From a virus: a DNA stretch of 64,000 nt. A model generated the notes under the pieces. It was not told the DNA's origin. It saw nothing but the letters and a program-made list of their open reading frames with translations, and did no database searches. Positions within the stretch are counted from its first letter, which is position 1. Each line of letters begins with the position of its first letter. Position numbers and translations under genes: made by a program. Positions 1 through 64,000 of the stretch are shown piece after piece. The stretch lies in IMG/VR virus record IMGVR_UViG_3300044970_002549, positions 1 through 64,000 of that record; one strand, 5' to 3'.

Positions 1-962
1 TAAAGAAATGCAGTAATCCCGGCGTCCTTGACGCGAAGGGTGTCAGAGGCAATCTCAATGGTTGAGTCATCAACGTTGACCGCAAGGTCAGTTCCAGTGA
101 GGGTAAGTCCAGCGCCGCCAGTAACTGCGCCAGACCCAGAGAACTGCGTAAATACAAGCGCGGTTGTTCCAAGTGTAATTGTTCCATCGGTGGTAAGAAC
201 CCAACCCGTGTTTCCGTTTGCTGTTCCCTCTTCAACGAAGGTAAAGAGCCCTGGGGTTACCTCTGCGCTTACATCAGCATCGGTTGCTCGAACTGCGGCG
301 CCAGAAGACTGAACAACGTAGATACCGTTTTCGGAACCAGTTGACTGATTCTTAACAAGGACTCGATCACCGGTAGCAAGGGTAATCCCGTCAATTGCGT
401 CGCCGTCTTCAAGGGCAGTGGCCAGGGCAACGTTTGCAGTCGTGGCAACTCGGACAGACGCCTTAACGTCAAGTCCAGAGGCAACGCCGTCAACATACGC
501 CTTGGTTGCCGCATCAGTTGCGTTGGTAACCGAACCAGAGATGGTTACGCTTGTTGCGCTGACAGTACCAGCAGTAAAGTTGCCAGATGCGTCGCGCTTA
601 ACAATCGTGCTTGCGGTGTTTGCATCGGTTGCGCCATTAACAAGCGTGTAGTGGGCGGCGGACATTGAGCCAGCAGATTCTGAGCTTGCGGCAGCGATAG
701 AGATGGTAACCGTTCCGCCAGAAGTTGACTTCTGAATTGGACCGGTAACGTCAATGCCGTCAATAGAGCCTACGGCTTCCCATGCGGAGCCGCTATACAC
801 AAGCAGGCCAACGGCCCCGTCGTTAGAGTCTGAGTTGTAATAGATTTGACCGGTAGTAGGGCTAGCAGGTGGGGTCGCAAGAACCTGAATGACCGCATTG
901 CGCAGCTCATTCTTATTGAGGTCCAGATAGCTTCTTAGGTCTAGATGCGTCAGTATCTTCAC
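1..962 (-). CDS. Tail fibre / virion structural protein (partial, runs off left edge)
   Basis: Not in ORF track (no stop in window). GTG start after GAGGAG RBS, reading MKILTHLDLRSYLDLNKNELRNA. Contains DAATKAYVD, VRVATTAN and GDRVLVKNQ..ENGIY motifs typical of phage tail fibres; Gly/Ser/Thr/Ala-rich. Confidence 0.8.
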   Translation of the reverse strand, partial: MKILTHLDLRSYLDLNKNELRNAVIQVLATPPASPTTGQIYYNSDSNDGAVGLLVYSGSAWEAVGSIDGIDVTGPIQKSTSGGTVTISIAAASSESAGSMSAAHYTLVNGATDANTASTIVKRDASGNFTAGTVSATSVTISGSVTNATDAATKAYVDGVASGLDVKASVRVATTANVALATALEDGDAIDGITLATGDRVLVKNQSTGSENGIYVVQSSGAAVRATDADVSAEVTPGLFTFVEEGTANGNTGWVLTTDGTITLGTTALVFTQFSGSGAVTGGAGLTLTGTDLAVNVDDSTIEIASDTLRVKDAGITAFL

Positions 963-972
963 GGTTTACTCC

Positions 973-1236
973 TCAATTTAGGTATGCGTAACCGCCAAAT
1001 GCGCTTACGAATGACACTGTAATGGCGTTATCGGAGACGTACAATACCTCGCCGATCTGAACATTGCCGGCGCTATCTACAATTGTTACACTTGGCTTGC
1101 AGCCAAGGTTGTGCTCAATCGTCCAAGTTGCCGATGGGGAAGCCTGATTATGGGTATACGTTGCGTGTGATACGCCCAATTGCCCTGCGGAAATAATTAC
1201 TTCGTTAACATTCTCTGTTACGGTAATTTGACTCAT
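973..1236 (-). CDS. Small tail-fibre-associated protein
   Basis: HNQASPSATWTIEHNLG..PSVTIVDS beta-rich motif; co-oriented and adjacent to the tail fibre gene. Confidence 0.6.
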   Translation of the reverse strand: MSQITVTENVNEVIISAGQLGVSHATYTHNQASPSATWTIEHNLGCKPSVTIVDSAGNVQIGEVLYVSDNAITVSFVSAFGGYAYLN

Positions 1237-1580
1237 CTTGTGGCCTCTCCGGCTACCTCAAAATCCCCTTTGAGTATTTTTGTTACTTTTCCGTTTGTGT
1301 CAATAATTTCAAGGTCGTAGACGTAGCTTCCCGATGGTACCGTTTCCATTGAAGCAGCAGAAATGGTAATTCCAATAGTTCCAGCAGCTCCCCCTAGGAC
1401 CAATCCGGCAGAGGAGGTTAGGCGCAAATAAGCGTCATCTGAAGACAAAGTTCGACGTACTTGCATCCTTGCGGTATACCCGGTCAAGTTGACCAGAACC
1501 CCAGAGGAATTCTTGTACGTGATCGTTGCCAGATAATCGCTTCCCTGCTCAGCTGAGATGTCATAGGTGGAAAGTGCCAT
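1233..1580 (-). CDS. BppU-N/LtfC-like Ig-fold tail/baseplate protein
   Basis: EQGSD...VNLTGYTARMQVR...YVYDLEI...KILKGDF pattern; 4-nt overlap with the downstream gene. Confidence 0.65.
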   Translation of the reverse strand: MALSTYDISAEQGSDYLATITYKNSSGVLVNLTGYTARMQVRRTLSSDDAYLRLTSSAGLVLGGAAGTIGITISAASMETVPSGSYVYDLEIIDTNGKVTKILKGDFEVAGEATR

Positions 1581-1627
1581 GCAGGGATATTATGGTAAAT
1601 GTTGGTAATAGGCAACGATTTTAGGTT

Positions 1628-2017
1628 CTACCCGCCTATTGTTCTTTTGAGCTCCCGAAGGCTTCTTGCTGCTTTTTCAAAGGCCATGACCTGCTGATCG
1701 ATTGCGTCTACAAGGTTCTTGCTCACCGCGGCGACCTCTATCATTGCAGTGGCCTCCTCATACTCGATCTGAGTTAGCCGGTTTCTGATCTTCGTGTATG
1801 CCTTGCTCCTCATTGGAACCCCAGACGAGGCATAGCATCTCATTGTTTCAGGGGTCAAGCCATACGCCGATGCAGCCGCAGCGCATGCATCTTTTATCGA
1901 CCTGTGCTTGGGAAAGTCTTTTGCCAGCAACCTCTGAAGGTCGCCTCCGTCAATTGGGTCTCTTGACACATTCACCTCAATAGTAGTCGGAGCATGATGC
2001 AAAATATCCGCATTCAC
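1628..2017 (-). CDS. Hypothetical protein (possible HTH plus coiled coil)
   Basis: ORF track; start uncertain. Confidence 0.5.
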   Translation of the reverse strand: MNADILHHAPTTIEVNVSRDPIDGGDLQRLLAKDFPKHRSIKDACAAAASAYGLTPETMRCYASSGVPMRSKAYTKIRNRLTQIEYEEATAMIEVAAVSKNLVDAIDQQVMAFEKAARSLRELKRTIGG

Positions 2018-2171
2018 ATCTAAGCTTGCACTTGTCTTCTTTCATTTGTTTTCCGCAATTTAGGCAAGTTCTAACCATCTCTTCTGGCGATGGGCGGCAA
2101 TCATAGCAAACTTTTCCATGATCCTCCACCGGGCCCTCGCAGGAGACGCAGTTATTTGCAGATTCACTCAT
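1977..2171 (-). CDS. Small multi-CxxC zinc-finger protein
   Basis: MSESANNCVSC..CYDC..CLNCG..CKLRCECGYFASCSDYY; GGGAG RBS before the ATG at 2171. Confidence 0.6.
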   Translation of the reverse strand: MSESANNCVSCEGPVEDHGKVCYDCRPSPEEMVRTCLNCGKQMKEDKCKLRCECGYFASCSDYY

Positions 2172-2198
2172 ACGATACTCCCATGCTATATTACTACC

Positions 2199-2714
2199 AT
2201 GGCTAAACGTGGTCGCGTAGGGGCCGAGCAACTTGCCTCTCTCCGCGAGAAAATCAAGGGCTTGCATCTTCAGGGTGTTCCGACCCAGGAGATTGCCTCT
2301 GCCGTTGCGCTTTCTCCAGAGACGGTTCGAAAGCACATCTACGCAATTAGAAAACAATGGTCCGAAGAAGGGCCTGACTCTGCCGCCAGTCGGCTAGAGT
2401 TGATTCAGCGCGCCAATCTTATCGCAAAGATGGCAGCTGGTGGCGCAGCTCGCGCCAGGGGGACAAGAGAGGAGGCAACTTTCCTGAAACTTCAGCTTGA
2501 GGTCATTGACAGGATTGCAAAGCTTACTGGCTCGTATGCTAGCGAGCGCATCGGAGGAGACACGAACGTGGCTATTCAAATCAACAACACGGTTCATGAA
2601 ATAGATCAGCTGCCGCCAGAGGATCTTGCGGCTCGCCTACAGATGTGGGCCGCTGAGATAGAGGGAAAGGCAGTGCTCCTTGAGTCAAGCCCAGACGGTC
2701 AACCAGAAGTATAG
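2199..2714 (+). CDS. terS: Terminase small subunit
   Basis: N-terminal HTH (TQEIASAVALSPETVRKH), helical body, overlaps terL start. Confidence 0.7.
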   Translation: MAKRGRVGAEQLASLREKIKGLHLQGVPTQEIASAVALSPETVRKHIYAIRKQWSEEGPDSAASRLELIQRANLIAKMAAGGAARARGTREEATFLKLQLEVIDRIAKLTGSYASERIGGDTNVAIQINNTVHEIDQLPPEDLAARLQMWAAEIEGKAVLLESSPDGQPEV

Positions 2715-4107
2715 AGAATGGCTTCGGAATAAGGCAGCAACCTCCGATGCAGCATTTGCCGAATACGTCAGCGGTCTTGTGTTCCCAAAACATTTGCGAG
2801 AAATGGAACAGTTTCTTGATGGCAACGACCGCGGTCTTGTTCTCATGCCACGAGGACACGCCAAAACCACACAGCTGATTCATCGAGCCGCCAGGGTGAT
2901 TGGAGCAACACATGGCAAGGTGCGCATCGGCATTCTGACATCAGTCATGTCTGACGCCCTTGCTCGATCCCGCGCCATTAAGTCCATTATTGAGTCACCG
3001 TACTTTGCTGAAGTATTCCCATGGGCAAGAGAAGGTGTGATCGGGTCAAAATGGACTGACGAAGTGTGGACCGTCAAGGGCGCAAACCTTGGTAAGGACT
3101 CAACCTGCTTTGCCGATGGTCTTGGGTCGATTAAGCCGGGCGCACGACTTGACGTTCTTTTTGCAGACGACATGGTTGGAATGAAGGAGAATGCGACAGC
3201 CGTCCAGCGACAAAAGGCTAGCGAGACCTACTGGCAGGTTGTTGATCCAATGCTTGTTCCTGGAGCCAAGCGTTGGTATATCGGTACTAGATGGCACGAA
3301 GACGATTTTTATGCCGAGTTAATGAGGAAAGAGGTCGCGTTCTACCAGCGACGCGCAGTAGAGGGGGAGAATGTTTTGTGGCCAGAGATGTATACGATGG
3401 CAGACATGGATCAAAAGAAAATGGAGCTTGGTGGTCCCATCTTCATGCTTCAGTTCCAGAACGACGTTACATCAATGGGTGGCAACATTTTCCGATACGA
3501 GTATTTCCAGCGAGTTGACCGCGTTCCAGAAGGGGCTCGACGCCTTGGAGTAGACCTTGCGTCTTCCGCAAGCGAGAGAAGCGACTACACCGCTGCTGTC
3601 GAGGTTCTTGAGGATGACCAGCACAACCTTTATATTGTCGGCTGCTGGAAGGCCAGGCTGCAAGAGGGGCATAAGGCGTGGCTTACCGGATACGACAACT
3701 TCGGCTCTATGGTGCAGGACAGTGGCCCACGCTTGCTTTGGCCGCAGCGACTTGTTGGCGTCAGGGGACTAGACATGGAACTTGATTCACCTAGATTTTT
3801 CGAGTCAGTGAATATTGAGGCAGTGCAGCATCAAAGCACATTTGTCAGGGAAATCCTGTCATCAACAAAGCTTCCTGCCCGTGCCATTAGGCCAGACAGG
3901 GATAAGGTGACTCGATCCCGCGCACTTTCAGCCCGGTATGAGGCTGGCAAAGTGTTTCATGTTAATGGCGCACCTGGAATTGAAGACCTTGAATCAAACA
4001 TGTTGGCCTTCCCTAACGGTAGTCACGACGACCTGGTTGATGCGCTTGTGTACGCCGCCGATCTCGGCGGAGACGGCTTCTATTTCACCTCAGCTAAGAG
4101 GTATTGA
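2680..4107 (+). CDS. terL: Terminase large subunit
   Basis: Walker A MPRGHAKTT, Walker B VLFADD, GTRWHEDD, RNase H-like GVDLA and C-terminal HDDLVDALVYA. Confidence 0.95.
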   Translation: MSQAQTVNQKYREWLRNKAATSDAAFAEYVSGLVFPKHLREMEQFLDGNDRGLVLMPRGHAKTTQLIHRAARVIGATHGKVRIGILTSVMSDALARSRAIKSIIESPYFAEVFPWAREGVIGSKWTDEVWTVKGANLGKDSTCFADGLGSIKPGARLDVLFADDMVGMKENATAVQRQKASETYWQVVDPMLVPGAKRWYIGTRWHEDDFYAELMRKEVAFYQRRAVEGENVLWPEMYTMADMDQKKMELGGPIFMLQFQNDVTSMGGNIFRYEYFQRVDRVPEGARRLGVDLASSASERSDYTAAVEVLEDDQHNLYIVGCWKARLQEGHKAWLTGYDNFGSMVQDSGPRLLWPQRLVGVRGLDMELDSPRFFESVNIEAVQHQSTFVREILSSTKLPARAIRPDRDKVTRSRALSARYEAGKVFHVNGAPGIEDLESNMLAFPNGSHDDLVDALVYAADLGGDGFYFTSAKRY

Positions 4108-4117
4108 GCCAGTCTCC

Positions 4118-4456
4118 TTAATCCTCCACCACGTTCGGTTGAGCTTGAATCGTAGCAAAAACAGGCATCCCGGGCTTCATAAACGCACCCTCCACGTTGA
4201 AAGAGATGTACTCGTCTGCTTGTGACCAGAAGTCTTCATCTTCCTCAATCTCTGATGTCCTGGCCCCTACGTTGGCGTGCTCTTCCATCATCTCTTTGGC
4301 CATCTTTGCAACCATCTTAGACCTATCGTAAATCGCCACGGTCTTCTGGCCGTCATTGCCGTGGAAAATAGTTCCGTGCCCGATAAGGCAGTCGTCCCAT
4401 CCATCTGCATACAAGACGTCTTCTATCTTATCCATTCTTTGTACTCCTATACTCAA
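4118..4456 (-). CDS. Conserved phage hypothetical protein
   Basis: ADGWDDCLIG...AIYDRSKM...EYISFNVEGA..PVF pattern; member of a coupled operon. Confidence 0.6.
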   Translation of the reverse strand: MSIGVQRMDKIEDVLYADGWDDCLIGHGTIFHGNDGQKTVAIYDRSKMVAKMAKEMMEEHANVGARTSEIEEDEDFWSQADEYISFNVEGAFMKPGMPVFATIQAQPNVVED

Positions 4457-4799
4457 ACGTGCGCTTCTTCCCGCAAGGAACGCAGTATGTTATCGCGTGA
4501 TTTGGAGAAATTGTGTTAGAGGAGATCTTATCTTTCTCCTTCTCTACTGCCCCGCAGCCAGTGCACACCCAACCGCCTCGCCTGGTCATATCAACGACTA
4601 TGAGCCGGTACTGCCATGACTTCTTGGCTGGGTCTGGGTTTTGGCGTGTCTCAATAACGTGGCCGTCTTTCCGGAGCTCTTCAATTCTTGCACCAAACCG
4701 CTCTCCGCCAACCGTGACGTGAAGCAGAAGCTTTGAGTCAACCCAGGAGTTCTTGCTATCCTGAAGTATCTTAAGAATTTCCTGCTTTTTGCTAGTCAA
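4428..4799 (-). CDS. Winged-HTH plus zinc-ribbon protein
   Basis: RFGARIEELRKDGHVIET; CTGC and CVPC pairs. Confidence 0.6.
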   Translation of the reverse strand: MTSKKQEILKILQDSKNSWVDSKLLLHVTVGGERFGARIEELRKDGHVIETRQNPDPAKKSWQYRLIVVDMTRRGGWVCTGCGAVEKEKDKISSNTISPNHAITYCVPCGKKRTFEYRSTKNG

Positions 4800-4801
4800 G
4801 G

Positions 4802-5158
4802 CTATTTTCCTTTTAGTCCGGTCAGGGCGTGATTAGCCCAAGCGTAAATATATGACTCACACCCGGCAACCGTTTGCTGCTGAAACGTTACGGCGAACCT
4901 ATCGTCACCAATGTTCATTCCGGCGTGCCCATGAAACTTCTTTGTCTTGCTGTTTTTAGCAATAAAGCAAAAACCATCACTATCTTTTGACATCGATGCG
5001 TTTCTTGCGCCAACGTTTTTTGCCACAACATCCAAGAAGTCAGCTAGGCGATCTGCTGCTTGGCGAGCCTTCTTGTTGTCAATAGCGTGAATGGCGACCT
5101 CTTTTGCTTTGCTTGGAATATCGTCTGAACTACTGCCCCAACTCATCACGGCCCCCAA
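4802..5158 (-). CDS. Hypothetical protein
   Basis: ORF in tightly packed minus-strand operon. Confidence 0.5.
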   Translation of the reverse strand: MGAVMSWGSSSDDIPSKAKEVAIHAIDNKKARQAADRLADFLDVVAKNVGARNASMSKDSDGFCFIAKNSKTKKFHGHAGMNIGDDRFAVTFQQQTVAGCESYIYAWANHALTGLKGK

Positions 5159-5318
5159 TCTCTTCTAGCAGCGTTCGCGCATTTTTCGCTGCTACGTCTG
5201 CATCCTGCTCTGCGCCGACACCGTATACGTATCTACTGTCCCTGCCAATAAGTGCCCACATCCATAAGCCTGTAATTTCATCCCGCGTAAACACGGTCCA
5301 AATATTGATTTCCCTCAT
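5130..5318 (-). CDS. Hypothetical protein
   Basis: ATGA overlap with the upstream gene. Confidence 0.5.
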   Translation of the reverse strand: MREINIWTVFTRDEITGLWMWALIGRDSRYVYGVGAEQDADVAAKNARTLLEEIGGRDELGQ

Positions 5319-5536
5319 GGCAATCTCCTACGGGCTGCAGCAAGCGTGCTCATGTAGGCCTTGTTAAGGCCGTCTACATACCCCCGATTGTACTCTCCAT
5401 CAAATTGTTTTTCAATCATCGCCTTCCTTTCGTTATCAATTTTTTCTGCAAGCTCACGCAACGCATTGACTCTTCCTATCGCCTTTCCCTGAGAAACTGC
5501 TGCTGTCATAATGTTTGCCATGTTGTTCTTGCTCAT
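5315..5536 (-). CDS. Hypothetical protein
   Basis: ATGA overlaps on both sides; YNRGYVDGL motif. Confidence 0.5.
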   Translation of the reverse strand: MSKNNMANIMTAAVSQGKAIGRVNALRELAEKIDNERKAMIEKQFDGEYNRGYVDGLNKAYMSTLAAARRRLP

Positions 5537-5994
5537 TGTCTTGCCCTGACCTCATACTTGCTAAAGCCGCGCAACGGACACCCCTTATCCCAGCAAAATC
5601 CTCCGTCCTCTGGCGTATCGCCAGCACACGCAAGGCACATTTTATCAATTGCCTTTTGCATCAATTCGCTTTGTTTGGCTGATTGCAGCATTTTTTTAGT
5701 GGCTGGACGCTGCGGTGAAGACATCTTGATTCTTTGGATTATGTGGTTTGCCTCTGTCCGATTTTTCCTTGCGATATGCTGGATAAAATCAAGCAAGAAC
5801 TTATCAGTAATTCTTCGATGCCCATAGAGAAACGCAAGCACGGAGCTCTTGCTGTACTTGTTCATCTCTTCAGCAAGTCTCAACGCTGCGTCGCGCTTAG
5901 TCATTCCTGGGTAAAGCTCTTTCAGCTCATAGGCAAACTGGGTGTAGTCAAGCTCAATTTTTTCGGCCTGCTCTGTCATATTAACGCTTGACAA
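5533..5994 (-). CDS. HTH-like protein with C-terminal Cys cluster
   Basis: KAIDKMCLAC...CWDKGCPL motif. Confidence 0.55.
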   Translation of the reverse strand: MSSVNMTEQAEKIELDYTQFAYELKELYPGMTKRDAALRLAEEMNKYSKSSVLAFLYGHRRITDKFLLDFIQHIARKNRTEANHIIQRIKMSSPQRPATKKMLQSAKQSELMQKAIDKMCLACAGDTPEDGGFCWDKGCPLRGFSKYEVRARQ

Positions 5995-6325
5995 TATCTA
6001 CCTTTAGTGGGCGTCCCCACTTACCCCTGCGAAGCGCAACTGCAATTAGGGCGTAGTTTGCAATATCGAGAAGCGTGTCTTCCAGGGACTCTTCCTGGTC
6101 GTCGTCCATTTCGTTAAGAAATACCTGACCGCCAACAATGCGTCCATTCAAGAACTTTTTCGCACGAGCAATCTTGTCGTGGGCAATTCTGCTAATGACA
6201 CCATGCAGTCCAAGTTGCTCAATGTTTGAATTGCCGTACCTCGCCTGCTTGTCACAAAGCAGCTTGAACGCCTCATCGTAAATCTCCTGAAATGCTTGCT
6301 CAAACGTTTCTTGGTTTGATGCCAT
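5981..6325 (-). CDS. Nucleotide-modification-associated domain 1 (Nmad1/DUF1599-like; MazG/dUTPase-like helical fold)
   Basis: KQARYGNS...SRIAHDKIAR...ESLEDTLLDIANYALI signature. Confidence 0.75.
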   Translation of the reverse strand: MASNQETFEQAFQEIYDEAFKLLCDKQARYGNSNIEQLGLHGVISRIAHDKIARAKKFLNGRIVGGQVFLNEMDDDQEESLEDTLLDIANYALIAVALRRGKWGRPLKVDIVKR

Positions 6326-6339
6326 TGAGTCCGCCCTCC

Positions 6340-7224
6340 TTATGAATTCTTTTTCATGAACTTCAGCGCCCTTGAAATTCCTTCGTCAAGGTCCACTTTT
6401 GGCTTGTATACCGCAGACATTGCGGATATGTCTGCCACTCTCCAGTTCACACCCTCTGGCTTGTCCTTTAGCAGTTGATACTTTGGGAAATATCCCGCAT
6501 GCTTTGAAACCATCTCCGCAAGTTCCATGAAGCTTGTCGGGTGCCCGGTGCCGATGTTCAGTGGTTGATCATACTCCATTGAGATTGCCGCCTCAACACA
6601 GCCAACCACGTCTGAGATGTGAACAAAGTCTCTTGTCTGCGTGCCATCTCCCCATATAACAAATGGGTTATCTCGATCAAGTCCTCGCTTGATGAATGAT
6701 GGGAATGGATAGTCTAGGGCCTGGTCTTCTCCGTATCCGGAGAACGGTCGGAAGATATGAACCTTGACACCTTCCGCTTTTGCAAATTGAGCAAGATACT
6801 CCCCGGTAAGCTTTGACCATCCGTACGTCAGGTCTGGGTTCTGAATGTTCGAGAGGTCAATGTCTGACTCTTTAAGTTTTCTGTGGCTATCTTTTCTTTG
6901 CAGCGATACTGGGTATGCCGCAGAAGAGGAGAAGTACACGACCCGCTTTTGCTTTGTCCTAATCGCCCACTGCCACATTTCGGCATCGATTGAAAGGTCA
7001 ACGGCGACCGACAACGGACTTCCTTCAATCTTGGCTCGGCCTCCAACTACGGCCGCCAGGTGGATTACCAGATCAAACTGCGTATGGTTGGCAAAGGCAA
7101 AGAACTTTCTGACATCAAGTGAGTCCACGATATCAACACCGAGCACCTGATGGCCTTGAGCCTCATAATGCTGCTGAAAATACCTTCCTACAAATCCCCT
7201 GTTTCCGGTGATCAGTATGTTCAT
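6340..7224 (-). CDS. NAD-dependent sugar-nucleotide epimerase/dehydratase (extended SDR)
   Basis: ITGNRGFVG Rossmann motif, HLAA, SSSAAY, YGWSK, RPFSGYG, GDGTQTRDFVH. Confidence 0.92.
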   Translation of the reverse strand: MNILITGNRGFVGRYFQQHYEAQGHQVLGVDIVDSLDVRKFFAFANHTQFDLVIHLAAVVGGRAKIEGSPLSVAVDLSIDAEMWQWAIRTKQKRVVYFSSSAAYPVSLQRKDSHRKLKESDIDLSNIQNPDLTYGWSKLTGEYLAQFAKAEGVKVHIFRPFSGYGEDQALDYPFPSFIKRGLDRDNPFVIWGDGTQTRDFVHISDVVGCVEAAISMEYDQPLNIGTGHPTSFMELAEMVSKHAGYFPKYQLLKDKPEGVNWRVADISAMSAVYKPKVDLDEGISRALKFMKKNS

Positions 7225-7877
7225 AGCCCAAGAATCTTCTTGATGTCGTGCGCGAACTGCGTTGTCATGTATTGGTGATATGATTCTGCGTCTTTTGAGT
7301 AGGTCGTTTCGTTGTTGGTTTCCATATAAAGCGCGTCTGGCTGGGCCTTACCGTTCAGGTAGTGCATGTGCTCAATAACTACGTCCCCACGATATCGGCA
7401 GTTTCCAAGCGACCTACCAAGCTCAAGCCAAAAATTATCCATGTACATGTGAAGCAGGGCAGGAGGAACCATAAAGCCGATTTTCTTTACGATAGACGAA
7501 GAGAGCACAACCGCCGTTGGAAGCGCTGCGCCCTGAAGCAGGTCGTTTCCGTACGCAACCCCTGGATCAGACCCAATCTCTTCTGTTAAAATCCTGTCCC
7601 ATCCCTGCGTCCTTGGCCGATGATCGTCACCCATGAATGCCAAGTAGTCGTACTTATCTGCGTTCTGAGTCGCCAAAAGATTCAGTGTTCCACCCATTCT
7701 CAGGCGTGGGTTTTTCTCGGAGCGTGCTAGAACCTCGTCTGAATATGTGCTGGCGTCGTCATCGTCAAGCCCAAACAGAATGTCTGATATTTCTGATGTC
7801 TGCTTGAACTGCTCGAGCAACTGCTCGCAAGAATCTGGCCGCTTTCGGCTTGGGACGATCAATAGCATGCTACTCAT
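7221..7877 (-). CDS. GT-A (family 2-like) glycosyltransferase
   Basis: IVPSRKRP start, FMGDDH DxD-like motif, HMYMDN, VIEHMH; coupled to the epimerase. Confidence 0.75.
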   Translation of the reverse strand: MSSMLLIVPSRKRPDSCEQLLEQFKQTSEISDILFGLDDDDASTYSDEVLARSEKNPRLRMGGTLNLLATQNADKYDYLAFMGDDHRPRTQGWDRILTEEIGSDPGVAYGNDLLQGAALPTAVVLSSSIVKKIGFMVPPALLHMYMDNFWLELGRSLGNCRYRGDVVIEHMHYLNGKAQPDALYMETNNETTYSKDAESYHQYMTTQFAHDIKKILGL

Positions 7878-8148
7878 TTTTGCTCCTGTATTTCATGTCC
7901 ATTAGCCATTGGGCTTCGACCTCTGACAGCCGGACAAATTCTCCCTCCAGACTCTTTTCGCCAAACACGACAGCATACGGCTCTTCGTCATCAATCCATC
8001 GGGGGGAAAGCGTGATGAGCACGTTGAACGCGGAGGCCCATAGATACCAGATTGCCGACGCCTTTTGGCTCGGTGGAGTTATCGCTTCCATGCTAGGACT
8101 ATAACACAAGGCTTGTAGATTGCCCCAAGATTGACCGACCACCCCCAT
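7870..8148 (-). CDS. Hypothetical protein
   Basis: ORF track; true start probably MEAITPP (~8091). Confidence 0.45.
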   Translation of the reverse strand: MGVVGQSWGNLQALCYSPSMEAITPPSQKASAIWYLWASAFNVLITLSPRWIDDEEPYAVVFGEKSLEGEFVRLSEVEAQWLMDMKYRSKNE

Positions 8149-8196
8149 GGCAATACTCTAGGTATAAGAGCGCGTGCTCAGTAGTAGCGAGGTTAT

Positions 8197-8421
8197 ATGG
8201 CTGTCAAGACTAACGCAAAAGTTGCTGTGAAGTCCGCCCCGCCAAAGACGGTGGCGACTAGGCACAGCTGCGCCAAATGCGAAACGACCATCATGTCAAA
8301 TGATGTTGCATCATGGCTTCATATTTGGTACGAAGGCACTGCCTCAAAGCGCTCTGTGATGCGTCAGTACCACAAGAAGTGCGCTCCATCTATTTCCGCC
8401 GACTCAGGGAGGTCGAGATGA
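8197..8421 (+). CDS. Small Zn-binding hypothetical protein
   Basis: GAGG RBS; CAKC...HKKC. Confidence 0.55.
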   Translation: MAVKTNAKVAVKSAPPKTVATRHSCAKCETTIMSNDVASWLHIWYEGTASKRSVMRQYHKKCAPSISADSGRSR

Positions 8422-8594
8422 TCGCCGAATACATTCCTTTTCCTGAGGACGACGAGCAGGTCGAAGAAGAGTGCGGAGACAGTTGCGGCCTTGCCCTTGC
8501 TGAGCGTGTGTGCGAAGTTTGCGACGACGTTTTTGTAGCCTGCTACGAACACGAGCGCTGGGTGCAGTCCTGCGAAATTTGCCGTGAGGTCTAG
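8418..8594 (+). CDS. Small Cys-rich protein
   Basis: GGAGG RBS, ATGA overlap; CEVC and CEIC. Confidence 0.5.
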   Translation: MIAEYIPFPEDDEQVEEECGDSCGLALAERVCEVCDDVFVACYEHERWVQSCEICREV

Positions 8595-9024
8595 TAAGTC
8601 AGAGCGCAATCAAGAGATTGCTGAGCTTTTTCTTGATGGATATACAGCCAATGAAATTGGGCGCATGTACGGCATTAGCAAGCAACGAGTTTCCTTCATC
8701 CTCCACGGGCTTGGGATTAGGGCCGACGAGGAGTTCACAACCGTCATTCTTCCGGAGCCGTACATCGTTGCCGTAGACTTTGGTGACAGTTTCAGCACCA
8801 CCATGCTTGAGTGGTCCGAAGCAAAAATCTTGCCTAAGTTTGACCAGGTAGTTTTCACCACGCCTGACGACGTGCATGCAGAGCTACGAAAGCTTAGCAA
8901 GCTGGAACACGTTGTTGCATACATACCTTCCGCAGAGGGTGCTGCCCTGCCTGGACGCGAGATTCGGTCCAATTGGCTTGTGTATGCCTACCCGATGCAA
9001 GAGTCCCGACTTACGACTCCTTGA
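8584..9024 (+). CDS. Sigma70-region-4-like HTH protein
   Basis: ERNQEIAELFLDGYTANEIGRMYGISKQRVSFIL. Confidence 0.65.
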   Translation: MRSSKSERNQEIAELFLDGYTANEIGRMYGISKQRVSFILHGLGIRADEEFTTVILPEPYIVAVDFGDSFSTTMLEWSEAKILPKFDQVVFTTPDDVHAELRKLSKLEHVVAYIPSAEGAALPGREIRSNWLVYAYPMQESRLTTP

Positions 9025-9772
9025 CGTACTTAGACATGTCGCTTACTGCAAGAGCGTCAAAGTACATGTCGATAAATCCAACGTGACCGGTCTTGGCGTC
9101 GATCTTTGCCTTCAGGGAGACACCAGCTTCCTTTGCCAGCATGCAGAAACCAACATCTTCACCAGAGTACGTCAGTGACTTTTCGTCAAAACGATAGCTA
9201 AAGAATTTGTAAAGAAGCCGTTCCTTCTTTTCAGAGTAGTAGACGGCTGTTGGGTCAAAGTCCATAATCTTCTGAATTGCTCCTCGGCTGACAATCATTG
9301 CACCGGTTCCAATCCACGGGACATCTACTAGGCCGTTTTCGTCGGGCTGCACCGTATCGTTTTCAATGCCAAAGTTTGCGTCCCCGAGAATTGAGGTGAT
9401 TCTCTCAACTGGGAATTCTGGGTTGTCTCTCACAAAGCTAATGGCGCGCTCCCACTGCGGGAATTTCCGCGAGCACGGCAGACCAATAATCGAGTCGCCA
9501 AGTACGCGCAGGGCATCCACAATGTCTGATGGCTGGTAGGTGATGTCTGCGTCCACAAGAAGCGCAGCGTCAGCGTCGCTTTCGATGAAGTCCTGCATTA
9601 GGTGGTTTCTTGCGCTAAACAGAATTGAGTTTCCCTTGTGGAATCTTGCGCTGCAGTTTACGCGCTGTTCAAATAGGCGACTCTTTAGGCCAACCAAGGA
9701 TGACACGTACTCAATGCTCACCTTTCCGTCTAGGCTCGGCGTAACCACAAGAAGCTTCTTGATGCCGTCCAT
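9011..9772 (-). CDS. GT-A glycosyltransferase (paralog of 10014..10832)
   Basis: ARNHL, LLVDADI, GTGAMIVSR, SGEDVGFC, GHVG. Confidence 0.8.
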   Translation of the reverse strand: MDGIKKLLVVTPSLDGKVSIEYVSSLVGLKSRLFEQRVNCSARFHKGNSILFSARNHLMQDFIESDADAALLVDADITYQPSDIVDALRVLGDSIIGLPCSRKFPQWERAISFVRDNPEFPVERITSILGDANFGIENDTVQPDENGLVDVPWIGTGAMIVSRGAIQKIMDFDPTAVYYSEKKERLLYKFFSYRFDEKSLTYSGEDVGFCMLAKEAGVSLKAKIDAKTGHVGFIDMYFDALAVSDMSKYVKES

Positions 9773-10014
9773 TAGTTAAACTTCTTTCGTGACTGGCGCG
9801 ACGGTGTAGCCTGCGTCTTTTGTGGCTCTGGCTGCTCGGCCTCAGTGGCGTGTAGATGGGCATGTAGCAGCGCAATAGCCTGCTGGTCGCTTACCCCCTC
9901 GATCCAACCATGACGTCGTGCCTCGTTGATCTTGACAGTGGCTCCGGATGAGACCAGTACGCCGCCTAGAAAAAAGCCAGCGCCAAAAATTAGAATGCCA
10001 ACTGCAAAATCCAT
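9772..10014 (-). CDS. Small membrane protein
   Basis: N-terminal hydrophobic helix; TAATG coupling with both neighbours. Confidence 0.55.
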   Translation of the reverse strand: MDFAVGILIFGAGFFLGGVLVSSGATVKINEARRHGWIEGVSDQQAIALLHAHLHATEAEQPEPQKTQATPSRQSRKKFN

Positions 10015-10832
10015 TAGTCCTCCGATGCCAGGGCTCGAAGCGCCGGCAGATCATATCGCAGGCTGACTTCAGCACTATGCGATGTAGTCCCGTCAACTTT
10101 TACATAAACCTTGCCTCCGATTGATCGCCAATCGTCGCAGAATGTGTAGTCCTCCCCGATAAACGAATCGTCTCTGCGTCCGTACCGAAAATATTCAACA
10201 GTTCTTTTCTTTTGCTCGTTCACGTATTCATAGTACCACCGGTCGGGAAATTCTTTCTGATATTTCTCAAACACTCGCCTGGCGATAATCATGCATCCAG
10301 TCCCTGCGTGCGTCGCCTCCATGAGCCCCAGCTGCGCATCTTCTTCATTGGGCAGTGGGGCAGTTGCGTCTAGAAGAAAGTTTGGCTGGCCAAGCACTGC
10401 CTCAATTGCTTTTGCCGGAACTCCTGGCTTTGCCCTGGTGAGCCCAACAGCTCTGTCCCAGTCAATGCTCCGCTTGATGCACGGAAGCGCAACGACATCT
10501 TTGTCTGCCGAGAGTGCAGTCATTGCATCCTCCCATCTCACGGAAATGTCGGCGTCAAGAAACAGCATGTGCGTTGCAGTTGACTCCTCCATAAACTTGG
10601 CAACGCAACGATTTCTTGCGGCAACGAGCATCGAGTTGCCGATAACGAACGACCAATTAAATGGTATACCAATCCGTTCGCATGCGCGCTGAATCCCCAA
10701 AAGAGAATTCACATATCCATGATTTACCTTGCCATCGATGATCGGAGTTATCGAAAGTAAAGAGATTGGAGCGACCTGGGGGGTCGCCACTTGATCTTTC
10801 AACATTCGTTTCCGCCTCGCTTTCTTTCCCAT
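10014..10832 (-). CDS. GT-A glycosyltransferase
   Basis: ARNRCV, HMLFLDADI, GTGCMIIAR, IGEDYTFCDDW. Confidence 0.8.
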   Translation of the reverse strand: MGKKARRKRMLKDQVATPQVAPISLLSITPIIDGKVNHGYVNSLLGIQRACERIGIPFNWSFVIGNSMLVAARNRCVAKFMEESTATHMLFLDADISVRWEDAMTALSADKDVVALPCIKRSIDWDRAVGLTRAKPGVPAKAIEAVLGQPNFLLDATAPLPNEEDAQLGLMEATHAGTGCMIIARRVFEKYQKEFPDRWYYEYVNEQKKRTVEYFRYGRRDDSFIGEDYTFCDDWRSIGGKVYVKVDGTTSHSAEVSLRYDLPALRALASED

Positions 10833-11118
10833 GTCTCCCTCCGGTCAGCGCAGCATACAACATTTTTTCAGCGTGCGCGCCCCAATTTTTGGGGAAAGGG
10901 GGGGGAACCTTTAAGGAGGGGGGGGATAGGGGGCTCGGGACTCTGGGGATCTGGGCCAATATCTTGTTCTTAGTAACATATGGGGGCGCTTGGTCAAATC
11001 AGTACATATCCGTGCTTACACCGATGTCGTTTTTGAGGTTGACGCGCGGATTTCGACCTGCTAGGATGCAACTTCCTCTGGGGGGGGTAAGGGCGACGGA
11101 TGAAGGGGTGACGGGCCA

Positions 11119-11466
11119 GTGGATAAAGAATTGAAGGTAACACCGGGCCAGGAACCGGCATGCACGCACAGTGCGGTTCAGGCAATTTACGAAGGAAAGC
11201 CGTATACGTTCGGCCTAAGGCAAAAGCCAGAAGATTGCATGAGCTGCTCGTGGTTTGCGCTGGTTGAAGAAATGCGTCAGTCAAATTCTTGGATGATGGT
11301 GCAAATCATTATCGATCCAGACGAGCGCGGCGAAACAAATTACGTTGCAGAAATGTTTCCAGACGGGCTTAGCTCAATTCGCGGAAACGGTGATAGTCCA
11401 GCTCAAGCAATCCGAGCGTTGATTAACGAGCTTACTGATTTTTGGAAGGATCAGGAGAGCCTATAA
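11119..11466 (+). CDS. Hypothetical protein (HicB-like C-terminal pattern)
   Basis: YVAEMFPDG...GNGDSPAQAIRAL. Confidence 0.5.
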   Translation: MDKELKVTPGQEPACTHSAVQAIYEGKPYTFGLRQKPEDCMSCSWFALVEEMRQSNSWMMVQIIIDPDERGETNYVAEMFPDGLSSIRGNGDSPAQAIRALINELTDFWKDQESL

Positions 11467-11659
11467 ATATATCGGTCTGCTGCGGGATTTTTTCCTGCCA
11501 TGCCCACCCTGAACCTTTGTAGGCAATCTTCGGCGAAGAGAACACCACCCACATTTCGACATTGCACTTTTCGCAGATCACCTTACTGTCGTCCGACATT
11601 GGACGAACGATCTCCTTGACCTGATTGCACTTGTCGCATCGAAAGTCATATGTCGCCAT
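11432..11659 (-). CDS. FmdB-family zinc-ribbon protein
   Basis: MATYDFRCDKC...CEKC...VFSSPKIAYKGSGW. Confidence 0.85.
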   Translation of the reverse strand: MATYDFRCDKCNQVKEIVRPMSDDSKVICEKCNVEMWVVFSSPKIAYKGSGWAWQEKIPQQTDIFIGSPDPSKNQ

Positions 11660-11663
11660 AGTG

Positions 11664-12278
11664 TTATTCCTCCGGAACTTCTATTGTCACCCTCATCACG
11701 CCAAGACCAAGGTCAACACCAAGGGCTTCCCATACCTCTGGGGCCAGGTCTACCAGTCTTGTGTCGTCATCGTCTGATGCTCGACCTTGGCATCCACACC
11801 AATCAGTGACGACAATCATAACTGATTTACCGCTTAGCTTAGAAGTAATTAGTAATTTCGGGCGCGCCTTATTCTTAGCCATCTTTGTCCATGTCGTGAC
11901 GCCCCACTTGATGTCCTTGCCGGCAAGCTGTTCGATCATAGCCCTGAGCTTTGGCCCTGCCGCTGCGTAGAAGACGACTCTGCTCCCGTATTCTGTTTTC
12001 CTCGTGTACCAGGCTCCGTTTTCCTTGGCGTTGTACCAGGTTGCCAAGCCGCGAATTTTAAGCGGCAGCGGCTTAGAGGCTGCAGGGAGCCACCACGAGT
12101 CTCTTTCAGACGCCGGGGCGGCGTGGTACTGCTCTTTGACGGCCGTATTGACCGTAATAGCCGGGAAGACGAGCGCAAGGGACACGGCTAACGCAACTGC
12201 AGTCGTCCAGAGTCTTTCGTAAGCTGGTGTTGCCGGTCGCTTCATCGCTACCTCCGCCGACACCATACCTAACGTCAT
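11664..12278 (-). CDS. RlpA/expansin-like double-psi-beta-barrel protein with signal anchor (candidate lytic transglycosylase)
   Basis: GLATWY, YAAA, VVTDWCGC, RLVDLAPEVWEALG...VTIE; hydrophobic N-terminal segment. Confidence 0.7.
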   Translation of the reverse strand: MTLGMVSAEVAMKRPATPAYERLWTTAVALAVSLALVFPAITVNTAVKEQYHAAPASERDSWWLPAASKPLPLKIRGLATWYNAKENGAWYTRKTEYGSRVVFYAAAGPKLRAMIEQLAGKDIKWGVTTWTKMAKNKARPKLLITSKLSGKSVMIVVTDWCGCQGRASDDDDTRLVDLAPEVWEALGVDLGLGVMRVTIEVPEE

Positions 12279-12282
12279 AATA

Positions 12283-12606
12283 TTAGTCTATACTATTACT
12301 ATTTGATGTTGACTCATATGCAGCGCCGGCATGGCTTTTTTGAGCTCGGACTTGATTGTATTTGACAACCTCAAAAGTCGCCACTGAAATCGCGTCGTAC
12401 AGAGATTCTGCCTTCCCGTACGCAACGGATACAAACTTATTATCAGGGTCCTTGATCTTGTTAGGGTTGATAATCACGCTGACGCCCCAGTGGTCTGCAC
12501 TGCGTTCAATAAGCCAAATGTGCTGGTCTTTGACGAGCGAGGCCTGCAATCGCGCCAAGGCATTGTCTATTGACTTATTCTTTTCTTGTTTAAACTTATA
12601 CGCCAT
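12283..12606 (-). CDS. Hypothetical protein
   Basis: AAAGGAGGGG RBS before the ATG at 12606. Confidence 0.55.
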   Translation of the reverse strand: MAYKFKQEKNKSIDNALARLQASLVKDQHIWLIERSADHWGVSVIINPNKIKDPDNKFVSVAYGKAESLYDAISVATFEVVKYNQVRAQKSHAGAAYESTSNSNSID

Positions 12607-12719
12607 AACCCCTCCTTTGAGCTCAAAATCCGCTGCCCGGTTGTATGTTAGGTCAGTTTGGGCTAACCTAGGCCCAAGGCGAGCATACCACATGCCAACC
12701 GATCCTGCCAGGAGGTTTC

Positions 12720-13175
12720 ATGGATATAAAGATGGAGTCAATAGATAGCCTTGCTCACCATCCTGAGAACCCTCGGGAGGGTGATGTTGGGGCAATCGTG
12801 ACGAGCATCAAGAAGAATGGCTGGTTCGGAGTTGTTGTTGCTCAAAAATCAAGTGGATACATCCTTGCCGGAAATCATCGAGTGCAAGCCGCAAAGATTT
12901 GCGGGATCAAAGAAGTTCCGGTGTATTGGGTTGACTGCGACAACGAGCGCGCTAGGGCAATCTTGCTGGCTGACAATAAGACGGCAGACCTGGCCAGCTG
13001 GAACGATCACACGCTTCTCGAGCTGCTTCAGGAAGCAGACGCAAATGACTACCTTCTCGATACTGCATTCGATCAGGACGATATTCAGAAGCTGCTGCAA
13101 AAGCTAAATGCAAACGAGGGTGATGATGGAGACACGTGCCCAACGTGCGGTTCAAAGCGAAAGAAGGGGAAGTGA
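12720..13175 (+). CDS. ParB/Sulfiredoxin N-terminal-domain protein with C-terminal zinc ribbon
   Basis: HPENPREGDV..IVTSIKKNGW, ILAGNHRVQAA, LADNK, CPTCG; AGGAGG RBS. Confidence 0.85.
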   Translation: MDIKMESIDSLAHHPENPREGDVGAIVTSIKKNGWFGVVVAQKSSGYILAGNHRVQAAKICGIKEVPVYWVDCDNERARAILLADNKTADLASWNDHTLLELLQEADANDYLLDTAFDQDDIQKLLQKLNANEGDDGDTCPTCGSKRKKGK

Positions 13176-13651
13176 TGCGTTGGTACAATGATCTCCCGTT
13201 CGAGCTGGTTGCGCCAATCGACATGCCAAAGTCTTCGCTTTCCCCTTGGAGGCGCTCGTTGCAGTTGATTGCTAGGTGCAAAAAGGAATTTAACATTAAG
13301 GTGAAGGTTGTCAGGATTCATCACCATGAGCCGGAGAGGACCAGGTACGGCCATTATCACCCGATGGGATACACATACTCAGACGAGGCCGAGATGGTGC
13401 TCTGTGCCAAGGATATAGACACTGCGCTGCACGAGATGGCCCACATATGGGCTAATGAGAACCACACGCCAAAGTGGGCAGCAAAATACATCAGGCTGGC
13501 ACAGGAGTATATGGACCCAAAAGAGCTTGACGCCGCCATTCGTCACTCGGCTAGCAACTATCGCTGCGTAAGGGAGCGAGCAAAGCGCATGGGAATCATT
13601 AGGCCAAAGAGAAAAAAGGCAAAGAAGCTTTTCTGCCCAGGGAGGACTTGA
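13172..13651 (+). CDS. Zincin metallopeptidase-like protein
   Basis: TALHEMAHIW...HTPKW (HExxH plus downstream H). Confidence 0.65.
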   Translation: MMRWYNDLPFELVAPIDMPKSSLSPWRRSLQLIARCKKEFNIKVKVVRIHHHEPERTRYGHYHPMGYTYSDEAEMVLCAKDIDTALHEMAHIWANENHTPKWAAKYIRLAQEYMDPKELDAAIRHSASNYRCVRERAKRMGIIRPKRKKAKKLFCPGRT

Positions 13652-13725
13652 TGGCAGACGCGCTTTTATGGATCTTTATATGCTACGCCGTACTCGTTGT
13701 AGGTTTTATCATTGGAACCGAAGAC

Positions 13726-13802
13726 TGGTAGGGGGACCTGGACTCGAACCAGGGACCGCCGAGATATAAGCTCGGTGCTCTAACCGACTGAGCTATCCCC
13801 CC
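13726..13802 (-). tRNA. tRNA-Ile(UAU), CCA encoded
   Basis: GGGGGGATAGCTCAGTCGGTTAGAGCA-CCGAG-CTTATAT-CTCGG-CGGTC-CCTGG-TTCGAGT-CCAGG-TCCCCCT-ACCA; complete cloverleaf, anticodon TAT, discriminator A73. Confidence 0.92.
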
Positions 13803-14203
13803 GATCATTTGACCGGTTAATGACGGCCTCAATACACGAAGAGCAAATAAACTTTAACTCTGTCGTCATGTGGCCGTAGTCCCAGACCCTAGCGATTAGA
13901 TTGCAGTGCGAGCAAATTCCAAGATTTCCTTCTGGAAGCCTTGCAAGCTTGCGCAATTAATTATCTTCCGCGCCTGGTTGTGTCTTTTGTCCCAATGGTG
14001 CGGCGTTCTTTTGCGAAAGCCGTTCGGTTCTTGCTGCTGTGAGCGCGACGGTACTCTGCAATTCCGGTAAAGATAATGGCGAGGATTGCAATTCCTACGA
14101 AAATGAGACCCATAGGTCCTCCTTCTATATCAAGCCTACTGCCGAGGCCAGTACCCAGAGTATACCACCAATAACCGTCGTAATGATCAGGTCCATGGCT
14201 GTG

Positions 14204-14407
14204 CTACTCATCGTCACATCCACCGCTGCACCATTCCCCGCCACATCCCGGACATAGCCCAGCTTCTTTTGCAGACTGTTGCAATTCATAGACATGATTC
14301 TTTACGCTGTCAAGAAACCCATTGCAGCACTCACACATAGAATATTGTGTTCCGTATGAGCTTTGCTCACAATCAACGTGGATATGGCCTTCAATGTGGT
14401 TATGCAT
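14204..14407 (-). CDS. Small Cys-rich hypothetical protein
   Basis: CECC and CPGC..C; overlapping operon. Confidence 0.5.
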   Translation of the reverse strand: MHNHIEGHIHVDCEQSSYGTQYSMCECCNGFLDSVKNHVYELQQSAKEAGLCPGCGGEWCSGGCDDE

Positions 14408-14732
14408 CTTTCTTTACCACCCTTGCTGCCCTCACTGAAACCCACTGCGTTACCTGTTGCCGTTCCTCCAGCAGCTCAATCACGCCAGACTCTACAAGTT
14501 CCTTTACGAAGTGCTCGTTCTCCGACCACGCCTTTAGCCAGAATGAGTCTTTTGGCGGCTGCTGCTCAATAGAAACGCTTAGCCGGGTAAACGGCTCGTA
14601 GGTTTTACTTACAATTGCTTGACATTGATTGCCAAACTGAAAGACTTCGATTTGTTCTCCTTGATAGTCCACCGTAACTCGAGCTTCATACTGGGGCCCC
14701 ATATCTCTAATCCTTTCTAGAATTCCAATCAT
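14400..14732 (-). CDS. Hypothetical protein (DUF4313-like pattern)
   Basis: EPFTRLSV...FWLKAWSENEHFVKELVESGVIE. Confidence 0.5.
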   Translation of the reverse strand: MIGILERIRDMGPQYEARVTVDYQGEQIEVFQFGNQCQAIVSKTYEPFTRLSVSIEQQPPKDSFWLKAWSENEHFVKELVESGVIELLEERQQVTQWVSVRAARVVKKDA

Positions 14733-15013
14733 ACGTGTTCGTGCTCGCAGCAATTGCCCTCTGAGCAGCCAACGCAGGCACAGACATCACATGGGCTCCA
14801 TGCGTATTCGCTTATGGCCCTATGCGGCTGCTGCTCTAGGGCGTACTTGAGGGTATCTCGCATCTCTTGGTGGCGAGACTGAAAGCAAAGGGTGCCCTCT
14901 GCATTGCCGCACTCGCATTCTGCGACCATAGAAAAGAAATAAGCAGACTTTGCGTCAAGAAGGCCGACGGTGTACTTGGCGTATGCCTGCTCCAAAGAGA
15001 GCTCTTTTTCCAT
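14729..15013 (-). CDS. Cys-rich hypothetical protein
   Basis: Coupled operon; CDVCACVGC. Confidence 0.5.
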   Translation of the reverse strand: MEKELSLEQAYAKYTVGLLDAKSAYFFSMVAECECGNAEGTLCFQSRHQEMRDTLKYALEQQPHRAISEYAWSPCDVCACVGCSEGNCCEHEHV

Positions 15014-15204
15014 TACACGATTCTCCCAACCATCTCATGATTCCATTTGTCCGCGCACAGCGTGCACTCATACTCCGTATCATTGCTATATCTCCTGAGC
15101 TGCAGGTAGCACCTGATGCATACCGACCTTTGGCATGTGCCGCACCATACGATCCGTACCCCCTCTTCCACGCAGCCGCAAGAGCAGTACCGATAGTCCG
15201 TCAT
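15013..15204 (-). CDS. Small zinc-finger protein
   Basis: Four CxxC/CxC pairs; GGGAGA RBS. Confidence 0.55.
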   Translation of the reverse strand: MTDYRYCSCGCVEEGVRIVWCGTCQRSVCIRCYLQLRRYSNDTEYECTLCADKWNHEMVGRIV

Positions 15205-15223
15205 TGTTAATTGTTCTCCCTTT

Positions 15224-15637
15224 CTACAGCGATGTCAAATGCGCGCTGGTATAGGCAGGCAAGTCGCCAACCTCGGGCTCAACATTAGTTTCGTGCCACG
15301 TCCAGTTCATTGCGCCGATATCGTATCGGTTGCAGCACGAAGTAGCTGAAATCTTAAGAGGGGCATCCCCAACCACCCTCCCCCCACCCATCATCACGAT
15401 CTCCCGCGTTGCTGGATCAAATGAGGCAACTTCTACGCCATCCACGCCGTACTCGGCTGCCAGGGTGTGAGTGTCGGCACAGACCCTTAGCGCGGTGGCC
15501 AGGTCGAACGCTGGACATGCCCAGCCGTTCCACCTATATGTTGTTAGGACTCGTGCCGGATATGCCGACATGATGTCGCCGTCAATGTGCACAATCGCTG
15601 CCGTGCTTGTTGCTGGATCGCAGTACCTGCACTTCAT
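15224..15637 (-). CDS. Hypothetical protein
   Basis: RWNGWACPAF...YDIGAMNWTW; AGGAAGAG RBS. Confidence 0.6.
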   Translation of the reverse strand: MKCRYCDPATSTAAIVHIDGDIMSAYPARVLTTYRWNGWACPAFDLATALRVCADTHTLAAEYGVDGVEVASFDPATREIVMMGGGRVVGDAPLKISATSCCNRYDIGAMNWTWHETNVEPEVGDLPAYTSAHLTSL

Positions 15638-15821
15638 CTCTTCCTACTCCTTTACTTCACTATCTTCTTCTGGCAGCAACCCGCCAGACGGTACGCTAAA
15701 CCGATACGCCGTCTTGCTGCGAGGCTTATGCTCGGCTCGACACTCTTCACAGACCATGCCGCCAAGCGGATGCCAAACAAGCTCGCCATGCCGAACGTTA
15801 TTCGGGCAGGTGGCTCGACGA

Positions 15822-16049
15822 TCAGTTCCGCGTTTCTTTCTCATACTTCTCCATCTCTTCAATGATGCCGTCAATCATTCGGTCTCCGGCTTCACGTGCC
15901 TCGGCGGCAATCTCCTGATACGAGCTGTCAATGAAGTGCTCTGCCTGAGCTGGCGTCCAATCAGGCCTGCGCCTCAGAATGTCAGCAGATGTCCACTTTA
16001 CGACAACGGAGATAATTTGAAACTCTTCCTGTACCTCCTCGTTTGACAT
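15822..16049 (-). CDS. Hypothetical protein
   Basis: VKWTSADILRRRPDWTPAQA; acidic. Confidence 0.55.
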   Translation of the reverse strand: MSNEEVQEEFQIISVVVKWTSADILRRRPDWTPAQAEHFIDSSYQEIAAEAREAGDRMIDGIIEEMEKYEKETRN

Positions 16050-16057
16050 TTCTGGGC

Positions 16058-16315
16058 TCATTGGAAGTCCTGCCAGAATTTCCGGCAAGAGTCTGCCAAT
16101 CCACATGTACCAGCATCATGCTGCACTGGGGTGGACACCCAGCTACCACAATCCTCGCACGACTCACCGCACTCAGACATATCGTCCGTTGTGAAGATCG
16201 GCATGACCTGATTGTCCTCCCGGTCGCGTACCTTCTCGTCAAGCTTTTTGAACCGGACCTGTGCGCACGATACGCAGTGGATTCCTGCTTCGTAGGTGTA
16301 CCCGATAATTTCCAT
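16058..16315 (-). CDS. Cys-rich hypothetical protein
   Basis: YTYEAGIHCVSCA...CEDCG. Confidence 0.55.
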   Translation of the reverse strand: MEIIGYTYEAGIHCVSCAQVRFKKLDEKVRDREDNQVMPIFTTDDMSECGESCEDCGSWVSTPVQHDAGTCGLADSCRKFWQDFQ

Positions 16316-16379
16316 TACTACCCCCTACTATGTGCGGGACATTCCCGCCAATGCAGCATACGATGCTCGTATGAGATTG

Positions 16380-16712
16380 TCAACCGACTTTCTCTGCGAC
16401 CTGCATCTGCCTAATCTGCTCCCTCTTAAAAGGGATTTGATAGTGCTCTTCGGTGTATGGCTCGTGACGGCCCGCAAGGTACGCCCGCATCCCATTAGCC
16501 AACTCTTTCTTACTGGTATAGCCAAGATGCGGGAGGACGTCCCTCACCCCACCCCCCTCGGTAATAATCTGAACAAGCTTCTGGCCGCCATACGCGCCCA
16601 TCAGGTAGTAGGTCCCAAGTTCTGGATATACCCGACGGAGGTCTGGGTCACCAGTATGATTAAGCAACCTGATAAGCTGGTCAAGTTCTTCCTTCTTAAC
16701 GGTTGTTGCCAT
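16380..16712 (-). CDS. Hypothetical protein
   Basis: AAGGAG RBS; GAYGGQKLVQI..EGGGVRD..GYTSKKEL. Confidence 0.6.
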   Translation of the reverse strand: MATTVKKEELDQLIRLLNHTGDPDLRRVYPELGTYYLMGAYGGQKLVQIITEGGGVRDVLPHLGYTSKKELANGMRAYLAGRHEPYTEEHYQIPFKREQIRQMQVAEKVG

Positions 16713-16846
16713 TGAGATACTCCTTCTCTCTTTGTGCCACACATGCGTCACATAGGGGCACGGCCTTATGGTCATCCCCCACCCATACGGCACGGGCTGC
16801 ATCGGGGCAGTCGGTGCACGGCTTCACCGTCTCGGGCGGGGTATCT

Positions 16847-17056
16847 TTACGCAGAACGAGCGGCGGCATCTTCGGCCCTCCTGCGCTTTTCATATTCGAG
16901 CTTTCTGTTTCTCTGCTCTGGCGTCAGAGGCTTTCTCGGGGATCGAGAGTCAATCTCGCACGCAATGCACTTGAGGCTCCCGTCCGTCCGGTAAAACTCT
17001 TGGTCTGACGGCCAGCTTTTCTGGCAGACCCTACATACCTTCCTTGCCATATACAC
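16847..17056 (-). CDS. Small zinc-finger, basic protein
   Basis: CRVC...EFY...CIACE. Confidence 0.55.
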   Translation of the reverse strand: MYMARKVCRVCQKSWPSDQEFYRTDGSLKCIACEIDSRSPRKPLTPEQRNRKLEYEKRRRAEDAAARSA

Positions 17057-17132
17057 TCCTTCCTTGGTGCAGGGTAGCGGAGTACCGCCAGCTACCCTGC
17101 GGAGATGATATTAGGCCATAAGAATCATGCTG

Positions 17133-17774
17133 TCAATCTTTGGCTTGCGGCTCGTAGTTCCAGGCATCCTCATCTCCAAGCTTCCACCTTCCCGCCTCAA
17201 CGGAAAATTCCTTGGTGCTCACCTTGAAGTCGGGCATCTTCGGATTCTTTGCCACCAGTGCCTCATCCTCCCAGAGAACGCGGTTATTCGGTTGGGCTCC
17301 AAACTGACCATTGTCCAATCTAATAAAGTTGTATGACTTATGCTCTGCAGGCAAGCGCGCCCAGTTCGCATCAATCTCATTCGGGTCGCTATGCACCATG
17401 TCTACGGTAAATAGGTAGTGGCCATGATTCCACTTTCCGGACTGGGTTCTAAACTTACAACGCATGCCCTTCAGTACTGCCTTCTCAATTACTGCAAGCT
17501 GAGTAGAGTTCGCATCCCAGAGCTGCAAGTCTCCAAGGGGCAGGTCAGGGCTAGGGGTCTCCGGCCTCCACACATAGGCGCTGATAGGTAGCTTGTCGTA
17601 GAGCGCACCGTACTCTGGTAGGAACGCCTCAATGTAGAGGGCGCGATGGCGGATTGCCTTGACCGTAACCCAGTAGGCAGGAGTAAACTCCCCGTGCCCA
17701 TCCTGCAAGTCCCGCAGGTACTCCTTGCGTACATAGCAGGAGATCGGCGGAATGTTGGCGATTGCATAAGACAT
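17133..17774 (-). CDS. Conserved phage hypothetical protein
   Basis: ANIPP..CYVRKEYL, GALYDKLPISA, LQLWD, YLFTVD, EHKS, LDNGQFGAQPNNR; family recognised from aquatic phages, function unknown. Confidence 0.7.
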   Translation of the reverse strand: MSYAIANIPPISCYVRKEYLRDLQDGHGEFTPAYWVTVKAIRHRALYIEAFLPEYGALYDKLPISAYVWRPETPSPDLPLGDLQLWDANSTQLAVIEKAVLKGMRCKFRTQSGKWNHGHYLFTVDMVHSDPNEIDANWARLPAEHKSYNFIRLDNGQFGAQPNNRVLWEDEALVAKNPKMPDFKVSTKEFSVEAGRWKLGDEDAWNYEPQAKD

Positions 17775-18295
17775 GACTCACCCCTTTCGTGCTGAAGATT
17801 ACCATAAACTATCCCGCCAGGAAGCCTCGGGCTCGGCCCGAAGACTCGTGAGAGGCTGAGTCGTGAGACGAGGGTTCCGGTGCCGTGAGGCAGGCGCCGT
17901 ACAAGCACCCTAGAGAAAGAAAGAAACCAAGAGAGAGCAGTAGAGACCAATACATTCGATCATGGGTGGCTCATGTCTGCGTTGGGGACGTGCTTACTCT
18001 TTCTTCTTTTTTCTATTTCTCTCTGCCTCTATCCATCCTTCTGTCACCTCCGGGCGTGACCCCGGGGATATGACCAGCTATGACCAGCGGTGGTTATTTC
18101 TTTTGCTTATTATCGTATGGGAGGGAAATGTGTTAAGGGATCGTAAAAGATGATACTGGGGTGGTGGTTTTTTTGATGGTCGGACGCTTGACGGACACGG
18201 ACACCGTTTTAACCTCACCTCAAAACCCATCAATACCCACATATCCACACTTCTCTGAGTTTGTTAAGAAATCACCACAACCCCTAAAAACCCCA

Positions 18296-18435
18296 GTTAT
18301 TCGAGTTATTCATCCCAGTTATTCCGGCCAGTTATTCAAGGGTTATTACGATGTTATTAAGGCTCCTTAACATGGCACTGTCCGTGCGCACAGACACCCC
18401 CTACCCTAACCCCCCTCCCCCTGCCATACCCCGGG
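18296..18435 (+). repeat. Six GTTATT direct repeats followed by C-tracts
   Basis: GTTATT at 18296, 18305, 18318, 18331, 18342, 18353; then CCCCCTACCCTAACCCCCCTCCCCC. Confidence 0.8.
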
Positions 18436-18450
18436 GGAGTATGTGGCCAC

Positions 18451-18479
18451 TTGACGATGTGATACCTAGGCCTTATGGT
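18451..18479 (+). promoter_or_regulatory. Sigma70-type early promoter
   Basis: TTGACG-17-TATGGT, then leader hairpin GCGCCACTTGGCGT and TAGTAGGAGG RBS. Confidence 0.65.
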
Positions 18480-18517
18480 GGTGCTGCGCCACTTGGCGTG
18501 TAGTAGTAGGAGGGCGT

Positions 18518-18613
18518 ATGACCCAATGCGTAGAGTGCGGAAGGGTGTTCGACCTAGCTAATGATGCCGATGCGAGCGAATGGTTCGCCGGCCATGATTG
18601 CGAGGTGGAGTAG
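18518..18613 (+). CDS. 31-aa Cys/His microprotein
   Basis: Strong RBS; MTQCVECGRVFDL..EWFAGHDCEVE; below the ORF-track cutoff. Confidence 0.55.
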   Translation: MTQCVECGRVFDLANDADASEWFAGHDCEVE

Positions 18614-18614
18614 T

Positions 18615-18776
18615 ATGGCCAACCCAGAGGACGCGGACTATAAGCCGTGCGGAAACTGCGGCGACGAGTGGAGTGAGACCCTAGAACATAGTGGTCAGCC
18701 GCTCTGCGAGAAGTGCTATAACACTTGGAAGTGCGGCTGTATAACCGGCTGTGAAAGCTGTAGGGAGGATGAGTAG
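18615..18776 (+). CDS. Cys-rich microprotein
   Basis: GGAG RBS; CGNC, CEKC, CESC. Confidence 0.55.
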   Translation: MANPEDADYKPCGNCGDEWSETLEHSGQPLCEKCYNTWKCGCITGCESCREDE

Positions 18777-18792
18777 TATGGAAGGAGTAGAC

Positions 18793-19059
18793 ATGGCAAC
18801 CGGAGAACGCTATAGCAATGGGCTGCTCGAGGGGTTCCTCTTCGGGCGAGGTCAACTGGCAATGGGGTACATCTTGGAGCATGTGTCGGGAAATGCCACG
18901 CTTCCCAAGCCGCAGCTCGCGGCATGGGAGGAGGTTGTGGCCTACGCAAGCGACGCGCTTTCGGAGTACCAAGAGAACGGAGACTCAGAGCGGGTCAAGG
19001 AACTCACGGGCTTGATGATAGATGCGACAGACCGCGCCATCTCGTTCCGCAAGGCGTAG
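18793..19059 (+). CDS. Hypothetical early protein
   Basis: AAGGAG RBS. Confidence 0.55.
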   Translation: MATGERYSNGLLEGFLFGRGQLAMGYILEHVSGNATLPKPQLAAWEEVVAYASDALSEYQENGDSERVKELTGLMIDATDRAISFRKA

Positions 19060-19166
19060 TTTCGCGTTGTGGTATCATACGGCAATAGGAAGGGGTATGT
19101 ATGGGTGGCTTTTGGTTTTGGGTTTTGTTTCTCATTGTGGCAGGATGGTTTTTTTAGGAGGGTACG

Positions 19167-19448
19167 ATGAATAGACCATGGACTTCAGAGCAGCACGCAA
19201 CATGGATCAAGGAGCGTCAACAGCTTGGTGGCTTGGCTGCCGAGTCGCACTACATCAACACTGAGATGATTGAGCCGTTGATTGGCGCAACCATCGTTGA
19301 TGCGTGGCTTGAGGTTAATACCGATACCGAGATGCTTGTTCCGGTATTTAAGGTCAAGCACGCAAGCGGCAGGACATTCGTCTTTGGCGTATGGTCTGAC
19401 GATGAGCAGAATGGTGGCGGCAGGATTCTGTTCGCCGACATAGACTAG
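19167..19448 (+). CDS. Hypothetical early protein
   Basis: AGGAGG RBS; LIGATI...SDDEQNGGG motif. Confidence 0.6.
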   Translation: MNRPWTSEQHATWIKERQQLGGLAAESHYINTEMIEPLIGATIVDAWLEVNTDTEMLVPVFKVKHASGRTFVFGVWSDDEQNGGGRILFADID

Positions 19449-19456
19449 GAGGCGTC

Positions 19457-19651
19457 ATGAAGTATACGGTAAAGGTTCAGTACCCGCTCTATCTCGATGT
19501 TGAGATTGAAGCGGACAGCGTACCGGAAGCTCGTGCCGAGGCCATGAAGATTGCTGAGGCCACACCGATTAAGGAGTGGGACGCCTATTCAGTCCCAGAA
19601 GTATTTGAGACGGAGTGGACAGACGAGAGTGGTCTGAACACCGTCATTTAG
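19457..19651 (+). CDS. Small acidic protein
   Basis: AGGAGG RBS; VEIEADSVPEA motif. Confidence 0.6.
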   Translation: MKYTVKVQYPLYLDVEIEADSVPEARAEAMKIAEATPIKEWDAYSVPEVFETEWTDESGLNTVI

Positions 19652-19659
19652 GAGGGGTC

Positions 19660-19881
19660 ATGGGAAACACTACTCGACGACTCAGGAAGGACGCAAGAAA
19701 GTCGGCGAAGGCCAGGGGCCATCAGCTCGGCAAGTTCAGTCCTCTCTCTGGCTCAGGATGGAACATCAGTTCTTATTCATTGTGCGTTGTGTGTGGTCGT
19801 GAGGCTTCAGTTTCCCCCACACCCCCACCGAACGGCATTGACATCTCCGGTGAGGCCGTAGCTCTCAACTGCGGTGATTGA
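19660..19881 (+). CDS. Small zinc-binding protein
   Basis: AGGAGGGG RBS; GHQLG...CVVCG. Confidence 0.55.
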   Translation: MGNTTRRLRKDARKSAKARGHQLGKFSPLSGSGWNISSYSLCVVCGREASVSPTPPPNGIDISGEAVALNCGD

Positions 19882-19906
19882 CAGGATGATACTTACATAC
19901 TAGGAT
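19878..19906 (+). promoter_or_regulatory. Sigma70-type promoter
   Basis: TTGACA-17-TAGGAT, leader hairpin GCGGGGACTTCCCGC, TAGTAGGAGG RBS. Confidence 0.7.
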
Positions 19907-19943
19907 GGCATAGCGGGGACTTCCCGCGTAGTAGTAGGAGGAA

Positions 19944-20495
19944 GTGATGGAAGTCATCGAGAATGGTCAGTATCGCGCACGCATCGAGTACGACGAAGGC
20001 TACGACTTGGACATGATGGGTGACCGCATGGGCAAGTTCTACACCGGCAATAAGGCGGCCGCCCACGGCTTCCCTTCGGATGTCGTTCTCTACCCGAATA
20101 GCGACAACACCTACGAGTTCGATAAGAGTGAGTTCGCGTATTGCGCTCCAGTGTACGGACTCTCCCACTCTGGCCTGAGCATTAGCCTTGGTTCGTTTAA
20201 TGACCCTTGGGACTCGGCGATGATTGGGTTCTATGCTGTTAGCGCGTCCGAAGCTGAGGCGTGGTTTGGCAAGGACTATGTGATTGGTCAGGTCGAAGCG
20301 CAAGCGGAGGCCGAGGTCAAGGAGATGGATTCAGCGATTCGCGGCGATGTCTACTATGTGGTCATCGAGAAGAAGTCGGATTGCGGCGCGAAGGGTCATC
20401 CTGATTGGGAGTTGGCTGAGTCGTGCGGCGGGTTCATCGGATACAAGTATGCGTTGGCCGAGGCCGAGTCCATGCTTGCGGTTCACGCATCATGA
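19944..20495 (+). CDS. Acidic hypothetical early protein
   Basis: HSGLSIS..FNDPWDS..IGF...GDVYY...ESCGGFIG pattern seen in mobile-element early proteins. Confidence 0.65.
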   Translation: MMEVIENGQYRARIEYDEGYDLDMMGDRMGKFYTGNKAAAHGFPSDVVLYPNSDNTYEFDKSEFAYCAPVYGLSHSGLSISLGSFNDPWDSAMIGFYAVSASEAEAWFGKDYVIGQVEAQAEAEVKEMDSAIRGDVYYVVIEKKSDCGAKGHPDWELAESCGGFIGYKYALAEAESMLAVHAS

Positions 20496-20761
20496 GCGGC
20501 CAGTTGGATGCGTGCTTTGCCTGTAAGGATGTTCTGTTCTACCCAGACGAGAAGGTCATCGGGACTTGGAACGGCGAGCCGAACACGCGCTTTGATGTTC
20601 TGGACTTTGATGAGCATAGCGGTGCGTACGAAGCTAGCCAAGAGATTCCGGACGACTATCTCGTCTATTGCCTGAACTGCGCGCCGTGCGAGTGCGGAGA
20701 ACATGCGGCCTTCGCGCCACACCGAGCCGCGGAGATTGACAAGCAGAACAATACCCCCTAG
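20492..20761 (+). CDS. Cys-rich hypothetical protein
   Basis: ATGA overlap. Confidence 0.5.
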   Translation: MSGQLDACFACKDVLFYPDEKVIGTWNGEPNTRFDVLDFDEHSGAYEASQEIPDDYLVYCLNCAPCECGEHAAFAPHRAAEIDKQNNTP

Positions 20762-20764
20762 CAT
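20736..20764 (+). promoter_or_regulatory. Sigma70-type promoter
   Basis: TTGACA-17-TAGCAT, leader hairpin GCCGCACTTGCGGT, AGGAGG RBS. Confidence 0.65.
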
Positions 20765-20800
20765 CATAGATGCCGCACTTGCGGTACATAGCAGGAGGAA

Positions 20801-21199
20801 GTGATGACGAACAAGTGGGAACTGATTCACGACGAGGAGCTATCTCCAGACAGGACGCTTGCGGTGTTCTTTTCGCGGTACGACAACGGAGACCCGAAGA
20901 TTCTCTTTGAGTCGAATGTCCAAGGACTTCGCATTCGGTACTACTCTTCCGCGCAGGATGTCATCAACGACGAGTGTCCGCTTGCCGACATCTGCTATGG
21001 CGAGAACAGCCTTCGGTGGGAGGCCGCAGAGCAGGATGCGTTCATGGACGAGGTTGCCAAATACATCCCTGTTCATGGGCCAATGAAATGCTCTCACGAA
21101 GGAATCTCATGCGAAGAACGATTCCATGAGGCGCAGGTTGCTCTTGGCAATGAAGAGCGCGACGACTGCGAGTCGTGCCATAAGCTCGTGGAGGCCTGA
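20801..21199 (+). CDS. Hypothetical early protein
   Basis: AGGAGG RBS. Confidence 0.6.
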   Translation: MMTNKWELIHDEELSPDRTLAVFFSRYDNGDPKILFESNVQGLRIRYYSSAQDVINDECPLADICYGENSLRWEAAEQDAFMDEVAKYIPVHGPMKCSHEGISCEERFHEAQVALGNEERDDCESCHKLVEA

Positions 21200-21364
21200 T
21201 GACGAAGCCATACATGGTCGTCTTGAGAATAGAGATTGACGAATCGTACGACCACCCACTAGACTGGGATTGGGCAAGCCTGCTAGACTTGCCGAGCAGC
21301 GGAGGGGTTCAGGTACTCGTTGCTCAAGAAATCACTGACCTGAACGACAAGGAGGAATCGAACG

Positions 21365-22150
21365 ATGCCTAACTGGTGCGTGAACAAACTCTCAATCACC
21401 GGCAACGCGAATGACATCAACGCTCTAGTAAAGAAGGTTGATGCCGACGGAGAGGTGTTCTCCTTCGCTGCGATTGTCCCTACGCCAGATAGCAGCTTCT
21501 ACGCAATCAACGAAGGGCAGAATGACTTCCAGTGCGGTTGTAAGTCCCAGTGGCACGAAACTACACCTGCGATTGGTGAGCCGCTTACTGATGGATGGAT
21601 TCCTGCGAAGGGTGAGCATCGAGTCAATGGTAAGGCGATTCCCCGCGTAGAGAATGGTTCCAAGAGCCTGAAGGCCGGGTTTGACCTTGACCTAGCAGGA
21701 GGCGTAGAGGTTTGTCCCGACCATCTGCTTGAGAGGAATAGCCGACACCCTGACTGGTGGTACAACTGGAATGTCGCGCACTGGGGTACAAAGTGGGGAG
21801 CCGGCGAGCCTCGCATTCATCGGTACAAGGACACACACATCTCCTATGACTTTGATACCGCATGGGCTCCGCCTGTTCCAGTCATCGAAGCGTTGGCCGA
21901 GCAGTTCCCTACGCTCTCCTTTGAGTTTGCGTTCTGCGAGGGCGGGATGGGGTTCGCGGGTCGCGCAATCTACACTGGCGGCACGCTGCTGTCGGAGGAA
22001 GAATACGACGATGGCGGGAGCCTCCCTGATGACGCATACATCCTTGAGGATGATGGCTCGCGCTCCTATCAGCGAGACTATGAGAAGGTTCCGCCGTCGG
22101 CGTATGAGCGATTCTGCGAAGAAGAGTTTGGTGGAGTAGTAGGGGGTTGA
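21365..22150 (+). CDS. DUF1281/YubB ferredoxin-like-domain protein
   Basis: MPNWCVNKLSITG, FSFAAIVP, WYNWNVAHWGTKW, FDTAWAPP..VIEALAEQFP..F.FCEGG. Confidence 0.8.
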   Translation: MPNWCVNKLSITGNANDINALVKKVDADGEVFSFAAIVPTPDSSFYAINEGQNDFQCGCKSQWHETTPAIGEPLTDGWIPAKGEHRVNGKAIPRVENGSKSLKAGFDLDLAGGVEVCPDHLLERNSRHPDWWYNWNVAHWGTKWGAGEPRIHRYKDTHISYDFDTAWAPPVPVIEALAEQFPTLSFEFAFCEGGMGFAGRAIYTGGTLLSEEEYDDGGSLPDDAYILEDDGSRSYQRDYEKVPPSAYERFCEEEFGGVVGG

Positions 22151-22512
22151 TGATGGAAGCAGCGTTCAGGGATTACATTGACGGCAACACCATTGACGAG
22201 ATTACAGGAGCAGGGGAGGACTTCGTGTATAGCGAGGTCTACCCCAAGCTCGAAGGCGTACTAGGGCGCAACGCGCTCTATGAAGCCCTCTGTGGCTCAA
22301 TGGAAGGCTTTGAGGACGAGTCGCTCGACATCTTCATGAATGGTGATGCGTTTCGTTCGCATGAGCGACACGGCAATGTTGTGCTTGGTTGGGTCGAAGG
22401 AATGCGCGGCGCGAATGTCGCCATCTTCGGCTACAACGAGGCCGCAATCGAATACATGGATGAGCTGCGGAAGTCAGCAGAAGAAGAGGGCATTACCTAC
22501 TTCGAGGACTAG
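22147..22512 (+). CDS. Acidic hypothetical protein
   Basis: Overlaps upstream stop. Confidence 0.55.
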   Translation: MMMEAAFRDYIDGNTIDEITGAGEDFVYSEVYPKLEGVLGRNALYEALCGSMEGFEDESLDIFMNGDAFRSHERHGNVVLGWVEGMRGANVAIFGYNEAAIEYMDELRKSAEEEGITYFED

Positions 22513-22796
22513 TTCGATAGTTCGTTGTTCGGGTAAATCTCCGGCATCTCGTCTGGGTCTGGCGACTCGAATCCTTCTGGCGTGTTGATCCAACGCACGC
22601 TGAACTCGAATCTTTCCGAATCCGCGTCGTGCTTCTCTGCGTCCCGACCTATGGCCGTGAGTGCCTCAATTGGAGTCAGGGCGATGTCGTAGAACCCGGC
22701 ACTCGAAGTAATGTGCCAAGTATCAGGTTGTCCAGGACGATACACAACGAAGTATTCCATTCGAGGATTGTCCCCCGCGCCCCCAATCAGTACCAT
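22509..22796 (-). CDS. Hypothetical protein (lone antisense gene in the early region)
   Basis: Fills the gap between + genes; start probably MEYFVV. Confidence 0.5.
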   Translation of the reverse strand: MVLIGGAGDNPRMEYFVVYRPGQPDTWHITSSAGFYDIALTPIEALTAIGRDAEKHDADSERFEFSVRWINTPEGFESPDPDEMPEIYPNNELSN

Positions 22797-22813
22797 AGGC
22801 CGTTGATCTGCTG

Positions 22814-22842
22814 TTGACGCAATGATCGTGATGGCTTACAAT
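22814..22842 (+). promoter_or_regulatory. Sigma70-type promoter
   Basis: TTGACG-17-TACAAT, leader hairpin AGCTGGG-CGTTT-CCCAGTT. Confidence 0.7.
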
Positions 22843-22889
22843 CGTAGTACGAGCTGGGCGTTTCCCAGTTGGTAGCAGTAAGGAATAAC

Positions 22890-23342
22890 ATGGAATCCAC
22901 AAGGAATCAGGAGATTTACAACGAGTATTTCTCCGGACAAACTCTTCAGGTCGTTGCCGATAAGTACAACCTCACACGGCAGAGGGTTCAGCAAATCGTC
23001 AAGAAGATGGGGCCATCACGCCCACGCATCACAAACGCCGGCCGTCTTCGCAAGTTCGACTACGCGGCCATCGACCAGTATGTCGCCGACAACAAGGCCA
23101 CGGTTCAGGCAACCGCAGCTCACTTCGGATGCTCAATCAGCACCGTGATGAATGCGCTTTATTCGCAGGGAACTTCGCCAGTGAAGAAGCAGCGATTCAC
23201 TTCATTGGTGGTGGACGACATCGTGTCGAGATACCTCGCAGGAGAGAAGCTTCGGCTAATCGGCGAGTCGTACAACACGAGCGCACAGTACATCAACACT
23301 GTGCTACGCCGTGCGGGAGCTACTGCGAAGCGACGGAAGTAA
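22890..23342 (+). CDS. Triple-HTH DNA-binding protein
   Basis: Three HTH-like units: TLQVVADKYNLTRQRVQQI, TVQATAAHFGCSISTV, KLRLIGESYNTSAQYINTVL. Confidence 0.75.
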   Translation: MESTRNQEIYNEYFSGQTLQVVADKYNLTRQRVQQIVKKMGPSRPRITNAGRLRKFDYAAIDQYVADNKATVQATAAHFGCSISTVMNALYSQGTSPVKKQRFTSLVVDDIVSRYLAGEKLRLIGESYNTSAQYINTVLRRAGATAKRRK

Positions 23343-23618
23343 ATGGAAGAGCAGCAGAAGCCGCTCCTATCCCACGAAGATTACAAGGCCTTTACTCGGT
23401 ACCGGAAGGCCTACGAAAGACACGCAGGGTATTGTCGCCGAGTTCGCCAGTACGCCCGAATGAATCGCACCTTCCTCCAAGAGGCGGGGTGGTTAGACTG
23501 GGCGTTCGAAGAAGCAGGTAGGCCGTTCATCTATGAAGGAACACTTCCAACATGGACGGAAGAGCAGCTTGCGATTCTTCGCGTGGAATACGAGCGTAGA
23601 CAAAAAGGCGTGAAATAG
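23343..23618 (+). CDS. Hypothetical protein
   Basis: Abuts upstream stop. Confidence 0.5.
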   Translation: MEEQQKPLLSHEDYKAFTRYRKAYERHAGYCRRVRQYARMNRTFLQEAGWLDWAFEEAGRPFIYEGTLPTWTEEQLAILRVEYERRQKGVK

Positions 23619-23622
23619 GTAC

Positions 23623-23652
23623 TTGACAGGCCGTCGGCAGGGCTGCTAGTGT
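23623..23652 (+). promoter_or_regulatory. Sigma70-type promoter (extended -10)
   Basis: TTGACA-18-TAGTGT with TGn; leader hairpin GCCGACACTTGTCGGT. Confidence 0.6.
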
Positions 23653-23694
23653 GGCCTTGCCGACACTTGTCGGTAGTAAGTGCTAGGAGGAAGT

Positions 23695-24144
23695 ATGGGA
23701 TACGACATCTATTCTCTACTGCCAAACCGCGAGGCAGCAGCAGAACACGCGAGGAAGTATCGTTCGCTGTGGATCAACGAGGACGGCTCGTATGATGAGA
23801 AGGCTCCTGATACGCTGTATTTCCGGCTGAACATCTGGGGTATGGGATACTTGCGGGAGTTCCACGACGCGATTGGATTCGACGCAGTAAACGAGAACCT
23901 ATACGACAACAGCGGAAACGTCATCAAGGACTACGAGTGCCGAACGATCTCTCAAAAGATTGCGCTAATGAGCGATGAGGAGATTAAGGCAGAGATGGTT
24001 GCGATTCTGATTCGCCATCCCTATACGGACGATGGCACGAAGGCAGCCCCAGACGAGGAAGCTACCGCGTGGTTAGGGGTAATCCGAGAGTGGCAAGCGT
24101 TCTTGGCTCAATGCGCCGACCTGAAAGGTTGTGAAGTCCTATGA
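23695..24144 (+). CDS. Hypothetical early protein
   Basis: AGGAGG RBS; MGYDIY...YFRLNIWGM...FLAQC..GCEV. Confidence 0.65.
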   Translation: MGYDIYSLLPNREAAAEHARKYRSLWINEDGSYDEKAPDTLYFRLNIWGMGYLREFHDAIGFDAVNENLYDNSGNVIKDYECRTISQKIALMSDEEIKAEMVAILIRHPYTDDGTKAAPDEEATAWLGVIREWQAFLAQCADLKGCEVL

Positions 24145-24223
24145 TCGAAGTGTTTTGGGGCGCAATCATCGGGCTGTGCCTATTGACGCTATCATTGGTT
24201 AGCGAGCGTAAGGAGGAGGAAGT

Positions 24224-24493
24224 ATGACGGACTTGACTATCACCTATCACCAAGACCCCGGCCACGGATGGTTTGAGGTCAAGCGTGAGCTGCTGGCCAC
24301 GCTAGGGATTCAGCATCTCATCACTACATTCTCGTTTGAGAAAGGTGATCGAGTATTCCTAGAAGAAGATCAGGACGCTGGCGTATTGGTGCGCTCGCTT
24401 GGTGGGCTTGGTATCAAGTACTCCACCGTGCCGCTCCACACCGATAACGACCATTGGATTAGGGGGCTTGACCGATACCAACACAAGCCCTAA
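24224..24493 (+). CDS. Conserved small phage/plasmid protein
   Basis: DPGHGWFEV...FLEEDQDA...IRGL motif. Confidence 0.7.
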   Translation: MTDLTITYHQDPGHGWFEVKRELLATLGIQHLITTFSFEKGDRVFLEEDQDAGVLVRSLGGLGIKYSTVPLHTDNDHWIRGLDRYQHKP

Positions 24494-24573
24494 GATTGCT
24501 TTGCGGCACTTGCCGTAGGGGAATATAGACCCCCACCCCCACTAGGGGGGGGTAGTAGGAGAGGAGATGAACG

Positions 24574-24882
24574 ATGGAAGCTTTGTGGAGCGGGGTAGAG
24601 GATGCCTTGAAGGACGCGAAGGGTATCGCGTTTGATACTTGCCACAAGATTTATGTCTTGTTGGACGACGAGCAGATGGCCTTGATGAAGGAGTATGGGT
24701 ACGACCCGCTGATTTCGTCAGAGGAGATGAACCCAGAGCAAATGCTTGAAGTGGTTAGACAATGGTACTCAATGTCGTGTATGCTTCGGTTTGTCAATGC
24801 CGTGCGGACAAACCACGATGACCCGAACGCAGGGTTCGTGGACTTGATTCCACAGGGCGTTGATAGCGACGACGAGCAGTAG
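24574..24882 (+). CDS. Hypothetical early protein
   Basis: AKGIAFDTCHKIYVL...WY..SC.LRFVNAV. Confidence 0.65.
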   Translation: MEALWSGVEDALKDAKGIAFDTCHKIYVLLDDEQMALMKEYGYDPLISSEEMNPEQMLEVVRQWYSMSCMLRFVNAVRTNHDDPNAGFVDLIPQGVDSDDEQ

Positions 24883-24903
24883 TAGTAAGAGAGGAGAGAA
24901 ACA

Positions 24904-25380
24904 ATGGGATACTACGTTAAGGGGACTGGTAATGTACTAATCTCAAAGGAGAATCTTGCTGCGGCCTACGATGCGCTGATGGCACTCCAAGACGCACCAG
25001 ACGAGTCCAAGAGCGGCGGAGCGTGGAGCGGTGGAACCTACACGCAGCGTTGGTATTCTTGGATGCCGGCTGACTTGCGATCGCTTCCAGATACGAAGGC
25101 CGTATTTGACGAACTTGGATTTGATACGGTATACCAAGAGAACGGCGACCTTCTTATTATCGCGTACGACAACAAGACAGGCCAAGAGGAGTTGTTCTTT
25201 GCCGCAGCAGCTCCGTTCATCACCACGAATAGCGAGATGTATTGGGAAGGTGAGGACGGCCTTCTTTATAAGTGGGAGTTCGTTGATGGCAAGATGATTT
25301 GGCTTGACGGATACGCCAACTACGGGAACGCACGCGAATACGATCTCGACACAGGCTTTCGTCAATGGCGAAGCATTTGA
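24904..25380 (+). CDS. Hypothetical early protein
   Basis: GAGGAG RBS; YDNKTGQEELF..AAPF...WEGEDG. Confidence 0.65.
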   Translation: MGYYVKGTGNVLISKENLAAAYDALMALQDAPDESKSGGAWSGGTYTQRWYSWMPADLRSLPDTKAVFDELGFDTVYQENGDLLIIAYDNKTGQEELFFAAAAPFITTNSEMYWEGEDGLLYKWEFVDGKMIWLDGYANYGNAREYDLDTGFRQWRSI

Positions 25381-25405
25381 CTTCCGCCAAGAAGTCTGCG
25401 ACAAT
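25377..25405 (+). promoter_or_regulatory. Sigma70-type promoter (extended -10)
   Basis: TTGACT-17-GACAAT with TGn. Confidence 0.55.
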
Positions 25406-25466
25406 CCATAAGCGAGGCCCATCGTCGGCGCAGTCGGCGGCTTCGCGCAACAAGAGGAGAGGAACA

Positions 25467-25961
25467 ATGAGGAAGCGCAAGGGAAACTCTATCGCAGAGT
25501 CCGGAGTATGGAACGCCTACGAGTACCAGATGAAGCGAACGCTCATAGACAAGAAAACTCTCTCGCTGCGAGTGGAGTCGCCGCGTGAGTTGGCTAATGT
25601 GTTCCGCGAGTTCGCGGACGCGGAACTGAGCGAATCGCTATTTGTCGTATCGTTCGGCGGCCGCAACAATGTGCTTGGTATCCAACGCCTCTATCAAGGA
25701 ACGGCCACTGGCACTTCGGTATCGGTCGGGGAGATTCTGCGCTCTGCGCTCCTGATGGGGGCGGTAGGGTTCGCTCTGGTTCACAATCACCCTTCGGGCG
25801 ATGAGGCCGCATCAGAGGAAGATGTGAAACTCACCAAAGATGTTGAGTCTGCTGCGCGGCTGATGGACATGATTTTCCTTGACCACTTGGTCGTAGGGTT
25901 CGCGGGTGCGTACACTTCCATCAGGTCGCAGAAGCCAGACATTTTCTTGCGGCCTAACTAG
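25467..25961 (+). CDS. radC: RadC-like JAB/MPN domain protein
   Basis: SPREL..ESLFVV...GTATGTSVSVGEILRSAL..A..FALVHNHPSG..ASEED..LT...LDHLVVG; lacks the RadC N-terminal HhH. Confidence 0.88.
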   Translation: MRKRKGNSIAESGVWNAYEYQMKRTLIDKKTLSLRVESPRELANVFREFADAELSESLFVVSFGGRNNVLGIQRLYQGTATGTSVSVGEILRSALLMGAVGFALVHNHPSGDEAASEEDVKLTKDVESAARLMDMIFLDHLVVGFAGAYTSIRSQKPDIFLRPN

Positions 25962-25965
25962 CAAC

Positions 25966-26046
25966 GGCCTAGCTCGGTGGCTCCTCCCACCGATTAGGCC
26001 TAACCCTCCCCGCCGGTGGCTCCTCCCATCGGCGGGGACTTTCTTT
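25966..26046 (+). ncRNA. Two hairpins with anti-Shine-Dalgarno CUCCUC(CC) loops (cuckoo-like); second hairpin doubles as terminator
   Basis: Direct repeat CGGTGGCTCCTCCCA(C/T)CG, each copy centred in a long stem; T-rich tail after the second. Confidence 0.5.
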
Positions 26047-26114
26047 GTCCGCAGCTTGATACGGCCTTGCTCGTTTTGTTTAGGTTTCTTATCCTTACCT
26101 TATCATTGGCTTAC

Positions 26115-26144
26115 TTGACAATGTGATACCCCGCACCCCATAAT
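26115..26144 (+). promoter_or_regulatory. Near-consensus sigma70 promoter driving a non-coding transcript
   Basis: TTGACA-18-CATAAT; no RBS-led ORF for about 420 nt downstream. Confidence 0.75.
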
Positions 26145-26150
26145 GAGTCT

Positions 26151-26510
26151 GTTGCCGTTGTGCGTACGCCTTCGGGGACTAGGTGAGTAGAGTTGGAACG
26201 ACGACCGCAGCCGAATAAGTGCGATAAGGTGTTCATGCGAGGTTGGCGAATACCGGAGCTGTAATAACAAAAGTCGCAGTATCGAACGAGTACCGAGCAT
26301 TGGCCAATACCGGTACAGAGGGAGATACGAAACGGCACGATAAGGGTTTAGGGGCGGCCACCGCCGCTTACTAAACAAGGGTCTAGCCGGAAGGTGTAGG
26401 ACTCCGCCGCAAGGTGATAGTCGTGGAGGCCACGGACGGCCAGAGTGGACGACGACTCGGTGGTGGTAAATCGTCTGGGGGGTTGAGCGGTGAAACGCTT
26501 GACTCCCCTT
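26151..26510 (+). ncRNA. Candidate large structured ncRNA (~360 nt), family unknown
   Basis: Own promoter, no ORF, many nested complementary segments, terminal hairpin at 26477-26508. Confidence 0.6.
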
Positions 26511-26527
26511 ACTCTATCTAGTAGGCT
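26499..26527 (+). promoter_or_regulatory. Sigma70-type promoter overlapping the ncRNA 3' hairpin
   Basis: TTGACT-17-TAGGCT, leader hairpin GTCGGGAGTTCCCGAT, AGCACAGGAGG RBS. Confidence 0.65.
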
Positions 26528-26568
26528 TGTGAAGTCGGGAGTTCCCGATTAGTAGCACAGGAGGAAGT

Positions 26569-26748
26569 ATGAACGAGCAGACAACTATCGAACACATTGA
26601 GGAGTGTGAGTCTGAACTCGGCGCACCACACGGCACGCCGAAGCTCCGCACCTACAAGACCGGTTGGAACGGCTATGAGATGGCCTATGAGGAGTCGCTG
26701 TACCTATGCGACGATTGCTATGAAGCGATGAGTCAGGAGGGAGTATGA
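26569..26748 (+). CDS. 59-aa acidic microprotein
   Basis: AGGAGG RBS; MNEQTTIEH...LCDDCY; ATGA overlap with the next gene. Confidence 0.6.
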   Translation: MNEQTTIEHIEECESELGAPHGTPKLRTYKTGWNGYEMAYEESLYLCDDCYEAMSQEGV

Positions 26749-27095
26749 GCAGACAAGACGCGGCCTTCTATACGCACACGCACGACGCAGAGGTTCTGTG
26801 GAGGCCAGAGGGCAGCAACCCAAAGGAAGTGCGCGTGTACCGAAATGGTGAAATGAGAATCAACTACACGGAGCCGTCAGGTGAAGTTGCCGTGCTTCGG
26901 TATACAGATGACCTAGATAGAAAGGGACTTGATACCGACGAGAAGCTGCGCGCAGCAGAGGAGTCTGGCCTGATCGAGTGGATAAATAACGCTTGGTTTG
27001 AGGTCGCGTCGGTTGATAATGAGGACGGAGAGATTGTTGATGGAATAGATGAGGCCATTGAGTATGCCAAGAAACTATTGGAGGAGGAAGTATGA
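26745..27095 (+). CDS. Hypothetical early protein
   Basis: SRQDAAFY...NGEMRI...WINNAWFE. Confidence 0.65.
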   Translation: MSRQDAAFYTHTHDAEVLWRPEGSNPKEVRVYRNGEMRINYTEPSGEVAVLRYTDDLDRKGLDTDEKLRAAEESGLIEWINNAWFEVASVDNEDGEIVDGIDEAIEYAKKLLEEEV

Positions 27096-27230
27096 GTAGG
27101 AACGCTTGTATCTGGTGCGGAACGGAGGTAGAGGACGAGCAGCAGTTTGAGTCATCTATTTGCGCGGAGTGCTATGCTGATGCGGCACACGCTTCGTTGG
27201 CAGAGGAGAGGATTGAGGAGATGAGAGACA

Positions 27231-27458
27231 ATGGCAGCATTTAGTTTCTACGAGTTCACGGAGGAGGAGGTTATCGCCTTCGTTCGCGCTCTGGTGCGCG
27301 GCGGGGACTTTGCTATTGGGCTTTCGTCAGGTGAGGCCATAGAGCGCGCCATAGACATCATTGACGAGCCGCACAAGTGGTCGCGTGAGATGACGGCGTG
27401 GCGAGCTGCCGGCTCACCATACACCTACACCTACATCAAAGAGGGCTTGACGGACTAG
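27231..27458 (+). CDS. Hypothetical early protein
   Basis: ORF track with RBS. Confidence 0.5.
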   Translation: MAAFSFYEFTEEEVIAFVRALVRGGDFAIGLSSGEAIERAIDIIDEPHKWSREMTAWRAAGSPYTYTYIKEGLTD

Positions 27459-27475
27459 TCTGGCGGCTGTAAGGT
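27447..27475 (+). promoter_or_regulatory. Sigma70-type promoter
   Basis: TTGACG-17-TAAGGT; leader hairpin GTCGGGGCTTCCCGAT. Confidence 0.65.
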
Positions 27476-27518
27476 GATGGTGTCGGGGCTTCCCGATAGA
27501 CACAGAGAGGAGTAAGAG

Positions 27519-27761
27519 ATGGACGAAGGGTTTGAGCAATCGGTCGAGATTCCGTTCAGCAAGTTCTATGTTGCGGTAGCGCGCAAGGTTGAGGCCAAGT
27601 GCGGCCTGACCCCTGACGACCTTCCGGACATTGACTTCCGAGCGTTCTATTTGGAGCGCGGTACGATTGAGGAGTACCGAGCAGCAATCGCGGAGTGCGT
27701 GTATGCCGTACTCGAAGGCGCAGGGTATCCCTTCGCTGATGAGGACGAGTACTACGCATGA
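27519..27761 (+). CDS. Hypothetical early protein
   Basis: GAGGAG RBS; GLTPDDLPDIDF. Confidence 0.6.
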   Translation: MDEGFEQSVEIPFSKFYVAVARKVEAKCGLTPDDLPDIDFRAFYLERGTIEEYRAAIAECVYAVLEGAGYPFADEDEYYA

Positions 27762-27979
27762 CTTCGATTTCCCGCAAGAGTGGTCGCTCGTGGAGTCAGT
27801 TCTCCGCTCGTACAAAGGCCGAGTACCTTCGGGAGTCGGCAGCGTGGGAGCGTGAGCAGCGGCGTAGGCTATACATCAAGGGTGCGGTAGTAGTGGTTGC
27901 GTTTGCGGCCTTCGTACTCTTGGTGCTAGGATTCGGCGGCACGAGCGATTTCGTGCCTGATGTGAGAGAGGTGGAGTGA
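27758..27979 (+). CDS. Small membrane protein
   Basis: ATGA overlap; one hydrophobic helix. Confidence 0.55.
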   Translation: MTSISRKSGRSWSQFSARTKAEYLRESAAWEREQRRRLYIKGAVVVVAFAAFVLLVLGFGGTSDFVPDVREVE

Positions 27980-28239
27980 TGAGAGCAGAGGAACTATACG
28001 AGATTGGCGACGCAGGGTATCTGCGCGTGGACTTGCGCGACGATCTTTGGGTTGCGCTGATGACGCAGGACGGAGTGAACTTCGGCGGTACGCTCTGGAG
28101 GGTATCTGATGGTCAGTACTACTCCGAAGGCTGTACGGCAGGGTATCCTGTGTTTTGTTTCGCTATGACTTCGGACGAGGCAGCTCGGCAGGTTGCGCTC
28201 TATATTGCGATGGAGTCGGGAGCCGAGGCTCTGCTGTAA
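27976..28239 (+). CDS. Hypothetical early protein
   Basis: GTGA overlap; GGAG RBS. Confidence 0.55.
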   Translation: MMRAEELYEIGDAGYLRVDLRDDLWVALMTQDGVNFGGTLWRVSDGQYYSEGCTAGYPVFCFAMTSDEAARQVALYIAMESGAEALL

Positions 28240-28242
28240 GAC

Positions 28243-28271
28243 TTGACGCGGCCTATCTGGTCGTTTAGAAT
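28243..28271 (+). promoter_or_regulatory. Sigma70-type promoter (cassette 1)
   Basis: TTGACG-17-TAGAAT; same GTCGGGGCTTCCCGAT leader hairpin as at ~27481. Confidence 0.75.
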
Positions 28272-28315
28272 CGAGGAGTCGGGGCTTCCCGATAAGGCAC
28301 AGCAAGGAGGAGATA

Positions 28316-28738
28316 ATGTCGGAAGCGTTTAGGGTCAATGTGAACGAGCAGGGCGAGTCATGGGTCGAGCGCATCGCATGGGGCGACAAGTCCGGCCTAT
28401 CAGAGCACTACGCGGCGATTGGCTGCGAGCTCGTCCAAGTCGCAGGGTCGGGTGCGTTTGGCGGCGTTCCTGTGATTGTGTTCGTAGATGAGGAAGGCCT
28501 GTATCGTGAGCCTGTCCTGTTCAATCGTGTGGTGTGCGACTTCGTAGCCGAGGCCACCGATTCGGCTCCTGCGTACATGATGGGCGGCGGCCTTGTGGGT
28601 CGTGCGCTTGTCTTGTTTGATAGCGGCAGCGATTCTCGCGGATTCACCAAAGAGGAAGCCGATAGAATCAGCGCGCAGCTCGAACACGGCGGCTATCCTA
28701 CGCTCTCAATGTTCAGGGAGGACGAGCCGCTAGCGTAG
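28316..28738 (+). CDS. DUF3846-like protein
   Basis: IGCELVQV...VFVDEEGL...N...LVGRALV. Confidence 0.65.
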   Translation: MSEAFRVNVNEQGESWVERIAWGDKSGLSEHYAAIGCELVQVAGSGAFGGVPVIVFVDEEGLYREPVLFNRVVCDFVAEATDSAPAYMMGGGLVGRALVLFDSGSDSRGFTKEEADRISAQLEHGGYPTLSMFREDEPLA

Positions 28739-28756
28739 CGCGTCCCTATTGACTAC

Positions 28757-28795
28757 GAGGCCGTCGGTGTCTGTGCCACCGGCGGCCTCACTTTA
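28757..28795 (+). terminator. Intrinsic terminator with GTCTGTGCC loop region
   Basis: GAGGCCGTCGGTG...CACCGGCGGCCTC followed by ACTTT. Confidence 0.7.
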
Positions 28796-28906
28796 TCCGC
28801 TCATCATTATCAGGCCGCTATTATCAGACCCCCTACCATAGCCCCCCCCCCATACCCCACGCCCCATCGCTACCGGTAGGCCGTGCCTCTGGTCGAAACT
28901 GGGGGC

Positions 28907-28935
28907 TTGACGAACGGCACAGGAGGCTCTACCTT
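28907..28935 (+). promoter_or_regulatory. Cassette promoter
   Basis: TTGACG-17-TACCTT. Confidence 0.65.
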
Positions 28936-28982
28936 GTATGAGTTGGCACTTGCTAACAGCACAGGCACAGGAGGAGGAACAG

Positions 28983-29414
28983 ATGAAAGACCTGACGACA
29001 CCAGCGCAGAAGTGGCTGCGGGAGTTTCTCGGAACACAGGCCGTAGGGACTTGCCCTACTTGCCGACAGGCTCTGCCAGAAGGCTCGTGCTTTCGGGCGT
29101 TCGTTCGCTACGGCGACGGCGATGACCTTGTGGCCTACACCAAGACTCGCGGTGAGGCTCTGGCCGTCCTGATCGGTTGGCGCGATGACGAGTGCGGCGA
29201 TTCGTTCTGGGCTGATCGAGCAGACACTTGGAGCACCCTAAGCGTCGCGCAAGCGGTTGCTTTGGAGCACGCACCGGCGGCTCTGATCGTTGCTGCCGAT
29301 GCTGACGAGAAGGTCTACGATGAACTCTTGGCCGCAGTCGAGTATGACTTCATCGGCACACCGCTTGTCGGTGCTGTCTGGGTGGACGACCTTACGGCAT
29401 ACTCCGGCAAGTAG
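28983..29414 (+). CDS. Hypothetical cassette protein
   Basis: GGAGGAGG RBS; CPTC. Confidence 0.65.
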   Translation: MKDLTTPAQKWLREFLGTQAVGTCPTCRQALPEGSCFRAFVRYGDGDDLVAYTKTRGEALAVLIGWRDDECGDSFWADRADTWSTLSVAQAVALEHAPAALIVAADADEKVYDELLAAVEYDFIGTPLVGAVWVDDLTAYSGK

Positions 29415-29431
29415 TCCGCTCGATTTTCTAC

Positions 29432-29470
29432 GAGGCCACTCCCCATCTGTGCGGGGGGTGGCCTCTTTCT
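29432..29470 (+). terminator. Intrinsic terminator with TCTGTGC loop region
   Basis: GAGGCCACTCCCC...GGGGGGTGGCCTC followed by TTTCT. Confidence 0.7.
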
Positions 29471-29603
29471 ATTCCCTGAGCTTTACGCGGTCATCATTAG
29501 GCCGTCATTATGCGCTGGCTATTATGCGACCCCTTACCCCACACCCCGACACCCCAGACCCCAGCGGTCGCGGTGCGCGCTCCGAAACTCCGCAGCGGGG
29601 GGC

Positions 29604-29632
29604 TTGACGCTAGGCCTCGGTGGGTGTACCTT
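29604..29632 (+). promoter_or_regulatory. Cassette promoter
   Basis: TTGACG-17-TACCTT. Confidence 0.65.
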
Positions 29633-29681
29633 CGATGTGTTGGGTGGCTATGCTCCCCCGACTAGCACAGAGGAGAACCAG

Positions 29682-30143
29682 ATGAAGGGGATGACCTACG
29701 AGCAAGCGCGCGAGGTGTGCGCCAAGTTGGGCGGGATGTTCTCCGTCCTGACCGCGTGGTCTGCGCCGACCACCCCGAAGGAGTTCGACCGCCGCAAGGA
29801 GAGCGCGGCGAGCCGTGAGGCCGAGCATCGTCCTATCGGGCGCGTCCAGACGACGGGCGAGCAAGTGGTAGACGACAAGGGGCGCGTTTCCTTTATGTAT
29901 CGAGTATCGGGTCAAGTGAATCGGGACGAGCACCCAGAGGGCGTATACCTGACCAAGAAGGGAGAGCCTTGCGTTGATGTCGTCATCTCCGCTCCAACGG
30001 AGTACGGCTACACGACTGCTTGCAAGTACGCGGGAGTCGTCGGCTCGGCGTGTGAGCGTCGTCGCCCGTTCCACTCCCACCGCACTATCAACCTGACGCG
30101 GCTCGTGTCGTGGATGGTGTCGGGAGAGGAGCAGGTGCGCTAG
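29682..30143 (+). CDS. Hypothetical cassette protein, paralog A (of 34549..35001)
   Basis: GAGGAG RBS; shares long identical blocks with paralog B. Confidence 0.75.
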   Translation: MKGMTYEQAREVCAKLGGMFSVLTAWSAPTTPKEFDRRKESAASREAEHRPIGRVQTTGEQVVDDKGRVSFMYRVSGQVNRDEHPEGVYLTKKGEPCVDVVISAPTEYGYTTACKYAGVVGSACERRRPFHSHRTINLTRLVSWMVSGEEQVR

Positions 30144-30162
30144 GCCTCGCTTCGATTCGACC

Positions 30163-30205
30163 AGAGCACCCCGTCGGGCTTCGGCTTGGCGGGGTGTTCT
30201 ATTGT
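30163..30205 (+). terminator. Intrinsic terminator (cUUCGg loop)
   Basis: AGAGCACCCCGTCGGGC-TTCG-GCTTGGCGGGGTGTTCT. Confidence 0.75.
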
Positions 30206-30423
30206 CCGGTGTTTATCATCACGCCGTCATTACTCGACCCCCTACCCCGTCCCCCCACCCCCCGCTCCCTCATCTCACTCTGTCGTGTCGTTTGATTCTG
30301 TCGAGCTGCTAGTCATCAGGTCATCATCACAGGGCTATTAGGCGACCCCCCATACGACCCCCGCACCCCCCTTACCCCATTGCTGGATCGGTCGAGTGCT
30401 ACCGCTCTGGCTCGTCTTGGCTC

Positions 30424-30452
30424 TTGACGGATTGACCGCTGCCGGCAATACT
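30424..30452 (+). promoter_or_regulatory. Cassette promoter
   Basis: TTGACG-17-AATACT. Confidence 0.6.
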
Positions 30453-30500
30453 CGAAGTGTCGGGCGGCTCTGATCTGCTCGACTAGCACAGGAGGAACCT

Positions 30501-30890
30501 ATGTATAGGTTCATCGTATTCGTAAGGCGCGTGGTTGATGGCGTCGAGGATGCCGTAGGCGACACGCTGACCGCTGCCGGCCCTGACTGGGCGTACGACA
30601 AGACAGAGGCTGTCGCTACCGACGGCGGCTATCCTGAACCGATGGCTCACTCGGTCGCTCGCGGGATGACCCAGGCTGCGTATGCGCTGCTCGGTGGTCT
30701 GGACTTCTTTGTCCAAGAGTACGACGCTGAGGATGTCGCGGCAGGGTCGCTGACCCCAGAGGATAAGGAGATGGCGGCGGCTATCTCACTCGGCCTCCTC
30801 CCATCTGACGGATCGGTAGCCTTCGTCTCTGGTCTGGTCAATCGAGCAGACGCCAAGCCCTTCTGGTTCGTGGTCGCGGTTCACGACTAG
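30501..30890 (+). CDS. Acidic hypothetical cassette protein
   Basis: TAGCACAGGAGG RBS. Confidence 0.7.
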   Translation: MYRFIVFVRRVVDGVEDAVGDTLTAAGPDWAYDKTEAVATDGGYPEPMAHSVARGMTQAAYALLGGLDFFVQEYDAEDVAAGSLTPEDKEMAAAISLGLLPSDGSVAFVSGLVNRADAKPFWFVVAVHD

Positions 30891-30910
30891 CCGTACCGGT
30901 TGCGGTCATC

Positions 30911-30950
30911 GAATCCGTCTCACCCTTCGGGGTGGGGCGGATTCTTTTAT
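30911..30950 (+). terminator. Intrinsic terminator (cUUCGg loop)
   Basis: GAATCCGTCTCACCC-TTCG-GGGTGGGGCGGATTC-TTTT. Confidence 0.8.
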
Positions 30951-31062
30951 GCCGTCATTATCAGCGCGCTATTATGCGACCCCTAGCACCCCTGACCCCG
31001 CTCCCCCTTACCCCTTACGCTCTGGCGTGTCGCATGTCTGGCGCGCAGCTCGGCTGCTGCTA

Positions 31063-31092
31063 TTGACTTGACCGCGCCCGGCCGTATAGACT
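31063..31092 (+). promoter_or_regulatory. Cassette promoter
   Basis: TTGACT-18-TAGACT. Confidence 0.65.
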
Positions 31093-31143
31093 CATGGAAG
31101 TCGAGGGAGTAGGCACAGACCCCTCTCGGCACAGGAGGTCAAG

Positions 31144-31485
31144 ATGACCGAGCAAAAGAAGGCGACCCTCTGGGTTGTCGAGGTGGTATGGAACGGCGAG
31201 CCTCATCGTTCGTTCTATGAGGATCGGGAGGAGGCAATCGCTGGGCTGGTGAGCCTAGCGGACTTTCTGGCTGACTTCACCAGAACCAACAAGACAGGCA
31301 GGGCAACCAATCGGGACTTGGAGACCGCTACGGAGTTTCTGCTAGATGATGACCGCTCGTCATGGGTTGATTGTTTGGAGATTACCGAGTCTGGCATTTG
31401 CCCAAGGTGCGAGGCGATGGTCGGCTGGTCTGGCGGCTACTGCGAGCCGTGCGGCTACGAGTTCGGGAATCAACTGAACGACTAA
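31144..31485 (+). CDS. Cassette protein with C-terminal zinc ribbon
   Basis: CPRC...CEPCGY; AGGAGG RBS. Confidence 0.7.
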   Translation: MTEQKKATLWVVEVVWNGEPHRSFYEDREEAIAGLVSLADFLADFTRTNKTGRATNRDLETATEFLLDDDRSSWVDCLEITESGICPRCEAMVGWSGGYCEPCGYEFGNQLND

Positions 31486-31507
31486 CGCGGCCGGGCGAAG
31501 GCAACAG

Positions 31508-31540
31508 GAAGCCGTCCCCTTCGGGGGGCGGTTTTTTGTT
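31508..31540 (+). terminator. Intrinsic terminator (cUUCGg loop)
   Basis: AAGCCGTCCCC-TTCG-GGGGGCGGTTTTTT. Confidence 0.8.
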
Positions 31541-31752
31541 AGTCCTATTAGGTCATCACATCACCCCCTACCCCAGCCCCCCCTTACCCCTAGAATCTCA
31601 CGGCTTCCGATACGGCCGGTCGGAGTCAATAGTCGCAGCTCATCATTAGTCATCATCATCACGCTATTACTTGACCCCCCATACCCCAGCGAGTCCGTTT
31701 CCCCTTGCCCCATCTGGTCGTTGCGTCTGGTGCGCCATCTGCTAGGTGGGGC

Positions 31753-31781
31753 TTGACGTTGCCCGCACTTCGAACTAGTCT
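31753..31781 (+). promoter_or_regulatory. Cassette promoter
   Basis: TTGACG-17-TAGTCT. Confidence 0.65.
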
Positions 31782-31829
31782 GGTGAGGTCGCAGGCTGGC
31801 ACAGACCCGAAGCGACACAGGAGGTCTAG

Positions 31830-32324
31830 ATGTTCACGGAAACGAACGCAGATCGGCTCGTCGAGGTACGGGCAGCAATCAAGACAGCGATGGACTCCCT
31901 CACCGAGAAGGAGTTCGCCGCAGCAGCAGAGAGCAACACGGAAGCCGGTGGTGCTAGCCACCTCGTCGTCGTCCCTGCTGCTTTCTGGAATGACCACACC
32001 AGCCGCGACCTTGACTCGGTTTCGGTCGAGGTGCGGTCATCAAGCGCGGAGTGGGGACTCTATGATGACGGCTCCTATGTCGTCCTGATGATGACTGACG
32101 ACTCGCTCGCCGAGTTGGTGTCTGACTCAGCGTACTACTCCACTTCGTTTGATGAGGAGGACTACGGCTCACTCATGGAGTCGGCACGCCGTACCTTTCT
32201 CGCCTTGATGATCCAGTCGTCGGCTGCGCGTAGCCTGTTGGACTCGCGCACTTCCTACGACAACCTGCGCTGGGCGTTGGGCTTGGAGCGAACCGATGCC
32301 GCAATCATCACTGGTGCGGCATGA
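31830..32324 (+). CDS. Hypothetical cassette protein
   Basis: AGGAGG RBS; VPAAFWNDH.SRDL...ELVSDSAYY...SARRT. Confidence 0.7.
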   Translation: MFTETNADRLVEVRAAIKTAMDSLTEKEFAAAAESNTEAGGASHLVVVPAAFWNDHTSRDLDSVSVEVRSSSAEWGLYDDGSYVVLMMTDDSLAELVSDSAYYSTSFDEEDYGSLMESARRTFLALMIQSSAARSLLDSRTSYDNLRWALGLERTDAAIITGAA

Positions 32325-32551
32325 CTGCCGATGACCGCACTTCGACCTGCTCCGATTGCGAGCAGGTGCTAGGAGACTCGGCATGGTACGCCGACAACAA
32401 CGGCGGACTCGGGCTGCTGATGTATTGCGACGGCTGCGAGGAGCGAAGGTCTGAACGCTATGGTTGCGCTCTCATCATCGCGGAGGGTTGCGGCTGCGTT
32501 CCGAGTGGTGCCGATTGCGCCTGTGGTTGCGGGGGTTCTGGGCAACTCTGA
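32321..32551 (+). CDS. Cys-rich microprotein
   Basis: ATGA overlap; CSDC, CDGC, CACGC. Confidence 0.55.
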   Translation: MTADDRTSTCSDCEQVLGDSAWYADNNGGLGLLMYCDGCEERRSERYGCALIIAEGCGCVPSGADCACGCGGSGQL

Positions 32552-32578
32552 ACCGCTGACCGCACTTCGACCTAGACT

Positions 32579-32614
32579 CGCCCTCACTCTTTCGGGAGTG
32601 GGGGCGGTTCTTTT
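32579..32614 (+). terminator. Intrinsic terminator (UUCG loop)
   Basis: CGCCCTCACTCT-TTCG-GGAGTGGGGGCG-GTTCTTTT. Confidence 0.75.
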
Positions 32615-32910
32615 CCCCGGGGTTTAGATAGGGCCATCATCAGGCAACGCCTACCCCGACCCCCCACCCCATTCGTCAGGCTTGTTTATCAGGTCGTTCA
32701 TCGGGGGTGTGCTGATACCCCCTAGCCCCAGTTCGTCGCTCTCCGTCGTTCCTACGGGGTCGTTTTTCTGGCGCGCAGCTGCGACCACGCTCACTCACCT
32801 CATTATCGAGCCACAGTCATCAGGTCATCATTGATCCCCTATACCCCACCAGCCATACACCGCCCCCCTTCCCCCCTTGCCCCTTTGGCGTTGCGTCTGG
32901 TGCGACCCCC

Positions 32911-32939
32911 TTGTATTGCGGCCGTGCCTGTTGTACCTT
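32911..32939 (+). promoter_or_regulatory. Cassette promoter
   Basis: TTGTAT-17-TACCTT; GTCGG..CCGAC leader plus TAGCACAGGAGG. Confidence 0.55.
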
Positions 32940-32988
32940 TCAGATGTCGGGAGGCAAATGACCTGCCGACTAGCACAGGAGGTCAGAG

Positions 32989-33342
32989 ATGACCAAGGAA
33001 GAACTGATCCAGCTACTTCGGGAGAAGCCCGACGCAATGCGAGCCCTGAACGGCGACGGCCATGGGCTCTACGCGCCAGAGTGGTACACCGAGGTCGGCT
33101 GGCCTTCGGAGATGATCAGCCGGCTCAATGTCGTCCATACCAGCGACGGCACGACGAAGGGCTCCATGTGGGATCACGAAGGCAACATCATCGCGGAACA
33201 GCGAGCTGTGTATTCGCTGGACTTCCATGAGGCCGTTGCCAGCATCGTCGGCACCACCGCGCATCACAGCATGTTCGGTCGGGGTTCGGCCGCACGCGCC
33301 ATCGCCATCGAGGTCAGGGCAATCGTGGAGGTTGGAGCATGA
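32989..33342 (+). CDS. Hypothetical cassette protein
   Basis: AGGAGG RBS; DGHGLY...HTSDGT.KG...FGRGSAAR. Confidence 0.7.
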   Translation: MTKEELIQLLREKPDAMRALNGDGHGLYAPEWYTEVGWPSEMISRLNVVHTSDGTTKGSMWDHEGNIIAEQRAVYSLDFHEAVASIVGTTAHHSMFGRGSAARAIAIEVRAIVEVGA

Positions 33343-33447
33343 TGGAACTCATCGGTGAGGCAATCAGCGTTGCGACCTTCCTAGTGGCCGTGATTCTGTT
33401 CTTGGGTTGGAACTCAATGGTCTAGCCCAGTCCAGCTCGGAGAATCC

Positions 33448-33485
33448 GATGACCCCTCTGCCTTCGGGTAGGGGGGTCATCATTT
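33448..33485 (+). terminator. Intrinsic terminator (cUUCGg loop)
   Basis: GATGACCCCTCTGCC-TTCG-GGTAGGGGGGTCATC. Confidence 0.7.
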
Positions 33486-33617
33486 ATGGCTATTCATCAG
33501 GTCATCATTATCAGGTCATAGTGCGACCCCTTACCCCATAGTCCGTGCCGTTCCCCTTGCCCCTGTCTGCTACTGGTTCTTGGGCAGCTGCGATCTGTTG
33601 CGCCTGGTGCGTAGTGC

Positions 33618-33646
33618 TTGCGCTTTTTGGTTGATGTGTTTAGACT
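33618..33646 (+). promoter_or_regulatory. Cassette promoter
   Basis: TTGCGC-17-TAGACT. Confidence 0.6.
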
Positions 33647-33691
33647 CTAACTATCGGCGGCAATGCTTCGCTGATAGCACAGGAGGAAACT

Positions 33692-34204
33692 ATGAACGGC
33701 AAGGGCAAAACCGGCGCACAGGCAGCAGTCGCACGAGCCGAGGCGTTGGCTCGGTATCCAGAGAATCCAACGGCGGTGATGATCCGACCGATTGAGAGCC
33801 TCTATGGTCAAGTGTTCGCGGAGCCGACGAGCGCGATGCTCTCGGTCTTTCTTGCGCCTCGCGTTGAGATCGCATTGGAGCAGGGCGACCTCTGGCGGCA
33901 GCCTGTGAGGGTTGTACGCAAGGTGAACGAGTCAGAGATGACCTTCACCGCCGTCCTCATCGGTAGGGCAGCGCCAGAGAACGAGGCGATCCTCTGGCAG
34001 GGTGGCAACGCCCCAATGATGGGGTGGCTCCCTCTGGACGTCGCAGACTTCGCTGATGATCACGATGTGGCGTGGTGGATCGCGTCCTGCTACGACGCTT
34101 CTAGCGGGGACGCTTATGCGCTCCATCGTCAGGCAGTCCGCAACATCACCACGAAGGCACGCGCCGCCTACGAAGCGCAGAACGGAGAGTCCGCTCCCTT
34201 CTGA
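33692..34204 (+). CDS. Hypothetical cassette protein
   Basis: TAGCACAGGAGG RBS. Confidence 0.7.
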   Translation: MNGKGKTGAQAAVARAEALARYPENPTAVMIRPIESLYGQVFAEPTSAMLSVFLAPRVEIALEQGDLWRQPVRVVRKVNESEMTFTAVLIGRAAPENEAILWQGGNAPMMGWLPLDVADFADDHDVAWWIASCYDASSGDAYALHRQAVRNITTKARAAYEAQNGESAPF

Positions 34205-34227
34205 TCAAGTCCGGCGACAGGGCAACG

Positions 34228-34260
34228 GAGCCGATCCCTTCGGGGGTCGGCTCTTTTGTT
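34228..34260 (+). terminator. Intrinsic terminator (cUUCGg loop)
   Basis: GAGCCGATCCC-TTCG-GGGGTCGGCTC-TTTTG. Confidence 0.8.
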
Positions 34261-34548
34261 AGTTCATCATCAGTTCATCATCAGAGGCCAGTCGCACCCC
34301 TTACCCCTAGCCCCGAGTCTTGGCTCGGTCTGATCGAAGCGTGGGCAATCGTCGCAGCTTACGCGGTTATCATTAGGTCAGTCATTACTCATGAGCCAGT
34401 AGGCGACCCCTCTACCCCTTACCCCTCTGGATAGGGCGAGTCCGGCGCAAGGGCAACCCGCACCGCCTACCCCTTGCGCTGCCCTGTTCTGTGGTAGGCT
34501 TTGGTTGTCGGGGGAAGGCACAGACCCGAACCGACAAAGGAGGAAACG

Positions 34549-35001
34549 ATGAAGGCAGGTATGACCTTCGCAGCCGCAAGGGCGGCAGCAGCAAAGAGCG
34601 GCGGTATGTTCGTCGTTCTTACTGGGTGGAGCGCGCCGACCACGGACAAATGCCGGGAGAAGCGACGCGAAGCGGCAGCAGGGCGAGCCGCCGAACACCG
34701 CGCCATCGGGCGCGTGAAGGTGGAAGCCACAGCCGAGAACGGCGTGGTGCTGTTCCGCGTTGCGGGTCAGGTGAACCGCGACCAGTACCCAGAAGGCGTG
34801 TACCTCAACAAGAAAGGCGAGCCTTGCGTTGGCATCGTCATCGGAGCCCCGACCGAGTACGGCTACACGACCGCGTGTCCGTATGCAGGGAAGGCAGGAA
34901 GCGCATGCGAGAACCGCAGACCCTTCCACGCGCACCGCACCATCAACCTCACGCGCCTAGTGGCGTGGGAGATTGCAGGAGAGCAGCAGCCCCTCGGCTG
35001 A
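34549..35001 (+). CDS. Hypothetical cassette protein, paralog B (of 29682..30143)
   Basis: AAAGGAGG RBS; GGMF.VLT.WSAPTT, GQVNRD..PEGVYL.KKGEPCV, APTEYGYTTAC, RRPFH.HRTINLTRLV shared with paralog A. Confidence 0.75.
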   Translation: MKAGMTFAAARAAAAKSGGMFVVLTGWSAPTTDKCREKRREAAAGRAAEHRAIGRVKVEATAENGVVLFRVAGQVNRDQYPEGVYLNKKGEPCVGIVIGAPTEYGYTTACPYAGKAGSACENRRPFHAHRTINLTRLVAWEIAGEQQPLG

Positions 35002-35020
35002 CCGCCCGCCAGATTTTGTA

Positions 35021-35063
35021 GAGAGCGCACCCTCCGCCCTTCGGGGTGGGGGGTGTTCTCTTT
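35021..35063 (+). terminator. Intrinsic terminator ending the early region
   Basis: GAGAGCGCACCCTCCGCCC-TTCG-GGGTGGGGGGTGTTCTC-TTT. Confidence 0.75.
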
Positions 35064-35267
35064 GTCTGGCCAGCAGTACGGCGTGCCATTACCCGCTCAT
35101 CGATTTACCCCAACCCCTCGCATAGAACAGATGACCCCCCCTACCCATGCGCGCGCTACGTGCAAATCAACATTTGACCAATCTGTGGCGATTACCCCTC
35201 AACCCCTCTTCCTGCAATAAAAAAGCCCAGGCACATGGCCTAGGCGCTAATTTTTTTTTACAGAAAA

Positions 35268-35756
35268 TTATCTACGAGCGAGCGAGATACGGCGACAGGC
35301 TCTGCACTCTCTCCGGCCCCGTGGAGACCGGTAGGTGTTCTCGTCGGTCCATTCATGTCCCTTGCTGCAATGCGTGATACGCCCAGCAGCTGCAAGACCG
35401 CGGAGTATGTTTATTCTGCACGTCACAGGCTCAAGGTGTTTTGTATTGACACACTTTCGCACCCTACATAGGTGGTCAAGGTGTAATCCCCTGGCAATAG
35501 GCCCAACCTCATAGAGATACGCCCATCGGTGTGCAAGGACCTTCTTCCCTTGGTGTTTGAATCCACCGTATCCCCTTGAGTCAATCGTACCGGTCCATTC
35601 ATGGCACCCTGTGGTCTCATTCACATACACAAAAGTTCGGAAACGTACCGCGACTTTTTCTTCCACTACGGGCTGACAGATGCGACCATCGGTGTGGGGG
35701 GCCGCCGCGCGCCCGTAGGCACCCCTAGGAGCGACGGAGAGGCGTGATTCTGGCAC
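35268..35756 (-). CDS. HNH homing-type endonuclease
   Basis: CHEWTG...GYG...AHRWAY...LDHLCRVRKCVNTKHLEPVT..N; THCSKGHE...RECRAC. Confidence 0.88.
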   Translation of the reverse strand: MPESRLSVAPRGAYGRAAAPHTDGRICQPVVEEKVAVRFRTFVYVNETTGCHEWTGTIDSRGYGGFKHQGKKVLAHRWAYLYEVGPIARGLHLDHLCRVRKCVNTKHLEPVTCRINILRGLAAAGRITHCSKGHEWTDENTYRSPRGRRECRACRRISLARR

Positions 35757-35763
35757 CTTGGGG

Positions 35764-36162
35764 TCAGAGGGCCTTAGAGGCCTTTGCCATAGCTGTTACG
35801 GGGTCTGGGTTGATGGAACGGAGGAACTGTCGCTCAGAAACAGCTTCTGGGTCAAGCATCATCCTACGGAGAAGGTCTTCTGCCGTCAGGAAGCCTGCAA
35901 ATGCCTTTGGTGAACCGTTGGCAATAGAGGTGTAGAGAACGTAGGGAACGCTCTTGATGCCGTACTCCTGCACGATAGCAGGGTTCTCATCCACATTTAC
36001 CTTGATAACGGTAACGTCTTTTCGGAATGACGCGATTTTCTCGAGCTCTGCACTGATCGCAACACATGGCTTGCACCATGGAGCCCAAAAATCAACGATA
36101 GTTGGCCCTTTCGACAGTGCAGTTGTGATCTCTTGTGATGTGACGGGGGTTGACTGGGCCAT
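35764..36162 (-). CDS. Thioredoxin
   Basis: IVDFWAPWCKPC, KVNVDENP, YGIKSVP; AAGGAG RBS at the 36162 start. Confidence 0.9.
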   Translation of the reverse strand: MAQSTPVTSQEITTALSKGPTIVDFWAPWCKPCVAISAELEKIASFRKDVTVIKVNVDENPAIVQEYGIKSVPYVLYTSIANGSPKAFAGFLTAEDLLRRMMLDPEAVSERQFLRSINPDPVTAMAKASKAL

Positions 36163-36235
36163 AACAAACTCCTTATGGGTGACAAGAGGGGGCTGGATTT
36201 CTCCAACCCCCTCAGGAATGAGGTCGCTTATCCTA

Positions 36236-36460
36236 TCAGTTGACGTCGCGTGACGCAATGATTCGGGGTGCCTTCATCGATGGTATATCTTCCACCGGCT
36301 CTCCAATTTTTTCCGCAATTTTCGCCATTGTGTTGACGAGTTCGGAAAGCACCGGTAACACTTTACGCAGCATCGTTTCTCGCTCTGCGCTTTGTTCCAT
36401 TTCTTGTACTGCTTTTAAATCGTCAGCAATCTGCTGCAAATCGTAGTTCTTCATCAACAT
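36236..36460 (-). CDS. Hypothetical protein
   Basis: TAATG-coupled to ssb. Confidence 0.55.
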   Translation of the reverse strand: MLMKNYDLQQIADDLKAVQEMEQSAERETMLRKVLPVLSELVNTMAKIAEKIGEPVEDIPSMKAPRIIASRDVN

Positions 36461-36843
36461 TAGAACGGAAGCTCTTCAAGCGACTGCTGCATCTCTGCGC
36501 GTGAGGAGGTTTCACCCTCACCCTGCTTCTTTGAGCGGCTAAGCACCTGAATGTACTTTGCGGTGATGGAGATTTCCGTGTGCTCCACATCGTTCTTGTC
36601 CGTCCACGAGCTGATTTCCGGCGTTCCCTCGATCCAAATAAGGTCGCCCTTCTGGACAATCTTATCGGCAAGCTCTGCACGACCATCCCAACAAGTAATC
36701 GGATACCACGTCGACTTCTCTTCACCATTCGCATCCTTTGTGCCATGGACGGCGACGTTGAAATTCGCCACTGGACGGCCCTTTGCCGTAGAGCGGACGA
36801 CGGGACGAGCACCAACATAACCAATCAACTGTACCTTAATCAT
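36460..36843 (-). CDS. ssb: Single-stranded DNA-binding protein
   Basis: VQLIGYVGARP, VANFNVA, W...W, KGDLIWIEG, acidic ELPF tail. Confidence 0.93.
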   Translation of the reverse strand: MIKVQLIGYVGARPVVRSTAKGRPVANFNVAVHGTKDANGEEKSTWYPITCWDGRAELADKIVQKGDLIWIEGTPEISSWTDKNDVEHTEISITAKYIQVLSRSKKQGEGETSSRAEMQQSLEELPF

Positions 36844-37210
36844 CTTCTTCTACCTCACTAATCCTAAGTACGATCTTTTCTTCATCGCACTTTTTCTTCA
36901 GGGTCCATACACGGGGCATGAACCTTGCATCATTCACTCCGATACCCAGCGCAATCGCGTCAAGTGTCAGTTTTAATATGTTGTCTGCGTCGATTGAACG
37001 CTTCACGTAAATCCACACATCAACCACGAGCATTGTATCACTGTCGCATGCCCATTGCTGTTCCGCCTTTGCGGCTCCGGCCATGACCGAGACGATCTTC
37101 TTCCACTGTTTTGCCTCCCTTGTCATGTAGATGTACGATTTTCGCGCCCGATACGCGGCATTCCAGCTTGGCGGACGGCCGTTGATCGTTAATTCGAGCG
37201 CGGACGACAC
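36836..37210 (-). CDS. rusA: RusA-like Holliday junction resolvase
   Basis: PPSWN, DADNILKLTLDAI, NDARF. Confidence 0.85.
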   Translation of the reverse strand: MSSALELTINGRPPSWNAAYRARKSYIYMTREAKQWKKIVSVMAGAAKAEQQWACDSDTMLVVDVWIYVKRSIDADNILKLTLDAIALGIGVNDARFMPRVWTLKKKCDEEKIVLRISEVEEDD

Positions 37211-37906
37211 CTACTTGGCCGACTTCCGTAGACCTGGACGCAAATCTTTGCCAGAAGACTCGACAACAGCGCATGTTTCAAGCAATCGGGAGACGGTCGC
37301 ACCGTATCCAAGGTCGTACAGCTCATTAATTGAGCGGTTCGACGTCACAATTGTCGGCAACATTGCTGAATATCGGCTTTCGACAAGCACATAGAGGCGT
37401 TCTGTCGCCCAATCGGTCGCTTTTTCTTTGCCGAAGTCGTCTAGAACCACCAACGGAGCTCGTTTGCAGCTGTATTGGAAGTCTTCTTGCGCCTCGGCAT
37501 CGTCAAATTTGAACGATGTGCGAATTGCATCAAGGAAAATCGGCACGTTAAAGAACTTTGGCCCGACAAGGCCTTCCATAATGCGAGAATTCATCGCCGC
37601 GGCAGCCAGATACGTCTTCCCGGTGCCAGGCGCACCCAAGAGAAAGAACCCTTGGTCAGCAAGCGGCTTTGACGCCCAGTCCAGCGCGGTCTTTGCTGCT
37701 TTTGTCTCCTTGATTTCTGGCAGCAGTGACGAAAGCGACGCACCTTGGTAGCGAATCGGCATTCCAGACTGGTTAATCCGCTTATATGCAACCTCAGGCG
37801 TTGGCACTGTCGAAGACCCCTTGACCTGTCCGTTTGACATGATCGTTACGAAGTCCAAATCTGGGACAATTTCACTAATTTTCTTTGGCTCATTCTCTTT
37901 CGACAT
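37211..37906 (-). CDS. DnaC/IstB-like AAA+ helicase loader
   Basis: GAPGTGKT, LVVLDDFGKE, RY..MLPTIVTSN, SRL, GKDLR. Confidence 0.9.
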   Translation of the reverse strand: MSKENEPKKISEIVPDLDFVTIMSNGQVKGSSTVPTPEVAYKRINQSGMPIRYQGASLSSLLPEIKETKAAKTALDWASKPLADQGFFLLGAPGTGKTYLAAAAMNSRIMEGLVGPKFFNVPIFLDAIRTSFKFDDAEAQEDFQYSCKRAPLVVLDDFGKEKATDWATERLYVLVESRYSAMLPTIVTSNRSINELYDLGYGATVSRLLETCAVVESSGKDLRPGLRKSAK

Positions 37907-38195
37907 ACTGATCGTAGTCCTCCTTGCGGCTACTTACTTCGTCAGACCACTTTCTGGTCATTGAGAGCTTCTTTACATACGCAAACGGGTCACCGCTCAC
38001 ATCACGGATTGCCGCTTCGCAGATTGCAGACATCAGGGCCGGGATTCCGCCAGGAAATGCAGCCATGAGCTGCGCAATTCGCCCATAATCGGTGCGTTTC
38101 ATTGGTTTTCCGGTTACCGCAGTGAAGAAGTCTCCGATTCTGCCCTGTCGGTTGCCCGACTGCTCAACATCGACGCGCCACTGCGCCAGCGTCAT
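37890..38195 (-). CDS. Small putative replication-initiator (DnaD-like) protein
   Basis: Directly upstream of the DnaC-like gene; DPFAYVKKL..W motif. Confidence 0.45.
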   Translation of the reverse strand: MTLAQWRVDVEQSGNRQGRIGDFFTAVTGKPMKRTDYGRIAQLMAAFPGGIPALMSAICEAAIRDVSGDPFAYVKKLSMTRKWSDEVSSRKEDYDQYVERE

Positions 38196-39073
38196 CGTAC
38201 TAGCTTGTCCAACGTGCTGTTCCTGATTCCCGGCAGAACTTCTAACATCTTTTTCTTTGTTTCTGGTAGCTTTTGTGGGTGCGACTCCCATTGGTTGCAC
38301 AGCCTCCTATACTCACACGACGAGTGCACAAATGCCGTAGGATTTGGATAGATCGCGCCCTTTTCGCGCGCGTCCAAGATTGCCCTAACGGTAATGTACA
38401 GCTGGTCGATATCATCCTGCGTTCGCGTTGTTACGCGACGCTCCACATTCGGCCCCTTTGAGTGCTTAGAGATGATGTTGAACGTCACCTTCGGGTCGTG
38501 ACCGTGATTCTGTCGAATCGCATTCACATAAGCGGTGGCCTGTGCATCTCCATGCTCTCGGCCAGCCTCCCACTTTCGGTCCGCCGTCTTGTGCTCGACT
38601 ACATCGTTCTCTTTTGTCACCATGTCCAGCACCGACTTGAGCTTGATCGGCAGTTTGCCGAGCCTGCTGTGTTCGATGTCGGCCATGAAGGTCCGCTCAA
38701 CCGCGCTTGCCGTCCAGTCATCACCTTCCAGCAGTGCGGCCTTCAACATATCCTCGCCCAACGCGCTTTCGCTAATCGGATTCTTGTCCTTTTCCTGCGT
38801 CCAGTCGATTGTGGCCGACTCCTTGGCGTAGGTGGACTTAAATGCGTCGATTGCTGGGGTAAGGTCGCCAATTTGCTTGCCGCCGCCAAAGGGCTCGTAC
38901 CAGCTGGCAAGTCCAGCATGGACTGACGTACCGAGAGCAAAAAAGCTCGTCTGCTTGTCGGTCCAGAGGCCCATGCCATACCGGTACCACCAGCGCAGCG
39001 GACACGCCATAAACTCGCGGATCTCGCTGACGCTGATGTGCTTCTTTTCGAGCGTGCTATCTGGTATCTGCAT
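38192..39073 (-). CDS. PD-(D/E)xK exonuclease (RecB/Cas4-like)
   Basis: ISVSEI..CPLRWWY, GTSVH, VE, LDMV..VVEHKT, QATAY, CEYRRLC. Confidence 0.88.
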   Translation of the reverse strand: MQIPDSTLEKKHISVSEIREFMACPLRWWYRYGMGLWTDKQTSFFALGTSVHAGLASWYEPFGGGKQIGDLTPAIDAFKSTYAKESATIDWTQEKDKNPISESALGEDMLKAALLEGDDWTASAVERTFMADIEHSRLGKLPIKLKSVLDMVTKENDVVEHKTADRKWEAGREHGDAQATAYVNAIRQNHGHDPKVTFNIISKHSKGPNVERRVTTRTQDDIDQLYITVRAILDAREKGAIYPNPTAFVHSSCEYRRLCNQWESHPQKLPETKKKMLEVLPGIRNSTLDKLVR

Positions 39074-39681
39074 TAGGAGAAGTCAGCTTTTCGGGTGTTA
39101 TAGAACACCGCAAGCCACTTCTTTGCATCAGCCCCAAGCTTCGATGACGCAATCTGTTGCGCAACCGTATTGAGGTCGGTGATCGATGCGGCACCGTTGA
39201 TGGCCTCTCGCCAATCGACAAGCTCGTCTGTTGGCTCAAAGACTTCCGCTGCTGCGCGGAGCACCTCTTCGTCTGCAATCTTCTGCGATTCGCGCTTTGC
39301 AACAACGTCTCCGCCCTTTGAGCGAATCTCATCGTTTGACGCAACCTTCTTTGATGGAAGGCCTGCCATTACGAGCGCGCGGCCCACAGCCGACGTCTCG
39401 CAGTTCTCGATTTCAGAACCCCGCGTGTATGGCGTAGCGCCCGGAATCTGCATGGCGCTGTGGCCAATGCCTGCTGGACGATCGTCCACAAAGCCAAGCC
39501 TTTCGTCAAGCCCGTTGTCTTCCTTGACGCCGCGATAGGCTCGCGCCTCAATGACCACGCGCTTCTCCGTGTGCTCAAGAAGCCGCGTTTCGATTCTGCC
39601 GTTTGGGTACGCTTCGTACCATGCCCGGATGCGCTCTGCGACATCAACGTAATCCTTAAGTGCGCTCTTGTCGAATGCCAT
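39073..39681 (-). CDS. Single-strand annealing protein (Sak/Rad52-like)
   Basis: YVDVAERI..YPNGRIET...ENCETSAVGRAL..G..AS.DE; adjacent to the exonuclease. Confidence 0.7.
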   Translation of the reverse strand: MAFDKSALKDYVDVAERIRAWYEAYPNGRIETRLLEHTEKRVVIEARAYRGVKEDNGLDERLGFVDDRPAGIGHSAMQIPGATPYTRGSEIENCETSAVGRALVMAGLPSKKVASNDEIRSKGGDVVAKRESQKIADEEVLRAAAEVFEPTDELVDWREAINGAASITDLNTVAQQIASSKLGADAKKWLAVFYNTRKADFS

Positions 39682-39696
39682 TACTAACTCCTTCTC

Positions 39697-39942
39697 TTAC
39701 TTCTGTCCGAAAAGCTCGGACTCGCTCAATCCAAGATACTCAGCCAACCGCTTCCGCATCTCTGCGGTCATCGGTGCATGGCCATACTGTACCTGGTTCA
39801 GATACCCATAGGATACACCAAGGTGCATGGCAACCCATCGTCGCTTCACCCCGGAGTCCTTGATAAGACGCCACACCTTGGCGTTCTGTTCTCGCTGCTG
39901 CTCGCGCAGCCCTTTATTTACTGCACCGCTCTGCTTACTCAT
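39697..39942 (-). CDS. XRE-family HTH regulator
   Basis: KRRWVAMHLGVSYGYLNQVQYG...LAEYLGLSESELF. Confidence 0.75.
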   Translation of the reverse strand: MSKQSGAVNKGLREQQREQNAKVWRLIKDSGVKRRWVAMHLGVSYGYLNQVQYGHAPMTAEMRKRLAEYLGLSESELFGQK

Positions 39943-40210
39943 TTCGGCCTTCCCATGTTGGCAAAGCGCCGGTCTTGACCCATTCGTCAATCGCGTACGT
40001 CACGCCCTCGCATATCAGCCACCATGTTTCTGGATCGGTGCTTGCGTATTCGCCATTTCGCATCTCGTCTCGAATGTGCGCCCACAGCTCTGGGGCCATG
40101 GCTTCGCGCATCTCGAAATCTGATACATCCTCAACCAACGAGGAGATGATCGACGACGCAGCTACTGCGCCCTGCTTGACGCTCTGAAAATCCAAATGTC
40201 CGTCACTCAT
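39935..40210 (-). CDS. Hypothetical protein
   Basis: AAGGAG RBS, operon member. Confidence 0.55.
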   Translation of the reverse strand: MSDGHLDFQSVKQGAVAASSIISSLVEDVSDFEMREAMAPELWAHIRDEMRNGEYASTDPETWWLICEGVTYAIDEWVKTGALPTWEGRNE

Positions 40211-40454
40211 TGTCGTTCTCCTTGGATACTATTCTTGTAGTATCCGATGTTTCAACCATATCGTCAAGTACCCCGCCATTGTGGCGAAGAATATGATTCA
40301 TGCACTCCACATGAATCCCTGTTCCGGCAGAGAACATTCTAATTTCTCCGAGTGGAAGAAAGTTCCCCCTCTTGACGCGCGTTGTTGATCGATTTGGGCA
40401 GTTTTGGTAGGAGCAACCGCCGTCGCCCGGATAATGAAGTGCTGGATTACCCAT
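40203..40454 (-). CDS. Small Zn-binding hypothetical protein
   Basis: C....C...HVEC. Confidence 0.5.
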   Translation of the reverse strand: MGNPALHYPGDGGCSYQNCPNRSTTRVKRGNFLPLGEIRMFSAGTGIHVECMNHILRHNGGVLDDMVETSDTTRIVSKENDNE

Positions 40455-40740
40455 GCATACCCTCCAAATACTTCCTAAGCAGAGGCTTCCACTTTTTGGA
40501 TGACTCTGTTTTTACTCTGTGGTGGAACCCGCAAAGGACCACTAAATTACCAATCGTACTAGGTCCACGTTTGCCGAATCCGGCATTGTCAACATGGTCA
40601 AGCTCCAACGAGATCGTTGTCCCTGAGCCAAATTGGCTGCCGCACTGACTGGGCATTCCGATTCGCGGGCCAACACAGGTCTTGTCGCGCTTCATGACCG
40701 TAAGCCTAAGCTCTGGCGTTACCGGGTCCTTATGTGACAT
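40447..40740 (-). CDS. Small HNH endonuclease
   Basis: VMKRDKTC, LELDHV, NLVVLCGFHHRVKT. Confidence 0.8.
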   Translation of the reverse strand: MSHKDPVTPELRLTVMKRDKTCVGPRIGMPSQCGSQFGSGTTISLELDHVDNAGFGKRGPSTIGNLVVLCGFHHRVKTESSKKWKPLLRKYLEGMHG

Positions 40741-40757
40741 GACAGGATTCTATCACA

Positions 40758-41891
40758 TCAGATTTCCCCGTGCAACCTCATGTTTTCTACGATTCTGAGG
40801 CCAATCCACTCAGCAACCAGGCTGGCCACCCCGTTTCCGCAAGCATCTGCTCGTACTGTTTCATTGGTTCTGTCAAGAAGTGGGTGCTCCATGCACGCGC
40901 CTCCCTGGATTAGGTGCTGACCAAAGACGCCAGACGAAGAGAACGCAGTTAGCGTGCTGTACGCACCGTCCTCTGTCCAGCGTTCGAAGAATCCGTTGTT
41001 CTGGCTGCGCTCAATCTTCCTGAACATCCTGAGCTCTGGTCCGTTGGAGTTTGGAAGCTCTATGATTTGGTGCGTTTGACGTGTAGACGTCGGAATCCTT
41101 TGACGAGTGTGTGCCCGTCCGGCCACCCCATTAGGCGCTCCATCTCCAGTGTAGTCAGTCTTCGCAAAATCAAGCGCTGCTGGTCGATGGTCTCGAGAAT
41201 CTTCTGGTGGAGGTCCGGCGTAAAGCCGATCTTCGGACCATTGGGTGTACTCACGACCGAGCGCCCAAGGTAGTTCTGGGCCTCCTCTCGCGTCAAGAAG
41301 AACCTCGCCGGCGCGAGCGGTTCCAAGATGTCCAAGAAGGAAGACTCGACGGCGCGGCTGCGGCACTGGCCGCCGTCCCCCATGCAGTTCACAGCTTCCG
41401 GCGCTCGACGCATCAATAGTTCGCCACGAAACGCCATACCCGAGTTCGTCCATTTCCTGGAGGAGTCGCCCCATGTCTCTTCCTTGATTTGATGTGAGGA
41501 GTCCCGGGACGTTTTCGAGAAGAATCCATTCTGGTGCAAAGGACTCAACGAGGTTGAGGAACGAGAACGCGAGGACCGAACGCTCACCTGTAAACCCCTT
41601 TCTCTTCCCTGCCGAACTTAGGTCTTGGCACGGGAAGCCAGCTGACCAAAGAGTAGCACCTTGCCAGGCTTCTCCAGTTTTTTGGGTGCTGACTGTTGTA
41701 ATGTCGCCAAGGTTTTTTAGGTGTGGCCAGCGCGCAGCAAGCACCGCAGATTGATATGCAGAATTTTCGCACATGGCAACGGTAGTCCATCCAGCAGCCT
41801 CGAGGCCTAGGTCTATTCCGCCGACACCGCTAAATGTGGAGAAGTGGCTAAGACTTTTTACCGCGCTTTTTCTTTGGCTTTTTCTCATCAA
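40758..41891 (-). CDS. C5 cytosine DNA methyltransferase, alpha polypeptide
   Basis: Motif I FSGVGG, IV GFPCQD, VI ENVPG, VIII QPRRRVF, X CGNGV..VAEWIG; motif IX absent from this frame. Confidence 0.9.
   Translation of the reverse strand: MMRKSQRKSAVKSLSHFSTFSGVGGIDLGLEAAGWTTVAMCENSAYQSAVLAARWPHLKNLGDITTVSTQKTGEAWQGATLWSAGFPCQDLSSAGKRKGFTGERSVLAFSFLNLVESFAPEWILLENVPGLLTSNQGRDMGRLLQEMDELGYGVSWRTIDASSAGSCELHGGRRPVPQPRRRVFLLGHLGTARAGEVLLDARGGPELPWALGREYTQWSEDRLYAGPPPEDSRDHRPAALDFAKTDYTGDGAPNGVAGRAHTRQRIPTSTRQTHQIIELPNSNGPELRMFRKIERSQNNGFFERWTEDGAYSTLTAFSSSGVFGQHLIQGGACMEHPLLDRTNETVRADACGNGVASLVAEWIGLRIVENMRLHGEI
41060..41587 (-). CDS. C5 methyltransferase beta polypeptide, nested in an alternative frame
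   Basis: Carries motif IX-like RRLTTLEMERLMGWPDGHT; GTG start preceded by AAAGGGG. Confidence 0.75.
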   Translation of the reverse strand: MSVRSSRSRSSTSLSPLHQNGFFSKTSRDSSHQIKEETWGDSSRKWTNSGMAFRGELLMRRAPEAVNCMGDGGQCRSRAVESSFLDILEPLAPARFFLTREEAQNYLGRSVVSTPNGPKIGFTPDLHQKILETIDQQRLILRRLTTLEMERLMGWPDGHTLVKGFRRLHVKRTKS

Positions 41892-41990
41892 GTTCTATTG
41901 TATCATCTGAAATCGGCATCGGTCCTGATGCCCGCAAAACTTTGCATGGCATGCAGAAACACGGCTGCCTGTGATAGAGCTTGTCGGCCA

Positions 41991-44150
41991 TTAGCTTTTT
42001 TCGCGGGCCTCAACCTGGCGCATGATCTTTCCAGACCACGACTGACCTGGGTTTCCGCCCCAAAGCGCCCATGCAATTCTTCCGGCTGATGGGTACCCGG
42101 TTTCGCCTTGTGACCATCCCTCGCCCTGTTTGTCGACTTCGTGTCGGGCAAGATAGGCTCGCATCTTGCGCACCCTCGCAATAGTCATCTTGTTTCCCGT
42201 AAGCATTCTGGCAGTAACTTGGCCAGGGCCAATCCCTCCGCGGCCAAACTCTTCTCGCCAATCAAGTCCTCTGCGCGCTTCGGCCTGAACCGACGATGGC
42301 ACGTTAAGGTTGATTCCGGAATAGTCAGCGGCCTTATGGGCTTGCTTTATGTCTTCCGGAGAATGAACGTTTCTCACCCCAACAGAGCGGTATGCATCTC
42401 TTGCGGCGGCATCATTCTCAACCGCCTCGACAACATTTCCAAGCTCTTTCATAACTTTTGACATCTTGTACTTCTTGAACTGAAGACCAGCACCGGCAGG
42501 GAAGTCACTCATGTACAGCTCGTCGTGAGGAACATCATTTGCATCAAGCCAGTCCCTTGTTTCTTCAAGGCGCTTGGTGGATCTGGCACTGATGATAACG
42601 ATGCGGTGGGTCTCAGACTTTCTTTGAAGATAATCGACCACCGACTCGTTTGGCTCATCCGAACCGTCGCTGATTGTTAGGGTTCCGTCAATGTCGCTGA
42701 CAATAATCGGGTCTCCGGCATCCTTGGAGCTCTGTGACTGGGCTGCCTCCTCTGGCGTGTTGTCTTCAACCATTCCTTCGCCCTGGTCGGGAGAAGGAAC
42801 TCCTTGCGGCTGGTTTGCGCTAGGTGGATTGCCTCCATCTGGGTCGTCTTCAGGGCCCTCTACGATGTTCTCCAAATACTCAAGATAAAGACTCATCGGC
42901 ATGTAGCCTTGCGGTGTTGGAAGCCAGATCTGCTCGCCCATTTCGCCAACCCCGTCTTGCCCACGCTCTCGAAGCGCGTCGTTCAGTCGGAGCCACGGTA
43001 GCCCGGCAAGTGCCTGCTTGTAGTAAGAAGACATTTCTGTCTGCGTCTGCCGGCCCATGTCGGTATAGGCAAAGCGAAGGTTTTCGTCATAGCGCCATAC
43101 GATTTCCCTTGTGATGTACTCGGCAATCAAATCAAGAAGCGGCGCAATGCCGACGTCCTGCGTGAATGCAGCCCCAACGTCTGCGGTGCTGCGGTTCACA
43201 TCAAATCCAATACCGATGTCCTGCGGCTGAACGCCGAATACCGCGCAGATCTTTCGGGCAAGGTAGACCTGCCACTCCATGAACTGCATGTCGCGGTTAG
43301 AAGACGCAAGCGGCATCCACTGCATGCCCTTGCCGCCACCGGTAATTGCTATTTGGCTTCGTCCTGCAATTTCTGCGTCCCAATATGCGCGGAATGAATC
43401 TACTTGGTCCGCACGAACGCCCTCGCCAAGATGCAAAACGCCTGGTGGAGCTGCTGCCATGACTGCTTTTGCATTGTATGCCGCTGCCGCCAAGTCTGCC
43501 TCAATCGTTTCGGAGAGAACTTCTAGGGGCGAGAGGCCAAGCGGTGAGTAGGTGACAGGGTTGGAAATAATTACAATGAGTTCTTTATTAAGGAATCGTG
43601 CAACCTCTCTTCCATCGTCATCAAACTCGAAATACCTAGGGGCTTCGGGGTCGCTTCCGTCCCACCCTGAATCGAATACGATTCTTGCGGCGTCCTTGCT
43701 GTGAATGGCTGCAATCGGCTTGTTGCTTGTTCCGATTCTTCCGCCGTTGGTGGTCTCTACCTCAATCGCACCCTGGTCAAGCACCAGAATGTCCTCGATA
43801 ACAGGCTCAATTAGGGAGCGCCACGACTCCATCTTTTGATTTGGCTTTCTGAGCAAATCCTTGACTAGTGCAACCTTGCGTGCATTTACTGGGCTGTCTG
43901 AGTCCATTGCAACAATGTCCCATTTCGCTCGGCTGACCTGAGTCCTCCGCAGGTTGATGGCGGCTCTAATCCATGGGTTGTTTCGGGACCACCTGCGAAG
44001 CTGCTGGGTGCTTCGCTTCGCATGATGCGTTACGCCAGCCACACCCCTGGCATATGGCGCGGAGTCGTATTCCGGAACAGTTGTGATTGCATTGGCGACT
44101 ATATCGCCGCCACCAAAGAGTCGGCTGAGAAATGAGCGGCGCTCTGCCAT
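41991..44150 (-). CDS. Portal protein (HK97-like) fused to a HAD phosphatase-like domain and a C-terminal domain
   Basis: GLSPLE, PPGVL, DMQF.E..ARKICAVFGVQPQDIG, PLL..I, LNDALRE; then IIVSDIDGTL; then AEARRGLDWR...ARHEVDK..PSAGRIAWALWGG. Confidence 0.9.
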   Translation of the reverse strand: MAERRSFLSRLFGGGDIVANAITTVPEYDSAPYARGVAGVTHHAKRSTQQLRRWSRNNPWIRAAINLRRTQVSRAKWDIVAMDSDSPVNARKVALVKDLLRKPNQKMESWRSLIEPVIEDILVLDQGAIEVETTNGGRIGTSNKPIAAIHSKDAARIVFDSGWDGSDPEAPRYFEFDDDGREVARFLNKELIVIISNPVTYSPLGLSPLEVLSETIEADLAAAAYNAKAVMAAAPPGVLHLGEGVRADQVDSFRAYWDAEIAGRSQIAITGGGKGMQWMPLASSNRDMQFMEWQVYLARKICAVFGVQPQDIGIGFDVNRSTADVGAAFTQDVGIAPLLDLIAEYITREIVWRYDENLRFAYTDMGRQTQTEMSSYYKQALAGLPWLRLNDALRERGQDGVGEMGEQIWLPTPQGYMPMSLYLEYLENIVEGPEDDPDGGNPPSANQPQGVPSPDQGEGMVEDNTPEEAAQSQSSKDAGDPIIVSDIDGTLTISDGSDEPNESVVDYLQRKSETHRIVIISARSTKRLEETRDWLDANDVPHDELYMSDFPAGAGLQFKKYKMSKVMKELGNVVEAVENDAAARDAYRSVGVRNVHSPEDIKQAHKAADYSGINLNVPSSVQAEARRGLDWREEFGRGGIGPGQVTARMLTGNKMTIARVRKMRAYLARHEVDKQGEGWSQGETGYPSAGRIAWALWGGNPGQSWSGKIMRQVEAREKS

Positions 44151-44153
44151 GTC

Positions 44154-44375
44154 TTACCTTCCTGACTTGCTGCGCTTCACGGCTGACCAGAAGATGTCGT
44201 CTGTCATGCGTCGGTTAATAATGTCCTGCATTTGTGCTTTTGTGCAAGAGACGACCCGTCTACCACCGCGATATCCTACCGTATATTGTATCAGGTACTT
44301 ACCCCACCATGACGCCACGACGGTAGTTCCGTCCTCAAAGTCAACTTCTATTGTCCCATCAACACCGGGAATCAC
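44154..44375 (-). CDS. Hypothetical protein
   Basis: Operon with portal. Confidence 0.5.
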   Translation of the reverse strand: MIPGVDGTIEVDFEDGTTVVASWWGKYLIQYTVGYRGGRRVVSCTKAQMQDIINRRMTDDIFWSAVKRSKSGR

Positions 44376-44827
44376 TCCAGAATGTCCTCTTCAATTCCCT
44401 CTATGGCGTCTTGATCCTTAAACATCTGCTCTATGTCAAGCTGATGCTTGCGCTGTTGGGGGACAGATCTTCGTGCCTTGTGGAGATCTTGATAGCACCA
44501 CTTACAAACATTATATCTTTTCTGGCCCTTTGCACGCGGAACCATTGGCTCCGGGGTAAGCTCGGTAATAAGATGCTGGTCTTCTGGTCCGGCCATAATT
44601 CCGCACGATGCGCACTGTGGGTGAGAGCGCTTCAGTTTCTGATATGACTCTAGGACCGGGGTGATTGTTTTGTGCAGGCGTATAAGGGCAGACGCAAGCT
44701 CCCGCACCTCCTTGCCGCGTTCACGGATTTCTGAGCAAAGAGTACATTTAAGCGCGTCGTCGTCAAGTCCATGGTGCTGGTGTCCTAAATCGCTCATACT
44801 TACATGGTAGCAGTAAACACCAAACAC
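44372..44827 (-). CDS. Cys-rich coiled-coil hypothetical protein
   Basis: CTLC, CASC, CKWC; start probably MSDLGH. Confidence 0.55.
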   Translation of the reverse strand: MFGVYCYHVSMSDLGHQHHGLDDDALKCTLCSEIRERGKEVRELASALIRLHKTITPVLESYQKLKRSHPQCASCGIMAGPEDQHLITELTPEPMVPRAKGQKRYNVCKWCYQDLHKARRSVPQQRKHQLDIEQMFKDQDAIEGIEEDILE

Positions 44828-45014
44828 AAGATAAAAGATTTATTGTAGAATGTCCACATATTGTCCGCGTGATGCTTTGTTTGGTAAAGAATCCTAAACA
44901 TTCATCATTGTATTCGATGTGTCTCTATGTCCATCTTGTGATATTAGAGATTATTATTGTATTGACGCGGCCGTCATCGGACATCAATATGTCCGGGTAC
45001 CTAGGGAGGTCATT

Positions 45015-46751
45015 GTGGATTTTAAAGTCTTTACAAACGCCCTTAAGGCGTATGAGGGGCCAAATGGCGACCTCTTTGTTACCGGCACAACCTCATCGAC
45101 AATCAGGGATCTGCACGGCGATGAGATGACTCTAAATGCCATTCGCACGATGGCCGATACCGCAAAGCAGAATATGACGATCTTCTTGAACCATAACTAT
45201 ATGGTTCCCGAAGATCTTTTCGGCTCGGTTACTGATGCACGAGTTGTAAAGCGCTGGGACAGCGAAGCCGGTTTCGAGGTGTACGACCTTGACATTGACG
45301 TACTTGTCTGCAAGGAAGACGAAAACCCAGAGGCCATGCGGGCATACAAGGCCATTAAGCGCGGGGTAAAGCTTGGGCTTTCTATTGGCGCGCGTGTGGA
45401 TAGGGTCTCAAAGAAGAAAGACGCAAGCACTGGTGAGGACACGTATGTAATCGACTCCGTAAAGCTTATGGAGGCCTCAGTAGTCGGAATTCCGGCTAAC
45501 CAGCGCTCATACCTACAGAATGCCGTCAAGAGCCTCAAGGCCGCCGAGAAGTCGGGGGATTTTGAGATCTCTGAGAAAGCTGCCCCTGATTCGGTGCGTG
45601 AAGGCGACTTTGTTTCATGGGGCTCAAGCGGCGGGACTGCTCGTGGTCGCGTTGAACATGTTATGCGCGAGGGCACTCTGGGAGTTCCTGATTCTGACTT
45701 CAAAATTGAAGCCACACCGGAAGATCCAGCTGCTCTTATCCGAATCTGGAGGCCAGAAGGAGACAGCTGGCAGGAGACCGACAAGCTTGTCGGGCACAAG
45801 GTTTCTACGTTGAACAAAATTGAATCTTTGAAGTCTATCGTTGAATCCGTCTTGGCAGGTGACCAGGAACTGGAAACACAGCGGTCATCGCAGCCTTTTG
45901 CTTCTTTGGCCCAGGAAAGGTCTGAGTCGGAGTCGACTGAGACGTCAAAGGCCCAAGAAGCGGGCGATACTGAAGGAGAAAATATCGTGGGAGACACTGA
46001 GAAGGCTACCCGGGTGACCGTCACTGTCACGCAAAGCGACGACAAGGAGACGAAGAAGCCGGAAGTTAATGAAAACACCCAGGATGAAGCTGTTGCAGCC
46101 GAGTCCGATGTCGCCAAGTCTGAGCAGGAAGCCCCTGCCGAGGAGACGCCAGCAGTCGATGCCACCCCAGAGGTGGAGCCGGTTGCCCCAGAGGCTGAAC
46201 CTGCGGTAGAGGCACCTGTCGAGACTCCCGTTGAGGAGTCGGCTGCGCCAGTCGCGGAAGAGGTCAATGCAGCGCACGAGGCCCTTCAGGCCCTTGGCGC
46301 CGTACTTGTCCACGCAAGCGCCGACGAGCGCGCGCAGATCTTGTCAAAGGTTGCAGCGTTCGCAGATGGCGAACCAGCAGCTGAAACCGAGGCCGAAGTA
46401 GCCGAGGTTGTTGTCACCGAGGGTGAAGCAGATGCCGTTGAGGCGCCTGAGGTCACTCTGGAAATTGTTGAGGCCAAGGGCCTTGACGAAGTAACTGCCA
46501 TCGCCAAGTCTGCGCTGGATGCAGCCTTTGCGGCACAGCAGGAGGTCAGCGCGATCAAGTCGCAGCTCACCGAACTGGTTGCCCAGAAGGCCAAGGTCGA
46601 GTCTGATCTTGCGAAGGCGCTTGATGTCGTCGGTCGATTGATGGATCTTCCATCGGGTCGAAAGGCATATTCGAGTGCATCCGTAAATTCTGGGACGAAG
46701 GCCCCATGGCTTTCGCCCGTAATCCAGCGCATGCTGGACAGCCAGGAGTAA
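45015..46751 (+). CDS. Prohead protease (HK97-type) plus Tudor-like insert and acidic scaffold
   Basis: GGGAGG RBS before GTG 45015; RDLHGD, FLNHN, GLSIG, LMEASVVGIPAN; then EGDFVSW..GGTARGRV..GHKVSTL; E/A/P-rich region and coiled-coil C-terminus. Confidence 0.88.
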   Translation: MDFKVFTNALKAYEGPNGDLFVTGTTSSTIRDLHGDEMTLNAIRTMADTAKQNMTIFLNHNYMVPEDLFGSVTDARVVKRWDSEAGFEVYDLDIDVLVCKEDENPEAMRAYKAIKRGVKLGLSIGARVDRVSKKKDASTGEDTYVIDSVKLMEASVVGIPANQRSYLQNAVKSLKAAEKSGDFEISEKAAPDSVREGDFVSWGSSGGTARGRVEHVMREGTLGVPDSDFKIEATPEDPAALIRIWRPEGDSWQETDKLVGHKVSTLNKIESLKSIVESVLAGDQELETQRSSQPFASLAQERSESESTETSKAQEAGDTEGENIVGDTEKATRVTVTVTQSDDKETKKPEVNENTQDEAVAAESDVAKSEQEAPAEETPAVDATPEVEPVAPEAEPAVEAPVETPVEESAAPVAEEVNAAHEALQALGAVLVHASADERAQILSKVAAFADGEPAAETEAEVAEVVVTEGEADAVEAPEVTLEIVEAKGLDEVTAIAKSALDAAFAAQQEVSAIKSQLTELVAQKAKVESDLAKALDVVGRLMDLPSGRKAYSSASVNSGTKAPWLSPVIQRMLDSQE

Positions 46752-46755
46752 AAAA

Positions 46756-47988
46756 ATGAGCGAACTTAACGAAAAGTTGCAGGAAGTGCAGAAGGGTCTG
46801 GATGACCTCGGCACTGCCCCGCACCTTGTTGGCCGTGTTGCCGACGAGAACCTCGATGTTGCCGAGGCCTATGCGACCCAGCGCGAACTTCGCAAGAAGT
46901 TCTCAAAGATGAGCCGCACTGAGCTTGGCGAGATCCTTGACATCCAGGCAGCCCGCGAAGGCGGGAAGCAGGCTTCTTCGGACGTTCTTAACCGCCTTGC
47001 GGTTGCGAACCCGAACATTGCCAAGCTTCTTGACTCGACGGGTGGCACGGCTCTTATCCGTCAGGACCTTGAGCCAATTCTTTACGCTTTGTTCGTGAAG
47101 AAGTTCCCATTCTTTGAGCGCCTCCGCAAGGAGCCTGCAAACGGCCTCGTGCATGCGTTCAATCAGCAGACCGCCTATGGCGATGCGGTGTTCCAGACTG
47201 AGACCGGAACGGTCACGGACGACACGAACACCTATAGCCGAGCAACGACCAACGTGGCCGTTCTCGCAACCCGCCGTGGCATTACGCTCAAGAGCCAGTT
47301 TGCGATCACGCAGGGCGGCGCTCCAGGGCAGCAGGGTCTTTCGACCGAGCTTGAGGGTGGCGTTGTTGCCATTGCCGCAAAGCTCCAGAAGACGCTCTTC
47401 CAGGGTAACGCTGACACTACGACGAACGCAGGTACGGCAACTGAGCTTGGCGCTTACGACGCTAACGGTTTCACCGGTCTCCGCAAGCTCCTCGGAGCAG
47501 GGACTGGAACGGCCCAGATCGTCAACAAGGGCACGGCTGCCTATCTCGCAACGATCAACAACAATGTTGCCAGCATTTTGAATGCCGGTGGCAACCCGTC
47601 AGCGATCCTTTGCTCGCCAACGGACTATGCTGGCCTGGTGAATGAGCTGACGAACCTCGTCCGCTATAACGCACCTGCCCAGACGGCCCAGAACGCCGGC
47701 GCGACCTTCGGGTCAGTCGTCACGGCTGCTGGTGAGCTCCCGATCCTTGCCGTCCCTGGTGACAGCATTGGGTCGTACACCCTTAGCTCGGTGGACTACC
47801 GCGATATGTACGTGGTAGACGAGTCAGTTTGGTCGATGCCTTACCTCGGTTCGGACTCGATCACTACGCTCGAAATTCCGGTTGGAACGAACGGTTCCCT
47901 TTCACGCCTTTACATCATGTACTGCATGTATGGTCTGGCGAGCAAGGCCAACAAGTTCAACGGGAAGATCCGCGTCACGGTCGCGTAA
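46756..47988 (+). CDS. Major capsid protein (HK97 fold)
   Basis: Follows protease/scaffold; 410 aa; ALIRQDLE, LFQGN, FTGLRK; strong codon bias; terminator follows. Confidence 0.88.
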   Translation: MSELNEKLQEVQKGLDDLGTAPHLVGRVADENLDVAEAYATQRELRKKFSKMSRTELGEILDIQAAREGGKQASSDVLNRLAVANPNIAKLLDSTGGTALIRQDLEPILYALFVKKFPFFERLRKEPANGLVHAFNQQTAYGDAVFQTETGTVTDDTNTYSRATTNVAVLATRRGITLKSQFAITQGGAPGQQGLSTELEGGVVAIAAKLQKTLFQGNADTTTNAGTATELGAYDANGFTGLRKLLGAGTGTAQIVNKGTAAYLATINNNVASILNAGGNPSAILCSPTDYAGLVNELTNLVRYNAPAQTAQNAGATFGSVVTAAGELPILAVPGDSIGSYTLSSVDYRDMYVVDESVWSMPYLGSDSITTLEIPVGTNGSLSRLYIMYCMYGLASKANKFNGKIRVTVA

Positions 47989-48010
47989 GCGATTCGTTCG
48001 TAGGTTTTGT

Positions 48011-48048
48011 GAAGGGGGGCGGGGGAAACCTCGCTCCCCTTTGCTTTT
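48011..48048 (+). terminator. Intrinsic terminator after capsid gene
   Basis: GAAGGGGGGCGGGG-GAAA-CCTCGCTCCCCTTT-GCTTTT. Confidence 0.7.
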
Positions 48049-48057
48049 GGTGAATAT

Positions 48058-48288
48058 ATGGCCAAGCGAAGAAAAAACAGGAAAATACCACACCACGAAG
48101 TAATGGCAAAGAAAGCAATTGCCTATGCTATTGCGCAAAACCCTGAATATTTGGTAGAAATTCACTGGGAATACGGCAAGGCAATCATGCTTTCCGACGG
48201 AGCATCCATTCAATTTGAGGATGGGAGAGCCAGAATTCCACTCCGCCTCCTTTCGGAGGTTGAGCAGTACGGGTGCAAGCGCATCTAG
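48058..48288 (+). CDS. Hypothetical protein
   Basis: ORF in the head operon. Confidence 0.5.
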   Translation: MAKRRKNRKIPHHEVMAKKAIAYAIAQNPEYLVEIHWEYGKAIMLSDGASIQFEDGRARIPLRLLSEVEQYGCKRI

Positions 48289-48302
48289 CAAGGAGAATCA
48301 TT

Positions 48303-48626
48303 ATGTCAGATTTCAAGGATCTCTTTAACGGGCTGGACGAAGAGCAAGAGTCCGTAGAGGTTGCTGCTCCTGTTGTTGAGGCAGCGCCAACCCCTGTCGC
48401 AGCGCCAGCACCAGCTCCTGCCCCAGTGGCACCAGCAGTACCGGTTGTTGCGGCAAGCGCAGACGAGTGGGAAGTAGCCCCGGGAGTCTGGCAGATCGTA
48501 ACGCCAGTAACCGGAGCATTCACCCTCCCAGACGGCACCTGGGTTCGACCAACCGAAGCTAACGGCGTTTCGCGCGCAGCAGTGCCGGCAAAGTGGGTCG
48601 AATACGTCCGTGCCCTTAAGGGATAA
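48303..48626 (+). CDS. Hypothetical virion-associated protein (Pro/Ala-rich linker)
   Basis: AAGGAG RBS before ATG 48303. Confidence 0.6.
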   Translation: MSDFKDLFNGLDEEQESVEVAAPVVEAAPTPVAAPAPAPAPVAPAVPVVAASADEWEVAPGVWQIVTPVTGAFTLPDGTWVRPTEANGVSRAAVPAKWVEYVRALKG

Positions 48627-48680
48627 TTCGTAGGCAGTCCGATCCTGGACCGCTGAGCAGAGAAAGGGGATAATCAGCAC

Positions 48681-49604
48681 ATGGCAACTCTTTTGAAGCT
48701 CAGCGTTCCGGGTATCGTGACTGATATCGCAACCTATAACCGCCTTGAGATTGGGCGTGCTACAAGCGAATCAGACGCAACAACGCGCACCGGAACATGG
48801 TCCATTATCGGCTATCAGTCACTTGTTAGCAATGTTTCTACTTATGAGTACACAGACCCTGACGGCACGTCCGTAAATTGGTACTCACATCGCCTCAATC
48901 ATTCCGGGACAAACGCAAGCGGTTCCTGGGGAGCTCCAATCACCGGTAGGGTCTATGGATATCTGAGCGTCGGTGAATTTAAGGAATATGAGATTGGCGA
49001 TCTATTTAATCCTGACGGCACGGAAGTTTCTGATGCAAAGATCCGTCAGCTAGTTAAAATTGCCAGCTCAATGATTGACTCATTTGTTGGCTATTCATTT
49101 GATCACCGTCGATCCACCGAAAAGCATCGATGGAGCCAGCAAACTCGTCGAATCTATCCAATTCATAAGGGGATCGTATCTGTTGAGGCAGTAAGAATTT
49201 ATGTAAGCGCACAGCAGTCCGCCGCATTCACTGTCAATGATATATTTATTAATGACGACAGGGGCTACGTTGAGATCACCTCACTTGCCAATGTCACGTA
49301 TTCTCTTTTCCCTGCAATTGTCGCCCTCGGCATGATTGAGCCGGTTGCAGAGATTACATACACCCACGGGAACACTGTAACGCCACAGGACATAAAGGAC
49401 GCAACTGCATTGATCGTTGTTGACCTTCTCGCCAAGGACTCTCTGGCAAAGCAGGGTCTCCAGGGCGTATCCCGTCTTCGTGTGGGAGAAATGGAAATCT
49501 ATGCTGATCCAGCATCGGTTGGGCCAGCTCGTGTTCCACTTGCCGCCATTCCTCAGGCCGCAATCCTGCTCCTAGATCCATACGTAAGGACCGCAATCCG
49601 ATGA
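48681..49604 (+). CDS. Head-tail adaptor/connector with N-terminal beta extension
   Basis: ASSMIDSFVG, ITYTHG..PQDIKDAT, LLDPYVR. Confidence 0.75.
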   Translation: MATLLKLSVPGIVTDIATYNRLEIGRATSESDATTRTGTWSIIGYQSLVSNVSTYEYTDPDGTSVNWYSHRLNHSGTNASGSWGAPITGRVYGYLSVGEFKEYEIGDLFNPDGTEVSDAKIRQLVKIASSMIDSFVGYSFDHRRSTEKHRWSQQTRRIYPIHKGIVSVEAVRIYVSAQQSAAFTVNDIFINDDRGYVEITSLANVTYSLFPAIVALGMIEPVAEITYTHGNTVTPQDIKDATALIVVDLLAKDSLAKQGLQGVSRLRVGEMEIYADPASVGPARVPLAAIPQAAILLLDPYVRTAIR

Positions 49605-49924
49605 TCCCCGGTCTATTTACCATCGTATCACTCACACGACCAGGACTCACCGGACAAGATGCAATTGGAAGTCCAGTGATCACTAATGCCAGCGTGTGGA
49701 CAAAGCGTGGGCACTATCAGCAGAGCTACCATCAGGAGGGCATCGGGCCGACTGGCCGAGCGACCAAGGACGTATACAAGTTTTGGCTTCCATTTGCCAC
49801 TGGTGATTACCGGCCACAGGTTGGAGACCTTCTTACTGCCGACGGAAGGACATATACCGTCGTGGAGGCGGCCCAGGAGAGCCTGCGTCACCACCTTCTT
49901 GTGGTAGCCAGGATCACAGAATAG
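49601..49924 (+). CDS. Head closure (stopper) protein
   Basis: Position, size, GDLLTADGRTYTV...HHL. Confidence 0.65.
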   Translation: MIPGLFTIVSLTRPGLTGQDAIGSPVITNASVWTKRGHYQQSYHQEGIGPTGRATKDVYKFWLPFATGDYRPQVGDLLTADGRTYTVVEAAQESLRHHLLVVARITE

Positions 49925-49926
49925 CC

Positions 49927-50622
49927 GTGGCAAAGAATGAAGTAACTTTCAATATTAAGGCCGCAGAGAACAACTTGCGTTCTGTCCGGAAGACCCTGCA
50001 GGAGTCAGTTGATCACCTGAACCCAACCTTCCAGGCAGTAGCCGTACAAATCGTCCAGAATGCCGTCTACGGCGGCCCAGGAAGCCTTGCTGGGATGGCA
50101 TCCGATCTGGCCCCAGTTGACACTGGAGCGCTTCGTGCTGGGCTTGCATCACCCAATTCCAACGAAGAATTTGACAAGGGCCGACAGTCGCAGAGCGTAT
50201 TCTCCGTATCGCCAGTCGGCAAGGGTGGCGTGCAGTATGTCGGCGTCACCTACGGCACCGACCCAACAAGAGACGACGGTGAGGGCTATGCGCAATACGT
50301 GCAGACTGATTACCTGTCTGCACCTGCCGCAAAATTCCGAAGTACCATGGGGGCTATTGGTACGGAAATATCTCGAGCCATTGCCTCGGTTATCGCAGCA
50401 AACATTCGAGTTGCAGCGTCAACCTCTGGGGCCTACGTAACAGCAAAAACCCGCTTGAGTCCAACAAGTGTGCTCCGACTTATTAGGAAGTTCGGTTCTG
50501 CACCTATTGAGACTACAAGCGGGAGAGGCTATGGGTACCGCAAGCTCGCTGCTATGCCGCGGTCCCAGTACCTCAAGATTATGCGTCAACGACGCTATCT
50601 TGCCAGAAAGAGATCTAGCTAA
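49927..50622 (+). CDS. HK97 gp10-like neck/tail-completion protein
   Basis: APVDTGALR, YAQYV. Confidence 0.65.
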   Translation: MAKNEVTFNIKAAENNLRSVRKTLQESVDHLNPTFQAVAVQIVQNAVYGGPGSLAGMASDLAPVDTGALRAGLASPNSNEEFDKGRQSQSVFSVSPVGKGGVQYVGVTYGTDPTRDDGEGYAQYVQTDYLSAPAAKFRSTMGAIGTEISRAIASVIAANIRVAASTSGAYVTAKTRLSPTSVLRLIRKFGSAPIETTSGRGYGYRKLAAMPRSQYLKIMRQRRYLARKRSS

Positions 50623-51883
50623 GTCGAATCAGATACTCAGCAGTTACCCCTTCTGTGTGCTGGAACAACAGCCATTGGCATGGCTCGCCTGCTGATGCAA
50701 GCTGCTCCTGAGCGTAGGTGTTCGAGCTTTCGGTCGATCCTCCACTCCAGTGGGTGATTCCATTAAGATACATACGGGTTGGCGTATGGAAGTGCCCGGC
50801 CGCGCTGTAGTCAAACCGCGCAACAGTCATATTCCAGCCCTGAAGCTTCTTGCCAAACCCATACCAAGGGAAGCCAGCAAAACCGCCGCCAACCTGGTCC
50901 CCATGGAATAGGAACCAAGTCTTTCCCTTAACCTCGTCGGCTGCAAACCATGCTCGCTCGCCCTCTGCCAGGGTTTCCACCCATTCGACATTTGTCTGCT
51001 CTTTAAGGAGCATTGAGGCGATTCGATACATCATTGCGTCCGCATTGCTTTCTGGGTGGAATGTTCCTTTTCGGCCAAGTCGACCGTGGTTTCCAATAAC
51101 ACCAACAACCTTGATCTTCTCAAACTCGCCGGAAAGCTTCCTGACTAAATTTGCAAGAATCTCACCGCCGTGGAAAATCTGGTTATACAGCGACGCATCA
51201 ACAAGATGAGCCTGGCCTGGGAAGATGTCCTCACCCTCAATAAGGTCGCCAAGAAGATAAATTCTTAGCTCTCTTACTGGATGCGCCTTGCGCTGAATGT
51301 CGACAAGCTTTTGCACCTTATCGGACAGCTGCCTGATTCGATCCGCGCAGACCTCGGAGCTATAGGTTGGAGTGATCTTACCGAGCTGCCAGTCAGAAAG
51401 CAGCAAGATTGCAGTTTCGTCATCGGCTTTTCGGTTGTCGTGCTTTGGTGGCTTCACGGGCTCAATGTGGATCGCCGCAGCCGCCTCTCTGGCCGCTTGA
51501 TACACGGCCTCGATTAGTTCCTGCTGCTCACGATCCTTGTCGTCGAGCTTTCGCAAAGCTTTTCGATGTGCTGCCTTTAGGCGCTCAATTTCAGATGTGG
51601 CCTCGTAGGCGGCGTTCTCGCGCTCCGCGATTGCGCTAACGATATCTGGGGTCATCCCCGAGCTGATCTTGTCTCGCAAGGACCCAGGAACTGTGAAGGG
51701 CTTCTTTCCATTGTTGATGCGCTTATCAACAAATGATGTTTTCCCTCGAAGCAAGTTGTTTCTCATGATTCGCCATGAGTCTTTGCTTCGGTCTGGGTAT
51801 GATGCGTAAAACGCTTCATACTCCATATTGACTGCATCCTGTTTTTCCTGCGCGGTCCATGACCGCACGGAGAACTGTGGCAT
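50615..51883 (-). CDS. Calcineurin-like metallophosphoesterase with N-terminal coiled coil
   Basis: LSDWQLG, GDLIEG, GNHGR, FHGD, GHFH. Confidence 0.85.
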   Translation of the reverse strand: MPQFSVRSWTAQEKQDAVNMEYEAFYASYPDRSKDSWRIMRNNLLRGKTSFVDKRINNGKKPFTVPGSLRDKISSGMTPDIVSAIAERENAAYEATSEIERLKAAHRKALRKLDDKDREQQELIEAVYQAAREAAAAIHIEPVKPPKHDNRKADDETAILLLSDWQLGKITPTYSSEVCADRIRQLSDKVQKLVDIQRKAHPVRELRIYLLGDLIEGEDIFPGQAHLVDASLYNQIFHGGEILANLVRKLSGEFEKIKVVGVIGNHGRLGRKGTFHPESNADAMMYRIASMLLKEQTNVEWVETLAEGERAWFAADEVKGKTWFLFHGDQVGGGFAGFPWYGFGKKLQGWNMTVARFDYSAAGHFHTPTRMYLNGITHWSGGSTESSNTYAQEQLASAGEPCQWLLFQHTEGVTAEYLIRLS

Positions 51884-51908
51884 GAAAAACTCCTTTGCCG
51901 GGGAAGGG

Positions 51909-52091
51909 CTACTTCTTCTTCCCTGATGGCTTCTTCTTGGCCGTCTTAGCTACAGACTTGACCTTGGGCTTTGGCGCCCGCTCAACAAGCTGTTCGGGCA
52001 TGTCCCAAAGCTGTCGCTTGATAGTTCGGAATGCCTTCTTCAAGGCCTTCTCAAAAATCTTTTGTACCTTCTTGAATACTTTATTCATCAC
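51909..52091 (-). CDS. Small Lys-rich protein
   Basis: Upstream of and co-oriented with the phosphoesterase. Confidence 0.45.
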   Translation of the reverse strand: MMNKVFKKVQKIFEKALKKAFRTIKRQLWDMPEQLVERAPKPKVKSVAKTAKKKPSGKKK

Positions 52092-52220
52092 TGTTTCCCT
52101 TCTGCCCTCTTACTGGGCAGAAGCTAGCATACCACATCTATCTCAGCCGTTCGATATGTGCTATGCAATGTAGAAGGAAGATCCATAGATTATCGGCGCT
52201 TACAAATATACCATTGCGGC

Positions 52221-52619
52221 ATGACCGGAGTATACGAGGCGTTTTTCAGTGCTTTGAGCGGGGATGCCACGCTGCAGACCCTGCTTGGCGGCACGTCCAC
52301 CGATAAGAAGGTTTACCCGGTCAATTTTACGGGCAAAAGCGGCCCCCCAGCCATTCGTGTAGCCGTTCTCGGTGGCGGCAGTGACGTAGGGCTCGGAATT
52401 GACCGTCCAATTGTGGATATTGTAATAGTTAGTAAAGTCAGCGCCGCAGAGATAAATACTATTGGCAACAGGGTAGATATAGTGCTTAATAGGAAGCGTC
52501 TTGCGGGGCCAGATGGGGCTGTGCTGCACTTGTCACACAAGATAACGCAAAGGGACTTTTTCGATGACCCGAGCTTGGAATACCGGCGTGTGATCCGGTA
52601 CAGCGTCATCAAAACATAA
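52221..52619 (+). CDS. Tail terminator protein
   Basis: ALSGDATLQTLLGG..KVYP; directly upstream of the tail tube genes. Confidence 0.7.
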   Translation: MTGVYEAFFSALSGDATLQTLLGGTSTDKKVYPVNFTGKSGPPAIRVAVLGGGSDVGLGIDRPIVDIVIVSKVSAAEINTIGNRVDIVLNRKRLAGPDGAVLHLSHKITQRDFFDDPSLEYRRVIRYSVIKT

Positions 52620-52631
52620 GGGAGAAAAGCA

Positions 52632-53294
52632 ATGCTTACACTTGGATCTGGTGTAGTCAAGGTGGCGTTCTGGAAGTCTGGAGCCGTCATCGGGCAAACC
52701 TCAAACTATTTTGCTAGCACCTCAGGCTACGGCAACACGGGCCAGCTCGTGACCGTTGGCGAGGTTGGTGGCGACGTCGAGTTCGACATTAACTTCCAGG
52801 AGCGAGAGTTCTACGGCCAGTCGAACTTCCCAATCGCTAAGGCGTTCTTCGGCGGTCGCGCCGACATCCGCGCCCGCGGTGTGGAAATCAACTGGGACAA
52901 CGTTAAGAACCTGTTCCACGTATCGCTCGGTGAGGGCACCACGCTTGATTCGACGGCGTATGCCTATGCACACGACGACTTTACTGGCGGATCGTACTCC
53001 GTAAACTTCGACCCAGATGGCGGTCGCCCAAACACCGGCATCAGCAACGTCACGGCTCTCATGGGCCTTCCACGACCGCTGTATGTCAAGTTTGAGCACA
53101 TCCGCTCGGACGACCCGTCGAAGTCGGTCATTATCCATTTGCCAAAGGCGTACAGCATGCAGCTCATGATGCCATTCACCCGTGAAGACATTGCCCGACA
53201 GGACATTGACTTCTCGGCTGTTGTGGACCGCGACTGCAAGGTCACGTCAGGCTCTTCGAGCGCGACCCCATCGGTCGTTCTCATCGAGGCGTAA
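52632..53294 (+). CDS. Major tail tube protein 1
   Basis: Position between terminator and chaperones; strong codon bias; paralog of the next gene. Confidence 0.75.
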   Translation: MLTLGSGVVKVAFWKSGAVIGQTSNYFASTSGYGNTGQLVTVGEVGGDVEFDINFQEREFYGQSNFPIAKAFFGGRADIRARGVEINWDNVKNLFHVSLGEGTTLDSTAYAYAHDDFTGGSYSVNFDPDGGRPNTGISNVTALMGLPRPLYVKFEHIRSDDPSKSVIIHLPKAYSMQLMMPFTREDIARQDIDFSAVVDRDCKVTSGSSSATPSVVLIEA

Positions 53295-53315
53295 TAGAAA
53301 GAGGGGGTCACAAAC

Positions 53316-54179
53316 ATGTTTACACTAGGTAGCGGTCGACTTCAAGTCGGCACCTGGATTTCTGGCGGTCTTTATACTCAGGTCACGGGCGTGTCTGTGA
53401 CCCCCTCAACTGCCTCGGGCACCCTCCTGGCCGGCACGTACTATGTACGTGTCGCCGGGAAGAACTCTGCTGGCGTTGCCACGCCATCTGAAACGTACAT
53501 TACTGTACTATCAGCAACCGGCAAACTCACAGTCAACTGGAGCGCTCTTACCGGCGCGACCGATGGCTACGATATTTACGTTGGAACTGTAAATGGCTAC
53601 GACTGGAAGCAGGGCGCTGTCGCTTCTGGGACCACCACTTTCGAAGTGACGTCCCTTACCGACCCTGCCGGAGCGGATCTTGCCCAATACAAGGGTATGC
53701 AGGATATTGGCGAAATTGGCGGCGATGTCGAGTTTGACATCAGCTATCAGGAGCGCGAATTCTATGGCCAGTACAACTTCCCAATTGCAAAGGCCCACTT
53801 CGGCGGCACGTCGAATATCCGCGTCCGAGGTCTCGAGCTTGATCCAATGCGCTTCTCCAGGCTCTTTAGCACTACTGTGACGAATAATGCAAGCACCTCA
53901 ATCTATCCTGGAACCCTCCAGTTCCGCGAGAGCCTCAACTTCGGAACTGCGGCTGTAAACCCGCTTGACCTGTCGATGCTTCGCAACCGACCGGTGCGAT
54001 GCACCTTTGCGCACACGCGATCTGACGACCCTTCAAAGTCTGTCAATATCGTTGCGCATAAGGCCTGCATTTACCAGCACAATATTCCGTTTACACGTGA
54101 GGACATCATCAAGGTTGATATGGAGTTCAACCTGCAGTATGATTCCAGCACGGCGCAGATCGTGACAATCACGGCCTAA
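53316..54179 (+). CDS. Tail tube protein 2 with Ig/FN3-like insertion
   Basis: Shares GE.GGDVEFDI..QEREFYGQ.NFPIAKA.FGG, RSDDPSKSV and PFTREDI with tube 1; insert GTYYVRVAG...VNWSAL.GA.DGYDIYVG. Confidence 0.75.
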   Translation: MFTLGSGRLQVGTWISGGLYTQVTGVSVTPSTASGTLLAGTYYVRVAGKNSAGVATPSETYITVLSATGKLTVNWSALTGATDGYDIYVGTVNGYDWKQGAVASGTTTFEVTSLTDPAGADLAQYKGMQDIGEIGGDVEFDISYQEREFYGQYNFPIAKAHFGGTSNIRVRGLELDPMRFSRLFSTTVTNNASTSIYPGTLQFRESLNFGTAAVNPLDLSMLRNRPVRCTFAHTRSDDPSKSVNIVAHKACIYQHNIPFTREDIIKVDMEFNLQYDSSTAQIVTITA

Positions 54180-54221
54180 TCGCCTAGCTGTAGCGGCCTT
54201 TAGTGGCCAGGAGTAGTTCAC

Positions 54222-54515
54222 ATGGCTAGCCTTAATGAAGTGCGCCCAACGCGCGTGCTTACCCTTAATGACCTCGCTGACATCGAGGATAAGTTCGGAG
54301 GTCTTGACAAAGTTGACCTTACGAAGTTCACTGTACTTCGCTACATCTTGTGGCTCGTTCTTAAGAAGGACGACGTGAAGCTTGATGAGCGAACTGTTGG
54401 TGACCAGTTTTCGCTGGACACCATGCGGGAAGAGATCGACAAGGTACTTCGCTCTAGCGGTTTGATCGGGGCTGCCGATGAAGAAGGCGCTTCGGGAAAA
54501 GCAGCGGGGGCGTAA
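54222..54515 (+). CDS. Tail assembly chaperone (gpG-like)
   Basis: LTLNDLADIEDKFG; slippery G GGA AAA near the 3' end. Confidence 0.8.
   Translation: MASLNEVRPTRVLTLNDLADIEDKFGGLDKVDLTKFTVLRYILWLVLKKDDVKLDERTVGDQFSLDTMREEIDKVLRSSGLIGAADEEGASGKAAGA
54494..54500 (+). other. Programmed -1 ribosomal frameshift site GGGAAAA
   Basis: X XXY YYZ in the correct phase; the -1 frame is open and continuous with 54545..54778. Confidence 0.85.
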
Positions 54516-54778
54516 GCTGGGGAGAGATTGATTGGGGTTCAATCATGGCATCGTATGCAGATGCCTTTGGTTACACTCCAACGGAGTTCATGCAACTGAC
54601 GCTCCCACAGCTTAACGCATACGCAAAGTACGTTGAGAAGCGAGACGAGCAAATGAAGAGCGAATCAAAGTCAACCCCCGCAAAGAACAAGGCAAAGTTT
54701 GCTGAAGGCAAGTCAGGGATGAAAACAATTCAGTCCCTTGATCACCTGGCCCAAGTGTTTGGAAAACCAGGAGCATAA
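54497..54778 (+). CDS. Tail assembly chaperone gpGT C-terminal part (-1 frame)
   Basis: KSSGGVSWGEIDWGSIMASYADAFGYTPTEFMQLTLPQL. Confidence 0.78.
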   Translation, partial: KSSGGVSWGEIDWGSIMASYADAFGYTPTEFMQLTLPQLNAYAKYVEKRDEQMKSESKSTPAKNKAKFAEGKSGMKTIQSLDHLAQVFGKPGA

Positions 54779-54793
54779 GTAGGGGGAACGCAA

Positions 54794-57700
54794 GTGGCGG
54801 AAGAAAATGTCGCAAGAGTTGGCATAGCTCTTGATTCTGCCGCATTCCAGGACGGGGTATCCCGCGCCCTTCGTGACATCGATCGACTCCTCAGCGGACT
54901 CAAGACACTACAGAACGCCAACAGGCAACTCTCCCTTGCTTCTGGAGGCGGACTCTTCGGCACCGGTTCTAGGTCCCCCGTTGCCAACTTTGCCCGAGAC
55001 ATAAATCGGACAGCGATACCGGCCCTGCGCGATATGGAACGCAATGCGCTCCGTGTTGGCGGGGCCGTTCGCCGTTCCATGACAGAAATGTCCAGAATGG
55101 CATCTGTAGCAGAGCAGGCGCAAGTTCGGCAAGAGCGAGCGATCCTTGCCGGGGAGCGTCGAGCAATGAGTTCCCGCCGAGGTCGCGGCGGCAGATATCG
55201 GGACGAAGGGCTTTTTGGTGCAGTCCCTGCAGATCCTCGAGTTGGATCATTCGAAGACCCGCGCAGCCCGTCAGGAAAGATTGCCGCAAGATACGTCCTG
55301 CGCACCCTAGAAGAACTCATTACATCAGAGGCAGAAAGCTACCCGCGCATCATGCAACCTCGCCCCAGGGGTGGAGCTGGTCGGCAGGCAAGCGTTGGCT
55401 CAGAGCAAACTGTTTCTAGCGTCGCAAGCAAGTTTGCCCCGGGTCGAATCTTTAACACGTCAACAAACCTAGAAGAGGGACTCCCAGTTACCATCGTTGG
55501 TCCTGGCGGGGAAAAGTTTGTTTTGTCAGGGAATGGTCGCGTCATGGGCATGCGTCGCCTCTCTCAACAGCAGCAAGGACGAGTTCCAATTGTTTCTGCA
55601 GTAGAGACATTTGTTGCTGGAAACCCGTCCCTGTTCGGCGGCGCTGAGGGCGTAGAGGAAACGCTTCGACAGGTTGCAAAAATTGCCAAAGCCAAGCAAA
55701 CGCCGATACTTACTCGTGAGCTCACACAAACCATCGAGCAGATTGGCGCGCGAGAAGCCGGGAAACTTGGGCTTGGGCTAAACACTCGCACAGCGATGTC
55801 AGAAGCCGAGATGGCAATGGCCGTATCAAAGCTTTTGCAGCGCCCACCGACTGGCCTTGCAAAGGGAACGCCAGGAAAAGTGCTGTCAGGTGGTGGAGAA
55901 CCTGTTCGTGAGTTTATTAGCCAAGTACTGGAAGTTCTTCCACCGCAGGTAGTTAGGTCACGATATCAAACTAGTTCTGGTGAATCAAATAAGCAGTTCC
56001 AACAGCTCCTAGAGGGCGTTGCAATGTCGTCTGCGTACGGAAGCAACCCTGCGACAGAGGCAATGATCACTCGCCTTCTTGAAGGAGGTAAGACTGGCTT
56101 GCCTCCGGCTCTTTCTGGAGCGCTTCGGAAAAATCTCGGACCGCAACTAACTCTGCGTGGTCGAATCGCTTCCGGCGAAATCCCTGCAGAGATGGACCCA
56201 ATTTACAACAACCTCCCCCAGGCAATCGAGCTATTGACCCAGGCTCAAAAGTCATACGGTCCGCGGTTTATGGCCGAACAGATTGGAACGCAGCAAGGCA
56301 TGGAGCCCGCATCACCACAGGCTCTTAAGCTTGCTCAGGCCATGCGCAAGGCTGGAACAGCCGGCCTTCCAGCATTCTTTGAGTCTATTGCCCAGTATGG
56401 AAAGAGGGCAGTGTCTGCTACTGCGCCAACGCTAGGACTTGATCCCGGAGCATTTGTTGCTGACCCAGAGGCGGCAATTCGCATTGCATCCGAAGCGGCC
56501 TCCAAATTTGCATCACACAAGGGACCAAAGACAGAGGGCATCCTCTCGTCAATTGTCGAGGCTGCCATTCGAGAGTTTGCAACACCAGAAGTAATTCAGC
56601 CGGTTGCCAAAAAGGCGGCAAAAGGAGCAGCTGCACGAACCGTTGAAAAGGCAGTCGAAACAAAGGTTGAGCAGGTTGCCGAGGCAGTCGCTGAGGCGGT
56701 TACTGACCCAAGAGCCACTAGCATGCGACGACCAGAGTCTGAGCGCTTCTTCAAGGTAAATCCCCGAGCCATCGGCACAGCCGCAGGATCAGAAAGGGCC
56801 CGTTCAGGAGGATACGTCCCATACGGCGAGGCTTCCGAAGCACAGCGTGGCAAGTACAACATGACGCTTCTTGGAGGGTATGCAGAGCTAGAAAAGCAAT
56901 ACGAAGAGGCGCAAAAAGAAGCTGAATACATGAAGGAAAACTTTGCCACTAGGCCAGGGGCCACTCCACACGCTTCAGTCCAGAAAGCAGAAGCACTGCG
57001 AGCAAAGCTTACCGAGCTAAGAGGTGTCATGATTGAGCGCGGCCTTCATAAGCCAACTATGGCAGAGCAAATTGCAGAGCTATTCACCGGCCCTTCCTCA
57101 TCATCGTCTGGCCTGACCCCAACCAGAACCTCCGGAGGCGGGGGTGGCGGTGGAGGCGGGGGACGTCGACGAGGGCCTTCTGGCGGTGGCGGAGGCGGGG
57201 AGGAAGAGGAGAAGACCCCTAAGTGGATTCAGAGTTTCCAGGGGGCTCTAGCTGCATCCGGGCTTGACCCTCAAACTTTAAAGTACATGACCTCTGGGTT
57301 CAAGTTTGGCGCCACCCAGGCTGCCATTGAACCGGGTCTTTTTTCGCAGTCACGCGCATCTCTTGAGGCACTTCAGCAATTCGCTGCAGTCCGCCAGCTC
57401 AGCATGGTTCAGATGTCTCGTGGGCTTGTTGGTAGCGGAGCAAATGGTTTCTGGCAGCCACAAGAGGCTGGTGAACGTGGTGGCATTGCTCTTGGTGGAT
57501 TTGGTGCGAGGACTGCCGCCCCACTCCTAAGGACAATGATTCACGAAATAGCACACGGCACATTCGAGTCCCTGGTTGCCGGCGGGTACAAGCCTCAGAC
57601 GAAAGTAGAGATGTATGGGCCAAAGGGAGAAGCGCTTGGCCCGGTAAATGCGCGTCAAATGCTTGCGCCATTCAAAGAAACAACGGCCAGCGGACACGTC

Positions 57701-60700
57701 GATCCAGCATTCTATCGATCTCAGGCAATGATCAGCAAGGCTGGCGGCGCGTTACTTCCGCAGCTTGCATTTCACAGGATGGTCGAAGAGGTCATGCCGC
57801 AGGGACATCTTACCGAGGGAATTGGGTTGGGCAAATTCTCGCAGCTGCTCACCCCGCACCTTAAAGAGTTTGCATCTCCCGAGCAGTCAACAGCAGCAGA
57901 AGAGTTTGTCAAGTTCTCCGCACGCATCATGGAAGCGACAAACAACTTTACTCAGGGCGGTATCGGAAAGGGTGGCGCGCTTAGCGTTCTCTCGGAAGGC
58001 CTGCAGCAGCTTGGCGCATCAAGCAAGGCGTTCCCTTCAACATTCTTCCTTGAGGCTGCATCTGTTGTAGGAAATACCCTAAAGAACCTCGAGGCCGGAG
58101 ACCCGGATAACCTGACCAAGGTTGCAAAGTCGCTCATGAATGCTGCAGCCCTTACCATTGGCGAGGGGGAATTCAGGCCTGGCGTAGCAGTTGCGTCAAA
58201 TGCAGCAAAAGAAGTCGCAAACTACCTTGCTTCAGCAAGCATTGAAGAGAAGGCGGCAATTGCGCTTGGGGCAAACCCGAAACTTCTTGGAGACACTTCA
58301 TTTAACCCTGGCAACGAAGGGCATGTCCAGAAGGTTAACGAGGCAATTGCAAACATTTCTCGTGTCGCATCTGAAACATCACGCGGCGTTGCCGTAGCCC
58401 GATTCGTTGGCGGACAGAGAGTCGAGACCCCATACGCTGCGGCCGCAGGACTTCTCGGTCCGGCTGCGCCTGGAACGCTTGCCGCACAAACGTCTCCACT
58501 CCAGTTCCCAGGAGGAAGCCTTGCGCAAAGAATGGCTTACTACGGGTCTCAATCAACAGGCCAGCGCGGCATGGAAAGTGCAATCCCTGGAGCGTATCTG
58601 CGTGCCAAGGAAGGACAATTTATTGGAATGGGGCCAGCCTACCAGCAGGCATATGCTTCCGCCCGAAATCGCCAAGAGCTAGAAGCGGGCATCAAATCAT
58701 CTGCTAAAAGCGAATACGTTCAATCTGCCAACGCGGCCATGCGGTATGCCGAGGTGCAAAGCCGACTAAACCTGATTGTCCAAAATGGCAATGTCAACTT
58801 CTCGCAGCTTTCCAGAGTCCTAACAGACGCAGGCACTGGATTCACCGTCTCCGCAGCAAATGCGCTCAAGTTTGCTGCCGCCATTGCTGTTGGCCAGCAA
58901 ATTACCGGCTCGATTGTTGGCGTATTTGAACATCTTAAGGGTGGCATCCTTGGATTCAACGCAATGCTTGAGTCTGCGAGCGTCGGCTTTACAACGTTGT
59001 TCAAGAATGCGGGACGGTCCGTACGAGACGCTGAGTCAGAAACAGCGAAAACAATCACCACGCTTCGAGAATTTGCCAACGTTACCAACTTCCGATTCGG
59101 AGACCTGGAGACTGCCGCCCTGCGAATGCAAGCGTTCGGATTTGAGGTCGACACCGCAAGGGCGGCGCTTAAAAAGCAAATGCCAGTTCTCTATGAGGTA
59201 AATAACGTTCTCGAGAGAAACGCAACTGGCCTCAAGACCTTCCGTGGGGCACTTGTAAACATCGGAGATGCGGTAGCGGCACTTGGCGGAGAAGACGACA
59301 AGCTTCGAAGAATTACGTACGCACTCGGGCAAATGAACTCTGCTGGTCGCGTATACCAGAACGACATGATGCAGCTGGCAAACGCCGGTATCGCTGGATA
59401 CGACATTCTCGCCAAGGCTCTTTTGCAAGAGATTTCCGCAAGCCCAGAACTAAAGAAGGCCAACGCCGCAATCTACAACAAGCTGATGAATCCAGAGACT
59501 GCGGTTGAAGAGGTCCGAAGACTCGCCAAGAGCGGACGACTGTTTGGACCAGGAGCTGTTCAAGCAATCCTGAAGGGCCTCGAGGAGAGGTACGGCGGGG
59601 GAATGAAAGCGTTCTCAAGAACATTCCAGGGAGCGATGACGACAGTTGCCGACACCTCCCAGTCGCTTGTAGCAACTGCCTTCAACCCACTGTTCTCCGT
59701 TGTCCGCGACCTTACGATTCAGCTTGCTGACTTCCTGCAGCAGCCAGAAGCTGAGGCCGGGGCAAAGAATCTTGCAAAGGCAGTTCTTAGCGTTTCTAAT
59801 GCAATTAGGACAGGGCTCCCATCTGCACTCTCGACCGCAGATAAGATTCTATCGTCTATTACTGGGACATTTGGCAGTCTTGCAGGAAGCGCTGCTGAGG
59901 GGACAAGCAGCCTTGGCGGGTTTGTTAGAAACACCATTAAGGGTCTTTCAACTTTCGGTGATGTTCTAGAAAACTCAGTCATTCGCAAATTTGGATCAGC
60001 TCTTGTTGTGGCCAAGCTTTTGTTTGGATTTATTGCCGCAAACCCCCTTCTTGCAACGCTGACAGCCGGGACTGCCGGAATCGGGTTCCTTGCCACAGCA
60101 ATCCAAGAAAATCAGTTTGGGCTTGGAACTGCATTCCAAAAGATAGCTGTCCCGCTTGAGCAGACCCTTGAAAACCTTGGCAACAATATTATGCCAAGCC
60201 TTTCTAATACGCTTACAGCTGCCGCAGGAGTAATTGGCGCAACCATCGCATCCATCATGACGGCAATCTCCCCGTTGCTAGAAATTATTTTGAATGTATT
60301 GAATATTGTAACTTCTGCCGTAAAGCCATTCTCTTCGGTCCTTGGAGTTGCTCTTGCGCTATTTATTGGAAAGAAAGTACTAATAGACGGAGTGGCGTCA
60401 GCAATGGCCAGATTTGCAATGTTCACCGAGAAAGCTGCTGGATCCGTCGACAACATGAAAATGAAGTGGTTTGCCGGTCGGGAACTTCAGGCATTTGAGC
60501 GATTCGGAAACACGACAATGGGCGCTCAGATGGTTGCCCCTCAATACAACAAGCAGGGTGAGCTGACCCAGGCTGGAAAGGTCCAATTCGGTCAATTTGG
60601 TGGGGCCGGAATGGGATACAGCAGTCCACTTCTTTACAAGATTTTCATGGCCCAGATGAAGGAAATGGCTGGCGCGCAAGGATTTGAGTTCCAAAATCTT

Positions 60701-63700
60701 GCCGGCGATCCAACTGGCGCAGAGAAGTTGACGCTGGAGACCACGCCGATTGCCAAGGAGCAGGCTCTTTCGGCGCTTTCATGGCTTAAGGGGCTAAAAA
60801 CCAGCGATCCAGAAAAGTATAAAGAAACACTTGCAGCCGCTACGCCTTCAGAGCGACTTCAGCTTGAGGAGGCAATGAATGCCGGGCTTAGAACTGTTGT
60901 TTCTGGGCTTCGTGCGTTTAAGGCAGAGCTGGACAAACTTCCAACGGTTATGCAGAAGCTTGGCTATATTGGCCAAATTGCTTTTGACAAGATCGGCACA
61001 CTTGCGGGAGCGGCTACTGGTCTTGGCCTGACGCTATCGACTCTTGGCGGTCTGATGAATAATGAGGCCCTTGTGGGCTTTGGATCAACTCTCGCCACGG
61101 TGGGAATTGCAACATCTGGTCTTGTGATGACATTTACTCAGCTTAAGCAGGCCCTTGGGCCGTATGGCTTCGCCGGTGCAATTGGCGGCGCCATTTCGGC
61201 CCTCGGTCTCCTTGCAGCCGCTGCATACGAAGATCATAAAACCAAGCAGGACGATGCAAAGTCAGCCCTAAGCGATCTCGGGTCGCTCCAGTCAATCATT
61301 GGGCCAGATGCACTGCAGGCCGAATACGGAAATTTGATTGAAGGGCTATCCCGCTCATATGAGCTTGGGTTCGACCTGACGGACGAGCAAAAGGCATCTC
61401 TTGCCGCCGCGAGGGAAAGACTTGAGGTCCTTAGGGCCCAGATCCGCGAAGACAGAATGGAAAACTACACTGGCAAGGGGTCTGCCAGGTACACAATGGA
61501 GAAAAATAAAGAGACAATCAGGAACTACGCAATCCGAGGATACACGCCGGAGCAGATCGCTGAATTTACCGGATTGAATCTTGACTATGTAAAAAACCTG
61601 TTCGAGAACATGGTTCAGGACGGCAGCGAAGCTGGGCAGGAATACATCAAGATTCTTACGCAGCAACTTGACGCAACGGGGGAGGCGCTGCAGAAAGCCA
61701 AGGACATTCTTGAAAAGGCCACAGAGGCATTCGAGCGTCCGCTCAACCGCCTTATGTCCAGGGTGCAGACGCTTATTTCTGAGCTATTTGCCGACGAGAA
61801 GGAAAAGCTTCAGGAGGAGAGCAGAACTGCGCTTGGAAATATTGAGGTTCTTTACAACGGGGAAATGATTCGGCTTGGGGTTCTTGAGGAGCAGCACAGG
61901 ATTCTCACTGAGCAGCGCCAAGAGATGGAGGAGATGCAGCGACTGGAGGACCTTAGAACCAAGGCATCTGAGGCCGCCCTTGAGATGTTCGATGCTGGCA
62001 CTGACCCGCTTGAACGCGCCAGGGCAGCCAGGGACGCAGCAAGAGACCTGTTTTCTGAGTCCGAACAGATTCGCCTTGACCAGATGGGCAAAACTATTGA
62101 AGAGGCAAAAACTAGCGTGCCGTATATGGCCACATCTGAGGACTATGACCTTCGCATCAAGGCGCTTGAGGTTGATCAGCAGGAGCGACAGCGCGTTTTG
62201 ACCGAGACAATCGACGACCTAATGCGCAAAGTTAAGAACGGAAAGCTTAGCGCCGAAGAGGCCAAGAAGATGCTGCAAGATGCGTTTGCGGACACCGGCC
62301 TTGACCTTGCAGTTGCTTCCGCGCAAGGATACGACTTCATGGAGCACTTCTCATCTGGGTTCATGGATGCGCTTCAGAAGAACATTGATTTGACATTTAA
62401 GCGCCTCCCTGCGCTTATCTCAGCCGCCGTCAGGGCACTCCGTGAGGATGCTGCATATAAGAAGGCCCAGGCCGAGCTTTCTGAAATCCTTAACCCAACA
62501 CCTCTCGACAAAAATATTTCAGGTGCCGAGATGGCTGCGGAGCAAAAAAGATTAATCGAGCGAGCAAAGAGAACGCTTCAGGCGTTGCAGCTTGCTGAAA
62601 ACGTCCCAGGACAAACCGCAGAACAAAAAAAGGCACTCACTGGACAGATGTCATCAATTGCAATGTATATCAGAAAATTGGAGAAAAATCCATTTGCGGC
62701 AAACCTTAATTACTCGGAATCTGAAAAAACACTGCTCACCGAAAACTTTGGAAATCAGACCAACGCCGCGCTAGGCAAGCTTTTTGCCCTGTTTGGATAC
62801 GACACAGTTCTGCAGTGGGTGTTTGGTGGGGTCCCAATGGCATCTCGCCCCGGGAACATTAACCCCAGGGCATCTGGGGGCCCAGTTGGTGCCGGAACCT
62901 ACATGGTCGGAGAGCGCGGACCAGAGATGCTTCAGATGTTCCCGAATGGCGGCGGCTATGTTGTGCCTAACCACAAGCTCCCCTCACACATGCGATCTTC
63001 TGCTGCTGCCCTTGGCGGTGGAGTTATGGGCCGTGCGTGGGGTGGCGGCGTAGGCATCACCAACCCAGAAGTCCCAGTCGGCCGAAGCACCCTGCAAACA
63101 CCTCTAACTGACATCGCCAACATCGTTGGCGGAAATGTGCAAAGAATCCGCCCTGCAGCATTCACAAGAACAGTCACCTATGATTTCCCATGGGGCAAAA
63201 TTGTCATTGACCGATCTATTCATGATGATGTAGTTAGCCGGTTTCCGATCTCAAAGATGCAGGAATATGCTGAATTTGCAATGTCCTCTGGGCGACCAGG
63301 GACTTTCAGCGAAAAGAATCCTTTTGAGCTTCACCTTACCCCAAGAGTTACTGACAGGGAGGCTGTTGCATTTGCCCAGTCTGATCTTGTTGGCGTTGAG
63401 TGGCACGGGAAAACCGGGCTCAATTTCCCTGACGACGAATCGTTTAGGCAATTGCTTACTCACGAAATCGGGCACTCGGTCATGGAGCGCAGCGCTCCGC
63501 GTGGCCTTCATCCAATTTTCAGGCCGATGCAAGGCATTGTCCCGCCAATGTACAAGAAGATTTTTGGCCTTATGGCCGGTCGAACACAAGGAAATATTGC
63601 TCGCGGCATGGGCCTCAGCGGATGGGACGATAACGCGATAAGTTCAAGCGGATATGGTCAGGAAAGCTGGGCAGAGAGCTACGCAGAGCACTATACAAAT

Positions 63701-64000: not shown

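Follow-up and report, generated by a model that had tools for sequence, protein, structure and literature searches.

The stretch analysed here (the window) covers positions 1-64,000 of an IMG/VR virus record that is 91,157 bp long and rated complete; it derives from a tailed phage that encodes a large terminase, a portal protein, a head protease and a major head protein. The major head protein (46756-47988) had no tblastn match among 50,697 GenBank phage records, which points to a lineage without a cultured relative, and no host could be inferred. The locus examined lies in a 607-nt gap that separates a RadC-like gene from a 59-aa open reading frame (ORF) at 26569 (Table 1), and GC skew reaches its highest value in the window at 26-28 kb. 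Between the radC stop codon and the promoter described below are two hairpins with CUCCUCCC loops (25942-26044), which gave sub-threshold Rfam matches to the alphaproteobacterial ar14 (29.1 bits against 58.8; E 0.002) and also to sX13, and the second of which also scores as a radC terminator.

Within the gap, the near-consensus promoter claimed in an earlier note on this DNA is confirmed and ranks best of the 14 promoter-like sites in 17.5-36 kb; the transcription start is likely to fall near 26150. Every sequence motif quoted in that note was found in its place, and the element downstream of the promoter is divided below into a 5' module (RNA-1) and a 3' module (RNA-2). Direct repeats, ~11 nt apart and just upstream of the -35 hexamer, also precede the homologous promoter in relatives, including L002, a locus with RNA-1 but no RNA-2, and may represent an UP element or a regulator site. 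GATAAG, the reverse complement of CTTATC, recurs inside the RNA at 26223 and 26339; a pairing role for the repeats with it is doubtful, because L002 keeps them without RNA-2. The early promoters at 18451, 19878 and 26115 share TGATAC 3-4 bases past the -35, and the other promoters listed are without it.

Table 1. Features of the locus in window coordinates (helices and hairpins as predicted)
Feature	Position	Strand	Basis or remark
RadC-like JAB-domain gene	25365-25961		Pfam PF04002
CTTATC/CTTAC direct repeats	26086-26114	+	CTTATC at 26088 and 26099; CTTAC at 26094 and 26110
Sigma-70-like promoter TTGACA-18-CATAAT	26115-26144	+	11/12 consensus matches; ACTTGAC and TGATAC kept in all relatives
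RNA-1 5' region	26146-26187	+	Palindrome GCGTACGC at 26162-26169, then conserved AGGUGAG at 26181-26187
5' strand of candidate long-range helix (UGCCGUU)	26153-26159	+	Complementary to 26331-26337
RNA-1 core	26177-26335	+	Row of hairpins behind AGGUGAG; model R1 match
RNA-1 helix P2a	26196-99/26231-34	+	Model alignment
RNA-1 helix P2	26206-09/26220-23	+	Model alignment
RNA-1 helix P3	26246-49/26274-77	+	Model alignment
RNA-1 helix P4	26279-83/26324-28	+	Model alignment
RNA-1 helix P5	26290-95/26311-16	+	Model alignment
RNA-1 conserved single strands	26232-41; 26258-64; 26306-13	+	UUCAUGCGAG; GCUGUAA; AAUACCGG, respectively
RNA-2 four-way junction	26311-26443	+	Model R3; junction strands AUAAGG and GAUAGU
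RNA-2 closing helix J	26336-39/26422-25	+	CACG/CGUG here, GACG/CGUC in relatives
RNA-2 helix H3	26346-51/26371-76; inner stem 26353-57/26361-65	+	
RNA-2 helix H4	26381-84/26399-402 and 26386-88/26393-95	+	GGAA loop 26389-92
RNA-2 helix H5	26405-08/26413-16	+	GCAA loop 26409-12
RNA-2 helix H6	26428-31/26438-41	+	GGCC/GGCC
Possible extra hairpin GACGA/UCGUC	26448-26475	+	Window and L068 only; pairing probability 0.01; no comparative support
13-bp terminal hairpin (26477-89/26496-508) and tail	26477-26518	+	Pairing probability 0.99
Next promoter TTGACT-17-TAGGCT (59-aa ORF cassette)	26499-26527	+	-35 within 3' arm of the terminal hairpin

Known RNA families and coding potential

Comparison with Rfam 15, which the earlier note had suggested, matched no family in 26100-26530, either at the gathering score or at E up to 10, and in five relatives searched at E up to 1 no match covered the RNA-1 or RNA-2 bodies (a weak ctRNA_pGA1 match in L157, E 0.36, is confined to the 3' edge of RNA-2 and its terminator). 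ARAGORN found no tRNA or tmRNA at the RNA locus, the sole gene detected being a tRNA-Ile (anticodon TAT) at 13726-13802 on the minus strand. The earlier note, too, did not recognise the element as a tmRNA, RNase P, SRP or 6S RNA, or an intron. One stretch, AAUACCGGUGG, presumably resembles part of 16S rRNA, a likeness that we judged compatible with chance. Searches of cultured phages by blastn, with the window copy and with a copy of the long type found in relatives, gave nothing, and the RNA-1 motif pattern gave three chance matches in representative prokaryote genomes, all rejected by the covariance model. RNA-1 and RNA-2 appear to be two new families of previously undescribed structured RNA, with good support from the comparisons below.

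We also assessed whether the locus might instead be a protein gene on either strand, the candidates including a very small ORF following AGGUGAG and the antisense ORFs at 26103-26378 and 26111-26338. The element is spanned in full by one open antisense frame, and AGGUGAG followed by UUG looks like a ribosome-binding site. However, stop codons occur in every plus-strand frame of the region; the gap holds only short or antisense ORFs; and neither the two antisense nor two sense ORFs matched a Pfam family. Conservation at the protein level was confined to the 96%-identical L068 (other relatives gave tblastn E values of at least 0.005), so that the antisense ORFs, whose conservation as protein would by the terms of the earlier note have counted against an RNA, are not conserved beyond that closest copy. 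Moreover, close relatives carry 1- and 2-nt indels within the best-conserved blocks, the open antisense frames vary between relatives and are not maintained (their length reflects base composition, because the plus strand is purine-rich), and by inspection neither the frame nor the length of the small ORFs behind AGGUGAG is constant from clade to clade. We consider the probability of a protein gene here to be close to negligible.

Relatives of the element

Relatives were recovered through the neighbouring 116-aa protein, which identified 27 viral loci; nhmmer then located the 5'-most 260-280 nt of the element in the majority of these, in the same position between radC and a small ORF. A 66-nt block is ~80% identical among relatives, compared with 55-60% for the adjacent 116-aa protein, so the RNA is conserved above its neighbouring genes. 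A motif pattern drawn from the conserved blocks retrieved family members in 21 of 21 viral-contig matches, and in metagenomes 7 of 16 matches belonged to the family and 9 arose by chance. The four loci most remote in the initial protein search (L025-L028) had no large gap upstream of the 116-aa gene, and neither RNA model matched them. A whole-genome search with the RNA-1 model R1 returned a single RNA-1 copy; the corresponding search with the RNA-2 model R2 missed the known weak match in the window.

The copies fall into clades: the window with L068 (IMGVR_UViG_3300005805_001725); a short form, L002, which has the first half only; a long form, A, whose internal hairpin includes the next promoter; and a form, B, without that 70-nt piece. 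Between the window and L068, the cassette of the RNA and the 59-aa ORF is ~96% identical (26113-27095 compared), whereas the product of the next gene is only 53% identical, which indicates a recent exchange between otherwise diverged phages and means that low divergence alone is not evidence of selection.

Conserved folds of the two modules

For RNA-1, a model (R1) was built from the A and B clades only, without the window, and includes P2a, P2, P3 with an inner stem, P4, a GGAA/GGAA internal loop, P5 and P5b. R1 matched the window at 26177-26335 (46 bits, E 3e-11), and the full motif set of the module is present there (AGGUGAG, P2 with an A-rich loop, UUCAKGCGAG, GCUGNAA, and P4-P5 with AAUACCGG). 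Covariation within the A and B clades amounted to just 3 doubly changed pairs. Once the window clade and L002 were included, both sides had changed in 16 of the 32 pairs (shuffles gave 6.2 +/- 1.7 and slid partners 0-5), in an alignment that was fitted to the model and leans towards it. Covariation support for the RNA-1 structure is moderate because of that fitting, and less than for RNA-2. In the thermodynamic ensemble of the window copy, P5 reached a pairing probability of 0.96 and P4 0.5, with P2a, P2 and P3 near 0.

Other parts of RNA-1 vary more among phages. Relatives carry a 16-17-bp terminal hairpin with a GACG tip (GCGACGGC), built on several stem sequences with a constant tip in the relatives tested; it terminates RNA-1 in the L120 type (a broader RNA-1 family compared by eye only) and is absent from the window. 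All RNA-1 variants found share a palindrome of 6-12 nt, differing in sequence, in the 5' hairpin region (UCCUAGGA, UCUAGA, AUCCUAGGAU, GCGUACGC in the window and a 12-mer in L002), and the two symmetric substitutions that turn CCUAGG into UCUAGA leave it palindromic. Taken singly, the window palindrome is not significant (511 of 5000 shuffles), nor are the others except that of L002, where an ordinary hairpin is possible; self-pairing or oligomerisation through the palindrome may be viewed as a lead rather than a result.

The RNA-2 family has a 4-bp closing helix, junction strands of the AUAAGG and GAUAAG type and three enclosed hairpins, and the window copy conforms. From the A and B clades, RNAalifold independently arrived at a 4-bp GACG/CGUC helix closing three hairpins, and R2, built without the window, matched the window at 26316-26443 (30 bits). 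The junction-strand pattern brought in many further viral contigs, which after confirmation with R2 gave 25 distinct RNA-2 copies; a third model (R3), built from 22 relatives' copies and excluding both the window and L068, gave scores of 41.7 bits for the window (E 4e-11) and 47.1 bits for L068. Across the 25 distinct copies, 27 of the 32 pairs had changed on both sides (a count from an earlier, model-fitted alignment that leans towards the model), and the covariation score was 0.646, compared with 0.214 +/- 0.014 for shuffled alignments and at most 0.135 with slid partners. The closing helix itself shows a compensatory change between relatives and window (Table 1), and the corresponding GNRA loops in L068 are GAAA (H4) and GCAA (H5). 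Support from covariation, which the earlier note had put forward as a check on its structure, thus appears strong in the 3' domain and moderate in the 5' one, both on model-fitted alignments. In the two modules combined, paired positions contain 68 G-U cells against 17 A-C cells, from which it follows that the plus-strand RNA is the folded molecule.

One element of RNA-2 differs in the window. Relatives have a local, covarying 5' hairpin (H2) before the closing helix; this is missing from the window, which keeps only the H2 3' strand and a remnant of the loop, and in the model alignment the H2 pairs are unpaired in L068. The long-range helix of the earlier note (26153-59/26331-37) is complementary, and plausible because its 3' strand sits where relatives have the covarying H2 3' strand, but it shows no covariation and has a pairing probability of 0.00. 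Possibly, 26153-59 is the displaced 5' strand of H2, in which case RNA-1 would lie inside the H2 loop, an attractive but unproven idea.

Several other helices in the earlier note coincide with the conserved fold: GTACCG/CGGTAC is P5, GTTTAG/CTAAAC enclosing GGCGG/CCGCC is H3 with its inner stem, the GCC-GGAA-GGT hairpin is the tip of H4, CGCC-GCAA-GGTG is H5, and the terminal 13-bp hairpin, whose 3' arm bears the -35 of the next promoter, recurs in relatives. By contrast, the TGCGA/TCGCA, GGTGTTC/GAATACC and AGTCGT/ACGACT stems and the CAGCC/GGTTG pseudoknot are not retained, being either unconserved in relatives or in competition with conserved helices. Folding energy was unremarkable (z-score -2.05 on the plus strand and -1.66 on the minus strand), and the comparative fold of the window copy lies 19 kcal/mol above the computed minimum; the case therefore rests on comparison.

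At the 3' end, the terminal hairpin differs from that of L068 only by a U-G to C-G change. Its tail has too few U residues for a terminator scan, and homologous hairpins in relatives have clear U tracts; 26477-26518 is probably a terminator, perhaps a leaky one, and read-through into the next cassette is possible because a good U tract is missing. A hairpin 3' arm with the embedded -35 of the next promoter also joins RNA-1 to RNA-2 in long-type relatives (for example, L013:3300-3380).

Arrangement of the modules in other phages

The earlier note had taken the ~360 nt to be a single RNA family; instead, other phages carry two modules separately. In L120 and L118 (116-aa protein 44-45% identical), RNA-1 and RNA-2 are separate, with protein genes between them. 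The L120 arrangement was read closely: the 116-aa gene is followed by RNA-1, which extends from a promoter of its own to the GCGACGGC-tip hairpin with a U tract, after which two protein cassettes precede RNA-2, which runs from TTGACG-18-TATAAT to a terminator with a U tract. Such separate RNA genes are ~215-235 nt each. At other loci the order is reversed or the spacing between modules ranges from 0.3 to 2.3 kb, and in the B clade RNA-1 and RNA-2 are independently fused. No RNA-1 was seen within reach of approximately half of the RNA-2 loci, and L002 conversely has no RNA-2, so joint function is not obligatory. In eight loci, the gene directly upstream of RNA-2 encodes a ~100-aa protein (phrog_2267; L120:4237-4545, plus strand) with a weak, below-cut-off match to WYL_2 (Sm-like SH3; E 0.0066); this protein is a possible RNA-binding partner, and no homologue of it was detected in the window phage genome.

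These neighbourhoods bear on whether the element could be a cis-acting leader (a riboswitch, attenuator or antiterminator) controlling read-through into the downstream early genes. Such a role would suit its position on the same strand and directly upstream of the 59-aa ORF cassette, the weak U tract of a terminal hairpin that may leak, and a junction with conserved unpaired bases that is aptamer-like. However, the L120 modules are each flanked by their own promoter and terminator and adjoin different genes, and the neighbours of RNA-2 are a shuffled set of small early proteins among loci, so the modules are not the leader of a particular gene. In addition, the 59-aa cassette has its own promoter inside the hairpin, no alternative pairing between RNA-2 and the terminator was found by eye to be common to the window and its relatives, and no Rfam riboswitch matched. 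We regard a leader as decidedly unlikely.

A different reading, in which RNA-2 is an mRNA 3'-end element (a stabilising cap before the terminator, or a small RNA cleaved from a 3' untranslated region) and the window copy is displaced, draws on loci where RNA-2 starts 6-15 nt past a stop codon (L168, L164, L152, L156, L146, L149, L157 and L155). There are at least eight of these, always with a strong terminator; a -10-like hexamer overlaps the stop codon, no -35 is clear, and a covarying 5' hairpin (H1) precedes the model. Yet the hexamers over the stop codons leave a promoter possible even there, RNA-2 follows a promoter with no ORF in the window, in long-type relatives and in L120, and its conserved junction bases and three GNRA loops exceed what 3'-end protection needs. 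This alternative strikes us as unlikely, and a stand-alone RNA gene remains the preferred reading.

The window copy could also be a functionless recombination product, a broken joint of two RNA cassettes. Its RNA-1 is without the usual GACG-loop terminator hairpin, its RNA-2 is without the local H2, and the early region is mosaic, as the comparison with L068 illustrates. Against this, the fused form occurs in two contigs of different IMG/VR records, it is driven by the best promoter in the region, and a separate fusion exists in the B clade. Furthermore, the 13 differences from L068 within the RNA comprise 8 at positions unpaired in the model, 3 that keep a pair and 2, adjacent at the H3 tip, that break pairs, with no indels over 458 nt. 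A broken joint is, in our estimation, very unlikely.

Replication-origin transcripts, for example ColE1 RNA II and those of T4, offer another precedent, and the element might be a structured primer or R-loop RNA. The strong promoter, the absence of an ORF, the G-rich RNA, the GC-skew maximum and the direct repeats upstream would all be in keeping with this, but neither an AT-rich unwinding region nor an initiator gene was seen alongside. The modules also move independently among early cassettes, unlike a fixed origin, and each is bounded by a terminator, which makes an origin transcript highly improbable.

Discussion

We propose that 26115-26518 is one transcription unit, in which a near-consensus early promoter would make a ~360-nt non-coding RNA. 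This RNA would be a natural fusion of RNA-1 (a 5' palindrome region, AGGUGAG and hairpins P2-P5) with RNA-2 (a four-way junction with a 4-bp closing helix and GNRA-capped arms), followed by a further hairpin and the terminator. Both the coding tests and the relatives uphold the core of the earlier note, namely a structured, non-coding element that has a promoter of its own and ends in a hairpin. We consider this overall reading fairly probable; that confidence attaches mostly to a real, stand-alone, two-module structured RNA, the expression of which we infer from sequence, and little of it to the mode of action.

As to function, the early promoter and a design made up of helices, three GNRA loops and conserved junction bases suggest an RNA working by its shape, and the repeated adjacency of the modules and their two independent fusions suggest that they work together. 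At an early stage of infection, the modules would act in trans by virtue of their fold, binding one another or a protein of either the host or the phage; our best guess is an early-made RNA that serves in trans as a binding partner or a scaffold. Of the roles floated in the earlier note (decoy, scaffold or ribozyme), catalysis drew no support from any of the observations. A more specific scheme, in which RNA-1 and RNA-2 dock (for example, via the GNRA loops of RNA-2) and the complex dimerises through the RNA-1 palindrome to give an RNA-only or RNA-protein assembly in the first minutes, similar in kind to ROOL and GOLLD, seems rather unlikely in its full form; docking would explain at least two fusions. 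An antisense-type small RNA pairing with its own phage was also considered, and is ruled against by the near-chance complementarity of the RNA to its own phage genome (44 ten-mers, compared with ~31 expected).

Few phage structured RNAs have a known role, and most have been found beside tRNA genes or in prophages. GOLLD and ROOL, of ~580-800 nt, are often carried by phages and prophages. Like them, the RNAs described here are non-coding, phage-borne and richly structured, and the palindromic loop of RNA-1 would allow self-association; GOLLD, ROOL and OLE are described from cryo-EM as forming homo-oligomeric complexes (PMC12286853). Unlike GOLLD and ROOL, the present modules have no Rfam match, are ~150-235 nt long and sit among early promoter cassettes. 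A second point of comparison is the phi29 pRNA, a folded phage RNA made from an early promoter that assembles via covarying loop-loop pairing between copies. The RNAs at this locus differ from it in having no Rfam match at E up to 10 and no link to packaging, in a phage with an ordinary large terminase and portal, and whereas pRNA pairs by two different loops, RNA-1 would pair by a palindrome.

The cassette organisation has parallels of its own. In T4-type phages, PeSL (promoter-early stem-loop) cassettes reportedly combine an early promoter and a stem-loop with a small protein gene as cargo; the units described here are likewise self-contained promoter/stem-loop units shuffled among related phages, but with a structured RNA as cargo. 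They also resemble bacterial small RNAs, both 3'-UTR-derived and stand-alone, in their ~200-nt length, their intrinsic terminator and the location of some directly past a stop codon. They differ in what is conserved, which is helices, junction bases and GNRA loops and not an unpaired seed.

The locus thus places two RNA families among early takeover genes under a near-consensus promoter, split, adjacent or fused in different phages. This natural split-and-fuse series offers ready-made constructs for the question of joint action, and the palindrome offers a direct test of self-pairing. If these RNAs bind a host factor, they would amount to an RNA-based means of takeover or counter-defence in a lineage of phages without a cultured relative.

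Follow-up and report, generated by a model that had tools for sequence, protein, structure and literature searches.

The region at 28240-35150 of the analysed window, a 64,000-nt stretch of the 91,157-bp genome of an uncultured virulent siphovirus of lake water, contains nine self-contained units, each with a promoter, a 5' hairpin, a leader, one or two ORFs, and a terminator. The preliminary description had proposed a nine-unit array with about 40% non-coding DNA, and both statements hold: all nine units were found in place, and the measured non-coding share is 39.5%. Promoters, terminators, and expression timing are predictions. The array sits in the middle of the record, and 25 kb separate it from the terminase gene. 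The earlier idea of protein loading on first-injected DNA is unsupported. In all relatives the array is preceded by the u-block, a strictly conserved operon of small genes, predicted to be driven by a tenth promoter and leader at 26497-26567, just upstream of the array (together 26497-28239, + strand). Wherever a related locus extends as far as the right edge of the array, the HNH endonuclease gene d1 (35268-35756) forms its border. Genes for a Cas4-like PD-(D/E)xK exonuclease (38192-39073) and a candidate Rad52/Sak-like annealase (39076-39681), both on the - strand (38192-39681), adjoin the array together with the nearby genes for SSB (36460-36843) and RusA (36836-37210).

A single grammar underlies the aligned upstream regions of all nine units, CTTGACG-N17-TAnnnT, ~6 nt, GTCGG..hairpin..CCGAC, TAGCACAGGAGG, N5-6, ATG, which is shared by the tenth promoter and leader, and a G-run precedes the -35 element of the cassette promoters. 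The spacing from the -10 element to the ATG is 44-51 nt across the nine predicted promoters; that of c9 is weaker, with a spacer of 15 nt. The 5'-proximal hairpin is predicted to fold in all nine leaders, leaving the Shine-Dalgarno sequence free, with modest single z-scores of -2.5 to +0.6. The leaders carry GCACAGGAGG, and the ORFs are orphans. Terminator-like sites are in excess (21 found, 5.1 expected), and a UUCG cap is present on seven of the nine cassette terminators. The earlier reading of the units as promoter, 5' hairpin, and leader followed by mostly UUCG-capped terminators is thus borne out in 9/9 units, c9 having the weaker promoter.

All cassettes are on the + strand. Cassette c1 begins with a promoter (TTGACG-17-TAGAAT), 5' hairpin, and GCACAG..GGAGG leader (28243-28315), and its 140-aa ORF (28316-28738) has a weak DUF3846 match and a different allele in a ~99% identical strain. 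The ORF is followed, at 28757-28866, by a terminator (28757-28789) and the two parts of a bipartite repeat, a TCAT block (28801-28812) and a C-box (28827-28866). Cassette c2 (28907-29414; promoter 28907-28935, leader, 143-aa orphan ORF 28983-29414) is closed at 29432-29563 by a terminator (29432-29465), a TCAT block (29491-29520), and a C-box of five C4 tracts (29528-29562). Cassette c3 (29604-30143; promoter 29604-29632, leader, 153-aa ORF 29682-30143, a paralog of c9) has a terminator and two repeats at 30165-30378, namely TCAT 30213-30232 with C-box 30236-30263 and TCAT 30313-30326 with C-box 30344-30378. Cassette c4 (30424-30890; promoter 30424-30452, leader, 129-aa orphan ORF 30501-30890) is followed at 30911-31050 by a terminator (30911-30944), a TCAT block (30955-30974), a C-box (30978-31014), and a shared block at 31037. 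The 113-aa product of c5 (31063-31485; promoter 31063-31092, leader, ORF 31144-31485) resembles a zinc ribbon at its C-terminus, below the cut-off; behind it, 31503-31734 holds a terminator (31503-31540), two repeats (31545-31590 and 31640-31687), a shared block at 31701, and TTGCGTCTGGTGCG at 31721. Cassette c6 (31753-32551; promoter 31753-31781, leader) encodes c6a (31830-32324, 164 aa) and the Cys-rich c6b (32321-32551, 76 aa), and its 3' part (32578-32904) contains a terminator (32578-32607) and three repeats (C-boxes 32654-32670, 32718-32729, and 32836-32883), and includes the left direct repeat of an indel that spans c7. Cassette c7 (32911-33425; promoter 32911-32939, leader) encodes c7a (32989-33342, 117 aa) and the hydrophobic c7b (33342-33425, 27 aa). 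Behind it, 33448-33611 holds a terminator (33448-33481), a TCAT block (33494-33513), C-boxes (33525-33537 and 33553-33563), TTGCGCCTGGTGCG at 33598, and the direct repeat on the right side of this indel. Cassette c8 (33618-34204; promoter 33618-33646, leader, 170-aa orphan ORF 33692-34204) is followed at 34227-34473 by a terminator (34227-34254) and two to three repeats (TCAT 34264-34280 with C-box 34295-34314, TCAT 34367-34387 with C-box 34405-34425, and ACCCC 34465-34473). Cassette c9 (34474-35001; promoter TTGCGC-15-TAGGCT at 34474-34500, leader, 150-aa ORF 34549-35001, the c3 paralog) is closed at 35027-35148 by a terminator (35027-35056) with a degenerate copy of the repeat behind it.

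The bipartite repeat follows each terminator in one to three copies and consists of (TCATCA/CTATTA)n, whose period is 11 nt, and behind it (ACCCC)n, whose period is 7-8 nt; it is strand-specific. Allowing up to two mismatches, GACCCCYTACCCC has 20 matches compared with 1.8 +/- 1.2 in shuffles, and 16 of the 20 lie within 28.8-34.5 kb, every one on the + strand; with at most one mismatch, none occurs outside the array across the 91,157-bp genome. The genome-wide scan that had been proposed for the repeat thus finds it enriched over shuffles and confined to the 7 kb of the array, where the heptad recurs at least 14 times. The motif is restricted to this region and to the phage's own clade of lake phages, and was not found outside that clade. 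It belongs to the 3' part of the cassette: there is no copy ahead of c1, and c9, behind which there is no further promoter, has a degenerate one. The additional shared blocks reported before some promoters lie exactly where they had been described, on the + strand only: CCCCTTGCCCC at 31701, 32873, and 33553, TTGCGYCTGGTGCG at 31721, 32891, and 33598, and TCTGGCGCGCAGCT at 31037 and 32767. The longest exact blocks common to the window's spacers are 12-17 nt and lie mainly within the repeat.

The composition of the repeat would fit Rho loading. From +30 to +90 past 83 non-redundant terminators, G makes up 11-17% and C 44-49%. All nine spacers score as predicted RUT sites by the RhoTermPredict criterion (C/G 2.1-5.4), and cytosines are regularly spaced in seven of the nine. 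It is possible, albeit tentatively, that the main role of the repeat is that of a rut site, a backup terminator dependent on Rho that would insulate the individual cassettes, and that recombination is only a by-product of its being repeated. The repeat is always on the sense strand, begins a median of 50 nt past a terminator whose U-tract is interrupted, makes up a zone of ~60 nt that is rich in C and depleted of G, and is present behind the last cassette even though no promoter comes after. In relatives the G-free tract continues as (CT)n or (TCAT)n, which suggests a compositional constraint. Rho-dependent backup terminators (bioRxiv 10.1101/2022.07.21.500918; PMC6407284) are likewise C-rich, G-poor stretches of 60-80 nt with spaced cytosines after an inefficient-looking hairpin; the tract here differs in being a sequence-conserved heptad repeat of one phage clade with a predicted link to Rho. 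However, the repeat is missing at the one clear late terminator of the array strand (48009-48044), where a backup terminator of general use would be expected to have it, and neither the heptad periodicity nor the preference for A before the C-tract (67% versus 37% background) would be needed for Rho. This preference and the linkers (ATA, TTA, or ACA) indicate that the C-box is constrained beyond composition, which hints at a specific recognition explained neither by homology nor by rut composition. Windows with C/G >=3 are also found elsewhere in the genome, and G4Hunter enrichment in the array is sharper than that of the C/G ratio.

Flanks u5-u0 and d1-d5 are syntenic in 22 of 22 related loci, and between them cassettes have been gained, lost, duplicated, and reordered. 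Relatives differ, for example, in the order c4-c5 versus c5-c4, and loci spanning the array carry one to three copies of the c3 family. Cassette c8 is relocated among related loci, the c6b homolog is elsewhere in most relatives, and c7a is a singleton absent from all 22. Amino-acid identity to the related locus L008 is mosaic: 95-97% for c2, c4, c6b, and c8, and 40% and 56% for the neighbouring c1 and c5. Content and order vary and breakpoints fall in the repeat, in agreement with the modular cassette system proposed earlier and opposite to the fixed gene content and order named as the outcome against it.

Among eight clean unique junctions, a small sample in which some are of common ancestry, four lie in the C-box (19-nt overlap), two in the -35 block, and one at the terminator flank/TCAT block. 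The homology arms of the c7 indel overlap at L008 13206-13224, within the repeat. Loci L014 and L016 differ by a cassette indel of 705 nt with a C-box overlap of 19 nt, and between L017 and L019 (97-98% identical) two cassettes are swapped, with all joints in the C-box. In the strain population, one variant has the c1 ORF replaced, one end of the replacement lying within the leader hairpin and the other shortly ahead of the terminator; others (run X5) carry an 11-nt TCAT unit inserted after 28801 or a 56-nt deletion between two C-boxes (32661->32718). The view of the repeats as recombination joints stands insofar as breakpoints map in them, but not as an exclusive role, since the -35 block, leader hairpin, and terminator flank are joints too. 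The use of several block types points to homology-driven exchange, not a dedicated site-specific system.

The array holds ten of the genome's 13 strongest G4Hunter blocks, with G on the template strand in each of them, and seven of the nine four-C-tract motifs. The C-box, the commonest crossover site, might be a programmed recombination signal at which a G-quadruplex of the template G-strand, or a nick by the HNH endonuclease encoded at the array's border, would halt the replication fork and initiate exchange where cassettes adjoin. Strand-biased G-runs at a cassette-exchange locus have precedents in the known pilE quadruplex of Neisseria (PMC3547852) and the proposed one at vls of Borrelia (PMC3585125). 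Those loci differ in undergoing bacterial gene conversion into one expression site, whereas whole expression units are exchanged here, in a phage, and the quadruplex is predicted. We consider such a signal unlikely: 40% of the 191 non-redundant C-box arrays of the clade have only two tracts and could not fold alone, the other conserved blocks also act as joints, and the orientation is opposite to that of pilE, whose G-rich strand is the non-template one.

Binding-site arrays, formed by TCAT block and C-box, for a clade-specific protein that shuts off or protects the early region are a distinctly unlikely alternative. The TCAT period equals about one helical turn, the ACCCC core is constrained across diverged sub-clades, and the motif keeps to one clade; candidate proteins are a Mor/sigma-r4-like HTH protein (22869-23342) and the tape measure protein, which has a putative N-terminal ParB-like domain and is delivered into the cell together with the DNA. 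Nevertheless, no protein is linkable to the motif, its unit number turns over fast, and the C-tract period is unlike a duplex face. The distance to the next -35 element varies from 0 to ~54 nt, which rules out an operator or activator site of the classical kind.

The repeat unit copy number differs between near-identical strains, as might be expected of functionless, slippage-prone simple sequence, or exchange scars, hitch-hiking with terminators. Where a spacer has two or three copies, it resembles a remnant of lost cassettes, the second copies being preceded by degenerate flanks of terminators (GTCGCAGCT). A lack of function is nonetheless very unlikely given the strict strand polarity and the fixed order of terminator, TCAT block, and C-box, an arrangement preserved between sub-clades that have an identity of only ~56% in the cassette proteins they share.

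As noted earlier for integrases, the genome contains neither a tyrosine nor a serine recombinase. It was also found to lack an integrase, a resolvase, a phage-type RNA polymerase, and a sigma factor, which supports dependence on the host polymerase and a virulent lifestyle. The exonuclease was confirmed as Cas4-like PD-(D/E)xK. The Sak-like annealase is a moderately supported candidate: its fold agrees with the earlier assignment, with weak Foldseek E-values (best 0.03) and a model pLDDT of 68, but it matches no Pfam annealase family.

Based on these observations, the stretch is probably a shuffling early-region array of autonomous, insulated units exchanged at conserved intergenic blocks, with the repeat, as a best guess, serving as the 3' insulator. 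It would be a hyperplastic zone of host-takeover type, read by host RNA polymerase. As judged from sequence, a sigma70-type promoter would start the transcript of each unit, the hairpin at the extreme 5' end of the mRNA is probably protective, the unstructured leader would bear a strong ribosome site, and the intrinsic terminator would close the unit. Intrinsic and Rho termination cooperate (bioRxiv 10.1101/2022.07.21.500918), and the 60-nt tract after a weak-tailed terminator may load Rho on read-through RNA, while its G-rich template strand may stall polymerases and raise local recombination. The conserved blocks may double as portable homology patches of 12-26 nt, the most used being the heptad C-box (ACCCCnn)n behind each terminator. 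Recombination at the patches, within a genome or between co-infecting relatives, would delete, insert, duplicate, or transpose whole units and leave neighbours undisturbed, and is probably performed by the annealase/exonuclease/SSB/RusA module.

The stretch is probably a PeSL-like hyperplastic early region. PeSL units of T4-type myoviruses combine a terminator and a strong sigma70-type promoter between non-essential orphan genes of a hyperplastic region, and cassette shuffling was described for them (Arbiol et al. 2010, PMC2839356; Comeau et al. 2014, PMC4122927). The label of an undescribed system was therefore overstated, and the novelty is the C-rich joint; the analogy to PeSL units drawn in the preliminary description is apt. 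In both, relatives differ by insertion, deletion, or replacement of whole units with crossovers inside units, short homology suffices without an integrase, and each cassette is transcriptionally isolated, as predicted here. The PeSL mechanism would thus be realised with other sequences in an unrelated, ~91 kb lake siphovirus; there is no sequence similarity. The array differs in its additional strand-specific repeat between terminator and promoter, which is the preferred joint, in the G-run before the -35 element in place of an AT-rich UP region, and in the conserved 5' hairpin and GCACAG box. Mini-circles belong to the PeSL side, whereas here we infer a circular intermediate.

The leaders resemble the start-associated sequences (SAS), plain and extended, of mycobacteriophages of Cluster K (Pope et al. 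2011, PMC3203893), conserved asymmetric motifs with a Shine-Dalgarno core a few bases ahead of the start codon, often behind an inverted repeat, in one orientation only, limited to the non-structural genome part, and common to unrelated genes. The consensus differs (GGGATAGGAGCCC in Cluster K, GCACAGGAGG here), SAS genes do not each have a promoter and a terminator around them, and no cassette shuffling is described at SAS.

The array also shares its one-orientation units, reordered and with a joint at the 3' end, with integrons. Integron cassettes are single-gene mobile units in one orientation with a recombination site at the 3' end, and are excised and re-inserted in another order. In contrast to integrons, there is no integrase here, the joint is a direct heptad repeat, unlike attC with its imperfect inverted repeat, and each cassette carries a promoter and a terminator of its own.

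The array at 28240–35150 consists of nine cassettes (c1–c9), each composed of a promoter, a 5′ hairpin, a leader, orphan ORF(s), and a terminator, with a bipartite repeat placed 3′ of the cassette terminators. The promoters, hairpins, leaders, terminators, and repeats listed in the preliminary description are all present, and the three extra shared blocks that it noted (near 31701, 32873, and 33553; at 31721, 32891, and 33598; and at 31037 and 32767) were found exactly there. The high non-coding share, previously put at approximately 40%, is 39.5% of the array stretch. Alignment of the nine upstream regions revealed a single grammar: CTTGACG, 17 nt, TAnnnT, approximately 6 nt, a GTCGG..CCGAC hairpin, TAGCACAGGAGG, 5–6 nt, and ATG. 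The spacing from the −10 element to the ATG is 44–51 nt in eight cassettes, and a G-run or C-run is located directly 5′ of the −35 element. The promoter of c9 is weaker and has a spacer of 15 nt.

Folding placed a leader hairpin at the same position in all nine cassettes, where the mRNA is predicted to begin, with the ribosome-binding site unpaired. The individual z-scores of the hairpins are modest, as expected for GC-rich RNA of approximately 45 nt, and the case for the hairpin is therefore based on the shared position and on the preservation of the same stem by different sequences. The hairpin and the GCACAG(A)GGAG leader are kept clade-wide. Homogenisation of the leaders within each genome was rejected, since the GCACAG box is instead conserved across the clade. 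Terminator-like hairpins are four times as frequent as in shuffled sequences, and the cassette terminators, seven of nine with a UUCG loop, have interrupted U-tracts. A search of Rfam returned no match near the gathering score. The terminator loops of c1 and c2 (28770–28778 and 29445–29453) contain UCUGUGC, the exact complement of the leader GCACAG box, and this loop is maintained across the clade in c2-type terminators.

The repeat, formed by a TCAT block of TCATCA/CTATTA units and then a C-box of ACCCC heptads, starts a few bases 3′ of the terminator. A genome scan with GACCCCYTACCCC allowing up to two mismatches gave 20 matches, against 1.8 expected, of which 16, all of them + strand, are within 28.8–34.5 kb. 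When a single mismatch was allowed, no copy was seen elsewhere in the whole genome, in agreement with the expected confinement of the repeat to the array region. A degenerate copy is present behind the last cassette, where the next element is only a convergent terminator, and no copy is found 5′ of the first promoter. The repeat is part of the 3′ end of the cassette. The AT-richer TCAT block is positioned tens to more than 100 nt farther 5′ of the −35 element, with the C-box in between. The sequence GTCGCAGCT precedes the second and third repeat copies within spacers and, in relatives, lies directly 3′ of terminator T-tracts, so that multi-copy spacers look like the remains of lost cassettes. 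Two promoter-related functions of the repeat were rejected: a second promoter, because distant relatives do not conserve the −10-like CTATTAT and the last cassette, too, is followed by a copy, and an UP or activator element, because of the variable distance to the −35 element. Distant loci carry a very uniform CCCCCCATACCCCC box, and a scan of IMG/VR for the joined motif CTATTA..ACCCCYWACCCC gave only single chance matches outside the clade.

The array differs among the 22 related IMG/VR loci retrieved with the c3 protein, while the flanks are syntenic, as anticipated for modular cassettes of variable content and order. The gene order is constant in every locus both to the left of the array (the RadC-like gene u5 and the small-gene operon u4–u0) and to its right (HNH, thioredoxin, SSB, RusA, and a DnaC-like loader), and the post-terminator layout is the same in all 22 loci. 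Between the constant flanks, the order of cassettes varies: c1 c2 c3 c4 c5 c6 c7 c8 c9 in the window, c1 c3 c2 c6a c3 c4 c5 c8 c3 in locus L013, c3 c1 c2 c3 c5 c4 c6a .. c3 in L014, and c1 c2 c3 c8 c5 .. c6a c3 in L025. The comparison with the closest locus, L008, shows mosaic protein identities of 95–97% for c2, c4, c6b, and c8, 56% for c5, and 40% for c1, and c7a is restricted to the window. The cysteine-rich gene c6b (32321–32551) is joined to the c6 cassette in the window and in L008, and is located approximately 5 kb upstream, before the RadC-like u5, in most relatives. Movement between the array and the conserved block thus extends to single genes. Long contigs of L013, L025, and L026 stop within the array or next to it, and in three lake metagenomes (X3, X4, and X6) the contigs break at the repeats. 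The array is a hotspot of assembly fragmentation, with repeats and strain microdiversity as the probable cause.

A tenth promoter, hairpin, and GCACAGGAGG leader with the same grammar (TTGACT-17-TAGGCT, then GTCGGGAGTTCCCGAT TAGTAGCACAGGAGG) is found at 26497–26567 and would drive a polycistronic operon of seven to eight small genes (up to 28239), which has, unlike the array, a gene order strictly kept in all 22 related loci. The segment 26105–26510 contains a near-consensus promoter, TTGACA-18-CATAAT with ACCCCGCACCCC in the spacer, followed by approximately 360 nt without an obvious ORF, bounded by two hairpins. For this candidate non-coding RNA, no Rfam family came close to the gathering score, and its complementarity to the repeats is not unusual. 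The idea that it is a guide RNA pairing with the repeats was rejected, since the duplex energies are no different from those of shuffled sequences except for one unit.

The positions of exchange were located by comparing related genomes. In the alignment of the window with L008, the homology to the left of c7 extends to window position 32836 and that to the right begins at 33494. Both arms end on L008 13206–13224, inside the repeat, which indicates two direct copies around c7 in the window and one in L008. Locus L014 contains an extra 705-nt cassette relative to L016 (92–98% identical), with a 19-nt overlap, ACCCCnnACCCCnnACCCC, at the joint. Between L017 and L019 (97–98% identical), the order of two cassettes is reversed, with a C-box at every joint; the terminator and TCAT block go with the upstream gene and the promoter region with the downstream gene. 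A systematic screen for clean structural junctions, which replaced a crude count of all HSP ends that was too noisy, identified eight unique junctions. One of them lies outside the array, and the others fall in the C-box (four), in the G-run/−35 block (two), and at the terminator flank/TCAT block (one). In metagenome run X5, contigs from a strain approximately 99% identical to that of the window have the c1 ORF replaced by 402 other letters between the leader hairpin (28293) and a point just 5′ of the terminator (28753), and they carry a 56-nt deletion between two C-boxes. A natural variant of the window's strain has one additional 11-nt unit in the repeat. The longest exact blocks common to different spacers of the window are 12–17 nt and lie mostly in the repeat. 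Exchange occurs wherever spacers share sequence, and the C-box is used most often, which bears out the earlier proposal that the repeats serve as recombination joints. The role of linker is the part of the repeat's function shown here, and further roles are compatible with it.

Three such roles were considered. In a pool of 83 non-redundant terminators from the window and the 22 related loci, C makes up 44–49% and G 11–17% of the sequence between +30 and +90. The starts of C-tracts are 7 nt apart in 140 cases and 8 nt apart in 70, with ATA, TTA, and ACA as the commonest linkers, and an A stands in front of 67% of the C-tracts, compared with 37% elsewhere in the genome. Within the first half, neighboring YYATYA units are 11 nt apart in 48 cases, and units that overlap are 3 nt apart. 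We rank first, without conviction, the reading of the repeat as a predicted rut-type insulator, which would load Rho. The published RUT criterion, a 78-nt window with C/G above 1 and regularly spaced C, applies to all nine spacers, with C/G of 2.1–5.4 (PMC6407284), and the spacing of C is regular in seven of them. The interrupted U-tracts of the terminators are in line with Rho loading, and intrinsic and Rho-dependent termination have been documented to cooperate (bioRxiv 10.1101/2022.07.21.500918). However, similar C/G windows exist elsewhere in the genome, and the repeat is absent at the one late terminator. Parts of the data would also fit a putative array of protein-binding sites, given the 11-nt phasing and the constrained ACCCC core, but the distance to the next promoter varies and no protein could be linked to the motif. 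The third reading, a G-quadruplex formed by the C-box on the template strand, would similarly account for parts of the data: ten of the thirteen strongest G4Hunter blocks of the genome are in the array, with scores of at least 2 in these ten array blocks, and seven sites in the window have at least four G-runs of at least three on one strand with short loops. Nevertheless, 40% of the C-box arrays of the clade have two tracts only.

The reading of the spacers as Rho loading sites makes one of the cassette products intriguing. Scans of the cassette proteins against Pfam and PHROG found no family above threshold, and the ESM Atlas gave no usable match. The most widespread cassette family, c3/c9 (29682–30143 and 34549–35001), has two to three paralogs per relative and is predicted with confidence (pLDDT 81.5) to form a small Sm-like barrel. 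Foldseek found no match to the model. An exhaustive structural comparison with VIA-align ranked YaeO/Rof, which inhibits Rho, as the nearest solved structure (Z 6.8) and Hfq proteins next. A resemblance at this Z-score may reflect the common fold alone, and sequence support for the relation was sought and none was found. The predicted likeness to YaeO/Rof is a lead only.

Enzymes that could process the joints are encoded next to the array. The genes for SSB, RusA, and the DnaC-like loader adjoin it on the opposite strand, and the previously noted exonuclease was identified as a Cas4-like PD-(D/E)xK enzyme at 38192–39073. A 202-residue protein is encoded at 39076–39681 (− strand), immediately upstream of the exonuclease gene, and matches nothing in Pfam or NCBIfam and no named PHROG. 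Its predicted structure (pLDDT 68) shows an α-β-β-β-α core, and nearly all its Foldseek neighbors are annealases of the Rad52 superfamily, including Mgm101 (probability 0.99), human RAD52, and Sak of phage 80alpha, with weak E-values (best 0.03). The Sak-like annealase of the preliminary description therefore has moderate backing from fold neighbors (E of at least 0.03), although the Pfam annealase models Rad52, RecT, and ERF do not match. Judging from the model, the product is likely a divergent single-strand annealing protein. An HNH_3 endonuclease gene (35268–35756, − strand) forms the right border of the array in every relative that reaches that far (50–76% identity), which marks it as a stable part of the locus, unlike a homing gene that roams. 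We consider it unlikely that the C-box is a dedicated, strand-polarised recombination signal, which would form a template-strand G-quadruplex or be cut by the neighboring HNH enzyme and feed the adjacent Rad52-like annealase/exonuclease module. If it were, cassette exchange in this clade would be integrase-free and site-preferring, the functional counterpart of an integron that runs on replication stalling and single-strand annealing. From the preliminary description, the layout, the modularity of the cassettes, and the repeat joints stand, and its interpretation as a whole has partial support.

The array works like a region of promoter-early stem-loop (PeSL) cassettes of T4-type phages, without belonging to the PeSL sequence family. 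PeSL elements are intergenic composites of a stem-loop terminator and a σ70-like early promoter with a Shine–Dalgarno sequence; they cluster in hyperplastic regions of non-essential ORFans between conserved blocks, close relatives differ by indels and replacements with crossovers inside the unit, and exchange between flanking units gives rise to mini-circles (PMC2839356, PMC4122927). The same composite recurs in the nine units described here, whose products match no Pfam or PHROG family above threshold, between flanks syntenic in 22 loci, and the indels and replacements have crossovers within the unit. In contrast, the AT-rich region directly 5′ of the −35 element of PeSL is replaced by the G-run or C-run, and instead of a T4-like myovirus with the PeSL consensus, the carrier is a siphovirus whose TerL is approximately 25% identical to those of cultured phages and whose array has no megablast match. 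Integrons are defined by the tyrosine recombinase IntI, an attC imperfect inverted repeat at the 3′ end of each cassette, and promoterless cassettes. Here, searches for PF00589 and PF00239 across the 91-kb genome gave no match, a direct heptad repeat forms the joint, and every cassette carries a promoter of its own. The SAS/ESAS elements of Cluster K mycobacteriophages consist of 5′-GGGATAGGAGCCC located 3–7 bp before the start codon, with or without a 17-bp inverted repeat (PMC3203893). Their layout resembles that of the leaders in the array, with a hairpin and a Shine–Dalgarno-containing box 5–7 nt before the ATG, but the leader consensus here is GCACAGGAGG. Stoperators of the temperate Cluster A mycobacteriophages are asymmetric 13–14-bp sites bound by the immunity repressor. 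Stoperators are distributed genome-wide. For comparison, the sites of the repeat are confined to one region, and the phage has no integrase and no identified repressor.

According to the PeSL principle, regulatory units serve at the same time as recombination linkers. It is not peculiar to T4-type phages, since it is also at work in an unrelated clade of uncultured lake siphoviruses. Most unknown, fast-evolving phage genes sit in such regions and often serve host takeover and counter-defence. The array is unusually readable, with a crossover pinned to a 19-nt heptad repeat between genomes that are 97–98% identical and with variants that coexist in a single natural population. A C-rich, G4-prone joint that actively stimulated exchange would amount to a natural and simple tool for targeted gene shuffling, and a repeat that acted as an insulator by loading Rho would offer a compact, portable terminator design. 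Either way, the spacers provide ready-made parts (promoter, stabilising leader, terminator, and insulator) for a freshwater host that is probably of higher GC.

The source record is 91,157 bp long and complete by CheckV, the window being its first 64 kb, and DNA of the phage is present in lake-water metagenomes. It encodes a large terminase, portal, head protease, major capsid protein, and head-tail adaptor. An open reading frame of more than 3000 residues contains a tape-measure domain, which makes the phage a long-tailed siphovirus; the N4-like reading of this giant frame was dropped. The TerL identity to cultured phages is at most about 26%, a tblastn search with the major capsid protein found no match, and none of 50,697 phage records matched the array in megablast. 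The 91-kb genome has no gene for an integrase, resolvase, phage RNA polymerase, or sigma factor, and its gene content suggests that the phage is probably virulent and relies on the host polymerase. Among the host clues sought, WhiB was not found, HIP1 is not enriched, and an auxiliary epimerase, only 46–47% identical to proteins of Saprospiraceae MAGs, gave no assignment. The GC content of the array is 59–64%, compared with 51–56% in the flanks, in every relative (window 28000–36000; L008, L011, L013, L014, L021, and L022). GC3 is 0.66–0.79 in the cassettes, 0.53–0.61 in the replication and packaging genes, and 0.69 in the capsid gene. Strongly expressed genes may have adapted their codons to a higher-GC host, which would explain the high GC3, and a GC bias linked to recombination is another possible cause of the GC excess. 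In the same rightward block, a helix-turn-helix protein that is Mor-like or similar to sigma-70 region 4 is encoded at 22869–23342. As a candidate regulator, this protein could govern the switch away from early-cassette expression.
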